Origin: Nitrosopumilus sp.
GTDB lineage: Archaea > Thermoproteota > Nitrososphaeria > Nitrososphaerales > Nitrosopumilaceae
Length of the DNA stretch: 64,000 nucleotides
Assembly: GCA_965205215.1 (NCBI GenBank)
Contig: OZ242041.1
Span: 1,920,001-1,984,000, forward strand
Reading direction: 5' to 3'
Below are positions 1 through 64,000 of the stretch, in pieces (the stretch's first letter is position 1; every line of letters starts with the position of its first letter). A model generated the notes under the pieces. It was not told the DNA's origin, did no database searches, and worked only from the letters and a program-made list of their open reading frames with translations. The position numbers were made by a program, and so were the translations under genes.

Positions 1-2
1 TG

Positions 3-746
3 CTGGAGCTGAAGGTGCCACACCAGTATGTGAGCCGGCACCAGACCACCACGAACTCGTCGCTGCACGGGGAGCAGGGCGCGTCTGCAGCAACGCCTAG
101 CGGCAGCGGCGGCGCGGCTGGCTTTGGCGTCTTTGACCTGTGCAGACTGTCCATGAGGTTCCGCCCCGACTTTGTGGTGGTGGGCGAGATCCTCGGCCAG
201 GAGGCCGACGGCCTGTTCCAGGCGGCGGCCTCCGGTTCCGGGTGCATGTGCTCGTTCCACGCCAGCAGCGCGGAGCACGCCCTGACAAGGCTGGAGGCCC
301 CTCCCATATCGCTCTCAAAGTCGCAGACCTCACTGCTCACCTACGTGCTTCACATGTCATGGGTGCTGCACGGCAACAAGAGGCAGCGCAAGCTCATATC
401 GATTACGGAGGTCTCCACAGGGCAGGACGACGGCTCTACTGCGGGCGCGTCGTGCGCGGCCGGCACGGGCACGGCAGCCAGCAACAACAACCCCGACTCC
501 CAGAAGGCGCTGAACACCCTGTTTTGGTACGACCCCGAGCAGAACCGCATCATGCCCGACAGCCTAGATGAGATCATAAAAAGGAGCGCCGTCCTGCCGC
601 GCATGAAGGTCATGCTGGGGGTCGACGACATCAGGCATGACATGGAGCGCCGCATGGGCATCCTGGAGCGCATACGCGACGACAACATCACCGAGGTGCC
701 CCGGATACACGACGCGATAAACGGCTTTTACCACTCCGGCCCCTGA
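3..746 (+). CDS. Type II/IV secretion ATPase (VirB11/TadA/ArlI-like), C-terminal part; 5' end lies outside the window
   Basis: Motifs ELKVPHQ, MRFRPDFVVVGEILG (Walker B region), LFQAAASG..SFHA (His-box region) and LTRLEAPP; frame is open to the window start. Confidence 0.85.
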   Translation: MELKVPHQYVSRHQTTTNSSLHGEQGASAATPSGSGGAAGFGVFDLCRLSMRFRPDFVVVGEILGQEADGLFQAAASGSGCMCSFHASSAEHALTRLEAPPISLSKSQTSLLTYVLHMSWVLHGNKRQRKLISITEVSTGQDDGSTAGASCAAGTGTAASNNNPDSQKALNTLFWYDPEQNRIMPDSLDEIIKRSAVLPRMKVMLGVDDIRHDMERRMGILERIRDDNITEVPRIHDAINGFYHSGP

Positions 747-880
747 CGCCGAAGGACAGGCATAATTACCGGCCGGCCATACACAACAGAGATCACATCC
801 CCGTGTGATCGCAGGAGGGCAGGACTCTGCATCCGTGTGGATCTGCCTTCCCGTCCTCAGTATCGTCGTTCGCGGTGCCG

Positions 881-1393
881 TCACTTTCGATTCCGCCATC
901 TCCGGCCCGTACCACACCTTGGGAACTGATTGTACTCAAGCCAAAGGACCAGTACCACGCCAGCTGCAATGCCCACCGCCCGCGTCACGTCGTTATACCA
1001 CGCAACGAAACCGGCCTCCATGACAAGGTTGACGGCCTGCGGTATGAGTCCGGCAAGGAGGAAGAGACGCGCGTAGTTGCCGGCCCGCGTCGCCCCGCGT
1101 ACAAGTGCAGGCGCAAAGACGGCGAATGGGACGCCAAACGCCACTACCGCCAAGCCGCCGCCTGCGGCCCGCACGAACAGCATCTCGGCGCCGGACGCCT
1201 GGCCCCCATACTTGCACGTGTGGGACGACTCGTACGGCGTGACGGTGATGCCGGCGGACTCGTACCCAAGGGACAGGCATGCCGCATAGTGGCCTGCCTC
1301 GTGCACATACACGCCCGCAAACATACCGGCAGCAATTATGCATGTCAAACTGACATAGACAACAACGTTAGTGGAAGCCAGATTCATCTGCAC
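881..1393 (-). CDS. Small membrane protein with HExxH motif (M50/site-2 protease-like)
   Basis: VYVHEAGHYAACLSLG follows a TM helix, then 3 further hydrophobic segments. Confidence 0.65.
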   Translation of the reverse strand: MQMNLASTNVVVYVSLTCIIAAGMFAGVYVHEAGHYAACLSLGYESAGITVTPYESSHTCKYGGQASGAEMLFVRAAGGGLAVVAFGVPFAVFAPALVRGATRAGNYARLFLLAGLIPQAVNLVMEAGFVAWYNDVTRAVGIAAGVVLVLWLEYNQFPRCGTGRRWRNRK

Positions 1394-1536
1394 GGCGGGG
1401 GCACCGTCTCCCGAAAATTAATGTGCTGACACGGCACGGGGCATAGAACACCTGGGCGTGGCCGCAATCCCATGCCCGCAGTCCCGTCATCCCGCGGTGG
1501 GGGTATCGGGGTGTCACGGCTTGTCACCGTCCCCCT

Positions 1537-3069
1537 GTGCCTCCAAGAAGAAGTTGGTACGGCGGCAGGACGGGTGGCCAGTCAGCGATGGCCACTGCAC
1601 TGTCCTGGCGCGCCTTTTATCCCGGCCGCGCGTCTGATACCGTGAAGGACAGGCCCGCGTTTCTGCTACAGGGACCCGCAATCCTAGGCATGATGCTGCT
1701 CGGCTTTGTCGTATACGTAGGGGTGATGACCGCGTTTACGGGTGTCATACAAGGCAGCCTGGCAGACGCCATAACCGAGGTCCCCACCATGCACGCGTAC
1801 GACGCGGACGGCAGGCGCGTCTCTGTCGTATCAGAGGAAGTCGCGGCTGCCGCGCAGCCGCACCTTGAGCGCCGCGACGAGCTGCGCGAACTCGCGGCCG
1901 TGCACATGCAGAACGCCGACTACGAGGCGCTGGTGCGGGCAGACGAGGAGATCGACGCCATAAACGGGGAGTTGTCAAGGATGGGATACCACGACACGGA
2001 GAGCGGCATCGCGGCCATGTACTGGTGGTTCGGGTACCCCGCGGCCGCCATACTGGTCGCGATGGCCATATTTTCAGGCGCGGGGCATTTCTGGGAGAAG
2101 GGGTTCGGGTTGTGGCGCCGCGGCACGTCCCTGGACATGTTCCGCGCGTCGGTCTTCGGGCTGGTGGCAATCTTCCTGGTGCCGGAGGTGTGGGATACGT
2201 TTGCCATACACATGACGGAATTCTCCAGGTATATGATGAACCCCGGCGGTGACCCGCACGACGTGATCGACTCGCTCTGGTGCAAGATGGGGGCCTCGGC
2301 CGCGTGCATGTTCGATTTTACAGGCGTCCTCGACCCCGTATCATGGAGCACGGCCCTTGCCAGCCCCAACGACTTTGGGCAGAGCCTGATGGGCGAGGTG
2401 TTCATGCCGTTCTTCAAGCTGATGCCGGCGCTTGTGGTGTCGCTCGTGGTGTTCGTGACTGCAAAGGTGCGCGTGCTGTTCATCAGTATAGTGTTGATCA
2501 CGCTGCCGATGTGGCTTGTGCTGCGCAACGTCCCGTACCTCAAAAAGCACGCCAAGAACATGGTGGACAACATGGTGGGCGCCTCGTTTGCGCCGTTCCT
2601 CTCGGCGGTCACGCTGTACGTGGGCTGGACCCACGTCTCAAACGCGCCGATGCCGTCGCTGGAGGAGTGGGTCTCCGTGCTGGGAATAGTCACGCTCGCG
2701 GGCCTCTGGCCCCTGATCCTAGCGCCGTTCCTGAGCAACGTGACGGGCTCCATCCAGGGCGCGGTGCAGACCGCGGTCATCAGCAGCAGCACCATGGCAA
2801 TGCAGATCGGCATGGGGGGCGCGGTGGGCGCCGCGAGCGGGGCCGGCGGGGCGGCGGCGGCAGGCGGGCTCGGCGGCCCCCTCAGGGGTCTTGCCATGGG
2901 CGCGGGCCGGGGCGCGGTCGGGAGCATGCCGGTAGTCGACGAGCTGGTGAAGGGAGGCAGGAGCGCGGGCGCGCTGGTGGGGGCAGGCAGCGGCGCCGCG
3001 GACGGTCCGGCCCCCGGAGCCGGCCCCGACAGTTCGTCCCCCGAAAGATCCGGCGCCGGCGCGAGGTGA
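1537..3069 (+). CDS. VirB6/TrbL-like polytopic membrane protein; true start probably ATG 1588 or 1690
   Basis: About 8 hydrophobic helices and a Gly/Ala-rich C-terminal tail, as in TrbL/VirB6; secretion-gene context. Confidence 0.6.
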   Translation: MPPRRSWYGGRTGGQSAMATALSWRAFYPGRASDTVKDRPAFLLQGPAILGMMLLGFVVYVGVMTAFTGVIQGSLADAITEVPTMHAYDADGRRVSVVSEEVAAAAQPHLERRDELRELAAVHMQNADYEALVRADEEIDAINGELSRMGYHDTESGIAAMYWWFGYPAAAILVAMAIFSGAGHFWEKGFGLWRRGTSLDMFRASVFGLVAIFLVPEVWDTFAIHMTEFSRYMMNPGGDPHDVIDSLWCKMGASAACMFDFTGVLDPVSWSTALASPNDFGQSLMGEVFMPFFKLMPALVVSLVVFVTAKVRVLFISIVLITLPMWLVLRNVPYLKKHAKNMVDNMVGASFAPFLSAVTLYVGWTHVSNAPMPSLEEWVSVLGIVTLAGLWPLILAPFLSNVTGSIQGAVQTAVISSSTMAMQIGMGGAVGAASGAGGAAAAGGLGGPLRGLAMGAGRGAVGSMPVVDELVKGGRSAGALVGAGSGAADGPAPGAGPDSSSPERSGAGAR

Positions 3070-3194
3070 ATTGGGACTGACGGAAGACAGCGAGGAGAAA
3101 CGGCGGCGTAACCAGGCAGTACGGACAGAAAAACCGCGCGGGAAAGCCCAGGGTGCGGCCGGCACGCGCGGCGCCGTCCAGCACGCTCGAATAA

Positions 3195-3208
3195 TAAAAG
3201 CATATAAG
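3195..3208 (+). promoter_or_regulatory. BRE/TATA-like promoter (taaaagCATATAAG)
   Basis: AT-rich box ~22 nt before ATG 3230, matching leaderless archaeal promoter geometry. Confidence 0.55.
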
Positions 3209-3229
3209 GTACTATACGGTACACAAAGC

Positions 3230-4204
3230 ATGCCAATAATACTGCAGAGGGGCGAGGTGATGGAGTCCCAGCACAAGGTAAGCACGAGGTTTGGCGGCGG
3301 CACGCTGCACGTCACCAGCAGGGCCCTGATAATCGAGATCAAAAAGAGGGGGATCATATTTCACAGGTTCCACAACCAGATGTCAAGCATAAGAGCAGGG
3401 GGGCTCAGAAAGATAAGGCTGCAGTGGCCCGAGGGCTCCAGCCTGTTTGACTTTGAGTTCAAGGCGTGGGGCGCGAAAAACATCGTGCGCGCCATAAGCG
3501 AAAGGCACGACTATGCAAGGAACTATTCGCTTGACGGCGTCAGCAGGGTGATATTTACAGAACAGCAGAGGAAAAGGATACGCGAAGACCGCGAAAAATG
3601 GGCCGCAAAACAGCTGCGCACCGCGGAGAAGAGGGGCGACAGGCAGGCAGCCGAGATGTGGAAATGGTTCCTGCTCTACGCGCACGGCATATCGTGCAGC
3701 CGCTCCGTGCGCATACCGGACGGCGTGGAGGACCACGTATGCTGGAACGACTCCTGGCTTGGGGACAGGTACGCGTACACGTTCAACCGCTACTGGGTGA
3801 GCGGCAGGTTCGAAAAGGCCCCCGTGCTCGGGGGCGGGACGGACCCGGAGACGGGGGCGTACCGCATACCCGTCGAGCACGTGCGGTTCTTCCACGGGTA
3901 CCCGTACGTCAGCGGCGACGCGTTCGCGGATCCCGTGTACGATCAGGGGTTCCTGATCCCGACCATGCTGGAACCCATGACAGACTGCGAGATGGTAGTG
4001 AAGCGGTACAGGCCACGCGACAGGCTCAAGATGGGGTTCGGGCTGGACGTGGTGGACCCCACGTCCATACTTGGATACCTCAGCGACCCCAGGGAGGCCA
4101 TCATAGGGGGCAGAAACGACTCCCTGCTCACCCCCACCGAGGCCAGGATCCTCCACGGGCACGGCCTCGTGTCAGACGAGGTGATCCGGCAGATTGGCCG
4201 GTGA
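3230..4204 (+). CDS. Hypothetical protein with possible N-terminal PH/GRAM-like beta domain
   Basis: ORF 3071-4204; ATG 3230 preferred because of the upstream TATA; GGGTLHVTSRALII motif. Confidence 0.6.
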   Translation: MPIILQRGEVMESQHKVSTRFGGGTLHVTSRALIIEIKKRGIIFHRFHNQMSSIRAGGLRKIRLQWPEGSSLFDFEFKAWGAKNIVRAISERHDYARNYSLDGVSRVIFTEQQRKRIREDREKWAAKQLRTAEKRGDRQAAEMWKWFLLYAHGISCSRSVRIPDGVEDHVCWNDSWLGDRYAYTFNRYWVSGRFEKAPVLGGGTDPETGAYRIPVEHVRFFHGYPYVSGDAFADPVYDQGFLIPTMLEPMTDCEMVVKRYRPRDRLKMGFGLDVVDPTSILGYLSDPREAIIGGRNDSLLTPTEARILHGHGLVSDEVIRQIGR

Positions 4205-4333
4205 ACCTTGCCCGGGCGCGGGCTTCCAAAAGGGCGCGCGTTCCCGGCCGAGCGCCCCGCGGGCACGGACATACCGGTACCGGCCGCCGCACCATCCAGC
4301 CTCGACAGGATTGCCGAATCCCGCAGACTACAA

Positions 4334-5659
4334 CAGTCAACGCAAATGTGCCCCAAGAGAGGGGGCGCAAGGCTATAATGCGCGCATATGAAAAAGATCT
4401 ATATGTGACGTCTTAAGGCGGCTGATTGCGAATTGAAGAAAAGCCGCCTAAGACGATCTGCGCGGGGTTACGCGATATATCAATCTATTTTGCGTAGCCT
4501 GCAGCTGGGGGACCTGTCAAGCGCGCTGCCATTCTCGAGCAGGTACAACGCACTCTACGGCAAGGAGGACATGGACTTTGTCATGTACGAGGCGTGCATG
4601 AGGAATCGCAACGTGACCTCCATCGCGATGGACAGGAACGGCACCAACGTCGGGCAGCCCGGTGCGCGCGCCCTGCCGTGCGGCGAGCGAATGATGCAGT
4701 GGATGAGGGCCGTCGACGGCGTGAGCCTGCGCGAGCTGTTCATAAGGGACACGGGGATGTACGTGGACCGCATGAAGGCGATGGGACTGTTCAGCGGGCC
4801 CGTCGACATTGCAATCGACTTTCACTACAGGGAGAGATACGACAAGAGGGACGGCCCCGAACTGGTGCGCAAAAAGCCAAGGAACGGGACCGACAGGTTC
4901 GAGGGATATGCCACGGCTCAGTGCGTCGTCAACGGGGAAAAGCTCGTGCTCGGGGTGGTTCCGGTGCGCAAGCTCCAGTCCACCCCCGACTTCGTGCCTG
5001 AGTTAATTCACATATGCGGCCGCGTGGGGGTCGAGATCGGCCTCGTCATGATGGACCGCGAGTTCTTCAACACGGGGGTGATAAGGTACCTCAGCGAAAA
5101 CGGGATACGGTTCCTGATCCCGTGCAGGAACACCGACACCGTCGTGGACGCGCTGGGGCAGTACTCGAGAAGGGCCAGGCACCGCGTGTCGGAGCTGGAG
5201 ATAAGCGAGGGCGGCGGGGGGCGCACGGCCACGTACTGGGCCGTAATAACGGAGAGGAGGCGCAGGAAAAAACACGCGCCGTACCCGGAGCCGCCGGAGG
5301 AAAGGTACATCGCGTTTGCCACCAACGTGCCGGACGCGGACCCCGACAGGTACGGGCGGCGGTGGAACATAGAGACCGGATACAGGCTGCTTGAACAGGG
5401 CAATGCAAAGACGCGGTGCAGGGCCCCGGCGGCCCGGATGTTCTGCTTCATGTACACGTGCCTCTTTTACGACGCGTGGATAATCGCCAGGGCCCTGATG
5501 TCCCGGGCGTACCTCCTGATGGGAACCGCAAACGCCCCCGACCTCAAGTGGGGGGAGTTTGCAGGGGCCCTCCACAACCTTCTCACCGATCCGACCCTCG
5601 AGCCGAAGCCCCCGCCAGACCTGCCGGAGGGCTTGTTCGAGTCACATTTGCGTTGACTG
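4334..5659 (+). mobile_element. Complete ISH3-family insertion sequence, 1326 bp
   Basis: Perfect 17-bp TIRs CAGTCAACGCAAATGTG (4334-4350) and its reverse complement (5643-5659); 5-bp TSD TACAA (4329-4333 and 5660-5664). Confidence 0.93.
4433..5656 (+). CDS. ISH3-family DDE transposase
   Basis: IAIDFH, MMDREFF and YGRRWNIETGYR motifs; the stop codon lies inside the right TIR. Confidence 0.9.
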   Translation: MKKSRLRRSARGYAIYQSILRSLQLGDLSSALPFSSRYNALYGKEDMDFVMYEACMRNRNVTSIAMDRNGTNVGQPGARALPCGERMMQWMRAVDGVSLRELFIRDTGMYVDRMKAMGLFSGPVDIAIDFHYRERYDKRDGPELVRKKPRNGTDRFEGYATAQCVVNGEKLVLGVVPVRKLQSTPDFVPELIHICGRVGVEIGLVMMDREFFNTGVIRYLSENGIRFLIPCRNTDTVVDALGQYSRRARHRVSELEISEGGGGRTATYWAVITERRRRKKHAPYPEPPEERYIAFATNVPDADPDRYGRRWNIETGYRLLEQGNAKTRCRAPAARMFCFMYTCLFYDAWIIARALMSRAYLLMGTANAPDLKWGEFAGALHNLLTDPTLEPKPPPDLPEGLFESHLR

Positions 5660-5703
5660 TACAAACAGATATTCATAAATTGCAGCGCGGAGGTTATTTA
5701 ATC

Positions 5704-6114
5704 ATGGCTACCATAACCGCATGCACGGTGCCCGAGGTCATCGACATGGCAAGGCGCGCGGGACTCGGAGAGGTCGCGGACCGCATAGACTACCTGCACA
5801 AGCTTCCGGTGGACAATGATGACGACCCGATGGATCCAGACTCTGCAAGGTCGCTTGTGTCCTTTCTGGTAAAGCACCATGAGGAATTGCCAGAGACAGG
5901 AATAACAATGAACCCCGAAGGGCACGTGCACGGGCACTGGGAATTTACAAAGGACAGCGACGTGGCAGTCCAGTTCCTGCCATCCGGGGATGTCTGGTTT
6001 GATTATGCGTCCAGGGACGCAGATACCAGACACTTCAGGTCGCGCGAGTCGGGGACAGTTACACCGGACGACATGCTCAAAAAGATCATGCCGCTTGTCA
6101 ACAGTGCGATGTGA
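5704..6114 (+). CDS. Acidic hypothetical protein (136 aa), candidate antitoxin/partner
   Basis: ATG 5704 within ORF 5416-6114, preceded by TTCATAAA; lower GC; 3 nt upstream of the next gene. Confidence 0.65.
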   Translation: MATITACTVPEVIDMARRAGLGEVADRIDYLHKLPVDNDDDPMDPDSARSLVSFLVKHHEELPETGITMNPEGHVHGHWEFTKDSDVAVQFLPSGDVWFDYASRDADTRHFRSRESGTVTPDDMLKKIMPLVNSAM

Positions 6115-6117
6115 GCC

Positions 6118-6558
6118 ATGATCGATGTCAGCCGCCTCGACTTTTTAGCTCGGTACTGTCGTCCCGGCTCTGTCAGGAATGGCATGCCGGACGAAAACGC
6201 CTTTTGGATCAAGCCTGCCGAGGAATACCTCTCCGTCAACGTCCTGCCGGAAGGCCTGGGAGTAGAGGCGGGGCTTGTGCAAATCAGAAAAATACTTGAC
6301 AAAAAGAGGTTTGAGACAAGGCCCAACGGCCGGTTTGCAGTCTTCAATACGGGGCGCGTCATACAGTACATACGTGAATACGAAAAATTGGATGTCAGAG
6401 TAGAACACATGCCCTCGCCTGACGATCCGACCCATGTGGGCATCGCGCCTGCAGAAAGATACGACAAGAATGCATGGCATGAGTCGACGCGCATGATGGC
6501 GCGTGCCTTGTCACAGTTTCTTATAGAAAATCCCGACTCCGTGTACCCGGTACGTTAA
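6118..6558 (+). CDS. Hypothetical protein, possible ADP-ribosyltransferase/RES-like fold toxin
   Basis: Pattern LARY...NAF...YLSVN...EHMPSPDDPTHVGI resembles small R-S-type ART-fold proteins. Confidence 0.55.
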   Translation: MIDVSRLDFLARYCRPGSVRNGMPDENAFWIKPAEEYLSVNVLPEGLGVEAGLVQIRKILDKKRFETRPNGRFAVFNTGRVIQYIREYEKLDVRVEHMPSPDDPTHVGIAPAERYDKNAWHESTRMMARALSQFLIENPDSVYPVR

Positions 6559-6668
6559 CCACACACCGGCACCGCACGGCTACCCGGCCCTACCCGAACC
6601 GGCCGGATCCGGGCATTGGCGAGATCGGGACAATTCGGAGCTGTGCCGCAGGCTGTCCGGCCGTCGGG

Positions 6669-6685
6669 AAAAATAAGAAAAAAAG
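6669..6685 (-). terminator. Oligo-T terminator of the pilin gene
   Basis: TTTTTTTCTTATTTTT on the minus strand just after the stop at 6701. Confidence 0.55.
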
Positions 6686-6700
6686 AGGGGGTGCCGCAGG

Positions 6701-7213
6701 CTACTGCGGCGATATTACCTTGGTCTGGGAGTACGTGCCTCCCCCGGCAATGTCGGCCCTGACCTCGACCAGGTACTTTTGGCCGATGGTGAGGCGGTGG
6801 TCCCTGTCGTTCTCCACGCTCGCGGTCTGGTTTGCCGAGCGGTCCTCCGTGTCCCCGACGAAGATCTTCTCGTTTACGGTAGCCGTGACCCCGGAGTGTA
6901 TGCCTGCGGGCTCAAACGCGGCTATGAACAGGTCGTCCTCGTCTACGCTCCTGTCGCCTATGTCAAGCGTGACTATGACCACTGCGTTGCTGATGTCCGT
7001 GTTGCCGGAGTTCTTGATCATGCCCGTGATGTACGAGGTGCTCCCGGTGTTCTGGATGTTGAGCCGCTTTATCTCCACCGCATCGAGGACCAGTCCGGTC
7101 GTTACGATGTCGGTGGTGGTTGTGGCCAGGATGCCCCCGATCGACACCACTATACCGATCAGTATTATGGTGACGATCATCCCGGAGATGGCCTGGCGCG
7201 GTTGGTTCTCCAT
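6701..7213 (-). CDS. Archaeal type IV pilin with class III signal peptide
   Basis: MENQPRQA|ISGMIVTIILIGIVVSIGGILA; ATG at 7213 with TTTTATGC ~20 nt upstream. Confidence 0.85.
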   Translation of the reverse strand: MENQPRQAISGMIVTIILIGIVVSIGGILATTTTDIVTTGLVLDAVEIKRLNIQNTGSTSYITGMIKNSGNTDISNAVVIVTLDIGDRSVDEDDLFIAAFEPAGIHSGVTATVNEKIFVGDTEDRSANQTASVENDRDHRLTIGQKYLVEVRADIAGGGTYSQTKVISPQ

Positions 7214-7398
7214 GTCGTGTACCGCCCGGTTTGCATAAAAGGGGAAGGATGCGCAACGACCGGGTGCCGGTGCGCGCAACGCGGCGCCGGCTCATGCCGC
7301 GCCGCCCACCCATGCACGGCGAGGCCGGCATGCCTGCGGAACTGCAGCACCGGGCGCGACTTTTAATTTTTTATAGTATGGCAGGGGCAATATCTGTG

Positions 7399-8583
7399 AT
7401 GGCCCAAACCGATACCGGCACCGTACCGCCCGGCAGGAGGCAGATGAGGCTGGCGCCCGAAGTGTTGAGGTGGGCCCGCGAGCGCGCCAGCATCGGAGTG
7501 GAGGATCTGGCGAAAAAAATCCCCGCCAAGCCCAAGAACGTGGAGGAGTGGGAACGCACTGGGCAGATATCGCGAAAGCAGGCAGAGAGGCTTTCCGCCT
7601 CCACACACACGCCGTTTGGTTACCTGTTCATGAAAAAGCCCGTACGCGAGGACCTGCCAATCGTAGACTTTCGTACGCGCGGCGGCAGTACCCGGCAGCG
7701 CCGCCCCAGCCCCGGCCTCCTGTCCACGATATACAGCATGCAGCGCAGGCGGGACTGGATGCGCAGCTACATGATCGAGTATGACGTGGAGCCTCCCGGG
7801 TTTGTGGGAAAGTACAGTAAAAGCAGCCCGTCGGCAGGCGAGATCGCCGGCGGGATGCGAAATGCCCTGGGCCTAGAACCCGAATGGTCTGCAAGGCACG
7901 GCACGTGGGAGCGCGCCTTTTCACACCTGCTCGGGAGCATGGACGGCGCGGGCGTGATGCGGACTGTCACCGGCGTCGTCGGAGGTAACACGCACCACAA
8001 GCTCGATCCGGATGAATTCCAGGGGTTCGCGCTGACAGACGACTACGCGCCGCTCGTGTTTGTCAACGGCGCGGACCACAAAGCCGCGCAGATGTTCACT
8101 GCGGCGCACGAGCTCGCCCACGTATTCATCGGAGCGGAGGGGCTGTCTGCCCTGGACCGCACCATGCCCATACACGACGATCCAAAGGAGCGGCTCTGCA
8201 ACAAGATCGCAGCCGAATTTCTGGTCTCCACGGATGCACTGGATGAATTTTTGTCCAAAAAAGACGCCAATCCGAGGAGCGTGGCGGCCCACTTCAAGGT
8301 CAGCACCATAGTGGCCGCCCGGCGCATGCTTGACACAGGGTCGATGAGCCAGGCGGGCTTTGATGAATTTTATGCCGAGTATACAGGTCGGCAGCTGGAT
8401 GCGCAGAAGACAGCGGGAGGAAACTATTGGAACAACGTGAGTTATCGCACAAGTCCGACGTTTGGAAAGGCCGTGGTACGGGCCGTAATGGAGGATCGCC
8501 TGTCATACACGGCCGCATACAGCCTTACTGACATGCGCGGTTCCACGTTTGAGGAATACGCGGAGAGGATGCTGTCCGGATGA
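7399..8583 (+). CDS. HTH + ImmA/IrrE-family Zn metallopeptidase (DUF955)
   Basis: LRWARERASIGVEDLAKK HTH, FTAAHELAH (HExxH), ERLCNKIAAEFL; AT-rich promoter at 7361-7376. Confidence 0.9.
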   Translation: MAQTDTGTVPPGRRQMRLAPEVLRWARERASIGVEDLAKKIPAKPKNVEEWERTGQISRKQAERLSASTHTPFGYLFMKKPVREDLPIVDFRTRGGSTRQRRPSPGLLSTIYSMQRRRDWMRSYMIEYDVEPPGFVGKYSKSSPSAGEIAGGMRNALGLEPEWSARHGTWERAFSHLLGSMDGAGVMRTVTGVVGGNTHHKLDPDEFQGFALTDDYAPLVFVNGADHKAAQMFTAAHELAHVFIGAEGLSALDRTMPIHDDPKERLCNKIAAEFLVSTDALDEFLSKKDANPRSVAAHFKVSTIVAARRMLDTGSMSQAGFDEFYAEYTGRQLDAQKTAGGNYWNNVSYRTSPTFGKAVVRAVMEDRLSYTAAYSLTDMRGSTFEEYAERMLSG

Positions 8584-9083
8584 GTCCCGCCAACGACGCG
8601 TTCGTGCTGGACGCGAACGTGTTCATCAGCGCAAACAACATGTATTACGCGCCGGATCTGTGCGCCGAGTTCTGGGGGCGCCTGGCAGGCTGCAGCAAGG
8701 AGAGGTCCGTGCTCAGCATAGACAGGGTCTATGACGAACTAGCACGCCGGGAAGACGGGCTGTCTGCGTGGTCCCGCAAGAACAGATCCATGTTTGCATC
8801 GACGCACGATGATCAGACGGAAGAAAAGTATGCCGACATGGCCGAATGGGCCAGACAGGGGCAATACCGTGTTGAGGCACTGGAGGAGTTTGGCGGCGCG
8901 GCAGACGGATGGCTTGCCGCCTTTGCATCCGTTACCGGCGCCACACTGGTCACGCACGAGCAGCCCGCGCCAAGGTCGCTCAACCACGTAAAATTGCCTG
9001 ACGTCTGCAGGGAATTTGGCATCCCGTACGTGAACACGTTTGACATGCTGCGCAGGCTTGGGATACAGCTGTGCCCCGCGTGA
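8580..9083 (+). CDS. DUF4411-family PIN-domain protein
   Basis: FVLDANVFI, ADGWLAA, LVTHE and KLPDVC motifs; ATGA overlap with the peptidase gene. Confidence 0.88.
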   Translation: MSPANDAFVLDANVFISANNMYYAPDLCAEFWGRLAGCSKERSVLSIDRVYDELARREDGLSAWSRKNRSMFASTHDDQTEEKYADMAEWARQGQYRVEALEEFGGAADGWLAAFASVTGATLVTHEQPAPRSLNHVKLPDVCREFGIPYVNTFDMLRRLGIQLCPA

Positions 9084-9273
9084 CGCCGACTCTTGCGTGC
9101 GCCGCACCATGGATGCCGGCCTGGCCGCGCGCAGTATCCTCGGCGCGCGCTAGGACGGCAGGTCTTGTCATGCAGCGTTCGGCGCCGTGACGGCGTCCAA
9201 TGAACGCCCGGTTCCCCCTCATGCAAGCCAGCCGACCGCGCACCGAAAAGCGCATGCGGCTCCAAAAAAAAAG

Positions 9274-10962
9274 TCAGACGGGCAGCGCGACTCCCGCAAG
9301 CCTGTCATAGTACAGCATGCACATTATTGCCACCAGCAGCACCCCCGTGTGCAGGCTGTGCAGTATGGTTGCATGCCTGATCTGCGAGACCAGCACCATC
9401 GAGCAGAACGCCCCCACCACGACAAGCACCAGGTTCAGCTCCGCAAGCAGCCCGCCCAGGTCATACCCCAGGTATGAGGCGCCCGATACCGTTTCGGCGT
9501 CCGGGGCGGCGGAGCCCGCCAGAACGTCGAGCGCTGCGAACTGGTCAAAGCTCATCACCGGGATCATCATAATCATCATCACCACGATGACGGATCCCAT
9601 GTACCCGGTCATCAGCGGCGTCGCGGTCTTGGCCGACATCTCCCTTTTGGTCTCGACGTGGTGCGACGCGAACAGAGCCAGCCTGTCCAGGACGGCGGGC
9701 GTGACAGAGCCGCTACGCGCGGCCTGCGCCATCAGCATCATGACGCAGTCGGCAAGCCACGAGCCCGTGCGCACGTCCCCGAGCGCCCGGGATATCTCGA
9801 CGCCCAGTAGGACGCGGGACTTGACATCCCGCAGGACGGCGTTGAACTGCTCCGTGTACGGGGCCATCCCCTCCGTGGATACGAACGCCGCAAAAAGGCT
9901 CGGGTTTGAGCGCATCTTCTGGTTGATGTCCCTCACGAACGCGGGCACCGACCTCTCCAGGGCCGACATGCCCGCGAGGCGCCCGCGGGACATGCAGTGG
10001 TTTGCGATGCACCATACGGCAAGCGGGACTGCCGCCGTCTCCCACCATGACATGCCAAGCAGGAAGCAGGTTGTGCCCCCGGCGCCCGCCGCCATCACGG
10101 GCATCCTGCGGACGGGTATCCTGCCCGCCGGCACGGGGGATGCTGCCGCCGCCCTTGCCACCAGCACAGCGGTGACGGCGGGCACCGCCAGGATGCCGGA
10201 CGCGCACAGAAACAGGAGCGTGTACTGGTCCATCATTATCCCCCCGACCACGACGAATATCGGGAACATCGCCAGCCCGAACGACCCGACCGTGGCAAGC
10301 ATCTCGGCCGTCGACGCGTACGCGTCCATCCGCTGTCTGGCGGCCGTGTGGTACTCCCGGAGCCTCTCGTGCAGGTATGCCGAGGTGCCGACTCCCCCCG
10401 TGGTCTGCGACACGGCATAGCCGCGCACAAAGTCCCGGAATGCCACAGACGGGTGCGTTGTACCGAGGTCGTGCAGCACGTCTGCAAACGACCTTGAGAA
10501 CACCCGCATCTCGCGGCGTATCACCAGGGACTCGCGGTGCATGGCGGGGAACATCGGGCCGCCGCCCTTGAGCGCCTCAAAGGCGCCGTGCAGCCCGCGG
10601 CCGGTCTTCTCCATTATGTCGCAGTATATGGCAAAAAAGAAGAGCTCCGAGTCCGCGCCGGCCGCCCTCTTGCGCGCGGCATCGCGGAGCCCCGCACCCT
10701 TCATGAAGAACAGGGCCACGGGGGCCGACAGGAACACGAACGCGTGCGGCATTCCCGTTACGGCATACAGGATTACGGAGACGCAGACTGCCGGCATGAC
10801 ACTGAGAAGCGCGGCGCCAACGGATTCCGTGGCCCGCTGGCGCGGGGAGGCCGCGATGCCGGCTACAGGAATGTCCCGCGAGTAGCGCCCCGCGAGGTAT
10901 CGGTGCGCCCGCCTGACGATGCCAAGCCTCAGCATGGCATGCACGGCGCCGCTTGCAATCAT
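9274..10962 (-). CDS. TadC/ArlJ-like (T2SS-F) pilus platform membrane protein
   Basis: Two cytoplasmic GspF-like domains alternating with TM clusters; T9 run just after the stop (9264-9272). Confidence 0.8.
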   Translation of the reverse strand: MIASGAVHAMLRLGIVRRAHRYLAGRYSRDIPVAGIAASPRQRATESVGAALLSVMPAVCVSVILYAVTGMPHAFVFLSAPVALFFMKGAGLRDAARKRAAGADSELFFFAIYCDIMEKTGRGLHGAFEALKGGGPMFPAMHRESLVIRREMRVFSRSFADVLHDLGTTHPSVAFRDFVRGYAVSQTTGGVGTSAYLHERLREYHTAARQRMDAYASTAEMLATVGSFGLAMFPIFVVVGGIMMDQYTLLFLCASGILAVPAVTAVLVARAAAASPVPAGRIPVRRMPVMAAGAGGTTCFLLGMSWWETAAVPLAVWCIANHCMSRGRLAGMSALERSVPAFVRDINQKMRSNPSLFAAFVSTEGMAPYTEQFNAVLRDVKSRVLLGVEISRALGDVRTGSWLADCVMMLMAQAARSGSVTPAVLDRLALFASHHVETKREMSAKTATPLMTGYMGSVIVVMMIMMIPVMSFDQFAALDVLAGSAAPDAETVSGASYLGYDLGGLLAELNLVLVVVGAFCSMVLVSQIRHATILHSLHTGVLLVAIMCMLYYDRLAGVALPV

Positions 10963-10996
10963 TCTTGCGCTCCCCTCCTCCGTCTGCCACGCGCCG

Positions 10997-13900
10997 TTAC
11001 GGCCGCGTCCGGGGCGATCCCCCGCCCCCTTTTGTCACTCCGTCAAGCGCGCCGTATATCACGTAGGATATGCGCGAGCCCGCCCTCCTGCATACAACGT
11101 ACCCCGCGGCCGCCGCCGCGGCCGCCAGTATGATGTACACCACGCGCGCATAGTCCGGCTCGTACACGGCCGCCATTTCTATATCGCGGTGGGCCTGCAT
11201 GACAAACGAGGACGGCTTGCCGGGAGCCCCCTCCCAGTATGCCAGGCGCTCCGGTATGAGATACGGTATGACGTGGCCCGGCTCCGCCCTCACCTGGACG
11301 TCGGCCCCGTACGGGTATATGCCGCCGCCCGAACCGCCCGTCACGAACACCTGCACGCTGTTCTCATATATGGCGGTGACCGTTACGGTGTCGTCACCAG
11401 GCCCCACGCGTATCGCATCGTATATGCCGTCGCCGTCGCCGTCTGTAAGGTACCCCCCGCCCCCGCCGTACACCACGTCGAGCAGGCCGTACCCCGAGTC
11501 AATCGTATCTGGAAACTCGAGCTGCAGGTGCACCGGGTGGCTCAGCACGGTCTCAAACGGCGTGGCCAGTGTAGTGCCGTTGCCCAGCGAGAACTCCACC
11601 TCGAGCCCGCTGCCGCCGTCGTCTGATACGGCATCCACATTTAGCAGGACCGCCATCTCCGAATGCACGGGTACGGACACGGAGCCGGGCTCGAACCCGT
11701 CCAGGTGGCCCCGCACCACGATGACGGCATCGCCCTGGGTGGTGGGGGTGACCCGGAACACGCCGGGCGCGGTCTGCTCCGCGGGCCAGGGCGAGTCCGC
11801 CACCTCGTATGATATGGGCGGGGCGCGGGCGGCGCCTGCCGCGCCATCGCCGCCGTCATTGCCGTGCCCATCCGCAGGTGGCGGGGCGCCGGCTGCCGTC
11901 GTAATGGTAATCGGTGACACCACCCTAATCTCAAACGGCTCGCCCGCGGCGACCCGCGGCGGGGCGTCGGCCGTGAGGTTCATGAGATTGAGAAACGAGA
12001 CTATCTCTTTCTGGATGCCGCCCCCCAGATAATGCAGGATCCCGACCATGTGGGAGCCGGCTCCCGATACGGCGGCCGCCGTCCCGTTGCTGTACAGGAA
12101 TCCCGTGGCCGCGACAGAAGGTGTTACGCCGGCTCCCTCTTCTGCCGACGACGGCGCCGCCGCGCCCACCTTCTCCACCGGCACCCCGAACGGGTCCACC
12201 GTGTGGATCGCGACCGGAAAGTCCTCGCCCGAGTGCACCACGGATGGCACGGCCATCTCTATGGAGACCGGGACGCCGCCAGGCGTTATGGTGCCGCGCG
12301 CGGGGCCCGCCGCCCCGGGGCTGCCCTCCAGCGTGGCGACCACGCCCGTCTCCCCCGCGACTGCGCCGTATATGACGGCCGTGTTCGATGACGACGATGA
12401 CAGCGTGCCGACCGACACGTTCTCGACGCGGCCGTCACCAAAGGCCGCGGATATGGTCCTGTCCCGCCCGAACTCGTCATACACGTCTATTATCCGGCCC
12501 TTGCCGTCCGTAATGCTCGCCATATACAGCGGCTGCACGCCGCCAGATATGGCGGGGACCGGGACGAGCTGCAGGCGGTAGTCGGCCCCGTACGGGGCTA
12601 CCACGCGGAGCGTGCCGGTGTCCGTGCGGCCCCCCGAGGTCACGCTGACGTCGTACGCGCCCTCCCGGCCCGCAAATATCGGAAAGTCGTACGCGTTTGT
12701 GTACCTGGTCGGGTGGGCCACATGGACGGGCTGCACGAGTATGTCCCCGTGCGGCGCGGCCACCGTCACGCGGTGGTAGTCGGTCCTTGCAGGAATCAGG
12801 CGCGTGTACTCGGACTCCGTGTCTATTTTCGTGCCGTTCTCGTCGTATGTGACCGTGTGTACCGTCTCCGTCTCCAGGTGGTAAAAGCCGACCGTCCCGC
12901 GCGCGGCGTGGCTGGTCACGTCTGGATATATCCAGAACCGCACGTGGTTTGCGGGGGGCTGGTCCGGCAGCTCCCGCGGGATCTTTGGGATGCCCTGGTG
13001 CCCTCCCTGTATGGCAGAGCGGGCGTGCTCGCCTATGATGCGCTGCGCGTACTCCCGGAACGTCTCGACGGTACTGTCGCCGCACCCGGCCGGCGCTGCC
13101 GCCGCCGCCGCATTGCCGGCTCCCGCGGCGCCTGTGTCGCGCGCCGCCGTGCCGTTTTCTGGCATCTGCAGGACGCCACCGCCGTCATCTGCGCCGTCAC
13201 GGTCGGCGCCGCCATTTGCACCGCCGAACACGACCGCGCCGACGCATACCTGGGCGGACGCGACGCCGTACCCCGGTATCGTTGCAGTCAGGACGGCATG
13301 CCCGGGTTCCAGGCCCGCATAGGCCACGCCCCGGGCCACGCCGTTGCGCACCACGATCGTGTCGGAGTTTGCGTCCCTGTTTGCGGGGACGCTCTCTGTC
13401 AGCCGAACCACGTCCACGTCCGTGGTCTGGAGCTCGCCGCGTATGGTGCGCGGCGGGTGGAAGGGGCTGCCTCCCACCACCACGCCATCATCGCCATCCC
13501 CGCCCCTTTCCATCCATATCACATAGTGTATGACGCCCCCCTGCAGGACCACGTCGGGGACGGCAGCCACGTGGACCCTGACCGCGTCCCGTTCATACGC
13601 GATGCGCTCCACGTCGGCCTCCAGCCCCGCGGCCGCCGCCGTGACGGAACCGGACCCGTTGACCTGCAGCGCGAACGCCGCGTGGGTCTGCCCCTCCGCT
13701 ATGTGAACGGTCCGTGGTACTCCTATCATGCCCGACGCCGCCACCCGGACGTCCGTGTCCCGCACCGCCTGCACGGGGTACCCGTTCCCGTCAAGCATCA
13801 CCACGACCGCGGTGACATCGGACGCGGACGTCAGGTTGCCCGGCATGACCAGGTCCAGGCCCCGGGGGCCCGCATACGGCGAGAACACGGTGCCGCCTGC

Positions 13901-14386
13901 CAGCCCGACGTCGCCCGCGTGGGCGGCGTGCACCTCTGCGGGGCCGCTCCGGACCGCCCGTATCTCAAATATGCCGTGGTTCATGCCGGGCGGTATGGTC
14001 GTAGTATCGGGTATGCTGACGGACGCGGATCCGGTTGCCAGGTGTATGGTCCGGTCAGACATTGCGCCAAAGGGCGCGGGCCTGTCGGTTACGGCGACCC
14101 CCTGGTACGTCTGGCCCGCGATCATCTTGTCCGGTATGTGCAGGTAGAGCGCGGCCTCTGCCGGGGCCGCGCCAAACGGGGCGGCGTGCCCGCCGCCGGC
14201 AGCCGTATCCACAAGGGTAAGAAGGGAGACCGCGGCGGCGGCGCATATCGCCATCAAAAAGTACGCTGCCTGCCGCGATCTCACGACATGTGGATTCCGA
14301 ATCTGATAAAAGGCGGCACGCGCACCGGAGCCGTCATTAACGGGATGGCGTATTGGCCGGGACGCGTACTGGCCCGTCAGGACCAT
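10997..14386 (-). CDS. Large secreted, C-terminally membrane-anchored beta-rich (Ig-like) protein
   Basis: Signal-like AAYFLMAICAAAAVSLLTLV and C-terminal TM VVYIILAAAAAAAGYVVC; start position uncertain. Confidence 0.75.
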   Translation of the reverse strand: MVLTGQYASRPIRHPVNDGSGARAAFYQIRNPHVVRSRQAAYFLMAICAAAAVSLLTLVDTAAGGGHAAPFGAAPAEAALYLHIPDKMIAGQTYQGVAVTDRPAPFGAMSDRTIHLATGSASVSIPDTTTIPPGMNHGIFEIRAVRSGPAEVHAAHAGDVGLAGGTVFSPYAGPRGLDLVMPGNLTSASDVTAVVVMLDGNGYPVQAVRDTDVRVAASGMIGVPRTVHIAEGQTHAAFALQVNGSGSVTAAAAGLEADVERIAYERDAVRVHVAAVPDVVLQGGVIHYVIWMERGGDGDDGVVVGGSPFHPPRTIRGELQTTDVDVVRLTESVPANRDANSDTIVVRNGVARGVAYAGLEPGHAVLTATIPGYGVASAQVCVGAVVFGGANGGADRDGADDGGGVLQMPENGTAARDTGAAGAGNAAAAAAPAGCGDSTVETFREYAQRIIGEHARSAIQGGHQGIPKIPRELPDQPPANHVRFWIYPDVTSHAARGTVGFYHLETETVHTVTYDENGTKIDTESEYTRLIPARTDYHRVTVAAPHGDILVQPVHVAHPTRYTNAYDFPIFAGREGAYDVSVTSGGRTDTGTLRVVAPYGADYRLQLVPVPAISGGVQPLYMASITDGKGRIIDVYDEFGRDRTISAAFGDGRVENVSVGTLSSSSSNTAVIYGAVAGETGVVATLEGSPGAAGPARGTITPGGVPVSIEMAVPSVVHSGEDFPVAIHTVDPFGVPVEKVGAAAPSSAEEGAGVTPSVAATGFLYSNGTAAAVSGAGSHMVGILHYLGGGIQKEIVSFLNLMNLTADAPPRVAAGEPFEIRVVSPITITTAAGAPPPADGHGNDGGDGAAGAARAPPISYEVADSPWPAEQTAPGVFRVTPTTQGDAVIVVRGHLDGFEPGSVSVPVHSEMAVLLNVDAVSDDGGSGLEVEFSLGNGTTLATPFETVLSHPVHLQLEFPDTIDSGYGLLDVVYGGGGGYLTDGDGDGIYDAIRVGPGDDTVTVTAIYENSVQVFVTGGSGGGIYPYGADVQVRAEPGHVIPYLIPERLAYWEGAPGKPSSFVMQAHRDIEMAAVYEPDYARVVYIILAAAAAAAGYVVCRRAGSRISYVIYGALDGVTKGGGGSPRTRP

Positions 14387-14856
14387 CGGCAGCCTTCAGA
14401 ACGAGGCAGGACAGGCACTGCCGAACCAAGTCGTATTGTAGCTGAACGCGCCTCCCTCCAGATATTGGACAGACCCGCGATCCTCGAATCCGCATGCCCC
14501 GCCATTTTGGACACTGGTGCAAATCCGGGAGATAGGCACAAAAAATAAGGGGATTGGGGACTCAGTTTCCTTCCGGCACGGATGGTTCTTCGTTGCCCCC
14601 CGACAAACTTCCCCACCAGGGCTTTGCATATCACGGCCTTTGCGTCCTTGTCGTCAAACGGCTCGGACGGGAGCCGGGCCGCCCGTCCACCGGACAGTCT
14701 CTTGATTGCGGCCTCCAGTTCCGCAGCCCCTGCTTCCAGTGTATTGACTCGATCCTCCAGGGCGGCAACGCCGGCCGTTCTGGGCGTTGCAGGCGGCACG
14801 GGGGGCGGCAACGCCGGCGGTATCGAGTACGGCGATGCCGTACGGCCGGGGGCGGA

Positions 14857-17800
14857 TCACCTGCATACACGCGGGGCGCCCGGCTGCGGCGGCGCGGTCG
14901 GCGGCACGTCTTCGGGGCCGGGCGGCTGTGCGCCCTTGGTGGAGATTGTCACGAGGTTGGAGACGGGCGACGCCCCGCCGGGGTTGACGGCGGCCACGCC
15001 GAACTCGTAGGCGGTGTCAGGTTCTAATCCGTGCACGGTGTGCGAGGTGCCGGGGCCGCCCGTACTGCCAACCGGCACCAGGTCGGACTGGACGGCGGGT
15101 ATCCGGAACACGACTGCGTACCCGGTTATGGACTCGTCCCCGGGATCGTCCCAGGCCAACGTCACAGAGTCTGCCGTGGAGGAGGCCGTGAGGTTGGTCG
15201 GGGCGGAGGGCGGCGGCGGCGGCGGCGCGTCCCGGACGGTTATGGTAACCGTGTCAGTGGACGTATCGCTGCCGTCGGAGACCGCGAGCGTGAACGTATA
15301 GTCGGTATGGGATGCGACGGCGGGCGCCGTAAAGGAGGGGGCCGGGGTGTCGGGGTTGTCCAGGGCTATGCCGTGCGGGGCAGTCCAGGCGTACGCCAGC
15401 GGATCGCCGTCCGGGTCAGAGGACGCGGAGCCGTCCAGTGTGACTGTAGCGCCCCCGTCCACCACCCGGTCAGGTCCCGCGTCTGCGGCAGGCGGGGAGT
15501 TGGGCGGCGGTGGCGGTGGCGGTGGCGGTGGCGGTGGCGGTGGCGGTGGCGGTGGCGGTGGCGGTGGCGGTGGCGGTGGCGTACCCCGACCGAGCGACTT
15601 GATCGTTATCGTGACTGTGTCGGTGTCTGAAAGGGAGCCGTCAGAGACGTTTAGGGTGATGGTGTAGGCAGTACCGTCTGCGACGTCAGGGGCCGTGAAG
15701 AACGGTGATTGGGCGGTGTCCTTGTTCAACGTTATGCCCGCAGGCGCGGTCCATTTGTACGTCAGGGTATCGCCGTCGGGGTCAGAGGACGCGGATCCGT
15801 TCAGTATTACGGGGGTTCCCGCGTTTGCCTCTTGATCTGCGCCGGCGTCCGCGACGGGGGCGCGGTTGGCCTCGCGCACGGTTACGGTTACGGTGTCCGT
15901 GTCAAATAGGGTGCCGTCGGTGACGTTGAGGGTGACGACGTAGTCCGTGTCCGACGAAACATCGGGGGCCGTGAACGTGGGGGACTGGGCGGCGGTATCG
16001 CTGAGTGTTATGCCCGCAGGCGCGGTCCAGCTGTACGTTATGGTGTCGCCGTCCGGATCCGAGGATGCAGAACCGTCTAGGGTGACGAGGGTCCGCTCTG
16101 ACGCGGCCTTGTCTGCGCCGGCGTCCGCGACGGGGGCGCGGTTGACGTTCCGGACGGTTACGGTTACGGTGTCCGTGTCGGACAGGGTGCCGTCGGTGAC
16201 GTTGAGGGTGACGACGTAGTCCGTGTCGGACGTGACCTCGGGGGCCGTGAACGTGGGGGACTGGGCGGCGGCGTCGGTGAACGTCAGGCCCGGCACCGAG
16301 GTCCAGCTGTACGTTATGGTGTCGCCGTCCGGATCCGAGGAGCCGGAGCCGTCGAGGGTGATGGTCGCCCGTTCAGATGCGGTCCGGTTCGCGCCGGCGT
16401 CCGCGACGGGGGCGCGGTTGGTCTCCCTTACGGTTATGGTGACGGTGTCCGTGTCGGACAGGGTGCCGTCGGTGACGTTGAGGGTGACGACGTAGTCCGT
16501 GTCCGACGAAACATCGGGGGCCGTGAACGTGGGTGACGCGGTGGTGGCGCCGGTGAGTGTTATGCCCGCAGGCGCGGTCCAGCTGTACGTTATGGTGTCG
16601 CCGTCCGGGTCACTGGATGAGGAGCCGTCGAGGGTGACGAGGGTCCGCTCTGACGCGGCCTTGTCTGCGCCGGCGTCCGCGACGGGGGCGCGGTTGACGT
16701 TCCGGACGGTTACGGTTACGGTATCCGTGTTGGACAGGGTGCCGTCGGTGACGTTGAGGGTGACGACGTAGTCCGTGTCGGACGTGACCTCGGGGGCCGT
16801 GAACGTGGGGGACTGGGCGGCGACGTTGTCAAACGTCAGGCCCGGCACCGAGGTCCAGCTGTACGTTATGGTGTCGCCGTCCGGATCCGAGGAGCCGGAG
16901 CCGGTGAGTGTGACGGTGGTCCGCTCGTCGGCCGACTGGTCCGCACCGGCGTCCGCGACGGGGGCGCGGTTGACCTCGCGCACCGTTATGGTGACGGTGT
17001 CCGTGTCGGACAGGGTGCCGTCGGAGACGTTGAGGGTGAAGGTGTAGCTGGTGTCCGATGTCACGTCGGGGGCCGTGAACGTGGGGGACTGGGCGGCGGT
17101 ATCGCTGAGTGTTATGCCCGCGGGCGCCGTCCAGCTGTACGTTATGGTGTCGCCGTCCGGGTCAGACGACGCGGAGCCGTCGAGGGTGACGAGGGTACGC
17201 TCGTCCGCGGTTTGGTTGGCGCCGGCGTCCGCGGTGGGGGCGCGGTTGACCTCCCGTACGGTTACGGTTACGGTGTCCGTGTCAAATAGGGAGCCGTCGG
17301 TGACGTTGAGGGTGAAGGTGTAGCCGGTGTCCGATGTCACGTCGGGGGCCGTGAACGTGGGGGACTGGGCGGCGGCGTCGCTCAGGGTGATGCCCGCGGG
17401 CGCCGTCCAGCTGTACGTTATGGTGTCGCCGTCCGGGTCAGACGACGCGGAGCCGTCGAGGGTGACGAGGGTACGCTCGTCCGCGGTTTGGTTGGCGCCG
17501 GCGTCCGCGGTGGGGGCGCGGTTGACCTCCCGTACGGTTACGGTTACGGTGTCCGTGTCAAATAGGGAGCCGTCGGTGACGTTGAGGGTGAAGGTGTAGC
17601 CGGTGTCCGATGTCACGTCGGGGGCCGTGAACGTGGGGGACTGGGCGGCGGCGTCGCTCAGGGTGATGCCCGCGGGCGCCGTCCAGCTGTACGTTATGGT
17701 GTCGCCGTCCGGGTCAGACGACGCGGAGCCGTCGAGGGTGACGAGGGTACGCTCGTCCGCGGTTTGGTTGGCGCCGGCGTCCGCGGTGGGGGCGCGGTTG

Positions 17801-20800
17801 ACCTCCCGTACGGTTACGGTTACGGTGTCCGTGTCAAATAGGGAGCCGTCGGTGACGTTGAGGGTGAAGGTGTAGCCGGTGTCCGATGTCACGTCGGGGG
17901 CCGTGAACGTGGGGGACTGGGCGGCGGCGTCGCTCAGGGTGATGCCCGCGGGCGCCGTCCAGCTGTACGTTATGGTGTCGCCGTCCGGGTCAGACGACGC
18001 GGAGCCGTCTAGGGTGACGGTGGTCCGCTCGCTTGCCGACTGGTTGGCGCCGGCGTCGGCCACGGGGGCGCGGTTGACGTGCCGCACCGTTACGGTTACG
18101 GTGTCCGTGTCGGACAGGGTGCCGTCGGAGACTTCCAGCGTCAGGGTATAGTCGGTGTCAGACGTAACTTCGGGGGCCGTGAACGTGGGGGACTGGGCCG
18201 CGGCGTTGTCAAACGTCAGGCTAGGCACCGAGGTCCAGCTGTACGTTATGGTGTCGTTGTCAGGATCCGAGGATGCAGAGCCGTCGAGGGTGACGAGGGT
18301 ACGCTCGTCCGCGGTTTGGTTGGCGCCGGCGTCCGCGGTGGGGGCGCGGTTGACCTCCCGTACGGTTACGGTTACGGTGTCCGTGTCGGACAGGGTGCCG
18401 TCGGTGACGTTGAGGGTGAAGGTGTAGCCGGTGTCCGATGTCACGTCGGGGGCCGTGAACGTGGGGGACTGGGCGGCGGCGTCGCTCAGGGTGATGCCCG
18501 CGGGCGCCATCCAGCTGTACGTTATGGTGTCGCCGTCCGGGTCAGACGACGCGGAGCCGTCTAGGGTGACGGTGGTCCGCTCGCTTGCCGACTGGTTGGC
18601 GCCGGCGTCGGCCACGGGGGCGCGGTTGACGTGCCGCACCGTTACGGTTACGGTGTCCGTGTCGGACAGGGTGCCGTCGGTGACGTTGAGGGTGAAGGTG
18701 TAGCCGGTGTCCGATGTCACGTCGGGGGCCGTGAACGTGGGGGACTGGGCGGCGGCGTTGCTCAGGGTGATGCCCGCGGGCGCCGTCCAGCTGTACGTCA
18801 GCGCGTCGTTGTCCGGGTCCGAGGATGCAGAGCCGTCGAGGGTGACGAGGGTACGCTCGTCCGCGGTTTGGTTGGCGCCGGCGTCCGCGGTGGGGGCGCG
18901 GTTGACCTCCCGTACGGTTACGGTTACGGTGTCCGTGTCGGACAGGGTGCCGTCGGTGACGTTGAGGGTGAAGGTGTAGCCGGTGTCCGATGTCACGTCG
19001 GGGGCCGTGAACGTGGGGGACTGGGCGGCGGCGTCGCTCAGGGTGATGCCCGCGGGCGCCATCCAGCTGTACGTTATGGTGTCGCCGTCCGGGTCAGACG
19101 ACGCGGAGCCGTCTAGGGTGACGGTGGTCCGCTCGCTTGCCGACTGGTTGGCGCCGGCGTCGGCCACGGGGGCGCGGTTGACGTGCCGCACCGTTACGGT
19201 TACGGTGTCCGTGTCGGACAGGGTGCCGTCGGAGACTTCCAGCGTCAGGGTGTAGTCGGTGTCAGACGTAACTTCGGGGGCCGTGAACGTGGGGGACTGG
19301 GCCGCGGCGTTGTCAAACGTCAGGCTAGGCACCGAGGTCCAGCTGTACGTTATGGTGTCGTTGTCAGGATCCGAGGATGCAGAGCCGTCGAGGGTGACGA
19401 GGGTACGCTCGTCCGCGGTTTGGTTGGCGCCGGCGTCCGCGGTGGGGGCGCGGTTGACCTCCCGTACGGTTACGGTTACGGTGTCCGTGTCAAATAGGGA
19501 GCCGTCGGTGACGTTGAGGGTGAAGGTGTAGCCGGTGTCCGATGTCACGTCGGGGGCCGTGAACGTGGGGGACTGGGCGGCGGCGTTGCTCAGGGTGATG
19601 CCCGCGGGCGCCGTCCAGGCGTACGTCAGGGCGTCGTTGTCCGGATCCGAGGATGCAGAGCCGTCTAGGGTGACGGTGGTCCGCTCGGACGCGGCCTTGT
19701 CTGCGCCGGCGTCCGCGACGGGGGCGCGGTTGACGTGCCGGACGGTTATGGTAACGGTGTCCGTGTCGGACAGGGTGCCGTCGGAGACTTCCAGCGTCAG
19801 GGTGTAGTCGGTGTCCGACGTAACTTCGGGGGCCGTGAACGTGGGGGACTGGGCGGCGGCGTCGCTCAGGGTGATGCCCGCAGGGGCGGTCCAGCTGTAC
19901 GTTATGGTGTTGTTGTCAGGGTCGGACGACGCGGAGCCGTCGAGGGTGACGAGGGTCCGCTCGTCCACGGTCTGACCGGTTCCGGCGTCGGCGACGGGCG
20001 GGAAGTTATCGCGCAGGGATACCAGCTCGAACTGCCGCGTGTTGTTGGTACCGAACAGGCCGGCGGTGGAGGCGGCCCCTATGCTTATGTAGTACGTGGG
20101 TTTTGCGGGGGCGTCGGGCTTTATGGACAGGATGTTGCCGGATATGGCAAAGTGTGAGTTGTCACGGTAACCGTCTGGAAGCGAGTAGTCGGGGCTTTGA
20201 TTGCGCAGAAAGCTGTTCTGTGCCCTGATCTGCGCCACGTAGGTATTGTCCTCATTTACGCTCGTGTTGTTGAGTAGGATATACCAAGGCCCCAGGTTCT
20301 GATCAAAGGCGTCGGCGCCGTCGAACATCTGGTTCATGGAGACCGCACTCGAGACGTTCCAGCCGGATATGTTGGCGTTGAAGGACGCGGCGTGGAGGAA
20401 CATGAAGCTCGTGTCGGTGACGCCGGAGGTGTCCCAGCCGGATATGTCGCCGTTGAAGGACGTGGCGCCCGAGAACATGAATCTCGTGTCGGTGACGCCG
20501 GAGGTGTCCCAGCCGGATATGTCGCCGTTGAAGGACGTGGCGCCCGAGAACATGGAGCTCATGCCGGTGACGCTCGAGACGTTCCAGCCGGATATGTCGC
20601 CGTTGAAGGACGTGGCGCCCGAGAACATGGAGCTCATGCCGGTGACGCTCGAGACGTTCCAGCCGGATATGTCGCCGTTGAAGGACGTGGCGCCCGAGAA
20701 CATGGAGCTCATGCCGGTGACGCTCGAGACGTTCCAGCCGGATATGTCGCCGTTGAAGGACGTGGCGCCCGAGAACATACTTGTCGTGTCGGTGACGCCG

Positions 20801-23800
20801 GAGGTGTCCCAGCCGGACATGTCGCCGTTGAAGGACGTGGCGCCCGAGAACATGTAGCTCGTGTCGGTGACGCTCGAGACGTTCCAGCCGGATATGTCGC
20901 CGTTGAAGGACGTGGCGCCCGAGAACATGTAGCTCGTGTCGGTGACGCTCGAGACGTTCCAGCCGGATATGTCGCCGTTGAAGGACGTGGCGGCGAGGAA
21001 CATGGCGTTCATGCCGGTGACGCTCGAGACGTTCCAGCCGGATATGTCGCCGTTGAAGGACGTGGCGGCGAGGAACATGGCGTTCATGCCGGTGACGCTC
21101 GAGACGTTCCAGCCGGATATGTCGCCGTTGAAGGACTCGGCGCCCGAGAACATGGAGCTCATGCCGGTGACGCTCGAGACGTTCCAGCCGGATATGTCGC
21201 CGTTGAAGGACTCGGCGTGGAGGAACATGAAGCTCGTGTCGGTGACGCCGGAGGTGTCCCAGCCTGATATGTTGCCGTTGAAGGACTCGGCATTTTCGAA
21301 CATGCTGTCCATGCGTGTTACGCCGGAGGTGTCCCAGCCGGACATGTCGCCGTTGAAGGACGTGGCGCCCGAGAACATGGAGCTCATGTCGGTGACGCCT
21401 GAGAGGTCCGGAGAGTCGGACGCATTGTACGTCATGCTGCTCGAGTCCCTGAACGCGGACGCCATGGACGACCACCGCGCGTAGCCCCACTGATCGATGC
21501 GCTGCAGCTTTTGGGCGTTTGCACTGTCGCCGCCTAGGAATATCCTCGTAAAGTCACCGGAGATCCGGACCGTGTAGTTTCCTGCAGAGGCGTACGTGTG
21601 GGATTGATCTCCCGTCACGCTGCTGCTGTTGGTGCCGTCGCCCCAGTATATGCTGTACGTGCCGGTGGCTCCGTCCACTGGAATCGTTATGGTCCTGTCG
21701 TTCATGGCGACTCCCCACATGGTGACAAAGTCCTCGTCAGGGTCGGCGCGGACGGTTACGGTAACCGTGTCGGCGGCGTAAAGCGTGCCGTCCGAGACGT
21801 TGAGCGTAAAGGTGTAGTCGGTGTCGGTTGTGACGCCGGGGGCCGTGAACGTGGGGGACTGGGCGGCGGTATCGCTGAGGGTGATGCCCGCAGGGGCGGT
21901 CCAGTTGTACGTCAGCGCGTCGTTGTCCGGGTCCGAGGATGCAGAGCCGTCGAGCGTGACGAGGGTACGCTCGTCCGCGGTCTGGTTGGCGCCGGCGTCG
22001 GCGACGGGGGCGCGGTTGACCTCGCGCACCGTTATGGTGACGGTGTCCGTGTCGGACAGGGTGCCGTCGGTGACGTTGAGGGTGAAGGTGTAGCCGGTGT
22101 CCGATGTCACGTCGGGGGCCGTGAACGTGGGGGACTGGGCGGCGGTGTCGCTCAGGGTGATGCCCGCAGGAGCGGTCCAGTTGTACGTTATGGTGTCGCC
22201 GTCGGGGTCAGACGACGCGGAGCCGTCGAGCGTGACGAGGGTCCGCTCGGACGCGGCCTTGTCTGCGCCAGCGTCCGCGTCGGGGGCGCGGTTGACGTGC
22301 CGCACCGTTATCGTGACGGTGTCCGTGTCAAACAGCTGGCCGTCGGTGACGTTGAGTGTGATGGTGTAGTTTGTATCGGACGCGACATCGGGGGCCGTGA
22401 ACGTGGGGGACTGGGCGGCGACATCGCTCAGGGTGATGCCCGCAGGGGCGGTCCAGCTGTACGTTATGGTGTCGCCGTCGGGGTCAGACGACGCGGAGCC
22501 GTCGAGGGTGACGAGGGTCCGCTCGTCCGCGGTCTGGTTGGCGCCGGCGTCCGCGACGGGGGCGCGGTTGACGTGCCGCACCGTTATCGTGACGGTGTCC
22601 GTGTCAAATAGGGAGCCGTCGGTGACGTTGAGGGTGAAGGTGTAGCCGGTGTCCGATGTCACGTCGGGGGCCGTGAACGTGGGGGACTGGGCGGCGGTGT
22701 CGCTCAGGGTGATGCCCGCAGGGGCGGTCCAGCTGTACGTTATGGTGTCGCCGTCGGGGTCAGACGACGCGGAGCCGTCGAGCGTGACGAGGGTACGCTC
22801 GTCCGCGGTCTGGTTGGCGCCGGCGTCCGCGACGGGGGCGCGGTTGACGTGCCGCACCGTTATCGTGACGGTGTCCGTGTCAAATAGGGAGCCGTCGGTG
22901 ACGTTGAGGGTGAAGGTGTAGCCGGTGTCCGATGTCACGTCGGGGGCCGTGAACGTGGGGGACTGGGCGGCGGTATCGCTCAGGGTGATGCCCGCAGGGG
23001 CGGTCCAGTTGTACGTCAGCGCGTCGTTGTCCGGGTCCGAGGATGCAGAGCCGTCGAGCGTGACGAGGGTACGCTCGTCCGCGGTCTGGTTGGCGCCGGC
23101 GTCCGCGACGGGGGCGCGGTTGACGTGCCGCACCGTTATCGTGACGGTGTCCGTGTCAAATAGGGAGCCGTCGGTGACGTTGAGGGTGAAGGTGTAGCCG
23201 GTGTCCGATGTCACGTCGGGGGCCGTGAACGTGGGGGACTGGGCGGCGGTATCGCTCAGGGTGATGCCCGCAGGGGCGGTCCAGTTGTACGTCAGCGCGT
23301 CGTTGTCCGGGTCCGAGGATGCAGAGCCGTCGAGCGTGACGAGGGTACGCTCGTCCGCGGTCTGGTTGGCGCCGGCATCGGCGGTGGGGGCGCGGTTGAC
23401 CTCGCGCACCGTTATGGTGACGGTGTCCGTGTCAAACAGCTGGCCGTCGGTGACGTTGAGGGTGAAGGTGTAGCCGGTGTCCGATGTCACGTCGGGGGCC
23501 GTGAACGTGGGGGACTGGGCGGCGACATCGCTCAGGGTGATGCCCGCAGGGGCGGTCCAGCTGTACGTTATGGTGTCGCCGTCGGGGTCAGACGACGCGG
23601 AGCCGTCGAGCGTGACGAGGGTCCGCTCGGACGCGGCCTTGTCTGCGCCAGCGTCCGCGTCGGGGGCGCGGTTGACGTGCCGCACCGTTATCGTGACGGT
23701 GTCCGTGTCAAACAGCTGGCCGTCGGTGACGTTGAGTGTGATGGTGTAGTTTGTATCGGACGCGACATCGGGGGCCGTGAACGTGGGGGACTGGGCGGCG

Positions 23801-26800
23801 ACATCGCTCAGGGTGATGCCCGCAGGGGCGGTCCAGCTGTACGTTATGGTGTCGCCGTCGGGATCCGAGGATGCAGAGCCGTCGAGCGTGACGAGGGTAC
23901 GCTCGTCCGCGGTCTGGTTGGCGCCGGCGTCCGCGACGGGGGCGCGGTTGACGTGCCGCACCGTTATCGTGACGGTGTCCGTGTCAAATAGGGAGCCGTC
24001 GGTGACGTTGAGGGTGAAGGTGTAGCCGGTGTCCGATGTCACGTCGGGGGCCGTGAACGTGGGGGACTGGGCGGCGGTATCGCTCAGGGTGATGCCCGCA
24101 GGGGCGGTCCAGTTGACGTGAACGTGGGGGACTGGGCGGCGGTATCGCTCAGGGTGATGCCCGCAGGGGCGGTCCAGTTGTACGTCAGCGCGTCGTTGTC
24201 CGGGTCCGAGGATGCAGAGCCGTCGAGCGTGACGAGGGTACGCTCGTCCGCGGTCTGGTTGGCGCCGGCGTCCGCGACGGGGGCGCGGTTGACGTGCCGC
24301 ACCGTTATGGTGACGGTGTCCGTGTCAAACAGCTGGCCGTCGGTGACGTTGAGGGTGAAGGTGTAGCCGGTGTCCGATGTCACGTCGGGGGCCGTGAACG
24401 TGGGGGACTGGGCGGCGGCGTCGCTCAGGGTGATGCCCGCAGGGGCGGTCCAGTTGTACGTCAGCGCGTCGTTGTCCGGGTCCGAGGATGCAGAGCCGTC
24501 GAGCGTGACGAGGGTACGCTCGTCCGCGGTCTGGTTGGCGCCGGCATCGGCGGTGGGGGCGCGGTTGACCTCGCGCACCGTTATGGTGACGGTGTCCGTG
24601 TCAAACAGCTGGCCGTCGGTGACGTTGAGGGTGAAGGTGTAGCCGGTGTCCGATGTCACGTCGGGGGCCGTGAACGTGGGGGACTGGGCGGCGACATCGC
24701 TCAGGGTGATGCCCGCAGGGGCGGTCCAGCTGTACGTTATGGTGTCGCCGTCGGGGTCAGACGACGCGGAGCCGTCGAGCGTGACGAGGGTCCGCTCGGA
24801 CGCGGCCTTGTCTGCGCCAGCGTCCGCGTCGGGGGCGCGGTTGACGTGCCGCACCGTTATCGTGACGGTGTCCGTGTCAAACAGCTGGCCGTCGGTGACG
24901 TTGAGTGTGATGGTGTAGTTTGTATCGGACGCGACATCGGGGGCCGTGAACGTGGGGGACTGGGCGGCGACATCGCTCAGGGTGATGCCCGCGGGCGCGG
25001 TCCAGTTGTACGTTATGGTGTCGCCGTCGGGATCCGAGGATGCAGAGCCGTCGAGCGTGACGAGGGTACGCTCGTCCGCGGTCTGGTTGGCGCCGGCGTC
25101 CGCGACGGGGGCGCGGTTGACGTGCCGCACCGTTATCGTGACGGTGTCCGTGTCAAATAGGGAGCCGTCGGTGACGTTGAGGGTGAAGGTGTAGCCGGTG
25201 TCCGATGTCACGTCGGGGGCCGTGAACGTGGGGGACTGGGCGGCGGTGTCGCTCAGGGTGATGCCCGCGGGCGCGGTCCAGTTGTACGTCAGCGCGTCGT
25301 TGTCCGGGTCCGAGGATGCAGAGCCGTCGAGCGTGACGAGGGTACGCTCGTCCGCGGTCTGGTTGGCGCCGGCATCGGCGGTGGGGGCGCGGTTGACCTC
25401 GCGCACCGTTATGGTGACGGTGTCCGTGTCAAACAGCTGGCCGTCGGTGACGTTGAGGGTGAAGGTGTAGCCGGTGTCCGATGTCACGTCGGGGGCCGTG
25501 AACGTGGGGGACTGGGCGGCGGCGTCGCTCAGGGTGATGCCCGCAGGGGCGGTCCAGTTGTACGTCAGCGCGTCGTTGTCCGGGTCCGAGGATGCAGAGC
25601 CGTCGAGCGTGACGAGGGTACGCTCGTCCGCGGTCTGGTTGGCGCCGGCATCGGCGGTGGGGGCGCGGTTGACCTCGCGCACCGTTATGGTGACGGTGTC
25701 CGTGTCAAACAGCTGGCCGTCGGTGACGTTGAGGGTGAAGGTGTAGCCGGTGTCCGATGTCACGTCGGGGGCCGTGAACGTGGGGGACTGGGCGGCGGCG
25801 TCGCTCAGGGTGATGCCCGCAGGGGCGGTCCAGCTGTACGTTATGGTGTCGCCGTCGGGGTCAGACGACGCGGAGCCGTCGAGCGTGACGAGGGTCCGCT
25901 CGGACGCGGCCTTGTCTGCGCCAGCGTCCGCGTCGGGGGCGCGGTTGACGTGCCGCACCGTTATCGTGACGGTGTCCGTGTCAAACAGCTGGCCGTCGGT
26001 GACGTTGAGTGTGATGGTGTAGTTTGTATCGGACGCGACATCGGGGGCCGTGAACGTGGGGGACTGGGCGGCGACATCGCTCAGGGTGATGCCCGCGGGC
26101 GCGGTCCAGTTGTACGTTATGGTGTCGCCGTCGGGATCCGAGGATGCAGAGCCGTCGAGCGTGACGAGGGTACGCTCGTCCGCGGTCTGGTTGGCGCCGG
26201 CGTCCGCGACGGGGGCGCGGTTGACGTGCCGCACCGTTATCGTGACGGTGTCCGTCAAATAGGGAGCCGTCGGTGACGTTGAGGGTGAAGGTGTAGCCGT
26301 CCGATGTCACGTCGGGGGCCGTGGGGGGACTGGGCGGCTGGTTGTCGCCGGCGTCCGCGACGGGGGCGCGGTTGACGTGCCGCACCGTTATCGTGACGGT
26401 GTCCGTGTCAAATAGGGAGCCGTCGGTGACGTGACGAGGGTACCGGTGTCCGATGTCACGTCGGGGGCCGTGAACGTGGGGGACTGGGCGGCGGTGTCGC
26501 TCAGGGTGATGCCCGCGGGCGCGGTCCAGTTGTACGTCAGCGCGTCGTTGTCCGGGTCCGAGGATGCAGAGCCGTCGAGCGTGACGAGGGTACGCTCGTC
26601 CGCGGTCTGGTTGGCGCCGGCATCGGCGGTGGGGGCGCGGTTGACCTCGCGCACCGTTATGGTGACGGTGTCCGTGTCAAACAGCTGGCCGTCGGTGACG
26701 TTGAGGGTGAAGGTGTAGCCGGTGTCCGATGTCACGTCGGGGGCCGTGAACGTGGGGGACTGGGCGGCGGTGTCGCTCAGGGTGATGCCCGCGGGCGCGG

Positions 26801-29800
26801 TCCAGTTGTACGTCAGCGCGTCGTTGTCCGGGTCCGAGGATGCAGAGCCGTCGAGCGTGACGAGGGTACGCTCGTCCGCGGTCTGGTTGGCGCCGGCATC
26901 GGCGGTGGGGGCGCGGTTGACCTCGCGCACCGTTATGGTGACGGTGTCCGTGTCAAACAGCTGGCCGTCGGTGACGTTGAGGGTGAAGGTGTAGCCGGTG
27001 TCCGATGTCACGTCGGGGGCCGTGAACGTGGGGGACTGGGCGGCGGTATCGCTGAGGGTGATGCCCGCGGGCGCGGTCCAGCTGTACGTTATGGTGTCGC
27101 CGTCCGGATCTGAAGATGCAGAACCGTCGAGCGTGACGAGGGTACGCTCGTCCGCGGTCTGGTTGGCGCCGGCATCGGCGGTGGGGGCGCGGTTGACCTC
27201 GCGCACCGTTATGGTGACGGTGTCCGTGTCAAACAGCTGGCCGTCGGTGACGTTGAGGGTGAAGGTGTAGCCGGTGTCCGATGTCACGTCGGGGGCCGTG
27301 AACGTGGGGGACTGGGCGGCGGTGTCGCTGAGGGTGATGCCCGCGGGCGCGGTCCAGTTGTACGTCAGCGCGTCGCCGTCCGGGTCCGAGGACGCGGAGC
27401 CGTCGAGGGTGACGGTGGTCCGCTCGGACGCGGCCTTGTCTGCGCCAGCGTCCGCGTCGGGGGCGCGGTTGACCTCGCGCACCGTTATGGTGACGGTGTC
27501 CGTGTCAAACAGCTGGCCGTCGGTGACGTTGAGGGTGAAGGTGTAGCCGGTGTCCGATGTCACGTCGGGGGCCGTGAACGTGGGGGACTGGGCGGCGGTG
27601 TCGCTGAGGGTGATGCCCGCGGGCGCGGTCCAGTTGTACGTTATGGTGTCGCCGTCCGGGTCCGAGGACGCGGAGCCGTCGAGGGTGACGGTGGTCCGCT
27701 CGTCCGCGGTCTGGTTGGCCCCCGCGTCGGCGGTGGGGGCGCGGTTGACGTGCCGCACCGTTACGGTTACGGTATCCGTGTCGGACAGGGTGCCGTCGGA
27801 GACTTCCAGCGTCAGGGTGTAGTCAGTGTCCGATGTCACGTCGGGGGCCGTGAACGTGGGGGACTGGGCGGCGGTATCGCTGAGGGTGATGCCCGCGGGC
27901 GCGGTCCAGTTGTACGTTATGGTGTCGCCGTCCGGATCTGAAGATGCAGAACCGTCTAGCGTGACGAGGGTACGCTCGCTTGCCGACTGGTTGGCGCCGG
28001 CGTCCGCGACGGGTGCGCGGTTGACGTGCCGCACCGTTACGGTTACGGTATCCGTGTCGGACAGGGAGCCGTCGGTGACGTTGAGGGTGAAGGTGTAGCC
28101 GGTGTCAGATGTAACTTCGGGGGCCATGAACGTGGGGGACTGGGCGGCGGCGTCGCTCAGGGTGATGCCCGCAGGGGCGGTCCAGTTGTACGTCAGCATG
28201 TCGCCGTCGGGGTCAGACGACGCGGAGCCGTCTAGCGTGACGAGGGTCCGTTCGGACGCGGCCTTGTCTGCGCCGGCGTCGGCGACGGGGGCGCGGTTGA
28301 CGTGCCGCACCGTTACGGTTACGGTATCCGTGTCGGACAGGGAGCCGTCGGAGACTTCCAGCGTCAGGGTGTAGTCAGTGTCCGATGTCACGTCGGGGGC
28401 CGTGAACGTGGGGGACTGGGCGGCGGTATCGCTGAGGGTGATGCCCGCGGGCGCGGTCCAGTTGTACGTTATGGTGTCGCCGTCCGGATCTGAAGATGCA
28501 GAACCGTCTAGCGTGACGAGGGTACGCTCGCTTGCCGACTGGTTGGCGCCGGCGTCCGCGACGGGTGCGCGGTTGACGTGCCGCACCGTTACGGTTACGG
28601 TATCCGTGTCGGACAGGGAGCCGTCGGTGACGTTGAGGGTGAAGGTGTAGCCGGTGTCAGATGTAACTTCGGGGGCCATGAACGTGGGGGACTGGGCGGC
28701 GGCGTCGCTCAGGGTGATGCCCGCAGGGGCGGTCCAGTTGTACGTCAGCATGTCGCCGTCGGGGTCAGACGACGCGGAGCCGTCTAGCGTGACGAGGGTC
28801 CGTTCGGACGCGGCCTTGTCTGCGCCGGCGTCGGCGACGGGGGCGCGGTTGACGTGCCGCACCGTTACGGTTACGGTATCCGTGTCGGACAGGGAGCCGT
28901 CGGAGACTTCCAGCGTCAGGGTGTAGTCAGTGTCCGATGTCACGTCGGGGGCCGTGAACGTGGGGGACTGGGCGGCGGTATCGCTGAGGGTGATGCCCGC
29001 GGGCGCGGTCCAGTTGTACGTCAGGGCGTCGCCGTCCGGGTCCGAGGACGCGGAGCCGTCGAGGGTGACTGTAGTCCGCTCGTCCGCGGTCTGGTTGGCC
29101 CCCGCGTCGGCGACGGGGGCGCGGTTGACGTGCCGCACCGTTACGGTTACGGTATCCGTGTCGGACAGGGAGCCGTCGGTGACGTTGAGGGTGAAGGTGT
29201 AGCCGGTGTCAGATGTAACTTCGGGGGCCATGAACGTGGGGGACTGGGCGGCGACATCGCTCAGGGTGATGCCCGCAGGGGCGGTCCAGTTGTACGTCAG
29301 CATGTCGCCGTCGGGGTCAGACGACGCGGAGCCGTCTAGCGTGACGAGGGTCCGTTCGGACGCGGCCTTGTCTGCGCCGGCGTCGGCGACGGGGGCGCGG
29401 TTGACGTGCCGCACCGTTATGGTGACGGTATCCGTGTCGGACAGGGAGCCGTCGGAGACTTCCAGCGTCAGGGTGTAGTCAGTGTCCGATGTCACGTCGG
29501 GGGCCGTGAACGTGGGGGACTGGGCGGCGGCGTTGCTCAGGGTTATACCCGCGGGCGCGGTCCAGTTGTACGTCAGGGCGTCGTTGTCCGGGTCCGAGGA
29601 CGCGGAGCCGTCGAGGGTGACTGTAGTCCGCTCGTCCGCGGTCTGGTTGGCCCCCGCGTCGGCGACGGGGGCGCGGTTGACGTGCCGCACCGTTATGGTG
29701 ACGGTGTCCGTGTCGGACAGGGTGCCGTCGGAGACTTCCAGCGTCAGGGTGTAGTCAGTGTCCGATGTCACGTCGGGGGCCGTGAACGTGGGGGACTGGG

Positions 29801-32800
29801 CGGCGGTATCGCTGAGGGTGATGCCCGCGGGCGCGGTCCAGTTGTACGTCAGCGCGTCGTTGTCCGGGTCCGAGGACGCGGAGCCGTCGAGGGTGACTGT
29901 AGTCCGCTCGTCCGCGGTCTGGTTGGCCCCCGCGTCGGCGACGGGGGCGCGGTTGACGTGCCGCACCGTTATGGTGACGGTGTCCGTGTCGGACAGGGTG
30001 CCGTCGGAGACTTCCAGCGTCAGGGTGTAGTCAGTGTCCGATGTCACGTCGGGGGCCGTGAACGTGGGGGACTGGGCGGCGGCGTTGCTCAGGGTTATAC
30101 CCGCGGGCGCGGTCCAGTTGTACGTCAGGGCGTCGCCGTCCGGGTCCGAGGACGCGGAGCCGTCGAGGGTGACTGTAGTCCGCTCGTCCGCGGTCTGGTT
30201 GGCCCCCGCGTCGGCGACGGGGGCGCGGTTGACGTGCCGCACCGTTATGGTGACGGTGTCCGTGTCGGACAGGGTGCCGTCGGAGACTTCCAGCGTCAGG
30301 GTGTAGTCAGTGTCCGATGTCACGTCGGGGGCCGTGAACGTGGGGGACTGGGCGGCGGCGTTGCTCAGGGTTATACCCGCGGGCGCCGTCCAGCTGTACG
30401 TTATGGTGTCGCCGTCCGGGTCCGAGGACGCGGAGCCGTCGAGCGTGACGAGGGTACGCTCGCTTGCCGACTGGTTGGCGCCGGCGTCCGCGACGGGTGC
30501 GCGGTTGACGTGCCGCACCGTTACGGTTACGGTATCCGTGTCGGACAGGGTGCCGTCGGAGACTTCCAGCGTCAGGGTGTAGTCAGTGTCCGATGTCACG
30601 TCGGGGGCCGTGAACGTGGGGGACTGGGCGGCGGTATCGCTGAGGGTGATGCCCGCGGGCGCGGTCCAGTTGTACGTCAGCGCGTCGTTGTCCGGGTCCG
30701 AGGACGCGGAGCCGTCGAGGGTGACTGTAGTCCGCTCGTCCGCGGTCTGGTTGGCCCCCGCGTCGGCGACGGGGGCGCGGTTGACGTGCCGCACCGTTAC
30801 GGTTACGGTGTCCGTGTCGGACAGGGTGCCGTCGGAGACTTCCAGCGTCAGGGTGTAGTCAGTGTCCGATGTCACGTCGGGGGCCGTGAACGTGGGGGAC
30901 TGGGCGGCGGCGTTGCTCAGGGTTATACCCGCGGGCGCGGTCCAGTTGTACGTCAGGGCGTCGCCGTCCGGGTCCGAGGACGCGGAGCCGTCGAGGGTGA
31001 CTGTAGTCCGCTCGTCCGCGGTCTGGTTGGCCCCCGCGTCGGCGACGGGGGCGCGGTTGACGTGCCGCACCGTTATGGTGACGGTGTCCGTGTCGGACAG
31101 GGTGCCGTCGGAGACTTCCAGCGTCAGGGTGTAGTCAGTGTCAGATGCAACCTCGGGGGCCGTGAACGTGGGGGACTGGGCGGCGGCGTTGCTCAGGGTT
31201 ATACCCGCGGGCGCCGTCCAGCTGTACGTTATGGTGTCGCCGTCCGGGTCCGAGGACGCGGAGCCGTCGAGCGTGACGAGGGTACGCTCGCTTGCCGACT
31301 GGTTGGCGCCGGCGTCCGCGACGGGTGCGCGGTTGACGTGCCGCACCGTTACGGTTACGGTATCCGTGTCGGACAGGGTGCCGTCGGAGACTTCCAGCGT
31401 CAGGGTGTAGTCAGTGTCCGATGTCACGTCGGGGGCCGTGAACGTGGGGGACTGGGCGGCGGTATCGCTGAGGGTGATGCCCGCGGGCGCGGTCCAGTTG
31501 TACGTCAGCGCGTCGTTGTCCGGGTCCGAGGATGAGGAGCCGTCGAGGGTGACGGTGGTCCGCTCGTCCACGGCTTGGTCGGGGCCGGCGTCCGCAATGG
31601 GTGCGCGGTTGACGTGCCGCACCGTTACGGTTACGGTATCCGTGTCGGACAGGGTGCCGTCGGAGACTTCCAGCGTCAGGGTGTAGTCAGTGTCAGATGC
31701 AACCTCGGGGGCCGTGAACGTGGGGGACTGGGCGGCGGTATCGCTGAGGGTGATGCCCGCGGGCGCGGTCCAGTTGTACGTCAGCGCGTCGCCGTCCAGA
31801 TCAGAGGACGCGGAACCATCGAGTGTCACTGGCATGCGCTCGTCCACGACTTGGTCGGGGCCGGCGTCCGCAATGGGGGCGCGGTTGACGTGCCGCACCG
31901 TTACGGTTACGGTGTCGGTTGCAGAAACGGCGTTGTCAGAAACACCAAGCGTGATGGTGTAGTTTGTATCGGACGTGACCTCGGGTGCCGTGAAGGTGGG
32001 TGACGCGGTGCTGGCGCCCCGGAGGGTGATGCCCTCAGGTGCCGTCCAGCCGTACGTCAGCGCATCGCCGTCCGGATCCGAGGACGCGGAGCCGTTGAGC
32101 GTGACGGTCGTCCGCTCGTCCACGGTTTGGTCGGGGCCGGCGTCCGCTGCAGGGGCGCGGTTGACGTGCCGGACGGTTATGGTGACGGTGTCCGTGTCAT
32201 GCAGGGTACCGTCCGTGACGTTGAGCGTAATGGTGTAGTCGGTGTCAGATGCGACCTCGGGGGCCGTAAAGGTGGGTGACGCGGCGCTGGCGTTGCTGAG
32301 GGTTATGTCCGAGGGTGCGGTCCAGCTGTACGATATCTGATCGCCTTCGGGATCCGAGGACGCGGAGCCGTCGAGCGTGACGGTCGTCCGCTCGTCCACG
32401 GCTTGGTCGGGGCCAGCGTCCGCTGCGGGGGCGCGGTTGACGTGCCGCACCGTTATGGTGACGGTGTCCGTGTCGGACAGGGTGCCGTCCGTGACGTTGA
32501 GCGTAATGGTGTAGTCGGTGTCAAATGCGACCTCGGGGGCCGTGAAGGTGGGTGACGCGGCGCTGGCGTTGCTGAGGGCTATGCCGGAGGGTGCGGTCCA
32601 GCTGTACGTCAGCGTGTCGCCGTCCAGATCAGAGGACGCGGAGCCGTCGAGCGTCACGACCGTGCGCTCGTCCACGGCTTGGTCGGGGCCAGCGTCCGCT
32701 GCGGGGGCGCGGTTGACGTGGCGGACAGTTATGGTGACGGTGTCGGTTGCAGAAACAATGTTGTCAGAGACACCAAGCGTGATGGTGTAGTTTGTATCGG

Positions 32801-35800
32801 ACGTGACCTCGGGTGCCGTGAAGGTGGGGGACGCGGTGACGGCGCCCCGGAGGGTGATGCCCTCAGGTGCCGTCCAGCTGTACGTTATAAAATTGCCGTC
32901 CGGGTCCGAGGAGCCGGAGCCGTCGAGCGTGACGGTCGTCCGCTCGTCCACGGCTTGGTCGGGGCCGGCGTCGGCGACGGGGGCGCGGTTGACGTGGCGG
33001 ACGGTTATGGTGACGGTGTCCGTGTCGGACAGGGTGCCGTCCGTGACGTTGAGCGTAATGGTGTAGTCGGTGTCAGATGCGACCTCGGGGGCCGTAAAGG
33101 TGGGTGACGCGGCGCTGGCGTTGCTGAGGGTTATGTCCGAGGGTGCGGTCCAGCTGTACGATATCTGATCGCCTTCGGGATCCGAGGACGCGGAGCCGTC
33201 GAGCGTCACGACCGTGCGCTCGTCCACGGCTTGGTCGGGGCCGGCGTCGGCGACGGGGGCGCGGTTGGCATGCAGGACGACGGTGACCGGATTGTCCGGC
33301 GATGCCGCGATTGCGTTTCCCGACCTGTCGCTGATGGCGCCGGCGGCAATATCGAGCTGCGGCATGGCAAGGGGTATGGCCTCTGCAAGCTGAGTGGCGT
33401 TGAGCGTGACGTATATGATAACGCCGTCAGAGGCGGTGTTGAGCGTGGCTCCGTCTAGAGGTATCTGATCCACATAGCCGGCCTCGCTTAGGAAGAGTCT
33501 GTCAAGATTCACGTTACTGGGTGGGGTCACATCGATCATATCGTTGAATACCAGGGTCAGAATACCGGTCACCTCGTTCAGGGAGGCGGCCGTCAGGGAG
33601 GGCGGCGTAACATCAGCAAATGTCGAGCCCAAGAAAACGACGTGGACGGCGCCCCTGTCGCTGCCGTCTGCGTCGTCCCTATCGGCGCCGATCGCCAGGT
33701 CCAACACAACATCGCCGTCCAGGTCGCCGAGAGGCGCGACGGACGTCCCAAAGCGGTCGCCGTCGTCCAGTACAGGGCCGTCTGCGGTGTTGCCGTTGAT
33801 CTCCGCGGTGCGCTTTACAGTGCCGTCGGAGTTCATGAACATGACGTGGACGGCGCCCCTGCTGTTGCCACCTGCATCATCCTGATTGGCGCCGGCCGCC
33901 AGGTCCGGCACGCCGTCGCCGTCCAGGTCGCCGGGGGACGCGACAGACGTCCCAAAGCGGTCGCCGTCGTCCAGTACAGGGCCGTCTGCGGTGTTGCCGT
34001 TGATCTCCGCGGTGCTCTTTACAGTGCCGTCGGAGTTCATGAACATGACATGGACGGCGCCCCTGTCGCTGCCGTCTGCGTCGTCGGCGCCGGCGCCGAC
34101 CGCCAGGTCCGGCACGCCGTCGCCGTCCAGGTCGCCGAGGGGCGCGACGGACGTCCCAAATTGGTCGTCGTCGTCCAGTACAGGGCCGTCTGCGGTGTTG
34201 TCGTTGATCTCCGCGGTGCGCTTTACAGTGCCGTCGGAGTTCATGAACATGACGTGGACGGCGCCTCTGCGGAAGCCGTCTCCATTGTCCAGAATGGCGC
34301 CGGCCGCCAGGTCCGGCACGCCGTCGCCGTCCAAGTCGCCGGGGGACGCGACGGACGTCCCAAAGCGGTCGCCATCTGACAGGGACGGGCCGTTTGCGGT
34401 GTTGGCGTTGATCTCCGCGGTGCTCTTTACAGTGCCGTCGGAGTTCATGAACATGACATGGACGGCGCCCCTGTTGGTGCCGCCCGCGCCGTCGCCGACG
34501 GCGCCGGCCGCCAGGTCCGGCACGCCGTCGCCGTCCAGGTCGCCGGGGGACGCGACGGATCTTCCAAAGAAGTCGTCGTCGTCCAGTACAGGGCCGTCTG
34601 CGGTGTTGTCGTTGATCTCCGCGGTGCGCTTTACAGTGCCGTCGGAGTTCATGAACACGACGTGGACGGCGCCCCTGTTGGTGCCGCCCGCGCCGTCGCC
34701 GACGGCGCCGGCCGCCAGGTCCGGCACGCCGTCGCCGTCCAGGTCGCCGGGGGACGCGACGGATCTTCCAAAGCGGTCGTCGTCGTCCAGTACAGGGCCG
34801 TCTGCGGTGTTGTCGTTGATCTCCGCGGTGCGCTTTACAGTGCCGTCGGAGTTCATGAACACGACGTGGACGGCGCCCCTGTTGGTGCCATCCGTGTCGT
34901 CCAGAAAGGCGCCGGCCGCCAGGTCCGGCACGCCGTCGCCGTCCAGGTCGCCGGGGGACGCGACGGATCTTCCAAAGCGGTCGGCGCTGGACAGGGACGG
35001 GCCGTCTGCGGTGTTGGCGTTGATCTCCGCGGTGCGCTTTACAGTGCCGTCGGAGTTCATGAACATGACGTGGACGGCGCCCTCGTCCATTCCATCCGTG
35101 TCGTCCAGAATGGCACCGGCCGCGAGATCCGGCACGCCGTCGCCGTCCAGGTCGCCGAGGGGCGCGACGGACGCCCCAAAGCGGTCGTCGTCGTCCAGTA
35201 CAGGGCCGTCTGCGGTGTTGTCGTTGATCTCCGCGGTGCTCTTTACAGTGCCGTCGGAGTTCATGAACATGACGTGGACGGCGCCCCTGTTGGTGCCGCC
35301 TGCGTCGTCCCAAAGAGCGCCGGCCGCCAGGTCCGGCACGCCGTCGCCGTCCAGGTCGCCGGGGGACGCGACGGATATCCCAAATCTGTCGTTGTCGGAC
35401 AGGGACGGGCCGTTTGCGGTGTTGTCGTTGATCTCCGCGGTGCGCTTTACAGTGCCGTCGGAGTTCATGAACATGACGTGGACGGTGCCCCTGTTGGTGC
35501 CGCCTTCGTCATCGGCGTGGGCGCCGGCCGCCAGGTCCGGCACGCCGTCGCCGTCCAGGTCGCCGGGGGACGCGACGGATATCCCAAATCTGTCGTTGTC
35601 GGACAGGGACGGGCCGTTTGCGGTGTTGTCGTTGATCTCCGCGGTGCGCTTTACAGTGCCGTCGGAGTTCATGAACATGACGTGGACGGTGCCGTTGCCG
35701 ACGGCGCCGGCCGCCAGGTCCGGCACGCCGTCGCCGTCCAGGTCGCCGAGGGGCGCGACGGATATCCCAAAGTTGGCTCCGTCGTCCAGTACCGGCCCGT

Positions 35801-36491
35801 TTGCGGTGTTGTCGTTGATCTCCGCGGTGCGCTTTACAGTGCCGTCGGAGTTCATGAACATGACGTGGACGGTGCCCCTGCTGGTGCCGCCTGCGTCGTC
35901 ACTGCCGGCGCCGGCTATTATCTCTGGGACGCCGTCGCCGTCCAAGTCTGCGGTCGCGACGGACTCCCCAAAGGCATCATTGTCGGCCAGTACCGGCCCG
36001 TTTGCAATGGTACCGTTGATCTCGGCAACGGAGGCGACCAAGACGCCGTTAGCGGCGCTCTCGGCGCGCGGGTTGGAATTCGTTGATACGTAGTGAATCT
36101 CGGGCGTGCCCATCCCGAGTCTGAGGGGATACGGGCTGCCGTCATAGTCCCAAGGCGCCGCCCGGCCGACGCTGCCAAACGATAAAGTCGAACCCAGCTG
36201 CACGGCGCCGTCGGCGGGTGGGACGGCCAGATCGTGTGTTTCGTTTGTGTCGAACTGCATGGTCCAGTATACACCGGCCGAGGGATGCGACGGGGGGATT
36301 TGGACGCGAACATTACCGCCGTATGCACCCTCATCCACACCCCCTCCTCCTGCGAGGATCTCATGTGCGGAGACATCTCGCGCCAGCGCGGGTTCTAGAC
36401 GTAGATCCCTAGCATGGGAAACCTCGACACTTCCTTCCCTTCCCCATCCCGTCTCCCCTGATGCTTCAACGAAGAACAAAGACAACGCCAT
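14857..36491 (-). CDS. Giant adhesin 1 (~7000 aa if joined): 12 FG-GAP repeats, ~55-60 PKD-like 92-aa repeats, one BspA/DUF285 module, poly-Pro, FN3; broken by frameshifts into ORFs 26388-36491, 24084-26258 and 14857-24042
   Basis: The same 276-bp repeat (NRAPVADAG...LDGSASSDPD...YSWT...SPTFTAP) runs across both breaks; the downstream pieces start mid-repeat with no signal peptide. Confidence 0.8.
15503..15580 (-). repeat. Hexamer microsatellite (GGCGGT)n encoding ~26 prolines
   Basis: Directly visible tandem repeat. Confidence 0.9.
15600..20000 (-). repeat. Tandem 276-bp PKD-like repeats (~16 copies)
   Basis: 276-bp periodicity, also visible in the antisense 90-aa shadow ORFs. Confidence 0.9.
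20310..21400 (-). repeat. 75-bp BspA/DUF285 (25-aa) repeats
   Basis: Units of the form FNGDISGWNVSSVTGMSSMFSGATS. Confidence 0.9.
21752..33270 (-). repeat. Tandem 276-bp PKD-like repeats (~40 copies)
   Basis: Near-identical units, interrupted at ~24053-24117 and ~26250-26450. Confidence 0.9.
33630..36010 (-). repeat. 12 FG-GAP (integrin-alpha propeller-like) repeats, ~189-bp period
   Basis: FGxSVAxxGDLDGDGVPDLAAGA...GAVHVMF units with a DxDGDG Ca-binding motif. Confidence 0.9.
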
Positions 36492-36569
36492 GACGCATAC
36501 GACACACAGACAGAGGAGTGGGGGTCTTGTAACTAGATGTGGCTTGCTGTAGATTACGGAAGATATTGA

Positions 36570-36581
36570 CCCCCCCCCCCC
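36570..36581 (-). repeat. G12 homopolymer between adhesin 2 and adhesin 1
   Basis: 12 consecutive C on the plus strand. Confidence 0.85.
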
Positions 36582-36593
36582 TCCCGCCGCCGA

Positions 36594-39500
36594 TCAACGA
36601 CTGTCAGACGGTGTGGTTATATTGACAAAGTAGGAGGGCTTGGACTCGCCGTGGTCGTTGAGCGCTATGACTCGGAACGCGTAGTTGGTGCCGGGCTCGA
36701 GGCCGGTTACGATGTACGAGCTGTCCGGGCTGCCCGTGTCGGCGACCTGCACGCTGAGGGTGGTCTCGGAGGAGGTCATCCTGGACAGTATCTTGTATCC
36801 GGTTATGGCGTCGTCGCCGGGGTCGTCCCAGGTCAGCGTCACCGAGTCCGCGGTGACTGCAGCGGCCGTGAGGTTTGTGGGGACTGCAGGCGGCGGAACC
36901 CTCTCGGTGCGGATGCTGGCAAAGTAGGAAATCTTGGACTCGCCGTGGTCGCTGAGGGCAATTATGCGGAACGCGTACTTGGTGTTCGGCTCAAGCCCGC
37001 TTACTGTGTACGTATTCTTGGCGCTGCCAGTGTCGGCGACCAGCACGCTGAGGTCGGTCTCGGGGGAGGGTATCCTGGACAGTATCTTGTATCCGGTTAT
37101 GGCGTCGTCGCCGGGGTCGTCCCAGGTCAGCGTCACCGAGTCCGCGGTGACTGCAGCGGCCGTGAGGTTTGTGGGGACTGCAGGCGGCGGAACCCTCTCG
37201 GTGCGGATGCTGGCAAAGTAGGAAATCTTGGACTCGCCGTGGTCGCTGAGGGCAATTATGCGGAACGCGTACTTGGTGTTCGGCTCAAGCCCGCTTACTG
37301 TGTACGTATTCTTGGCGCTGCCAGTGTCGGCGACCAGCACGCTGAGGTCGGTCTCGGGGGAGGGTATCCTGGACAGTATCTTGTACCCGGTTATGGCGTC
37401 GTCGCCGGGGTCGTCCCAGGCCAGAGTCACCGAGTCCGCGGTGACCGCCGTGGCCGTGAGGTTTGTGGGGGCGGCGGGCGGCGGAACCCTCTCGGTGCGG
37501 GCATTGACAAAGTATGACGTATCTGACTCCCCGCGGTCGCTGAGGGCGATTATGCGGAACGCGTAGGCGGTGTTCGGCTCAAGCCCGCTTACTGTGTGCG
37601 TGTTCTCGGCGCTGCCGGTGTCGGCGACCAGCACGCCGAGGGTGGTCTCGGGGGAGAGTATCCGGGACAGTATCTTGTATCCGGTTATGGCGTCGTCGCC
37701 GGGGTCGTCCCAGGTCAGCGTCACCGAGTCCGTGGTGACTGCAGCGGCCGTGAGGTTTGCGGGGACGGCGGGAGGCGGGGTCGGCAGCGGTGTCACGTTG
37801 CGGACGGTTATGACCACCGTGTCGGTGCCGGAGGCGCTGCCGTCTGACACCGTAAGCGTCAGGGTGTAGTCCGTGTCCGACGAGACTTCGGGGGCGGTGA
37901 ACGACGGGGCTGCGGTACCGGCGTTCTGGAGCGCTGCGTCAGGCGAGATCGTCCAGCTGTACGTCAGCGTATCGTCGTCAGGGTCCGAGGAGCCGGAGCC
38001 GTCCAGCGTGACAGTCGCCCTCTCGTCGACCGACTGGTCGGAGCCGGCGTCCGCGGTGGGGGCGCGGTTGGCCTCCCGCACCGTTATGGTGACGGTGTCC
38101 GTGTGAGACAGGGAGCCGTCAGAGACTGTGAGCGTAATTACATAGTCGGTGTCCGACGAGACGTCTGGGGCCGTAAAGGTGGGGGACGCGGTGGCGGCGT
38201 CGCTGAACGCCAGGCTTGGCACCGATGTCCAGCTGTACGTCAGCGCGTCGTCGTCAGGGTCCGAGGAGTCGGAGCCGTCGAGCGTGACGAGGTCGCGCTC
38301 GGACGCGGCCCTGTCCGCGCCGGCGTCCGCCACGGGGGCGCGGTTGGCCTCCCGCACCGTTATGGTGACGGTGTCCGTGTGAGACAGGGAGCCGTCGGAG
38401 ACTGTGAGCGTGATTACATAGTCGGTGTCCGACGAGACGTCTGGGGCCGTAAAGGTGGGGGACGCGGTGGCGGCGTCGCTGAACGCCAGGCTTGGCACGG
38501 ACGACCAGCTGTACGTCAGCGTATCGCTGTCGGGATCCGCCGAGCCGGAGCCGTCGAGCGTGACGAGGTCGCGCTCGGACGCGGCCCTGTCCGCGCCGGC
38601 GTCCGCTACGGGGGCGCGGTTGACCTCGCGTACGGTTATGGTAACGGTGTCGGTGTGAGACAGGGAGCCGTCAGAGACGTTGAGCGTAATGGTGTAGTCG
38701 GCGTCAGACGAGACGTCGGGGGCCGTAAAGGTGGGGGACTGGACGGTGGCGTCGCTCAGGGTGATGCCCGCGGGCGCGGTCCAGTAGTACGTCAGCGCGT
38801 CGTCGTCAGGATCCGAGGAGCCGGAGCCGTCGAGCGTGACAGTCGCCCGCTCGTCGACCGACTGGTCGGCGCCGGCGTCCGCCACGGGGGCGCGGTTGAC
38901 CTCCCGTACCGTTATGGTGACGGTGTCCGTGTGAGACAGGGAGCCGTCAGAGACTGTGAGCGTGATTACATAGTCGGTGTCCGACGAGACGTCGGGGGCC
39001 GTGAACGTGGGGGACGCGGTGGCGGCGTCGCTGAACGCCAGGCTTGGCACGGACGACCAGCTGTACGTCAGCGTATCGCTGTCGGGATCCGCCGAGCCGG
39101 AGCCGTCGAGCGTGACTAGGTCGCGCTCGGACGCGGCCCTGTCCGCGCCGGCGTCCGCTACGGGGGCGCGGTTGACCTCCCGTACCGTTATGGTGACGGT
39201 GTCCGTGTGAGACAGGGAGCCGTCAGAGACGTTGAGCGTGATTACATAGTCGGTGTCAGACGAGACGTCGGGGGCCGTGAACGACGGGGCGGCGGTGTCG
39301 GCGCCCTGCAGGGTGATGCCCGCAGGCGCGGTCCAGATGTACGAGAGCGGGGTGCCGTCCGGATCTGACGACGAGGAGCCGTCAAGCGTTACGGCGGCGC
39401 CCTCCGAGACGGTCTGGTCGCTGCCGGCGTCGGCCGTCGGCTGCTGGTTGACGTTGCGGACGGTTACGACCACCGTGTCGGTGCCGGAGGCGTCGCCGTC

Positions 39501-42500
39501 TGACACCGTAAGCGTCAGGGTGTAGTCAGTGTCCGACGAGACCTCGGGGGCGGTGAACGACGGGGCTGCGGTACCGGCGTTCTGGAGCGCTGCGTCAGGC
39601 GAGATCGTCCAGTTGTACGAAATGATATCACCGTCGGGGTCGGAGGACGCCGAGGCGTTGAGGCTCACCACGGATCCCTCGGGCACGCTCTGGTCCGGCC
39701 CCGCCGCGGCTACGGGCGGCCGATTTTCACCCAGGGCAGCCGCACTCAGGGTTAGCTGCCGCGCGTTGTCGGTGCCGAACAGGCCGTTGCCGGACGCCCC
39801 GATGCATATGTGGTACGTGTCCTGCGCGGGGGCGGATTTTATGGTCAGGACGCCGCTGCCGCTTATGGAAAACCTGTCGTTGTCGGCGCACCCGTCCCCG
39901 CCTGCAAGCGAGTAGGACGGGGCGTGGCCGTCAAGGAAGGAGTTCTGTGCGGCGATGCTCGCCGAGTAGGAGGCACCGCGGACGCTCGTGTCGTTGAGCG
40001 TCACATACCAGGGCCCCAGGTTCTGGCTGAAGGAGGAGGCGCCCGTGAACATGCTTCTCATGCTGGTGGCGCCGGAGACGTTCCAGCCGGAGATGTCGCC
40101 GTTGAAGGCACGGGCGCCGAAGAACATGCCCGACATGTCGGTGACGCTTGAGACGTTCCACGAGGAGAGGTCGGCGTCAAAGGCGCTTGCACCGTAGAAC
40201 ATGTTGCTCATGTCGGTTACGCCCGACACGTCCCACGAGGAGAGGTCGGAGTTGAAGGGGAACGCGGCTGCGAACATGCCTTTCATGCTGGTTACGCTTG
40301 ACGTGTCCCAGCCGGAGACGTCGCCGCCAAAGACGAATGCGCCCTCGAACATGCGCGACATGTCCGTCACGCTCGAGGTGTCCCACGTGGAGACGTCGCC
40401 GTTGAAGGCGGCCGCGTTGTTGAACATCCGCGACATGTCCGTCACGCTCGAGGTGTCCCACGAGGAGATGTCGCCGTTGAAGGCGGCCGCGTCATAGAAC
40501 ATGCGCGACATGTCGGTTACGCTTGACGTGTCCCAGCCGGAGATGTCGCCGTTGAAGGAGTCTGCGTCTTCGAACATGTAGCTCATGTCGGTGACGCCCG
40601 AGGTGTCCCACGAGGAGAGGTTGGCGCCGGTGATGTCTGCAGAGTTGAACATGCGCGACATGTCGGAGACGCCGGACAGGTCCGGGGAGTCGGCCGCGTT
40701 GTGCGCCACGTTTCCTGCGTGCTCGAACGCGGACACCATGGACGTCCACCGCGCGTCGCCCCACTGCTCGATGCTCAGCATCTGCTTGGCGTTTGCGCGG
40801 TCGCCACCCAGGCGGATCTCCGTGATGTTGCCGGATATCCGGACAGTATACTCGCCTGCCGACTCGTACGTGTGGGACCGGTGGCCAGGCCCGTCGTAGG
40901 CGTCCGTGTTGCTGTCGCCCCAGCTTATGGTGTACGTGCCGGCGGCGGCGCTCACGGGTATCGTTATTGTCGGGTCGCCCGCGGTGGCTCTCCATTTGGT
41001 GACAAAGTCGCCGGGATCATACGTCTGCGGCAGCGAGGGCCCCCAGTGCAGCGTGACCTGCTGCACGTTGCCGGTGCCGAACAGGCTGCCGCCGGACGCT
41101 GCTATGCATATGCGGTACGCGTCCTGCTCGGCGGGGGCGGATTTTATGGTCAGGACGCCGCCGCTGCTTATGTCAAACTTGCCGTTGTCGGCGCAGCCGT
41201 CGCCGTCTGCAAGCGAGTAGGTCGGGCCGTGGCCCCGCAGTACGGGGTTCTGCGCCCCGGCTTTCGCCGCGAACGACGCGTTGTAGATCACCGTGTCGTT
41301 GAGCGCTATATACCAGGGCCCCAGGTTCTGGCCAAAGGAGGAGGCGCCGAGGAACATGGAATCCATGGATCTTACGTTTGATACGTCCCAGCCGGAGATG
41401 TCGCCGTTGAAGTCGCGGGAGCCCGCGAACATGTAGCCCATGTCCGTCACGCTTGACACGTCCCACGAGGAGATGTCGCCGTTGAAGGCGGCCGCGCTGG
41501 AGAACATGTCGGCCATGGTGGTCACGCCCGACACGTCCCACGAGGAGAGGTTGGCGTCAAATGAGGATGCCCCGGTGAACATGTGGTTCATCTCGGTTAC
41601 GCTTGATACGTCCCAGCCGGAGAGGTCCGCGTCGAACGCGGCGGTTCTGGCAAACATGTTGCCCATGCTAACCACGCTTGATACGTCCCAGCCGGAGAGG
41701 TCGGCGTCGAAGTCGTGGGCGTCGGAGAACATGTAGCTCATGTCCGTCACGCTTGAGACGTTCCAGCCGGAGAGGTCGGCGTCGAAGGCGGAGGCGTGGA
41801 AGAACATGTGGTTCGTGCCCGTCACGCTCGACACGTCCCACGAGGAGAGCCCCGCGCCTGTAAAGGCGGCGGCCCTTGAGAACATAAAGCCCATGTCCGT
41901 CACATTTGAGACGTCCCAGCCGGAGAGGTCGGCGTCGAACGCGGCGGCGCCGTGGAACATGCCGTCCATGTCCGTCACGCTCGAGGTGTCCCACGAGGAG
42001 AGCCCCGCGCCTGTAAAGGCGGCGGCCCCGTTGAACGCGTTGCTCATGTCCGTTACGCTTGATACGTCCCAGCCGGAGAGGTCGGCGTTGAAGGCGCCCG
42101 CGCCGCGGAACATGCCCGACATGCTGGAGACGCCGGACAGGTCCGGGGAGTCTACTGCGCGGTATGCCATGCTGCTTGCTCCCGCGAACGCCGACTCCAT
42201 GGACGTCCACCGCGCGTCGCCCCACTGCTCGATGCTCAGCAGCTGCTTGGCGTTTGCGCGGTCGTCGCCCAGGCGGACTCCCGTAACGTTGCCAGAGACT
42301 AGTACCGTATACTCGCCTGCCGACTCGTACGTGTGGGACCGGTCGCCCGGCCCGCTGTATGTCGTGGTATTGCCGTCGCCCCAGTCTATGGAGTATGGGC
42401 CGGCGGCGCTGATTACGGGCATCGTTATGGCCGGGTCGCCCGCGGTGGCCTGCCACACGGTGGCAAAGTCGCCGGGACCGCCGGCCTGCGGCAGGGAGGA

Positions 42501-45500
42501 TTCCCAGTTCAGCGTGACCTGCCTCGCGTTGCCGGTGCCGAACAGCCCGCCGGACGCGGCCCCGATGTTTATGACATACGCCGCCTTTGCGGGGGTGCCG
42601 GGGTTCATGGTAATGACGTTGCCGTCGGATATGGCAAAGTTTGCGTTGTCCGGGTACGCGTCGGAGTCTGCAAGCGAGTAGGACGGGGCGTGGCCGTCAA
42701 GGAAGGAGTTCTGGGCTTTGATGCCCGCCGAGTAGGAGCCGTCGCGGACGCTCGTGTCGTTGAGCGTCACATACCAGGGCCCCAGGTTCTGCGAAAAGGC
42801 GGCGGCCCCGCTGAACATCCTGGCCATTGCAGTTACGCCCGACACGTCCCATCCCGACACGTCGCCGTCAAAGGAGGTGGCGCCCTGGAACATGTTCTCC
42901 ATGTTGGTTACGCTTGATGCGTCCCACCCGGATATGTCGCCGTTGAAGGCATTATTGCCGTAGAACATGCTGGTCATGACGGTTACGCCGGACGTGTCCC
43001 AGTCCGAGAGGTCCTGGTTGAAGGAGTCGGCCTCGTTGAACATAGCCTTCATGTTTCGCACGTTGGAGACGTCCCAGCCGGAGAGGTCGCCGTCAAAGGA
43101 GGTGGCGCCCTGGAACATGCGCTCCATGTTGGTGACGCCCGACACGTCCCACGAGGAGAGGTTGGCGTTGAAGGAGGTGGCGGCAAAGAACATGCGGCTC
43201 ATGTCGGCGACGCCCGACACGTCCCACGAGGAGAGGTCGCCGTTGAAGGCGTACGCGTTGTCGAACATGCTCGACATGGCGGTTACGCTCGAGGTGTTCC
43301 AGCCGGAGACGTCGCCGTCAAAGGAGGTGGCGACAGCGAACATGCGCCCCATGTTGGTGACGCTTGACGTGTCCCAGCCGGAGACGTCGCCGTTGAAGGC
43401 GAACGCGTTATGGAACATGCGCCCCATGTTGGTGACGCTCGAGGTGTCCCAGCCGGAGAGGTCGCCGTTGAAGGCGTATGCGCCGGAGAACATGCGGCTC
43501 ATGTCGGTTACGCTCGACACGTTCCACGGGGAGAGGTTGGCGTTGAAGGAGGTGGCGGCGGCTAACGCGCCCTCCATGTTGGTGACGCTCGACACGTCCC
43601 ACCCGGAGATGTCGCCGTCAAAGGAGGTGGCGCCCTGGAACATGTTCAGCATGTTGGTGACGCTCGACACGTCCCACCCGGAGATGTCGCCGTCAAAGGA
43701 GGTGGCGCCGTAAAACATGTACGACATGTCGGCGACGCTCGAGGTGTCCCAGCCGGAGATGTCGCCGCTGAAGGAGCGGGTGTCCGCGAACATGCCCTTC
43801 ATGTCGGTTACGCTTGACGTGTCCCAGCCGGAGATGTCGCCGCTGAAGGAGGTGGCGCTCTGGAACATGTCTGTCATGTCAGTTGCGCTCGAGGTGTCCC
43901 ACGAGGAGAGGTTGGCGCCGGAGATGCCCGCATGGAGGAACATGCTCGACATGTCGGTTACGCCGGACAGGTCCGGGGAGTCGGCCGCGTTGTGCGCCAC
44001 GTCGCCCGTATGCGCGAACGCAGACTTCATGGACGACCACCGCGCGTCGCCCCACTGCTCGATGCTCAGCAGCTGCTTGGCGTTTGCGGGGTCGCCGCCC
44101 AGGCGGATCCCCGTGATGTTGCTAGAGGCCAGTACTACGTACCTGCCTGCCGACTCGTACGTGTGGGACCGGTCGCCCGGCCCGTCGTATGTGTCGGTGC
44201 TGCCGTCGCCCCAGTTTATGGTGTACGTGCCGGCGGCGCCGATTACCGGCATCGTTATGGTGCGGTCGCCTGCGGTGGCCTGCCACACGGTGACAAAGTC
44301 GCCGGGATCGGCAGTCTGCGGCAGCGAGGGCTCCCAGTGCAGCGTGACCTGCTGCACGTTGCCGGTGCCGAACAGGCTGCCGCCGGACGCTGCTATGCAT
44401 ATGCGGTACGTGTCCTGCGTGGGGGCGGAGTTTATGGTCAGGATGCCGCCGCCGCTCATGGAAAACTTGCCGTTGTCGGCGCAGCCGTCGCCGTCCGCAA
44501 GCGAGTAGGTCGGGCCGTGGCCCCGCAGTACGGGGTTCTGCGCCCCGGCTTTCGCCGCGAATGACGCGTTGTGGATCACCGTGTCGTTGAGCGCTATATA
44601 CCAGGGCCCCAGGTTCTGGCCGAAGGAGGAGGCGCCGAGGAACATGGAATCCATGGATCCTACGTTTGATACGTCCCAGCCGGAGATGTCGCCGTTGAAG
44701 TCGCGGGAGCCCGCGAACATATAGTCCATGTCCGTCACGCTTGATACGTTCCACGAGGAGAGCCCCGCGCCTGTAAAGGCGGCCGCGCTGGAGAACATGT
44801 CGGCCATGGTGGTCACGCCCGACACGTCCCAGCCGGAGAGGTCGGCGTCAAATGAGGATGCGCCGGCGAACATGTGGTTCATCTCGGTTACGCTTGAGAC
44901 GTCCCAGCCGGAGAGGTCGGCGTCGAAGGCGGCGGCTCTGGCAAACATGTTGCCCATGTGGGCCACGCCTGACACGTCCCAGCCGGAGAGGTCGGCGTCG
45001 AAGGCGGGGGCGTCGGAGAACATGTAGCTCATGTCCGTCACGCCTGACACGTCCCAGCCGGAGAGGTCCGCGTCGAATGCGGTGGCGTGGAAGAACATGT
45101 GGTTCGTGCCCGTCACACTCGACACGTCCCACGAGGAGAGTCCGTTGCCTGCAAAGGCGGCGGCCCTTGAGAACATAAAGCCCGTGTCCGTCACATTTGA
45201 GACGTCCCAGCCGGAGAGGTCGGCGTCGAACGCGGCGGCGCCGTGGAACATGCCGTCCATGTCCGTCACGCTTGAGACGTCCCACGAGGAGAGCCCCGCG
45301 CCGGCAAAGGCGGCGGCCCCGTTGAACGCGTTGCTCATGTCCGTCACGCCTGACACGTCCCAGTCCGAGAGGTCGGCGTTGAAGGCGCCCGCGCCGCGGA
45401 ACATGCCCGACATGTTGGAGACGCCGGACAGGTCCGGGGAGTCTACCGCGTGGTGAGCCATGCTGCCGGCCCCCGCAAACGCCGACTCCATGGACGTCCA

Positions 45501-47345
45501 CCGCGCGTCGCCCCACTGCGTGATGCTCAGCAGCCGCCCGGCGTTTGCAGGGTCGCCGCCCAGGCGGATCCCCGTAATGTCGCCTGATATCAGGACGTCG
45601 TACAGGCCTGCCGACGCGTACGTGTGGGACCGGTCGCCCGGCCCGCTGTATGTCGTGGTGTTGCCGTCGCCCCAGTCTATGGTGTACGTGCCGGCGGCGG
45701 CGGCGCTCACGGGTATCGTTATGGCCGGGTCGCCCGCGGTGGCTTGCCACACGGTGGCAAAGTCGCCGGGACCGGCTGTGGACGGCAGCGATGGCTCCCA
45801 GTTCAGCGTGACCTGCCTCGCGTTGTCGGTGCCGAACAGCCCGCCGGACGCGGCCCCGATGTTTATGGTATACGCCGCCTTTGCGGGGGTGCCCGGATTC
45901 ATGGTAATGACGTTGCCGTCGGATATGGCAAAGTTTGCGTTGTCCGGGTACGCGTCGGAGTCTGCAAGCGAGTACGAGGGGGCGTGGCCGTCAAGGAAGG
46001 AGTTCTGTGCGGCGATGCCCGCCGAGTAGGAGCCGTCGCGGACGAGCGTGTCGTTGAGCGTCACATACCATGGCCCCAGGTTCTGGCTGAAGGAGGAGGC
46101 GCCCGAGAACATCCCGCCCATGGACCGTACGCTTGAGACGTCCCAGCCGGAGACATCGCCGTTGAAGGCTGTGGCGCCCTCGAACATGTTGCGCGTGTCC
46201 GTCACGCTCGAGGTGTCCCACGTGGAGAGGTCGGCGTTGAAGGCGCGCGCGTTTTTGAACATGCCGCTCGTGTCCGTCACGCTTGAGACGTCCCACGGGG
46301 AGAGGTCGGCGTTGAAGGCGCGCGCGCTGTAGAACATGTAGCTCGTGTCCGTCACGCTGGAGGTGTCCCACGTGGAGACGTCGCCGTTGAAGACTGTGGC
46401 GCTGTAGAACATGTTGCTCGTGTCCGTCACGCTGGAGGTATTCCACGAGGAGAGGTCGGCGTTGAAGGCGAACGCGGCCGTGAACATGCCGTGCATGCTG
46501 GTTACGCTTGAGGTGTCCCACGTGGAGACGTCGCCGTTGAATCGAAATGCGCCCTCGAACATGCGCGACATGTCCGTCACGCTCGAGGTGTCCCACGTGG
46601 AGACGTCGCCGTTGAAGACGAACGCGTTGTTGAACATCCGCGACATGTCCGTCACGCTCGAGGTGTCCCACGGGGAGAGGTCGCCGTTGAAGGCGCTTGC
46701 GCCGTAGAACATGCTGCTCATGTCCGTCACGCTTGACGTGTCCCAGCCGGAGATGTCGCCGTTGAAGGAGTCTGCGCTGTAGAACATGCTGCTCATGTCC
46801 GTCACGCTGGAGGTATTCCACGAGGAGAGGTCGGAGTCGAGGGCGCCTGCGCCGGAGAACATGCTCGACATGTTGGAGACGCCGGACAGGTCCGGGGAGT
46901 CGGCCGCGTTGTGCTCCATGTGGTACGCGTCCTCGAACGCCGACACCATGGACGACCACCGCGCGTCGCCCCACTGCTCGATGCTCAGCAGCTGCCTGGC
47001 GTTTGCAAAGTCGCCGCCCAGGCGGATCTCCGTGATGTTGCCGGATATCCGGACAGTATACTCGCCTGCCGACTCGTACGTGTGGGACCGGTGGCCCGGC
47101 CCGTCGTAGGCGTCCGTGTGGTTGTCGCCCCAGCTTATGGTGTACGTGCCGGCGGCGGCGCTCACCGGCATCGTTATGGTGCGGTCGCTTGCGGTGGCTC
47201 TCCATATGGTGACAAAGTCGCCATCGTCGGCCGCCTCCGCGGGAACGGCCGCCAGCGGTGATGCGAGTAGGCTGCACCCGGCCCCTACGGCAAGGAGCAG
47301 GAGCAGTGCAGGCCCACGGTTTGAGAAGAGAGGGGAAAGCGCCAT
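36594..47345 (-). CDS. Giant adhesin 2 (3583 aa): signal peptide, 5 BspA/DUF285 modules, 7 PKD-like and 4 FN3 domains
   Basis: Signal LLLLLAVGAGCSLLASPLAAVPAEA; FVTIW..WGD domains before the 25-aa repeats; FN3 VTLTWDDPGD..GY..LEPNT; SD AGGTGATCC upstream. Confidence 0.92.
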   Translation of the reverse strand: MALSPLFSNRGPALLLLLAVGAGCSLLASPLAAVPAEAADDGDFVTIWRATASDRTITMPVSAAAGTYTISWGDNHTDAYDGPGHRSHTYESAGEYTVRISGNITEIRLGGDFANARQLLSIEQWGDARWSSMVSAFEDAYHMEHNAADSPDLSGVSNMSSMFSGAGALDSDLSSWNTSSVTDMSSMFYSADSFNGDISGWDTSSVTDMSSMFYGASAFNGDLSPWDTSSVTDMSRMFNNAFVFNGDVSTWDTSSVTDMSRMFEGAFRFNGDVSTWDTSSVTSMHGMFTAAFAFNADLSSWNTSSVTDTSNMFYSATVFNGDVSTWDTSSVTDTSYMFYSARAFNADLSPWDVSSVTDTSGMFKNARAFNADLSTWDTSSVTDTRNMFEGATAFNGDVSGWDVSSVRSMGGMFSGASSFSQNLGPWYVTLNDTLVRDGSYSAGIAAQNSFLDGHAPSYSLADSDAYPDNANFAISDGNVITMNPGTPAKAAYTINIGAASGGLFGTDNARQVTLNWEPSLPSTAGPGDFATVWQATAGDPAITIPVSAAAAGTYTIDWGDGNTTTYSGPGDRSHTYASAGLYDVLISGDITGIRLGGDPANAGRLLSITQWGDARWTSMESAFAGAGSMAHHAVDSPDLSGVSNMSGMFRGAGAFNADLSDWDVSGVTDMSNAFNGAAAFAGAGLSSWDVSSVTDMDGMFHGAAAFDADLSGWDVSNVTDTGFMFSRAAAFAGNGLSSWDVSSVTGTNHMFFHATAFDADLSGWDVSGVTDMSYMFSDAPAFDADLSGWDVSGVAHMGNMFARAAAFDADLSGWDVSSVTEMNHMFAGASSFDADLSGWDVSGVTTMADMFSSAAAFTGAGLSSWNVSSVTDMDYMFAGSRDFNGDISGWDVSNVGSMDSMFLGASSFGQNLGPWYIALNDTVIHNASFAAKAGAQNPVLRGHGPTYSLADGDGCADNGKFSMSGGGILTINSAPTQDTYRICIAASGGSLFGTGNVQQVTLHWEPSLPQTADPGDFVTVWQATAGDRTITMPVIGAAGTYTINWGDGSTDTYDGPGDRSHTYESAGRYVVLASSNITGIRLGGDPANAKQLLSIEQWGDARWSSMKSAFAHTGDVAHNAADSPDLSGVTDMSSMFLHAGISGANLSSWDTSSATDMTDMFQSATSFSGDISGWDTSSVTDMKGMFADTRSFSGDISGWDTSSVADMSYMFYGATSFDGDISGWDVSSVTNMLNMFQGATSFDGDISGWDVSSVTNMEGALAAATSFNANLSPWNVSSVTDMSRMFSGAYAFNGDLSGWDTSSVTNMGRMFHNAFAFNGDVSGWDTSSVTNMGRMFAVATSFDGDVSGWNTSSVTAMSSMFDNAYAFNGDLSSWDVSGVADMSRMFFAATSFNANLSSWDVSGVTNMERMFQGATSFDGDLSGWDVSNVRNMKAMFNEADSFNQDLSDWDTSGVTVMTSMFYGNNAFNGDISGWDASSVTNMENMFQGATSFDGDVSGWDVSGVTAMARMFSGAAAFSQNLGPWYVTLNDTSVRDGSYSAGIKAQNSFLDGHAPSYSLADSDAYPDNANFAISDGNVITMNPGTPAKAAYVINIGAASGGLFGTGNARQVTLNWESSLPQAGGPGDFATVWQATAGDPAITMPVISAAGPYSIDWGDGNTTTYSGPGDRSHTYESAGEYTVLVSGNVTGVRLGDDRANAKQLLSIEQWGDARWTSMESAFAGASSMAYRAVDSPDLSGVSSMSGMFRGAGAFNADLSGWDVSSVTDMSNAFNGAAAFTGAGLSSWDTSSVTDMDGMFHGAAAFDADLSGWDVSNVTDMGFMFSRAAAFTGAGLSSWDVSSVTGTNHMFFHASAFDADLSGWNVSSVTDMSYMFSDAHDFDADLSGWDVSSVVSMGNMFARTAAFDADLSGWDVSSVTEMNHMFTGASSFDANLSSWDVSGVTTMADMFSSAAAFNGDISSWDVSSVTDMGYMFAGSRDFNGDISGWDVSNVRSMDSMFLGASSFGQNLGPWYIALNDTVIYNASFAAKAGAQNPVLRGHGPTYSLADGDGCADNGKFDISSGGVLTIKSAPAEQDAYRICIAASGGSLFGTGNVQQVTLHWGPSLPQTYDPGDFVTKWRATAGDPTITIPVSAAAGTYTISWGDSNTDAYDGPGHRSHTYESAGEYTVRISGNITEIRLGGDRANAKQMLSIEQWGDARWTSMVSAFEHAGNVAHNAADSPDLSGVSDMSRMFNSADITGANLSSWDTSGVTDMSYMFEDADSFNGDISGWDTSSVTDMSRMFYDAAAFNGDISSWDTSSVTDMSRMFNNAAAFNGDVSTWDTSSVTDMSRMFEGAFVFGGDVSGWDTSSVTSMKGMFAAAFPFNSDLSSWDVSGVTDMSNMFYGASAFDADLSSWNVSSVTDMSGMFFGARAFNGDISGWNVSGATSMRSMFTGASSFSQNLGPWYVTLNDTSVRGASYSASIAAQNSFLDGHAPSYSLAGGDGCADNDRFSISGSGVLTIKSAPAQDTYHICIGASGNGLFGTDNARQLTLSAAALGENRPPVAAAGPDQSVPEGSVVSLNASASSDPDGDIISYNWTISPDAALQNAGTAAPSFTAPEVSSDTDYTLTLTVSDGDASGTDTVVVTVRNVNQQPTADAGSDQTVSEGAAVTLDGSSSSDPDGTPLSYIWTAPAGITLQGADTAAPSFTAPDVSSDTDYVITLNVSDGSLSHTDTVTITVREVNRAPVADAGADRAASERDLVTLDGSGSADPDSDTLTYSWSSVPSLAFSDAATASPTFTAPDVSSDTDYVITLTVSDGSLSHTDTVTITVREVNRAPVADAGADQSVDERATVTLDGSGSSDPDDDALTYYWTAPAGITLSDATVQSPTFTAPDVSSDADYTITLNVSDGSLSHTDTVTITVREVNRAPVADAGADRAASERDLVTLDGSGSADPDSDTLTYSWSSVPSLAFSDAATASPTFTAPDVSSDTDYVITLTVSDGSLSHTDTVTITVREANRAPVADAGADRAASERDLVTLDGSDSSDPDDDALTYSWTSVPSLAFSDAATASPTFTAPDVSSDTDYVITLTVSDGSLSHTDTVTITVREANRAPTADAGSDQSVDERATVTLDGSGSSDPDDDTLTYSWTISPDAALQNAGTAAPSFTAPEVSSDTDYTLTLTVSDGSASGTDTVVITVRNVTPLPTPPPAVPANLTAAAVTTDSVTLTWDDPGDDAITGYKILSRILSPETTLGVLVADTGSAENTHTVSGLEPNTAYAFRIIALSDRGESDTSYFVNARTERVPPPAAPTNLTATAVTADSVTLAWDDPGDDAITGYKILSRIPSPETDLSVLVADTGSAKNTYTVSGLEPNTKYAFRIIALSDHGESKISYFASIRTERVPPPAVPTNLTAAAVTADSVTLTWDDPGDDAITGYKILSRIPSPETDLSVLVADTGSAKNTYTVSGLEPNTKYAFRIIALSDHGESKISYFASIRTERVPPPAVPTNLTAAAVTADSVTLTWDDPGDDAITGYKILSRMTSSETTLSVQVADTGSPDSSYIVTGLEPGTNYAFRVIALNDHGESKPSYFVNITTPSDSR

Positions 47346-47351
47346 TGTGGA

Positions 47352-50300
47352 TCACCTGCAGATTCTCGGGGCGCCCGGCGCGGGTGCGGGGGTGGGCGCG
47401 GGCCCGGCGGGCGGCGGGGATGGCGGCGGTGGCGGCGGCTGCATCACGGCGGGCATGGGCGGCGGCAGGGACACCACGGGGGGCGTGTTGCCGGGCGGCG
47501 GGGTGGAAGCGGCGGCGGCGCCCGACGTTACGAGCGCCGCGTTGCCGCCGGCCCCGACGAACGAGGCCCCCACGGGGGCGCCGGGCGCGGTCTGGACTGG
47601 TATTGAGGAGGACGGGGCTCTGGGCGCCGAGAAGAGGTCGAATGGGGAGGGGAGGGCGTACGAGAGTATGGCGCCGTCGGTAACGGACGCGGCGGTTACG
47701 AGCAGGGTGGCGCCGTCGCCGGATATGGCCACGTCGGATATGACCCCCCAGGGCTTGTCGACGTGGAGGGCGGCCGCGGAGTTGCGGGAGGAGGGGGACG
47801 GGTCAAACGGGGTCGAGAGCACATACGAGAGTATGAACCCGCCGCCTGCCGGGTCGGAGAGGGCGACGTACATTATGGTGCCGTTTGCGGAGAACGCCGC
47901 GCCCGCCGGGGTGGAGAACGCGGACGAGGGGAGCCGGACGGGGGTGGAGGAGGGGAGCATGGAGGCCGTGGAGAGGTCGAAGGGGGTGGAGAGCGCGTAC
48001 TCCAGGATGTAGGCGGTGGTGGTATGGGATGAGGCGGGGACGGGCGGGGGGATGGCGGCGGCGCCTGACGCGAACGCGGGGGCGGCGGGCCGGGAGCCGG
48101 GGGACTGGAGGAGGACCGGGACGGGCGGGGGCGCGGCGGACGCGGACGCGGTGGCGCCGGACACGGTCGTTACGAGCAGTTTCGTGCCGTCCGGCGACAC
48201 CGTGACGCTGGTGGGTACGCCGTACGCGGGGGGGATCCCGACCGTGTCGTTGCGCGGCACGGCCGAGGATGGGTCGTGCGGTATGGGCAGGTCGTAGGCC
48301 AGTATGGTGCCGTTTGATGCCGATGCGACGAACATGACGGAGCCGTGGGCCGACACCGCGATATCCGCGATGGAGGCGCCCGGAAGGGTCACTATGGTGA
48401 CGTTTTCCGGGGACAGGCCGGCGGCGGATGTAGCCGACGCGTTGAGGGGGGCGCCGTTTCTTATCTCTATGGAGAACGCGGCCGACGCCGCGGTCGGGTT
48501 GCCTGCCGCGTCAAGGGCGGCGCCCGCCGGTATCGTTATGGACAGGGTGCCGTCGGCGGGCCTTAGGATGTCAAACGTAAAGACCGTATGGGCGGGCCCC
48601 GCCGCCAGGTTCGCGAGCGTGCCGCTTGATACGTAGACGTCCGACGCGTCAAAGGTTCCGGGCTGGAGGGGCTCGCCGAAGAACGCCATGAACTGGACGG
48701 CGGCCGTGTAGTTGCCCGCGTACGATATGGACGGCACGGGGGCGGTGCGGTCCACTATTATGGTGAGGCTGGCCGGCTGCGTGCTTGCCGTGCCGCCAGA
48801 ACCGGACACGGCGCCCGCCGGTATGGTTACGGTCAGGGCGCCCTCGGCCGGGCTTATGACGTCAAACGTGAACGTGGTGAGGTTGGCCGACGCGGCAAGG
48901 TTTGAGACCGTGCCGCTTGAGGATATGATGTCTGATGTGGTGAGCGAGCCGGGCTGCAGGGGGGCGCCAAACGTGGCCGTCAGGGATATGGTCTGGAGGT
49001 TGGTGCGCGGGGTGGCTCCGGGCGCGGCGGTGGCGCCGCCCGCAAGCGAGATGCCGACGGGCTCGGGCGCGGCCGCCGGCAGGACGGTTACGAGCACGGT
49101 GTCCGTATCCGACGCGCCGCGGTTGTCCCGCACGGTGAGCGTGGCCGTGTAGCCGGTGGAGGACGTGACGTTGGGGGCCGCAAAGGTGGGGGTGGCGGTG
49201 TTCGCGTTGTCAAGCGCCACGAACGGCGAGATCGTCCACGAGTGCGACGCGATGCGGCCGCCCGGGTCGCGGGACGCGGAGCCGTCAAGTGTCACGGTGT
49301 CGCCCCCATATACGGTCTGGTCAGACCCGGCGTCTGCCACGGGCGGCGTGTTCGGCGGCGGGGGCGGGGGCCGGTTCCTGACCGTTACCACGACCTCGTC
49401 GGTGACGGAGCCTTCGCTGTCCGATACCGCAAGGGTGAACGTGTACGCGGTGTTGGAGGACACCCGGGGCGCGGTAAAGGAGGGGGAAACAGTATTCGGG
49501 TTCTGGAGGGTTATGCCCGAGGGGGCAGTCCAGCTGTACGTTATGGCCTCGCCGGTCGGGTCGGAGGACGCCGAGCCGTCCAGCGTGACCGTGGAACCCT
49601 CGGTTACGGTCCGGTCTGCCCCGGCGTCGGCCACGGGGGGCCAGCTGGCAGTCAGGGTGAACGACCGCTCGTTGTTCGTGCCATAGATGCCGGAGCCGCT
49701 CGCCCGGATCGTAATGTCGTACCGGTCCTTTGCCGTGGCGCCGTCTGTGAGTACAATGGACGAGCCTGACCACGTAAAGTGCTGGCCGTCGGGGCCCGCG
49801 ATCGCGTGGGACGTGGCCTGGTTTGACAGGAACGTGTTTTGCGCCCCGACCTGTCCCCCGTACGCGGTGGGGTCCCTGCCCATGTCCGTGCTGCTGAGTG
49901 TGACATACCAGGGCCCCAGGTTCTGGCTGAAGGCGGTGGCAAACGAGAACATGTTGGCCATGCCGGTTGCCGAAGAGACGTCCCACCCGGATATGTCCTG
50001 GTTGAAGACTATGGCGCCCCGGAACATGTTGTCCATGCTCCTCGCGCTTGAGACGTCCCAGTTGGATATGTCGCCGTTGAAGGCGCGGGCGTCCCGGAAC
50101 ATGCCGGCCATGTCGGTTACGCCTGAGACGTCCCATCTTGATATGTCGCCGCTGAAGGCGCTGGTGTCAGCGAACATGCGGTTCATGCTGGTTGCCGAAG
50201 AGGTGACCCACCCGGATATGTCGGAGTTGAAGGCGCGGGCGGCATGGAACATGCTGCGCATGTCGGTTACGCCCGAGACGTCCCAGCTTGATATGTCGCC

Positions 50301-53300
50301 GTTGAAGGCGCGGGCGTCCCGGAACATGCCGGCCATGTTGGTTACGCTCGACGTGGTCCAGCCCGATATGTCGCCGTTGAAGGCGCGGGCGTCCCGGAAC
50401 ATCTCCCCCATGTTGTTCACGCGCGAGAGGTCCGGGGTGTCCGTCGCGTTGTATACCATGTTGCGCGCGCCCTTGAACGCGGCATTCATGGTGGTCCACG
50501 ACATGTTGCCCCACTGGTCGATGCTGAGCAGCTGGTCCGCGTGCGGGCTGGCAAAGGTGTTGCCCAGATGGAACCTCTCAAGGTTGCCCGCAATCCGGAT
50601 GGTATAGTTGCCCGCATTATCGTACGTGTGCCGTATTGCGCCCGCCGCGCCGCCGCTGACGGTGCTGTTGGTGGTGCCGTCGCCCCATGATATGTGCACG
50701 TTGGTGCCGGTTTCTATGGGGATCCGCAGGTCCTTGTCGCTTGCGGGGATGCTCCACGTGGTGACAAAGTTGTCGTCAGAGACCGGAAAGGCGTCCGAAT
50801 TGAATATGGTGAACTGCCGCTCGTGGGTGCCGGTGCCGATCGTGGCGCCGTCCGCCCTGATGGTTACGGAGTACGCGGGCTTGACGGGGGCGCTCCCCTT
50901 TATGGTCAGCGTGTCGTTCGTTACGGTAAAGTGGGCGTTGTCCCCCACGCCTGTCGGAAGCGAGTATTTGGGGTTCCCCGTGAGGTGGCCCTGCATGATA
51001 GAGTTCTGGGCCTCCACGGAGGCAGAGTACGAGCCGCCCGATTTGGTCGTACTGTCGAGTGTGACATACCAGGGCCCCAGGTTCCGGTTGAAGGCGGTGG
51101 CGCCCGCGAATATGCCGCCCATGTCGGTCACGCCCGAGATGTCCCACTCGGATATGTCCTGGTTGAAGGCGGTGGCGCCCCGGAACATGTTCCCCATGTT
51201 GGTCACGTTTGACACGTCCCACCCGGATATGTCCCGGTTGAAGGCGGTGGCGCCCTGGAACATGTTTACCATTAGCTCTACGCCGGAGGTGTCCCATGTG
51301 GATATGTCGCCGTTGAAGGCGCCGGTGCCAAGGAACATGGAGCTCATGAGGTCTACGCTCGAGGTGTCCCAGTCCGAGAGATCCTGGTTGAAGGAGTCGG
51401 CCTCGTTGAACATGCCGACCATGTTGGTCACGCTGGAGGTGTTCCAGCCGGATATGTCCTGGTTGAAGGAGGAGGCGTTCTGGAACATGCGCTTCATGTC
51501 GGTCACGCCCGACACGTCCCAGTTTGATATGTCGCCGTTGAAGGAGATGGCGTCCCGGAACATGTGGCCCATATTGGTCACGCCCGAGAGGTCGGGGGCG
51601 TCCGCCGCGTTGTATACCATGTTGCTTGCTCCACGGAACATGTTCGTCATCTCCGTCCACCGCGTGTCGCCCCACTGGTCCAGGCTGACCACATGGCGGG
51701 CGTTTGAGGGGTCGGAGGCCAAGTGCACCGACAGCCGGAGGACGTCGCCGGAGATCATCACCCGGTAGTCGCCCGCGCTCGCGTACGTGTTGAATGCCCG
51801 GCCCACAGTACCAGAAGATATATTGTCGGAGTTGCCGTCGCCCCAGTCTATGGTGAGCGTGCCGGTTCCTTTTTCATAGTTGAGATCTACCCGCTTGTCG
51901 CCGTCGGTGGCGCGCCACGTGGTGACAAAGGCGTCGGCGGGGAGCCCCCCGAGGTTGTGCGGGTTGGCTATGGTGAACTGCCGCTCGTGCACGCCCGAGC
52001 CGATCGTGCTGCCGTTGGCCCTGACGGTTATGTCGTACGAGGGCTTTGGGATGGCGTGCTCCCTCAGGGACAGCGTGGTGCCGGATATGACAAAGTTGGA
52101 GTTGTCCCCCGCGCCTGCTGGAAGCAGGTATTTTGATCCCATAAGGTGGGGGTCCAAAAGCGAGTTCTGGGTGGACAGGGTGCCCACGACGCGGTCTGCG
52201 CCGACCTCCGTGCCGTTGAGTGTGACATACCAGGGCCCCAGGTTCTGGGAGAAGGAGGTGGCGCCCGCAAATATCTTGTTCATCGAGGTTACGCCGGAGA
52301 TGTCCCACTCCGACACGTCCTGGTCAAAGGAGGTGGCGCCCTCGAACATGGAGTCCATCTTGGTTACGCTTGAGACGTCCCACCCGGACACGTCCCGGTT
52401 GAAGGAGGTGGCGTTGTAGAACATGTTCCTCATGTCGGTTACGCTTGAGACGTCCCACGTGGACACGTCGCCGTTGAAGGAGTCGGCGTCGTAGAACATG
52501 CTGAGCATGGTGGTCACGCGCGCCACGTTCCAGCTTGAGAGGTCCCGGTTGAAGGCGTTGGCCTCGTTGAACATGCCGGCCATCTTGGTTACGCTGCCGA
52601 CGTTCCACCCCGATACGTTGCCGTTGAAGACGTGGGCGTCCTGGAACATGCGCGTCATGGTGGTCACCCTTGAGACGTCCCATGAGGAGAGGTCGCAGTT
52701 GAAGGAGCGGGCGTCGCGGAACATGTGGCTCATGTCGCGCACGTTCTGGAGGCGGGGGGTGTCGTTCGCGTTGCATACCATGTTGTGCGTGTTGCGGAAC
52801 ATGCCGCTCATGTCGCTGAGCCACTGCGAGGTGCCCCACTGCTGCAGGCTGGATACCTGCCGGGCGTTCCCGGCATCGGTGCCCAGGTTTAGGCGCGGAA
52901 GGTTGGTGAGTCGGACGTCGTACGTCTGCGGCGGAAGGTTGTACGTCTTGGACTGGTCGCCGCTAGTTGTGGTTAATCCCGTGCCGTCGCCCCACTGTAA
53001 GGCGTACGAGCCCGTATAGCCGCCCACCGTGATCTTTATCGTGCGGTCGCCGTTGGTGGGGGCGCTCCACCTGAGGATGAGGTCGTTTGCCCCGGCCGCC
53101 TCGGCGGTCTCGGCCGCCGGCACCAAAAGTACGGCGCCTGCCGCCCCCACCCCGATGATCAGGACGGCGGCGAGCACGGACATCATGCGCGCCGCACCGG
53201 GGGCGCGACCGGAGGATGGGGAGGGGGCCGCGGGCCTACCTGGCGCATCATGCCCGCCTACCCTGCCGCTGCCGCGCGCGATCAGGCGCGCGCATAGGCA

Positions 53301-53309
53301 AAACATCAA
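47352..53309 (-). CDS. Giant adhesin 3 (up to 1985 aa): signal peptide, 3 BspA/DUF285 modules, 2 PKD-like, 2 Ig-like, propeller-like YxLSTPFD repeats, Pro-rich tail; start may be ATG 53186
   Basis: MMSVLAAVLIIGVGAAGAVLLVPAAETAEA signal; repeat motifs visible in the translation. Confidence 0.9.
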   Translation of the reverse strand: MMFCLCARLIARGSGRVGGHDAPGRPAAPSPSSGRAPGAARMMSVLAAVLIIGVGAAGAVLLVPAAETAEAAGANDLILRWSAPTNGDRTIKITVGGYTGSYALQWGDGTGLTTTSGDQSKTYNLPPQTYDVRLTNLPRLNLGTDAGNARQVSSLQQWGTSQWLSDMSGMFRNTHNMVCNANDTPRLQNVRDMSHMFRDARSFNCDLSSWDVSRVTTMTRMFQDAHVFNGNVSGWNVGSVTKMAGMFNEANAFNRDLSSWNVARVTTMLSMFYDADSFNGDVSTWDVSSVTDMRNMFYNATSFNRDVSGWDVSSVTKMDSMFEGATSFDQDVSEWDISGVTSMNKIFAGATSFSQNLGPWYVTLNGTEVGADRVVGTLSTQNSLLDPHLMGSKYLLPAGAGDNSNFVISGTTLSLREHAIPKPSYDITVRANGSTIGSGVHERQFTIANPHNLGGLPADAFVTTWRATDGDKRVDLNYEKGTGTLTIDWGDGNSDNISSGTVGRAFNTYASAGDYRVMISGDVLRLSVHLASDPSNARHVVSLDQWGDTRWTEMTNMFRGASNMVYNAADAPDLSGVTNMGHMFRDAISFNGDISNWDVSGVTDMKRMFQNASSFNQDISGWNTSSVTNMVGMFNEADSFNQDLSDWDTSSVDLMSSMFLGTGAFNGDISTWDTSGVELMVNMFQGATAFNRDISGWDVSNVTNMGNMFRGATAFNQDISEWDISGVTDMGGIFAGATAFNRNLGPWYVTLDSTTKSGGSYSASVEAQNSIMQGHLTGNPKYSLPTGVGDNAHFTVTNDTLTIKGSAPVKPAYSVTIRADGATIGTGTHERQFTIFNSDAFPVSDDNFVTTWSIPASDKDLRIPIETGTNVHISWGDGTTNSTVSGGAAGAIRHTYDNAGNYTIRIAGNLERFHLGNTFASPHADQLLSIDQWGNMSWTTMNAAFKGARNMVYNATDTPDLSRVNNMGEMFRDARAFNGDISGWTTSSVTNMAGMFRDARAFNGDISSWDVSGVTDMRSMFHAARAFNSDISGWVTSSATSMNRMFADTSAFSGDISRWDVSGVTDMAGMFRDARAFNGDISNWDVSSARSMDNMFRGAIVFNQDISGWDVSSATGMANMFSFATAFSQNLGPWYVTLSSTDMGRDPTAYGGQVGAQNTFLSNQATSHAIAGPDGQHFTWSGSSIVLTDGATAKDRYDITIRASGSGIYGTNNERSFTLTASWPPVADAGADRTVTEGSTVTLDGSASSDPTGEAITYSWTAPSGITLQNPNTVSPSFTAPRVSSNTAYTFTLAVSDSEGSVTDEVVVTVRNRPPPPPPNTPPVADAGSDQTVYGGDTVTLDGSASRDPGGRIASHSWTISPFVALDNANTATPTFAAPNVTSSTGYTATLTVRDNRGASDTDTVLVTVLPAAAPEPVGISLAGGATAAPGATPRTNLQTISLTATFGAPLQPGSLTTSDIISSSGTVSNLAASANLTTFTFDVISPAEGALTVTIPAGAVSGSGGTASTQPASLTIIVDRTAPVPSISYAGNYTAAVQFMAFFGEPLQPGTFDASDVYVSSGTLANLAAGPAHTVFTFDILRPADGTLSITIPAGAALDAAGNPTAASAAFSIEIRNGAPLNASATSAAGLSPENVTIVTLPGASIADIAVSAHGSVMFVASASNGTILAYDLPIPHDPSSAVPRNDTVGIPPAYGVPTSVTVSPDGTKLLVTTVSGATASASAAPPPVPVLLQSPGSRPAAPAFASGAAAIPPPVPASSHTTTAYILEYALSTPFDLSTASMLPSSTPVRLPSSAFSTPAGAAFSANGTIMYVALSDPAGGGFILSYVLSTPFDPSPSSRNSAAALHVDKPWGVISDVAISGDGATLLVTAASVTDGAILSYALPSPFDLFSAPRAPSSSIPVQTAPGAPVGASFVGAGGNAALVTSGAAAASTPPPGNTPPVVSLPPPMPAVMQPPPPPPSPPPAGPAPTPAPAPGAPRICR

Positions 53310-53310
53310 A

Positions 53311-53476
53311 TTACAATGCCCATTGTAAGGCGGAATCTGGGGTTACATGCGGGTTTGACGTGGGCACCATAGGCGAAATCCCGCCTTATGGCGCGCAAAA
53401 GGCGGGCAGACCGCCTCGTAATACTTATATGTTTACTGCAAGAGTTCATAATCGTGCTTTACAATGGGCATTGTAA
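53311..53476. promoter_or_regulatory. Pair of inverted 21-bp sites flanking a TATA-containing segment (candidate invertible promoter or twin operators)
   Basis: TTACAATGCCCATTGTAAGGC (53311-53331) versus the reverse complement of 53456-53476, TTACAATGCCCATTGTAAAGC (20/21); CTTATATG at 53424-53431. Confidence 0.7.
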
Positions 53477-53858
53477 AGCCACAATAGGGCTATGAACGCA
53501 GACAGGCCGCGCGAATCCCCGTCCGGACGCAAAAACGTGCCAGGCAGGCCATTCGCGCCTGCACGGGAGGGCGCCGGGCGGGGCGGGCACGAAAGCGCCG
53601 CGAACTTTTGGACATCACGATATAAGCGGTTGTGACGTATATGGAATCATGAAAAAGGGCTGGGTGGCGGCCCCGGCGGCTGCCGAATCCGGGGGCGGGC
53701 GGATGCGCCGCGAAGGGGGGCGTTCCAAATCCATGCGGCGCGCCGCGGGGGAACCCCGCGGCCCCTGCCCCGCAACATGCCACGGCGACGGTGACGGCGC
53801 GCGCGGGAGGTGACAGGCGCTGGAGGCCGGCAACGCACGCGCGGGGCCCTACTATGAA

Positions 53859-55469
53859 GTGCTGCGCCCCGCGGTTAAAGACGACCTGGGGGCGGCGGCG
53901 GCCGACCCCGGCATCACGCGGATACTGGAGTCGCTGCCTACGGCCGGGTTCGTGTCGGCAGACCGGCTGCAGGGGGAGCGCCACACCGTGGAGCGCGCCA
54001 TACAGTGGGCGTGCTCCCGCGGGATCATGCAAAAGACCGGCCTGGGCGGCCGCGTGATGGACCTGGAGAGCGCCAGGTTCTGGATAGGCCAGCTTGGCAA
54101 GTCGAGAATGAAGAACGTGAACGGAAACGGGGGGACCAGGCGCGCGTACGTGGAGGAGCTCGAGTCGTTCAACGAGTGGCTGCGGGGGGCAGAGTTCCCG
54201 GCGGGGCACGGAGGGCCGTTTGCCGACGTCGAGGCGCTGCTCAGGTTCTGCGAGGCGGGCGGCGCGCATGCGGCAAGGCGCGCCATCAGGCAGTACATGT
54301 CAGAGTCCGCGGGAGCGGGATACTCCATAAACACGGCCATACTAAGGTGCTCGGCCATCAAGTCGTACTTTGCCGCGCACGACATACCCGTAAGCCTGAG
54401 GGTCGACAAGAGGCGCTACGCGACGCACGACGTCCGGGACGACTCGGAGATGACCCTGATGGACTTTTACAAGATGGTGACGGCGGGCGGGACGGACGCC
54501 ATGGCGCGCGCCGTGATGATGGCAAAGTTCCAGGCGGGGCTGGACTCCAGCACCATGGCCGACAGGTTCAACTTTGAGGCGTACCCCCAGATGACAAAGT
54601 ACTTTGGGGCGGACGACCACGCCGCGTGGGACCTCGGCAGGTGCCCCGTCCCCATAAGGCTGGTCAGGGTCAAGACCGGCATGCAGTACACCACGTTCCT
54701 GGACAGGGACGCCGTGTCATGCTTGCAGGACTACCTGGGGTGGAAAAAGGAGGCGCGCGGCCGGGAGCAGGGCGGGGACGACCCCATGTTCGAGACCCGG
54801 CGCGGGACGCCGGTCAGCTCCAACTGGGTGTCGGCAAAGTTTTCGACGGCCGCCATGAACGCGGGCATACAGAGAAAGGTCACCCCCCGCATGTACAAGA
54901 TCAGGTCCCACGAGGTGCGCGATTTGCTGAAAAGCACGCTGATCGCGTCGGGGTGCGCCGCATACGTGGCAGACCACGTGCTGGGCCACTCCCCGCGCGA
55001 CTCTTACGAAAAGCAGGCGGCGCTGTACCCGGAGACGCTGCGCTCAGAGTATGCAAAGGCGTCGTGGAGGATCAACGTGTTCAGCAGCTTTGAGAGGCAC
55101 CTGGACTCGGCCGCGGCCCTTCCGCGGACGGGGCGCGACAGGACGGGGCCCGCGGCCGGGGCGGAGGGGGAGGGGCCGCGGCCGGAGGGCGCGTATGCAG
55201 GGAGCCGGATGCCGGACGCGCAGGCGCTGTTGCTGCAGCAGATGCAGCAGCAGATGCAGCAACAGCAGCAGATGCAGATGCAGATGCAGCAACAGATGCA
55301 GCAACAGCAGCAGGCCATGCAGTCCGAGATCCAGAAGATGAGGCGCGACATGGCGTATGCGGCCGGGGTCAGGCGGGCTGGCAAAAATACCGACCCCATG
55401 CCCGACGGGGCGGCGCGCAGGCTACAAGACCTGCCGGAAGACGACAGTGACGGCGGGACAACGGCGTGA
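53859..55469 (+). CDS. Tyrosine recombinase/integrase with Gln/Met-rich coiled-coil tail
   Basis: VRVKTG (catalytic K), SHEVR (HxxR), LGH and DSY (nucleophile); core-binding-like YSINT..LRCSAIKSYF; frame is open back to TGA 53811-53813. Confidence 0.85.
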   Translation: MLRPAVKDDLGAAAADPGITRILESLPTAGFVSADRLQGERHTVERAIQWACSRGIMQKTGLGGRVMDLESARFWIGQLGKSRMKNVNGNGGTRRAYVEELESFNEWLRGAEFPAGHGGPFADVEALLRFCEAGGAHAARRAIRQYMSESAGAGYSINTAILRCSAIKSYFAAHDIPVSLRVDKRRYATHDVRDDSEMTLMDFYKMVTAGGTDAMARAVMMAKFQAGLDSSTMADRFNFEAYPQMTKYFGADDHAAWDLGRCPVPIRLVRVKTGMQYTTFLDRDAVSCLQDYLGWKKEARGREQGGDDPMFETRRGTPVSSNWVSAKFSTAAMNAGIQRKVTPRMYKIRSHEVRDLLKSTLIASGCAAYVADHVLGHSPRDSYEKQAALYPETLRSEYAKASWRINVFSSFERHLDSAAALPRTGRDRTGPAAGAEGEGPRPEGAYAGSRMPDAQALLLQQMQQQMQQQQQMQMQMQQQMQQQQQAMQSEIQKMRRDMAYAAGVRRAGKNTDPMPDGAARRLQDLPEDDSDGGTTA

Positions 55470-55863
55470 CGGCGCGCTGCATGACGCGGCAGTACGGTAT
55501 GGTTCTCCAAGCCTTCCAAGGATGCGAATCCCGGGGCGTCCCACCCGGTCGCTTTCAGGGCCAATGCCTGTCAGGCGTCCGCTAGAATCGCGGTGTTAGC
55601 CCGGGTTTGGCGGCAGTTCCACCACCACCACCTCCACCACCACCTCCACCACCACCTCCACCACCGCTGTTCTACCCCGGCGTGCCCAGCAGGCGCCCCA
55701 CCTCCTCTGGCACCCGCCGGACCCACCCGTCGAGCTCCACCAGTCCGTCGTGTATACCTGACAGGTGCCGCAGGTCGCATGCCATGAGCCGGTTCGAGAC
55801 CCAGGCAGCAGGGCCGGACACCGCCACGTCTTGGCGCCAGCAGCGCAGCCCGCGGCCGGGCCG

Positions 55864-57348
55864 CTACTCGTTCAGCCTGCCCACCGTGAGTATGGTATCG
55901 CCCACGTCCACGCCGACGTGCGACGAGGCCGGCGCGCCGCCTGCGAACCCGCGGGGGCTGTAAGACATGGAGATCCTGCCGTCGACCGTTATGACGTCCC
56001 CGGTCTCCACGTCGGCCTCAAGCCACCCGTCCAGCTGGCCGCCGTATGCCCACGCGGCCTCTATGTCCCCGGTCAGTCGGTACAGGCAGTTGTAATAGTA
56101 CGTCTCAAAGCCCGTCCTTGCCAGCTCCACGTCCCTTGCAAAGGACTCGGCGGGCGCGGCCGTCCCCAGCGGGGCGGACTGGACGGTATGGCCGTCGTTC
56201 TGCATGCGCACGGACGCGGAGAACACGGGTTTGGGCATGCTGTCCTCCCACGACTTGAGCCGGTCGTCCACGGTATCGTGGAATTCTGAAAGGCAGTCGC
56301 ACGGGTTGGTCGAGTGGGCCCTGTTGTCTACGCAGCGAAAATCCGCACCAAAGTCGTATGCGGCGCCGGCCGTCCCCGCATACGGGGTCTCGACGCGGAC
56401 CGCCATCTTACCCGCATACGGGGCCGTCACACTGCCGCTTATCGGAAACGTCACTCTAACGTCATAGTCCGCGTTGCTCCGGACCACCTGGAACACGTCC
56501 GGGTGGCCCTGCAACGGTGCGATGCCCGCCGGGTATGCGGGCGCGCCCGGGTCGTGCCCGAAGTTGGAGCAGGGTTCGTACTGGTGGTGGCGGCCCGGCT
56601 TGATCTTCTCGCCCGCCTCCCAGTAATACCACGCGGGACTTCCGGCAGGCCTCGGTGTCGCGCCCCCGAGCCCGCTGTCAGACACCAGGAAGGGACTGTC
56701 GTATATGAGGTGCTTTTCCCATCTGGTGTACCACGACTCCCCGGGCTTGACGTACGAAACCTTGCAGAATATGCCGCTGTCCGAGTGGTGGTACGCGATT
56801 ACCGTGTCGGCCCCCCTCTGGCTTGCCGAGCCCCCGTCCAGGCTCATGACCGCCACGTGCCCGAACGAGTTTGCGGGGGCGGCCGGCGCCGGCGGGACGG
56901 CCCTGTCAATGGTGAATATGATGCCCTGCGCCGTCACACCCCGGAACGTATGATCCTCGTCATCCAGGAGGGCCGCCATGCCGCTTGGGAGCGGTGGTGG
57001 TGGCGGCTGACCCGTCCCGCCCCCCGCCGCGCCCGTCAGGTTCTGCGCCCGGTACGCGGGCACCGTATAGTTGACGTGCCATGCGCCCGACAGCGTCCCG
57101 TTCTCGTAGCCCCGGAACTGGATCACGGTCACGTCTTTCGCGATGTTGTTGGTGATTACGACATATTCGCCGTCGTGGATCTCGCCATGCACGCGTGACG
57201 ATGACGCAGACGGGCCGGACGCCCCCGCCCTCTCCAGCATGTCCCGCTGGATCTCCCCGAGCTCGGCCTGCTGCTCGAGCCCCGCGTATATGCCGTACAG
57301 CCCTAGGGTGATCAGCGACACCATTCCGATGACTATGATTGGGTTCAT
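55864..57348 (-). CDS. Membrane-anchored minor-pilin/ArlF-G-like protein with Cys-containing C-terminal domain
   Basis: N-terminal TM plus amphipathic helix plus VVITNN..DVTVIQ beta motif; pilus-gene context. Confidence 0.55.
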   Translation of the reverse strand: MNPIIVIGMVSLITLGLYGIYAGLEQQAELGEIQRDMLERAGASGPSASSSRVHGEIHDGEYVVITNNIAKDVTVIQFRGYENGTLSGAWHVNYTVPAYRAQNLTGAAGGGTGQPPPPPLPSGMAALLDDEDHTFRGVTAQGIIFTIDRAVPPAPAAPANSFGHVAVMSLDGGSASQRGADTVIAYHHSDSGIFCKVSYVKPGESWYTRWEKHLIYDSPFLVSDSGLGGATPRPAGSPAWYYWEAGEKIKPGRHHQYEPCSNFGHDPGAPAYPAGIAPLQGHPDVFQVVRSNADYDVRVTFPISGSVTAPYAGKMAVRVETPYAGTAGAAYDFGADFRCVDNRAHSTNPCDCLSEFHDTVDDRLKSWEDSMPKPVFSASVRMQNDGHTVQSAPLGTAAPAESFARDVELARTGFETYYYNCLYRLTGDIEAAWAYGGQLDGWLEADVETGDVITVDGRISMSYSPRGFAGGAPASSHVGVDVGDTILTVGRLNE

Positions 57349-57357
57349 GGGGCATGG

Positions 57358-58173
57358 TCACCTGACAAGCTCATACTCGTGCATGATCCTCGGATCCTCA
57401 GATATGCTGCCGGGGTCGTGCCACCTGCTGTATTCCGGAAACGGCATGCCAGATATGATGGCGGTCCGCGACTCTGCGGCCGTGTCATACCCGAGTATGG
57501 ACTTGTCCCCGGCCCGCGATATTATCGAGAGGGGCACGCTGTAAAAGTACGCGTCAATGTCCCCCCAGTGCGCCCCCACCTGCAGGCCCTGCCCCCCGTA
57601 CGGGGCCAGGTGCAAAACCGTATTCTGTATGGAGTCCGCCAGCCACACGTCCCACGCGGACGTGGGGTGCACGGCCATCGTATCGTGGGCAAGAAGCATC
57701 ACGGTGCTTTTGTTATCAAAGCCCACGTCCATTACCCAGACGGGGCCGTACGCGTGGTGCACCATCCGGTGTACGAAGTCCATGCGCAGCGTATAGCAGG
57801 GATCCGGGTAGGTCGCCTCATATGCGTGCACGCTGTTGCATACGCTATACGTGTAGGAGTCGCCCGCCGCCAGGTTCTCGCCCAGGCGCCAGGTCGTAGG
57901 CAGGGGAGCGGCGGAAGGCGGCGCCGTGTATGATGGCAGCGTTGCTGACTGCCCACCGTCATGCGACCCGGGCCCCGCGCCCGGACCGGCCGCGGACTGG
58001 GCGGTCTCCCCCACGGCCACGGCCGCGCCAAGGCATAGCAGGGCCGCGACCACAGTCATGCAGGCAAGGAATGAAAGAAGGACGGGGGCACGGCGGCCGT
58101 CCGGGGCATGGGGCGCCCCGGGCGCACGTTTCCATGTGCGTATGACGGCAGGGTGTCGGCTCACTGTCTGCAA
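57358..58173 (-). CDS. Secreted hypothetical protein; start uncertain
   Basis: Hydrophobic VLLSFLACMTVVAALLCLGAAVAVG followed by a globular WRLGENLAAGDSYTYSVC domain. Confidence 0.65.
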   Translation of the reverse strand: MQTVSRHPAVIRTWKRAPGAPHAPDGRRAPVLLSFLACMTVVAALLCLGAAVAVGETAQSAAGPGAGPGSHDGGQSATLPSYTAPPSAAPLPTTWRLGENLAAGDSYTYSVCNSVHAYEATYPDPCYTLRMDFVHRMVHHAYGPVWVMDVGFDNKSTVMLLAHDTMAVHPTSAWDVWLADSIQNTVLHLAPYGGQGLQVGAHWGDIDAYFYSVPLSIISRAGDKSILGYDTAAESRTAIISGMPFPEYSRWHDPGSISEDPRIMHEYELVR

Positions 58174-58608
58174 GGCCGCTTTTTGTTAAAAGTGCGGATT
58201 TTCAGGTTGCGGGGGCGCGGCCGGTTCGCGGCGACGGCGGCGAAGGTCATGCACCGCGCGGCGCGGCCCCGGTACCGCAGGCCCAGATTACGCGCGAAAA
58301 ATCATAGAGTTCTATGACTCTTCGCGCGCATGGGCCAATCTCCGTGCCGGGGAGCGGACCGTTCCAGGCGCGAATCCCGGCCCGTGTCCTTCACGTCCGT
58401 ACCGGAACGCGGGCATGCGCGCCAAGTATGACGGGTGTGCGCGGCGCCAAGGGCCATGCGGAGTAGTGGTGGTGACGGCGGCGGGGAGGATCACCGGACG
58501 CGAGCCAGGATCGCGTCCCACAAAAACTTGCGCATCCCGGATCCGGGGCGGGGCGGGCGCCCACGCGTGCACGCGGCGCGCCGGCCGCGGCGGACGCGCC
58601 GCGTGCTG

Positions 58609-58788
58609 CTAGTCTGCGGCGGCAACAACAACGTCCGGCACGGCCCGCAGTATCAGGGACTTGCCCTTCGTCTTCTGGACGTAGACGTAGGTGTGTTTTT
58701 TCCACCCGAGTTCCTTGACGAGGTCCGCCGGGAGGCTCACGCCCCACGACCCCCCGCTCTTCTGGATTATCTTACGAATCAGCACCAT
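58609..58788 (-). CDS. AbrB/MazE/SpoVT-type DNA-binding protein, 59 aa (absent from the ORF track)
   Basis: Manual translation: MVLIRKIIQKSGGSWGVSLPADLVKELGWKKHTYVYVQKTKGKSLILRAVPDVVVAAAD. Confidence 0.85.
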   Translation of the reverse strand: MVLIRKIIQKSGGSWGVSLPADLVKELGWKKHTYVYVQKTKGKSLILRAVPDVVVAAAD

Positions 58789-58927
58789 CCGTCACAAATG
58801 CGGAAAGCGTAAAAGGGCAAAAGGGCCGGCGCGGGCGCATCCCCCCTCCCGGCATGCCCGCCCCGCCGCCATGCTTCGGGCGCCGCGGGCCGTTCATGCC
58901 AAAAACATCATACGGTAATGTACCCTA

Positions 58928-59839
58928 ATGGAGAGGCAGATTACAAAAACATCAAATACAAAGGGCGTCACTGTTACTGGCATGGATGCCACAGTCCCAA
59001 AACGCACCACATGCGGCACGTCCCCCAAACGCCACGCGAGGCAAAAGGCGGCCGTGGACGCCTGCGCGCACGACGCCCGGTACGAGACGTCCACCCCCGA
59101 GGGGGAGATCGTCTGCCGCGCGTGCGGGATGGTCAAGGGAATGGACGGCCAGCAGCAGATGTACGCGGATTCCGCGGCGCTCCCGCGCACGCGCACCAAC
59201 CTGTACCTGGAGATGGAAGTGGGCGGCAAGCCGGACCCGAGGCTCAGGGCCGACAGGTTCGTGCGCCGCGGGCACGACATGGCGGCGGTCAGCAACATAT
59301 CGCAAAAGCTTGGAATCCCAAACAGCGCGGGCAGGGACGCGTGGGCGTGGTACCGGAGGCTGCGCCGCGCGCCGGGCATGCGCATGACAAAGGCAAAGCT
59401 CCTGGTGCTGGCGTTTCACGGCGTCTGCAGGGCGTGGGGCCACCCGCTAAACGAGGCCAGGCTGCGGGATGCCATACGCATGGAGCTGGGCGTGAGGCAC
59501 GCGCACTCGTACCTGCGCGTCATAATGGAGGCCTCGTCGTACGTGGACGGGGAAACCGGGGAGCACGTGCTGCGCAGGATAGGGTTCCTCGACATGACCG
59601 GGCGCGGCACGTCCGGTGGCGGCGGCGACGCCAGGCCCCCGCTACCGTCCCCGTCGAGCGCATTCTCCATAAGCACCGAGATCCAGTCCCTGGGACACGA
59701 GTACGAGCCCGGGATCGCAGAGGCGCTGGCACGCGAGGCGCGCGCCATACTCCCCGTGCTGGAGCAGAGGGAGTCCAACCGGGCGCGGGCGGCGCGCGCC
59801 GCCGTGCGCATAGCCAAGAGGAGGTACGGGGCGCTATGA
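58928..59839 (+). CDS. Divergent TFB/TFIIB-like protein (Zn ribbon + cyclin-like helices)
   Basis: CAH...EGEIVCRACGMV Zn ribbon; VSNISQKLGIP..A...Y cyclin-repeat-like segment. Confidence 0.65.
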   Translation: MERQITKTSNTKGVTVTGMDATVPKRTTCGTSPKRHARQKAAVDACAHDARYETSTPEGEIVCRACGMVKGMDGQQQMYADSAALPRTRTNLYLEMEVGGKPDPRLRADRFVRRGHDMAAVSNISQKLGIPNSAGRDAWAWYRRLRRAPGMRMTKAKLLVLAFHGVCRAWGHPLNEARLRDAIRMELGVRHAHSYLRVIMEASSYVDGETGEHVLRRIGFLDMTGRGTSGGGGDARPPLPSPSSAFSISTEIQSLGHEYEPGIAEALAREARAILPVLEQRESNRARAARAAVRIAKRRYGAL

Positions 59840-60939
59840 GCGCAGAAAGCACGCAGGGGCGGCGACGGCAGGTCCGCACCGCGTCCATACGATACCACGA
59901 TCTCGACGTTACGGTCCCGCTGCAAAAGCACGTGGACGCGTACAGACGCATCTTTGCAGAGGCGGCGTCCGGACAGCCGCCCCGCGCAGGCAGGATCCCG
60001 GCAGTCAGGGTGGGCGACGTGGGCGGCACCCTGTACCTGATGGCAGACGGCGACGTGTACCGCGGGGCCATGGCGGCGGGCGCCGAGTCGATCAGGTGTA
60101 CGGTCATAAAATGCGCCGACGTATCCGACTTTCTTGTGAGGCACGTCGAGTGCAACCACAGGCCCGCGGGGATCAACCCGCTCCTCCTGCGGAGGGTGTC
60201 AGACTACGTGGCCGCACACGGAAGCGGGGAGGAGTCGGCCGCCCTGTCGCGCATATGCGGCGGGACCATACACCAAAAGTTCATCGCGCTGGACCTGGAG
60301 CCCAAGGCCGCCGCCATACTGGGCGGGCTCTGCGAGTTTCTGGGCTCAAGGCTGTCACAGTTCGTGCTGCCGTACTACATACCGCACCACATATCGAAGC
60401 AGAAGCCGGGCATGCAGGCGGAGCTGGCCGAAAAGGTGTCCGGGCTGGTGAGGGCGCGCACCGTAACCGACGCCCGCTTTGCATGGCCCAGCCACGAGGA
60501 GGTAAGTATGATATCCGACACCCCGCGGTACCGCGCGGGGGAGGAGGAAAAACCCGCCGTAGTGACGCCGGACGGAGAGCGGCCGTCCCCCAGGGAGGTG
60601 CGGCGCGCCAAGAAGCTGATCAAAAACGCGCGCGACGTCATCGCAATCCCGGGGACCGACGCGCACCCGCCATACCTCATAGACCTCAAGGCAAAGCGCG
60701 CCTCCATTGTGGATGACCGCAGAACGGTCACGGTCCTCAGGGACGCGGACCCGGAGGGCGCCGGCGCCGCCATGACGTACCTGTTCCCGCGCGAGGCCGG
60801 CAGATGGCTGGGGCTCTCAGGCGGGGAGGCAGACGGCTCGGACGTGGAGATGGTGCAGTTCGACGCGTCTACAAACCTGGCGGACTTTGCGAAGAAGCAC
60901 CGCGGCGCGCGCGGGGTCGTGTTCTACAGGAGGGCCTAG
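59836..60939 (+). CDS. ParB/Srx-like N-terminal domain protein (degenerate), 367 aa
   Basis: ATG 59836 overlaps the upstream stop (ATGA); IPAVRV...LYLMADGDVYRGAM..GAESIRC...N..INPL pattern. Confidence 0.55.
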   Translation: MSAESTQGRRRQVRTASIRYHDLDVTVPLQKHVDAYRRIFAEAASGQPPRAGRIPAVRVGDVGGTLYLMADGDVYRGAMAAGAESIRCTVIKCADVSDFLVRHVECNHRPAGINPLLLRRVSDYVAAHGSGEESAALSRICGGTIHQKFIALDLEPKAAAILGGLCEFLGSRLSQFVLPYYIPHHISKQKPGMQAELAEKVSGLVRARTVTDARFAWPSHEEVSMISDTPRYRAGEEEKPAVVTPDGERPSPREVRRAKKLIKNARDVIAIPGTDAHPPYLIDLKAKRASIVDDRRTVTVLRDADPEGAGAAMTYLFPREAGRWLGLSGGEADGSDVEMVQFDASTNLADFAKKHRGARGVVFYRRA

Positions 60940-61587
60940 ATGCCGCGGGCCGGCGACGGCTGCGATGCCGCAGCCGCCATACGCATGCTCTCAAGGTACT
61001 CGCGCTCCACCAAGGCCACCAAACTGGGGCTCATACAGGGGGGTGGGGCGGGGCCGGGGAAAGACGGGCGCACCGTGCACGCGCACGCGGGCCAGCGGCG
61101 GCGGCGCCGCACGCGGGTCGGCAGGGTGGGGCCGGACGACATGAGGCGCATGGCAAGATCCGGGCTGATATCGCGTCCGGAAGGCGGCCGGCCCACAGTC
61201 ACGCCGGTGGGCCGCTGGTCGGTCACGACGTCCGGGCTGGGCATATCGTTCTTTGAGATGTGCGTCCTGGCAAAGGTGTACGGGGTTGCGCGCAGCATGG
61301 CGAATGCGGGGAACCGGGGGGCGGCAGACGACGGCCCCACGCACACCGCGACAATCCCGCTCAGGACGGTCCAGTACTTTTTTGAGGACTGGCCCGTATA
61401 CCCGGGGCGCGTCCACCACGCGCTGTCCCGCCTGCGCAGCCGCGGGCTGATCCCGAGGTCGCGCCCCAAGAGGGTTACGTGCGATATCGCGCGGCTCGAC
61501 GCCATGCGCAAGGAGCTCTTGGAAATAGGCAGGTGGGTCGACGACACGGGGGAGGAGATACGCCGCGTACTCTTACATGGATACTGA
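60940..61587 (+). CDS. Basic winged-helix-like DNA-binding protein
   Basis: MRRMARSGLI..VTPVG and VHHALSRLRSRGLI motifs; operonic position. Confidence 0.5.
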   Translation: MPRAGDGCDAAAAIRMLSRYSRSTKATKLGLIQGGGAGPGKDGRTVHAHAGQRRRRRTRVGRVGPDDMRRMARSGLISRPEGGRPTVTPVGRWSVTTSGLGISFFEMCVLAKVYGVARSMANAGNRGAADDGPTHTATIPLRTVQYFFEDWPVYPGRVHHALSRLRSRGLIPRSRPKRVTCDIARLDAMRKELLEIGRWVDDTGEEIRRVLLHGY

Positions 61588-62269
61588 GCTGGTCCGGCTG
61601 CTCATGGTGCTGGGCGTGCTGGCGGCAAACTCGTATACCGACATCAGATATAGGACCATACTCGGGAGCGACCGGCATTATGCGTGTATGGGTGGCGTCG
61701 GACTTGCTCTGTTCCTGCTGGACGGCGGATGGGCGGACGCGGGCGCCCTGTTCGGGACGGCGGCGGGAGTCACGCTCGCCCTGGTGTTGTACAGGTGCAG
61801 GGCGGTGGCCTCCGGCGACTGCATAATCCTGCTGATAGTCTCGGTCACGCTGCCCACGGCGTTTGGCGTACCGTTTCTGCCCGTTCTGGCAGGTTTGTTT
61901 GGCATCACCATACTGGCGTTTGCGGTGGTGGGATACAACGTGGCGCTGAACGTGTCGCATGCGGCGGGGCTGTACCGGCACCCGGCGGCGGGACGCCGGC
62001 CCTTCTCCTCGTGCGGGGCCGCAGGCATCCCCAAAAAGGCGGCCGCGTTCTTTGCGGCGCACCACAAAAGGAGGTGGGAGAGGCACGTGGTCCGCATCGA
62101 CGACGGACGGGGCAGCCTCTCGCTGCGCGCAACATCCGTGGGCACAAGGAGGTGGGAAACGGGGGAGGGGGAGGGGCGGCCGGTGATGGTGGCGGCCCCC
62201 GTAGTGCCGTTTCTGCTGGTGTCGACGATTCTGCTGCTACTGACACTGCACCCGGTGCTTGCGGCCTAG
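61577..62269 (+). CDS. Prepilin peptidase, A24 family (PibD/ArlK-like)
   Basis: SYTDIRYRTI and ASGDC aspartate motifs, multiple TMs, C-terminal APVVPFL. Confidence 0.8.
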   Translation: MDTELVRLLMVLGVLAANSYTDIRYRTILGSDRHYACMGGVGLALFLLDGGWADAGALFGTAAGVTLALVLYRCRAVASGDCIILLIVSVTLPTAFGVPFLPVLAGLFGITILAFAVVGYNVALNVSHAAGLYRHPAAGRRPFSSCGAAGIPKKAAAFFAAHHKRRWERHVVRIDDGRGSLSLRATSVGTRRWETGEGEGRPVMVAAPVVPFLLVSTILLLLTLHPVLAA

Positions 62270-62300
62270 CCTCCCACCGCCTTCAGAAGCCAGTGGATCA

Positions 62301-62328
62301 GAAAAAATGTGCAAGCTGCACTTTTTTC
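62301..62328 (+). terminator. Hairpin with T-run, probable terminator
   Basis: GAAAAAATGTGCA-AGC-TGCACTTTTTTC located 30 nt after the stop at 62269. Confidence 0.45.
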
Positions 62329-62409
62329 AACAACTGTTGTTCCAGGAACATCGTCTTCCCGGAAAAAAGTGAGGTGTGGTTTTTGCAGCTTGTGAAGCCC
62401 TGTATGCGA

Positions 62410-62490
62410 TACTGATGCGAATTCGTGATATAGGTATAAGAAACCGGGGCCCCCTCGATTGGGTGGCCATGTCACGAATTCACATCAGTA
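62410..62490. repeat. 81-bp element with 19-bp terminal inverted repeats (1 mismatch)
   Basis: TACTGATGCGAATTCGTGA (62410-62428) and TCACGAATTCACATCAGTA (62472-62490). Confidence 0.75.
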
Positions 62491-62537
62491 CCCCGTATGC
62501 ATAATATTATTAGACTCGAGACTTACAACCATCCACA

Positions 62538-63800
62538 GTGGCTTCAAGCGCGGTTGGCGAGAGAGAAATCGATGAGCTGATCTGGGGGGATCTAGAGTCT
62601 GAAATCATGGAAGCAAAGTTCTCACTCTATGCCGCGTCTGATGCAATCAAGAGCGCAAAGGTTTACCCGGTGCAGCTGTTGGTCGGATTCCTAGACTTCA
62701 TACACTACAGATGCAAGGGATGGAAGCCAGCACTCAGCGGTAATGAAAAGGCGGAGTTTGACGCAATAGGTGGCGATTTTGATGACCGTTCATCATGGGT
62801 AAAATTTCTGGATTTTGTTGTAGGTATGGCTCTTGATGACCCATATTTTGTCAGAGAGTTTGTAGATCAAAACGGTGACAAACATGAAGTCTTCATTCTC
62901 ATGGACACTTTCTCGCTGTTTGAATGTGGCATGATTCTGAACAAGACAAGGTTGGAGGGCGAGTCAAGGTTTTCTTCTGACTACATATCAAAGGAATTCC
63001 ACGTGGATGAAAAGAAATTGCCTAACATGCTCTCGTATTTCGAATACCTCAATGATCCAGAGCGGACGCGTGCACATCCCCTCGTGTTGAGGCCGACCAA
63101 GCTGGCAAACATGCTCTACTGGCTTTGTGACGAACTGTGGGCGTTGGCAAAGTGTCCCAAGCAAGTCCTAAGGACAGAAGAATGGGAAGAAGAAACGAGC
63201 ACGTCGAGGGGGAAATTTCTGACGCTCAACGAGTTACAAAACGGAACTGACTGCAACGAAGAAAACTTCTTGGAATTGTTAAAAACGCGCTTGATAAAAA
63301 TCCCCAACGCACAACCCCTGACTTTTTACGAGTATGTTCAGAGCATACTTTGCCCCGAGGCAGCGAAAGAGTGGGAAGGCATACGGGACAGATACATTGC
63401 CGAGAGTAAAAAAGTGCTCAAATGGGCGACTCCTGGCTTGGCCGAGGAGGATCTAGACCGTGCAAAGGCTTCGCTTGGCAAGGCACGCAAGGCATTTGAA
63501 GATGAGAGGTATGTCGAATCCGTTATATTGTCACACAAAGCTATGGAAGAAGCCCTGAGTGAAATGATAAAGCAGGACATGCGGCTTGCTGAAAAGATAG
63601 ACGTTGCCACAAGAGCCCATCCAGATCTGCACAGGCACAGAGAAGGATTGCATTTCATCAAGAAAGCTAGAAACGCGTTAGTACGCGCAGGCGGGGTGGA
63701 CGAATGCGACGCGGTCGACGCAAAATTTGCACTGGATAAGATGGATCAGTTTTTGATCAGTGTTGCGGATTCACTACGCAGTCAACGACTTGATGAATAA
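62538..63800 (+). CDS. Low-GC hypothetical protein with C-terminal HEPN-like domain
   Basis: ARKAFEDERYVESVILSHKAMEEAL...ARNALVR...DAKFALD pattern. Confidence 0.7.
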   Translation: MASSAVGEREIDELIWGDLESEIMEAKFSLYAASDAIKSAKVYPVQLLVGFLDFIHYRCKGWKPALSGNEKAEFDAIGGDFDDRSSWVKFLDFVVGMALDDPYFVREFVDQNGDKHEVFILMDTFSLFECGMILNKTRLEGESRFSSDYISKEFHVDEKKLPNMLSYFEYLNDPERTRAHPLVLRPTKLANMLYWLCDELWALAKCPKQVLRTEEWEEETSTSRGKFLTLNELQNGTDCNEENFLELLKTRLIKIPNAQPLTFYEYVQSILCPEAAKEWEGIRDRYIAESKKVLKWATPGLAEEDLDRAKASLGKARKAFEDERYVESVILSHKAMEEALSEMIKQDMRLAEKIDVATRAHPDLHRHREGLHFIKKARNALVRAGGVDECDAVDAKFALDKMDQFLISVADSLRSQRLDE

Positions 63801-63807
63801 ACGATGA

Positions 63808-64000
63808 CAATCGTCCAAGGGGTTTCCACCCCTAGACCGGATGCTCAAGCATCACCGCGATAACCCCGACGGCTTTGACAAGGCATACTACCGGCGCAGT
63901 CTAGCGGAGACTATGCTCTCCATCATCAAGGAAGGGTTCAACACGGTTTTGCGAAGAGACGCTTGCCACGCGCAGGATGTGCGGCACTGGCGCGAATTCG
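63808..64000 (+). pseudogene. IS5-like transposase C-terminal remnant
   Basis: Frame reads KGFPPLDRMLKHHRDNPDGFDKAYYRRSLAETMLSIIKEGF (YxxRSxxET signature); no N-terminal part present. Confidence 0.6.

Follow-up and report, generated by a model that had tools for sequence, protein, structure and literature searches.

Two short dyad sites, set in inverted orientation between a row of giant surface-protein genes and a tyrosine recombinase gene in a Nitrosopumilus genome, may be the ends of an invertible promoter. We give an even chance to the reading that they belong to a family of such promoters, worked by tyrosine recombinases and caught in one (probably OFF) state. The window, by which we mean the whole 64,000-nt stretch of DNA that was analyzed, holds one member of this family (module A); it is the same layout at five places in the genome that makes it look like a flip switch. 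With such a family, the expression of several giant adhesin arrays may be phase variable. The features of the window are as follows.

53311..53328, no strand assigned: adhesin-side core site, TTACAA-TGCCCA-TTGTAA, with 6-bp dyad arms and a 6-bp spacer
53459..53476, no strand assigned: recombinase-side core site, TTACAA-TGGGCA-TTGTAA, with 6-bp dyad arms and a 6-bp spacer
53477..53493, no strand assigned: conserved outer flank of the recombinase-side site (AGCCACAATAGGGCTAT; modules B and C/E/F)
53329..53458, no strand assigned: interior, candidate invertible piece of 130 bp, about 71% identical to the module B segment
53415..53432, plus strand: best BRE/TATA match, towards the recombinase (PWM score, 12.1), including CTTATATG at 53424-53431
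53421..53438, minus strand: weaker opposite-strand promoter-like match, towards the adhesin (PWM score, 10.4)
53859..55469, plus strand: divergent tyrosine recombinase P0 (Pfam PF00589, 31.9 bits; structure search)
47352..53186, minus strand: first giant gene, with six DUF285 domains and PKD; likely ATG at 53186, ORF open up to 53309
14857..47345, minus strand: four further giant genes, co-directional, with DUF285, PKD, FG-GAP, fn3, and cadherin-like domains

The letters of the two sites, read directly, are TTACAATGCCCATTGTAA at 53311-53328 and TTACAATGGGCATTGTAA at 53459-53476, and the left site is the reverse complement of the right one at 18/18 positions. The adhesin-side site is complementary to itself at 16 of its 18 positions, and the recombinase-side site together with its flanks forms a 24-bp palindrome except for the central GG. 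When three flanking bases are included, the resulting 21-nt arms are complementary at 20/21 positions across 124 intervening nt; compared as direct repeats, the same arms are alike at 18/21. An earlier note on this DNA had described two inverted sites, matching at 20/21 positions and with an asymmetric core, and both were confirmed where it had placed them. Its caveat that orientation is set solely by the central CC/GG also holds, and in every module the orientation comes down to one base-pair position of the spacer. The pattern TTACAATGNNCATTGTAA, allowing up to 3 mismatches, matched twice in the window, and two or more matches occurred in 0 of 100 shuffles. The exact site pattern occurs at two places in the whole 2,098,239-bp genome, both in module A (the reversed-pattern control gave 0 matches genome-wide), and allowing up to 2 mismatches added two further places, 183602 and 1652799. 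Together, the shuffles and the whole-genome count rule out a chance origin of the pair.

A degenerate version of the paired pattern found five modules in this genome, compared to none for the reversed control. Their genome positions are given here.

Module A: the window
Module B: 61698 (interior, 61714-61844)
Module C: 1227655 (interior, 1227673-1227798)
Module E: 981722 (interior, 981740-981864)
Module F: 1109720 (interior, 1109738-1109863)

A sixth module, D, was found in one related genome (G002, C1:138690-138840). Site-to-site spacing is 148, 149, 148, 147, and 148 bp in the five modules of this genome and 167 bp in D. The earlier note had parsed each site into 6-bp arms around an asymmetric 6-bp spacer, a parse that carried over to the five further modules: three different spacers (TGCCCA, GGATCA, and TGGCTA) occur across the six, each mirrored in its partner, such that partner spacers are identical at 6/6 positions when inverted and at 4/6 when read directly, in 6/6 modules. 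Across the whole site, inverted partners match at 15 to 18 of 18 positions, the mismatches lying in the outer arms, and all 12 sites are dyads, with 12 to 16 of 18 positions self-complementary. The half-site TTACAATG is found in 4/4 half-sites of A and TCATAATG in 3/4 of those of B, so that the arms have changed in concert. A shared asymmetry that is mirrored between sites is expected of recombination partner sites and not of operators for a symmetric dimer, and it therefore counts for recombination sites. Against this, the spacer types number three, and were inverted and direct arrangements equally probable, all three independent types would be inverted by chance in about 1 case in 8.

The neighborhoods of the modules are also alike. 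Each of the six immediately precedes a giant gene, either secreted or of the DUF285/PKD kind, and three of the six (A with P0, C with P3, and D) lie 0.2 to 0.9 kb from a recombinase of one family. The link between switch and recombinase made in the earlier note thus recurs, with 3/6 modules no more than 0.9 kb from a paralogue or homologue. For module B, the paralogue P1 is 22 kb off, beyond a divergent array, and modules E and F are without an adjoining recombinase. One and the same site recurs in C, E, and F, at three genome places; the five modules of this genome comprise three site types, which may match paralogues P0, P1, and P2/P3. Module A and module B (genome 61700-61879) are about 71% identical over 181 nt and share 17 nt outside the right site. 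The homology among C, E, and F runs ~25 nt past one site and >170 nt past the other, into the gene leader. Since it continues through the leader into the gene, the module appears to have moved with the 5′ end of the gene and not as a repeat-bounded element. We rejected a small transposon bounded by terminal inverted repeats, such as a MITE, because homology overruns the repeats and all copies precede giant genes. The flanks of A differ, and so there is no target-site duplication.

Searches beyond this genome returned little. When 53295-53500 was compared by BLAST with 60 genomes of the genus, only short, chance-level matches came back, and the search was insensitive, since it missed the paralogue in the same genome that blastn did find. 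The strict pattern AATGSSCATT...AATGSSCATT, run over 400 genomes of the family, gave two unrelated matches and nothing else. An 18-mer scan of metagenome contigs gave 67 loci, none of them paired at ~148 bp; the single double match among these (L060) was a direct tandem with a symmetric center in unrelated DNA. A search of the species-representative collection with the recombinase alone returned no loci, and one with the family alignment returned 63. A module accompanied 1 of the 19 recombinase-homologue loci in relatives and 1 of these 63, both being the same place in G002.

Promoters were scored with a PWM derived from the regions upstream of 42 tRNAs in the same genome, which scores at least 12 at 1.7e-4 of genome positions (a sigma-70 scan was set aside as irrelevant to an archaeon). 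On this matrix, the interior carries what appear to be the sole promoter-like sequences of the 670-bp intergenic region, and no match was found in the GC-rich stretch from site to adhesin start in A. In each of the five modules of this genome, the best match (scores of 12.1 to 15.7) starts 102 to 105 nt away from the adhesin-side site and faces away from the adhesin. Opposite-strand scores are 0.4 to 4.6 bits lower in A, B, C, and E, and no opposite-strand match reaches 9 in F. The strands are nearly tied in B (13.0 versus 13.4) and E (12.4 versus 13.4), D is ambiguous, and B has a further adhesin-facing match that overlaps the outer arm. In A, tRNA geometry predicts a start at ~53453-53460, where the right site has its inner edge. 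The TATA-like box of the earlier note thus stands, at 53424-53431 and plausible on both strands, but its best predicted direction in the assembled state is away from the adhesin.

These features can be put together as follows. The sites would be the core recombination sites of the adjoining tyrosine recombinase, each consisting of two putative 6-bp recombinase-binding arms that flank a 6-bp crossover spacer, and, as the sites are mutually inverted, a crossover between the two would reverse the 130 bp that they enclose. As assembled, the best promoter match is predicted to fire toward the recombinase from a start at the right site's inner edge. Once flipped, it would be directed across the left site and, by way of a 125-nt leader, into the first gene in the row of five giant genes, and expression of these genes would be affected in this way.

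The first of those genes is readable from TTG 53309, and the earlier note had accordingly placed the left site against the start of the adhesin ORF. However, the likely start is ATGATG at 53186, which opens a hydrophobic, signal-like N terminus (MMSVLAAVL), and the paralogous gene of module B starts likewise, 125 nt from its own site. Given this start and its counterpart in the paralogue, the left site is ~125 nt upstream and does not abut the gene. Gaps of 6, 102, 129, and 41 nt separate the five giant genes, which form a row of ~38 kb. For the control of the whole array that the earlier note proposed, a single operon is suggested by gene spacing alone. An integron-like platform was rejected, given gaps of 6 to 129 nt without palindromic sites between the giant genes.

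The recombinase gene, which the earlier note had beginning ~380 bp to the right, has an ORF that starts 383 bp from the right site. P0 matches Pfam Phage_integrase (PF00589) at 31.9 bits (cutoff, 27.1; E value, 1.4e-7) over model positions 58 to 157 of 172. It scores 34 bits against the NCBIfam XerA model, the cutoff of which is 220, and its matches to XerC and XerD are likewise weak and far below cutoffs. An AlphaFold2 model (mean pLDDT, 73.9) has two domains, core binding and catalytic, and a Foldseek search of the PDB with this model gave 32 matches at E values of ≤0.001, the top ones with a probability of 1.0. XerA (5hxy and 4a8e) was best, and lambda integrase, Cre, XerH, and Tn1549 Int were also among the top matches; the modeled structure thus points to a XerA/lambda-Int/Cre fold for the P0 family. 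Of the catalytic set R-K-H-R-H/W-Y, five residues of catalytic type (K272, H351, R354, H377, and Y383) are invariant across 17 family members. The place expected for the first Arg (G-L-x-S-S-T-L), mapped by eye, is taken by an invariant D229; possible substitutes are R236, with conservation of at least 90%, and R270, which is invariant. Because the canonical Arg-I is apparently Asp, activity of P0 is not certain. In addition, P0 starts with GTG and lacks the ATG and 5′ region common to its paralogues, including the start and upstream region shared by P1 to P3. This genome has five recombinase paralogues, and several relatives have 4 to 8 family matches; the closest recombinase relatives are P0002 (77% identical) and P0003 (75%).

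The second orientation that the earlier note proposed to seek in reads and relatives was not seen, either in the contigs of two runs or in the six collinear modules. Logan contigs from two runs of one study, possibly the source sample (X1, depth 35; X2, depth 21), contained the reference form alone and no flipped form, contigs being prone to drop rare variants. Those X1 and X2 contigs that cross the module have no joint at the sites, and contigs of run X3 had nothing at the module. All six modules hold the interior in the same orientation relative to the flanks. Alignment of interiors in the same orientation gave z values of 20.6 (A-B), 5.6 (B-C), and 3.0 (C-D), and flipped alignment was never significant; a flipped interior in module C, suggested by one alignment, was unsupported when scored against shuffles. 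A freely switching element would be expected in both states, so the collinearity of all modules counts against a switch.

This collinearity is also what would be expected of a static promoter at which nothing inverts, the paired dyads instead binding a dimeric or tetrameric protein. That protein could be a transcription factor or the recombinase-like protein acting solely as a repressor; one site would lie on the transcription start and its partner ~14 helical turns upstream, so that a repression loop could form. We consider this account unlikely, though it is the main competitor. It agrees with the single orientation in contigs and in six modules, with spacings of 148 and 167 bp, both near whole helical turns, and with each site being a near-perfect dyad. 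The recombinase-side site coincides with the predicted start, a usual place for an archaeal repressor, and the apparent replacement of the canonical Arg-I fits as well. However, a symmetric dimer leaves unexplained a single asymmetry mirrored through three spacers, and the best promoter of E and F faces away from the giant gene and toward no obvious target. The palindrome is also missing at other promoters. The earlier note's version of the operator alternative had the same palindrome standing singly at many promoters; instead, the exact motif has 2 copies, and the degenerate core A[CT]AATG..CATT[GA]T occurs 4 times in the genome, always in modules A and B. We therefore rejected a common transcription factor operator, the motif being confined to A and B with no regulator gene beside the modules. 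No transcription factor gene common to the module neighborhoods was found: what recurs there is recombinases and giant genes, and the neighbors of E and F include a DndB-like gene and an Mrr fragment and no DNA-binding regulator.

The sites could also be genuine recombination sites that serve a different reaction, as integration or excision remnants of the mobile DNA that brought in the giant genes, in resolution, in exchange among C, E, and F, or as an inactive relic. Five family copies here and 4 to 8 matches in several relatives are numbers typical of the integrases of mobile elements. P0 no longer has the start and upstream region of P1 to P3, a segment on its right side is duplicated elsewhere, and C, E, and F share one site at three places. 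We nevertheless regard this as improbable. An attachment site has one core and not two inverted cores 148 bp apart, the C/E/F homology extends through the leader into the gene, and linkage to giant genes holds in 6/6 modules. The window contains no tRNA gene, and a tRNA-linked attachment site was discarded for that reason. A chromosomal dif site was rejected because there are ten sites in five pairs here, compared to a single unpaired site per replicon. The sites can also be read as 8+2+8, resembling the 2-bp core of a serine-invertase crossover site; this reading was dropped, since the genome gave 0 matches to serine recombinase PF00239 in a search that was positive in 12 of 14 control genomes. 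Most remote of all is pairing of the sites as RNA or single-stranded DNA, as a long-range helix or as hairpins in a leader or small RNA, with covariation. The left and right sites are complementary over 18 to 21 nt, and complementarity is kept between modules. Yet a helix needs no palindrome on each strand and all 12 sites are dyads, and, with the predicted start located between the two, neither site would share a predicted transcript with the other. Rfam gave no match at the window module, low-complexity matches in the Q-rich tail of the recombinase excepted, and none at the other four modules of this genome. Pairing also leaves the linkage to recombinases unexplained.

Among the known systems closest to the invertible promoter that we favor is fimS/FimB-FimE of Escherichia coli type 1 fimbriae, in which a short promoter segment between inverted repeats also lies upstream of adhesion genes with a tyrosine recombinase adjoining. 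A population mostly in one state would suit this comparison, too. The likeness to fimS drawn in the earlier note is borne out for sites, recombinase, and adhesins, but promoter direction and inversion are predictions. The present case differs in its predicted archaeal BRE/TATA promoter, in a segment of 130 bp versus about 300 bp, in near-perfect dyads with a 6-bp spacer asymmetric at one position, in a divergent recombinase of ~530 aa, and in that inversion has not been observed. Further parallels are found in Clostridioides difficile (RecV-dependent switches) and in Bacteroides (multi-promoter inversions). In the available text of PMC7446863, PMC5903667, and PMC4747536, one or a few tyrosine recombinases, which do not always adjoin the switches, serve several short invertible promoters per genome; E and F here likewise have none adjoining. 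Those systems, in contrast, have bacterial sigma-type promoters and other repeats, and both orientations were demonstrated by reads and PCR. The arm bases next to the spacer presumably resemble those of dif, and XerA is the best structural match of P0. In Xer/dif, a tyrosine recombinase binds two inverted arms with a 6-bp spacer between them (PMC2958812, in the portion available). However, dif is single per chromosome, is not beside xer, and has 11-bp arms, whereas the module sites are inverted pairs at five loci, next to giant genes and recombinase genes.

In bacteria, phase variation by promoter inversion is a central route to surface variation. Promoter inversion in archaea is barely documented. 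The accessible part of PMC5903667 reports no inversions in 6 archaeal data sets, and a cellular promoter switch is mentioned neither in the corresponding parts of a review of archaeal tyrosine recombinases (PMC8371274) nor in those of a survey of mobile elements in thaumarchaea (PMC6563490). The available text of the PhaVa preprint lists 12 putative archaeal invertons, 10 of them intergenic, from 42 archaeal data sets and calls invertons “minimally investigated in Archaea” (PMC10028968). Those invertons are from Euryarchaeota and Crenarchaeota and are read based, and the modules described here are from Nitrosopumilaceae and rest on sequence anatomy; the comparison is with the preprint's text description. 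Giant surface-protein arrays take up >100 kb of coding DNA in this genome. More tentatively, and at somewhat less than an even chance, we propose that Nitrosopumilaceae have multilocus phase variation, in which paralogues of a lineage-specific, divergent recombinase each have their own type of 148-bp BRE/TATA cassette, giant adhesin arrays are switched independently, and the five cassettes seen here are OFF. If true, no invertible-promoter network would have been described earlier in ammonia-oxidizing archaea, and this one would be a clear case of promoter inversion on the archaeal transcription machinery. If the modules invert, they would add a recombinase/site family that is new and has sites both minimal and almost symmetric, and they would offer a natural system for BRE/TATA promoter flipping and redirected archaeal transcription. 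The Nitrosopumilaceae, a family of ammonia oxidizers, would then bet-hedge the expression of costly giant adhesins.

The intergenic DNA between the window's row of giant genes and its divergent tyrosine recombinase gene, P0, carries two dyad sites with 6-bp arms and 6-bp spacers, TTACAATGCCCATTGTAA at 53311-53328 (adhesin side) and TTACAATGGGCATTGTAA at 53459-53476 (recombinase side); we refer to the sites and the interior between them as module A. Extending each by three flanking bases gives 21-nt arms that lie 124 nt apart and are complementary at 20/21 positions, in agreement with the inverted, near-identical pair described in the earlier note; compared as direct repeats, they are alike at 18/21. 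The motif TTACAATGNNCATTGTAA has two matches in the window, a result equalled in 0/100 shuffles. The earlier note had reasoned that the same palindrome occurring singly at many promoters would indicate an operator, but across the genome (a single contig, C1, of which the window is 1920001-1984000; 2,098,239 bp searched, 60% G+C, archaeal by SSU and LSU rRNA model matches) exact copies were found only at the two window sites. Allowing two mismatches added two places, and the reversed control gave none. The neighboring genes are as follows.

14857-53309: five co-directional giant genes with DUF285, PKD, FG-GAP, fn3 and cadherin-like repeats
53859-55469: ORF of recombinase P0

The left site had been taken to abut the adhesin start, which applies only to the open ORF, reaching a TTG at 53309; the likely start is ATGATG at 53186, 125 nt from the site, where a signal-like N terminus opens. 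The paralogous giant gene at module B (see below) has the same kind of start, also 125 nt from its site. The domains, the common direction and the gaps of 6, 102, 129 and 41 nt suggest that the five genes encode adhesins and form an operon. Downstream of the row are a 1129-aa ORF without a Pfam match and then a T2SSF-domain gene (9274-10962, minus strand; a pilus or secretion platform protein). About 360 bp past the recombinase gene begins a segment (55833-60000) that duplicates genome positions 667320-671392 at 84-87% identity, and its minus-strand ORFs at 55864-57348 and 57358-58173 had no Pfam match.

Module A is not alone. When the genome was searched by blastn with the intergenic region, a 181-nt stretch at 61700-61879 proved 71% identical, and this module B has the same build, with sites TCATAATGCCCATTATGA and TGATAATGGGCATTATGA 149 bp apart; the 5140-aa DUF285/PKD/fn3 gene to its left shares 50% identity with the window's adhesin in the N-terminal region. 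A genome-wide paired-palindrome search located module C (1227651-1227820, spacing 148 bp as in A), with the recombinase paralogue P3 on one side and a 2652-aa secreted-protein gene on the other. A degenerate paired pattern gave five modules in this genome and none for the reversed control. Of 100 further genomes from the same genus, five had one match each to the pattern and six had matches to the control, so these matches are background, except that in the relative G002, where module D has a 1825-aa minus-strand ORF on one side and a recombinase homologue on the other. Modules C, E and F are ~90% identical to one another, and their homology begins ~25 nt beyond one site, spans the module and the leader and continues into the giant gene; every module (6/6) is situated just upstream of a giant ORF.

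Modules: genome position, site (arm-spacer-arm) and best promoter score.
A: in the window; TTACAA-TGCCCA-TTGTAA; 12.1
B: 61698; TCATAA-TGCCCA-TTATGA; 13.4
C: 1227655; GCATAA-GGATCA-TTATAC, partner GCATAA-TGATCC-TTATGC; 15.7
E: 981722; site as in C; 13.4
F: 1109720; site as in C; 13.6
D: in G002; TCATAA-TGGCTA-TTATGC

In G002, the stretch from module D to its recombinase gene also contains about nine tandem GGCAGGTTTGGG units (L105:5800-5915), followed by a TATA-like box ~30 nt ahead of the recombinase start.

The earlier parse of the sites as dyad arms around an asymmetric spacer extended to all six modules and three spacer types. In each module, partner spacers are identical at 6/6 positions when inverted versus 4/6 when direct, and each spacer is palindromic except at one base-pair position, which differs across the three types. 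Differences between partner sites are confined to outer arm positions, and half-sites agree within a module (4/4 in A, 3/4 in B) and differ between modules. By sequence, then, each site is symmetric as for two protein monomers, and the pair has one small mirrored asymmetry in common. Two bases in each site determine its orientation; with three independent spacer types, finding the inverted arrangement and not the direct one would have a ~1-in-8 chance if the two were equally likely, and C, E and F are recent copies. Fully symmetric 16- to 18-bp palindromes (ATCATAGAGCTCTATGAT and variants) also form clusters at C1:625522-626183, 959180-959404 and 1127772-1128372. They resemble operator or iteron arrays and are unlike the modules, whose spacing is fixed and spacers asymmetric, in that their spacing varies (124-392 bp).

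For promoter prediction we built a matrix from 42 tRNA upstream regions of this genome, in most of which a BRE/TATA motif begins 37-45 nt ahead of the tRNA 5′ end. The best matches in modules A, B, C, E and F (scores of ≥12 occur at 1.7e-4 of genome positions) start 102-105 nt from the adhesin-side site and face away from the adhesin; by tRNA geometry, the predicted transcription start falls at the inner edge of the recombinase-side site. On the suggestion that the TATA box reads plausibly on both strands, module A gave a weaker match on the opposite strand (10.4 versus 12.1). The opposite strand was likewise weaker in C (11.1) and close in B (13.0) and E (12.4); F had no opposite-strand match scoring ≥9, and direction in D was ambiguous by the matrix. 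At the module A locus, nothing else from 53100 to 53900 scored ≥10, save one match overlapping the left site. If the prediction is correct, all five modules were assembled with the promoter turned from the giant gene. On the recombinase side of module C, ~160 nt (C1:1227494-1227654; L131:1340-1500, minus strand), partly conserved beside F, fold well as RNA (z = -3.55; 1/200 shuffles as good) and had no match in an Rfam search; this flank could be a small RNA from the outward-facing promoter.

P0 scored barely above the Pfam Phage_integrase cutoff and far under those of Xer models. Its structure model (17-sequence alignment, pLDDT 73.9) matched XerA, lambda integrase, Cre, XerH and Tn1549 integrase with probability 1.0. 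K272, H351, R354, H377 and Y383 are invariant in the 17 sequences, and the expected place of the first arginine holds an invariant Asp, so that activity of the family is plausible but not assured. The C-terminal tails vary among paralogues; that of P0 has a glutamine/methionine-rich repeat (CAGCAGATG units; window 55209-55316) that gives spurious Rfam and PDB matches, and residues 452-507 are predicted as a single long helix. The genome has five copies of the family, the paralogues being as follows.

P1: 84430
P2 and P3: tandem, 1223-1227 kb
P4: 602 kb, a distant member

P1 to P3 are 79-86% identical to one another and 65-69% identical to P0, a division that goes with arm type in the sequences compared (xCATAA in B and C, TTACAA in A). 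P1 to P3 all begin with ATG and are preceded by ~200 nt of common DNA that contains good promoter matches; P0 has neither feature, starting at GTG, and no promoter match lies between module A and that GTG. Public data hold at least 310 P0 relatives, and the loci of relatives that carry a record title are mostly Nitrosopumilaceae; a module was present at 1/19 homologue loci of relatives and at 1/63 loci from species-representative genomes, the same G002 place both times. The genome has no serine recombinase. A second, more divergent integrase-like family (C1:1128891-1130138, minus strand; PF00589 22.3 bits, below threshold; XerA model 33 bits) means that P0 to P4 are not the sole candidate recombinases. 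It gave nine matches at eight places, the paralogous ones at ~883.0, 964.8, 702.8, 1998.9, 1990.5, 908.3 and 628.5-629.5 kb; some lie close to tRNA genes (703688, 909286), as for integrated mobile elements, and two or three ATCATAGAGCTCTATGAT clusters lie within a few kilobases of its genes.

A second orientation was sought in Logan contigs of three sequencing runs from one study, in the paralogous modules and in G002, and only the reference orientation was seen. Run X1 (depth 35) covered 52600-54400 in one piece, a contig of X2 (depth 21) crossed module A, and X3 yielded nothing for the region. No joint was found at the sites in X1 or X2. Contigs lose rare variants, and the assembly may itself derive from these runs; the result shows no more than that the reference orientation predominates. 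Module interiors aligned solely when compared in the same orientation with respect to their flanks (z = 20.6 for A-B, 5.6 for B-C and 3.0 for C-D; flipped, z ≤ 1.6), and C, E and F are collinear. The X2 contigs break at 53727-53878 (depth 21.4, then 8.95, then 13.3), where P0's homology to its paralogues starts (53842); the cause may be heterogeneity among strains or a graph branch that the paralogues induce where module and recombinase gene meet.

In bacteria, promoter inversion by tyrosine recombinases is well established. For archaea, one study reports 12 putative invertons among 42 long-read data sets from Euryarchaeota and Crenarchaeota (PMC10028968) and another reports none in six data sets (PMC5903667); the portions available of a review of archaeal tyrosine recombinases (PMC8371274) and a survey of thaumarchaeal mobile elements (PMC6563490) describe no cellular promoter switch. 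In the articles that our literature search covered, none describes such a switch for Nitrosopumilaceae.

Seeing a single state argues against switching that is both frequent and unbiased. A static element, here a promoter with paired binding sites, predicts this state, and a strongly biased switch allows it too. A symmetric transcription factor dimer covers the symmetry of each site only, leaving the mirrored asymmetry aside, and a fixed promoter fits modules E and F less well, in which the predicted outward promoter has no obvious target in the neighborhood, as would be expected of an OFF state; we regard a static element as possible but distinctly the weaker candidate. A long-range RNA or single-stranded DNA helix has the converse difficulty, covering the mirrored asymmetry and not the dyads, and seems very improbable.

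Partner core sites of a tyrosine recombinase would account for both properties, since partners need matching crossover regions; in Xer dif sites, two arms are reported to flank a 6-bp spacer (PMC2958812). Such sites explain most of the observations, in view of how the sites are built, their recurrence before giant surface-protein genes, their repeated proximity to one recombinase family and their mirrored spacers. That they serve another role, or are a relic, we consider unlikely. With a promoter inside the module, an invertible promoter is the natural function, and we give this reading an even chance, as inversion is unobserved and promoter direction only predicted. Inversion would flip the interior promoter, and the assembled modules would then represent the OFF state of the giant surface-protein genes.
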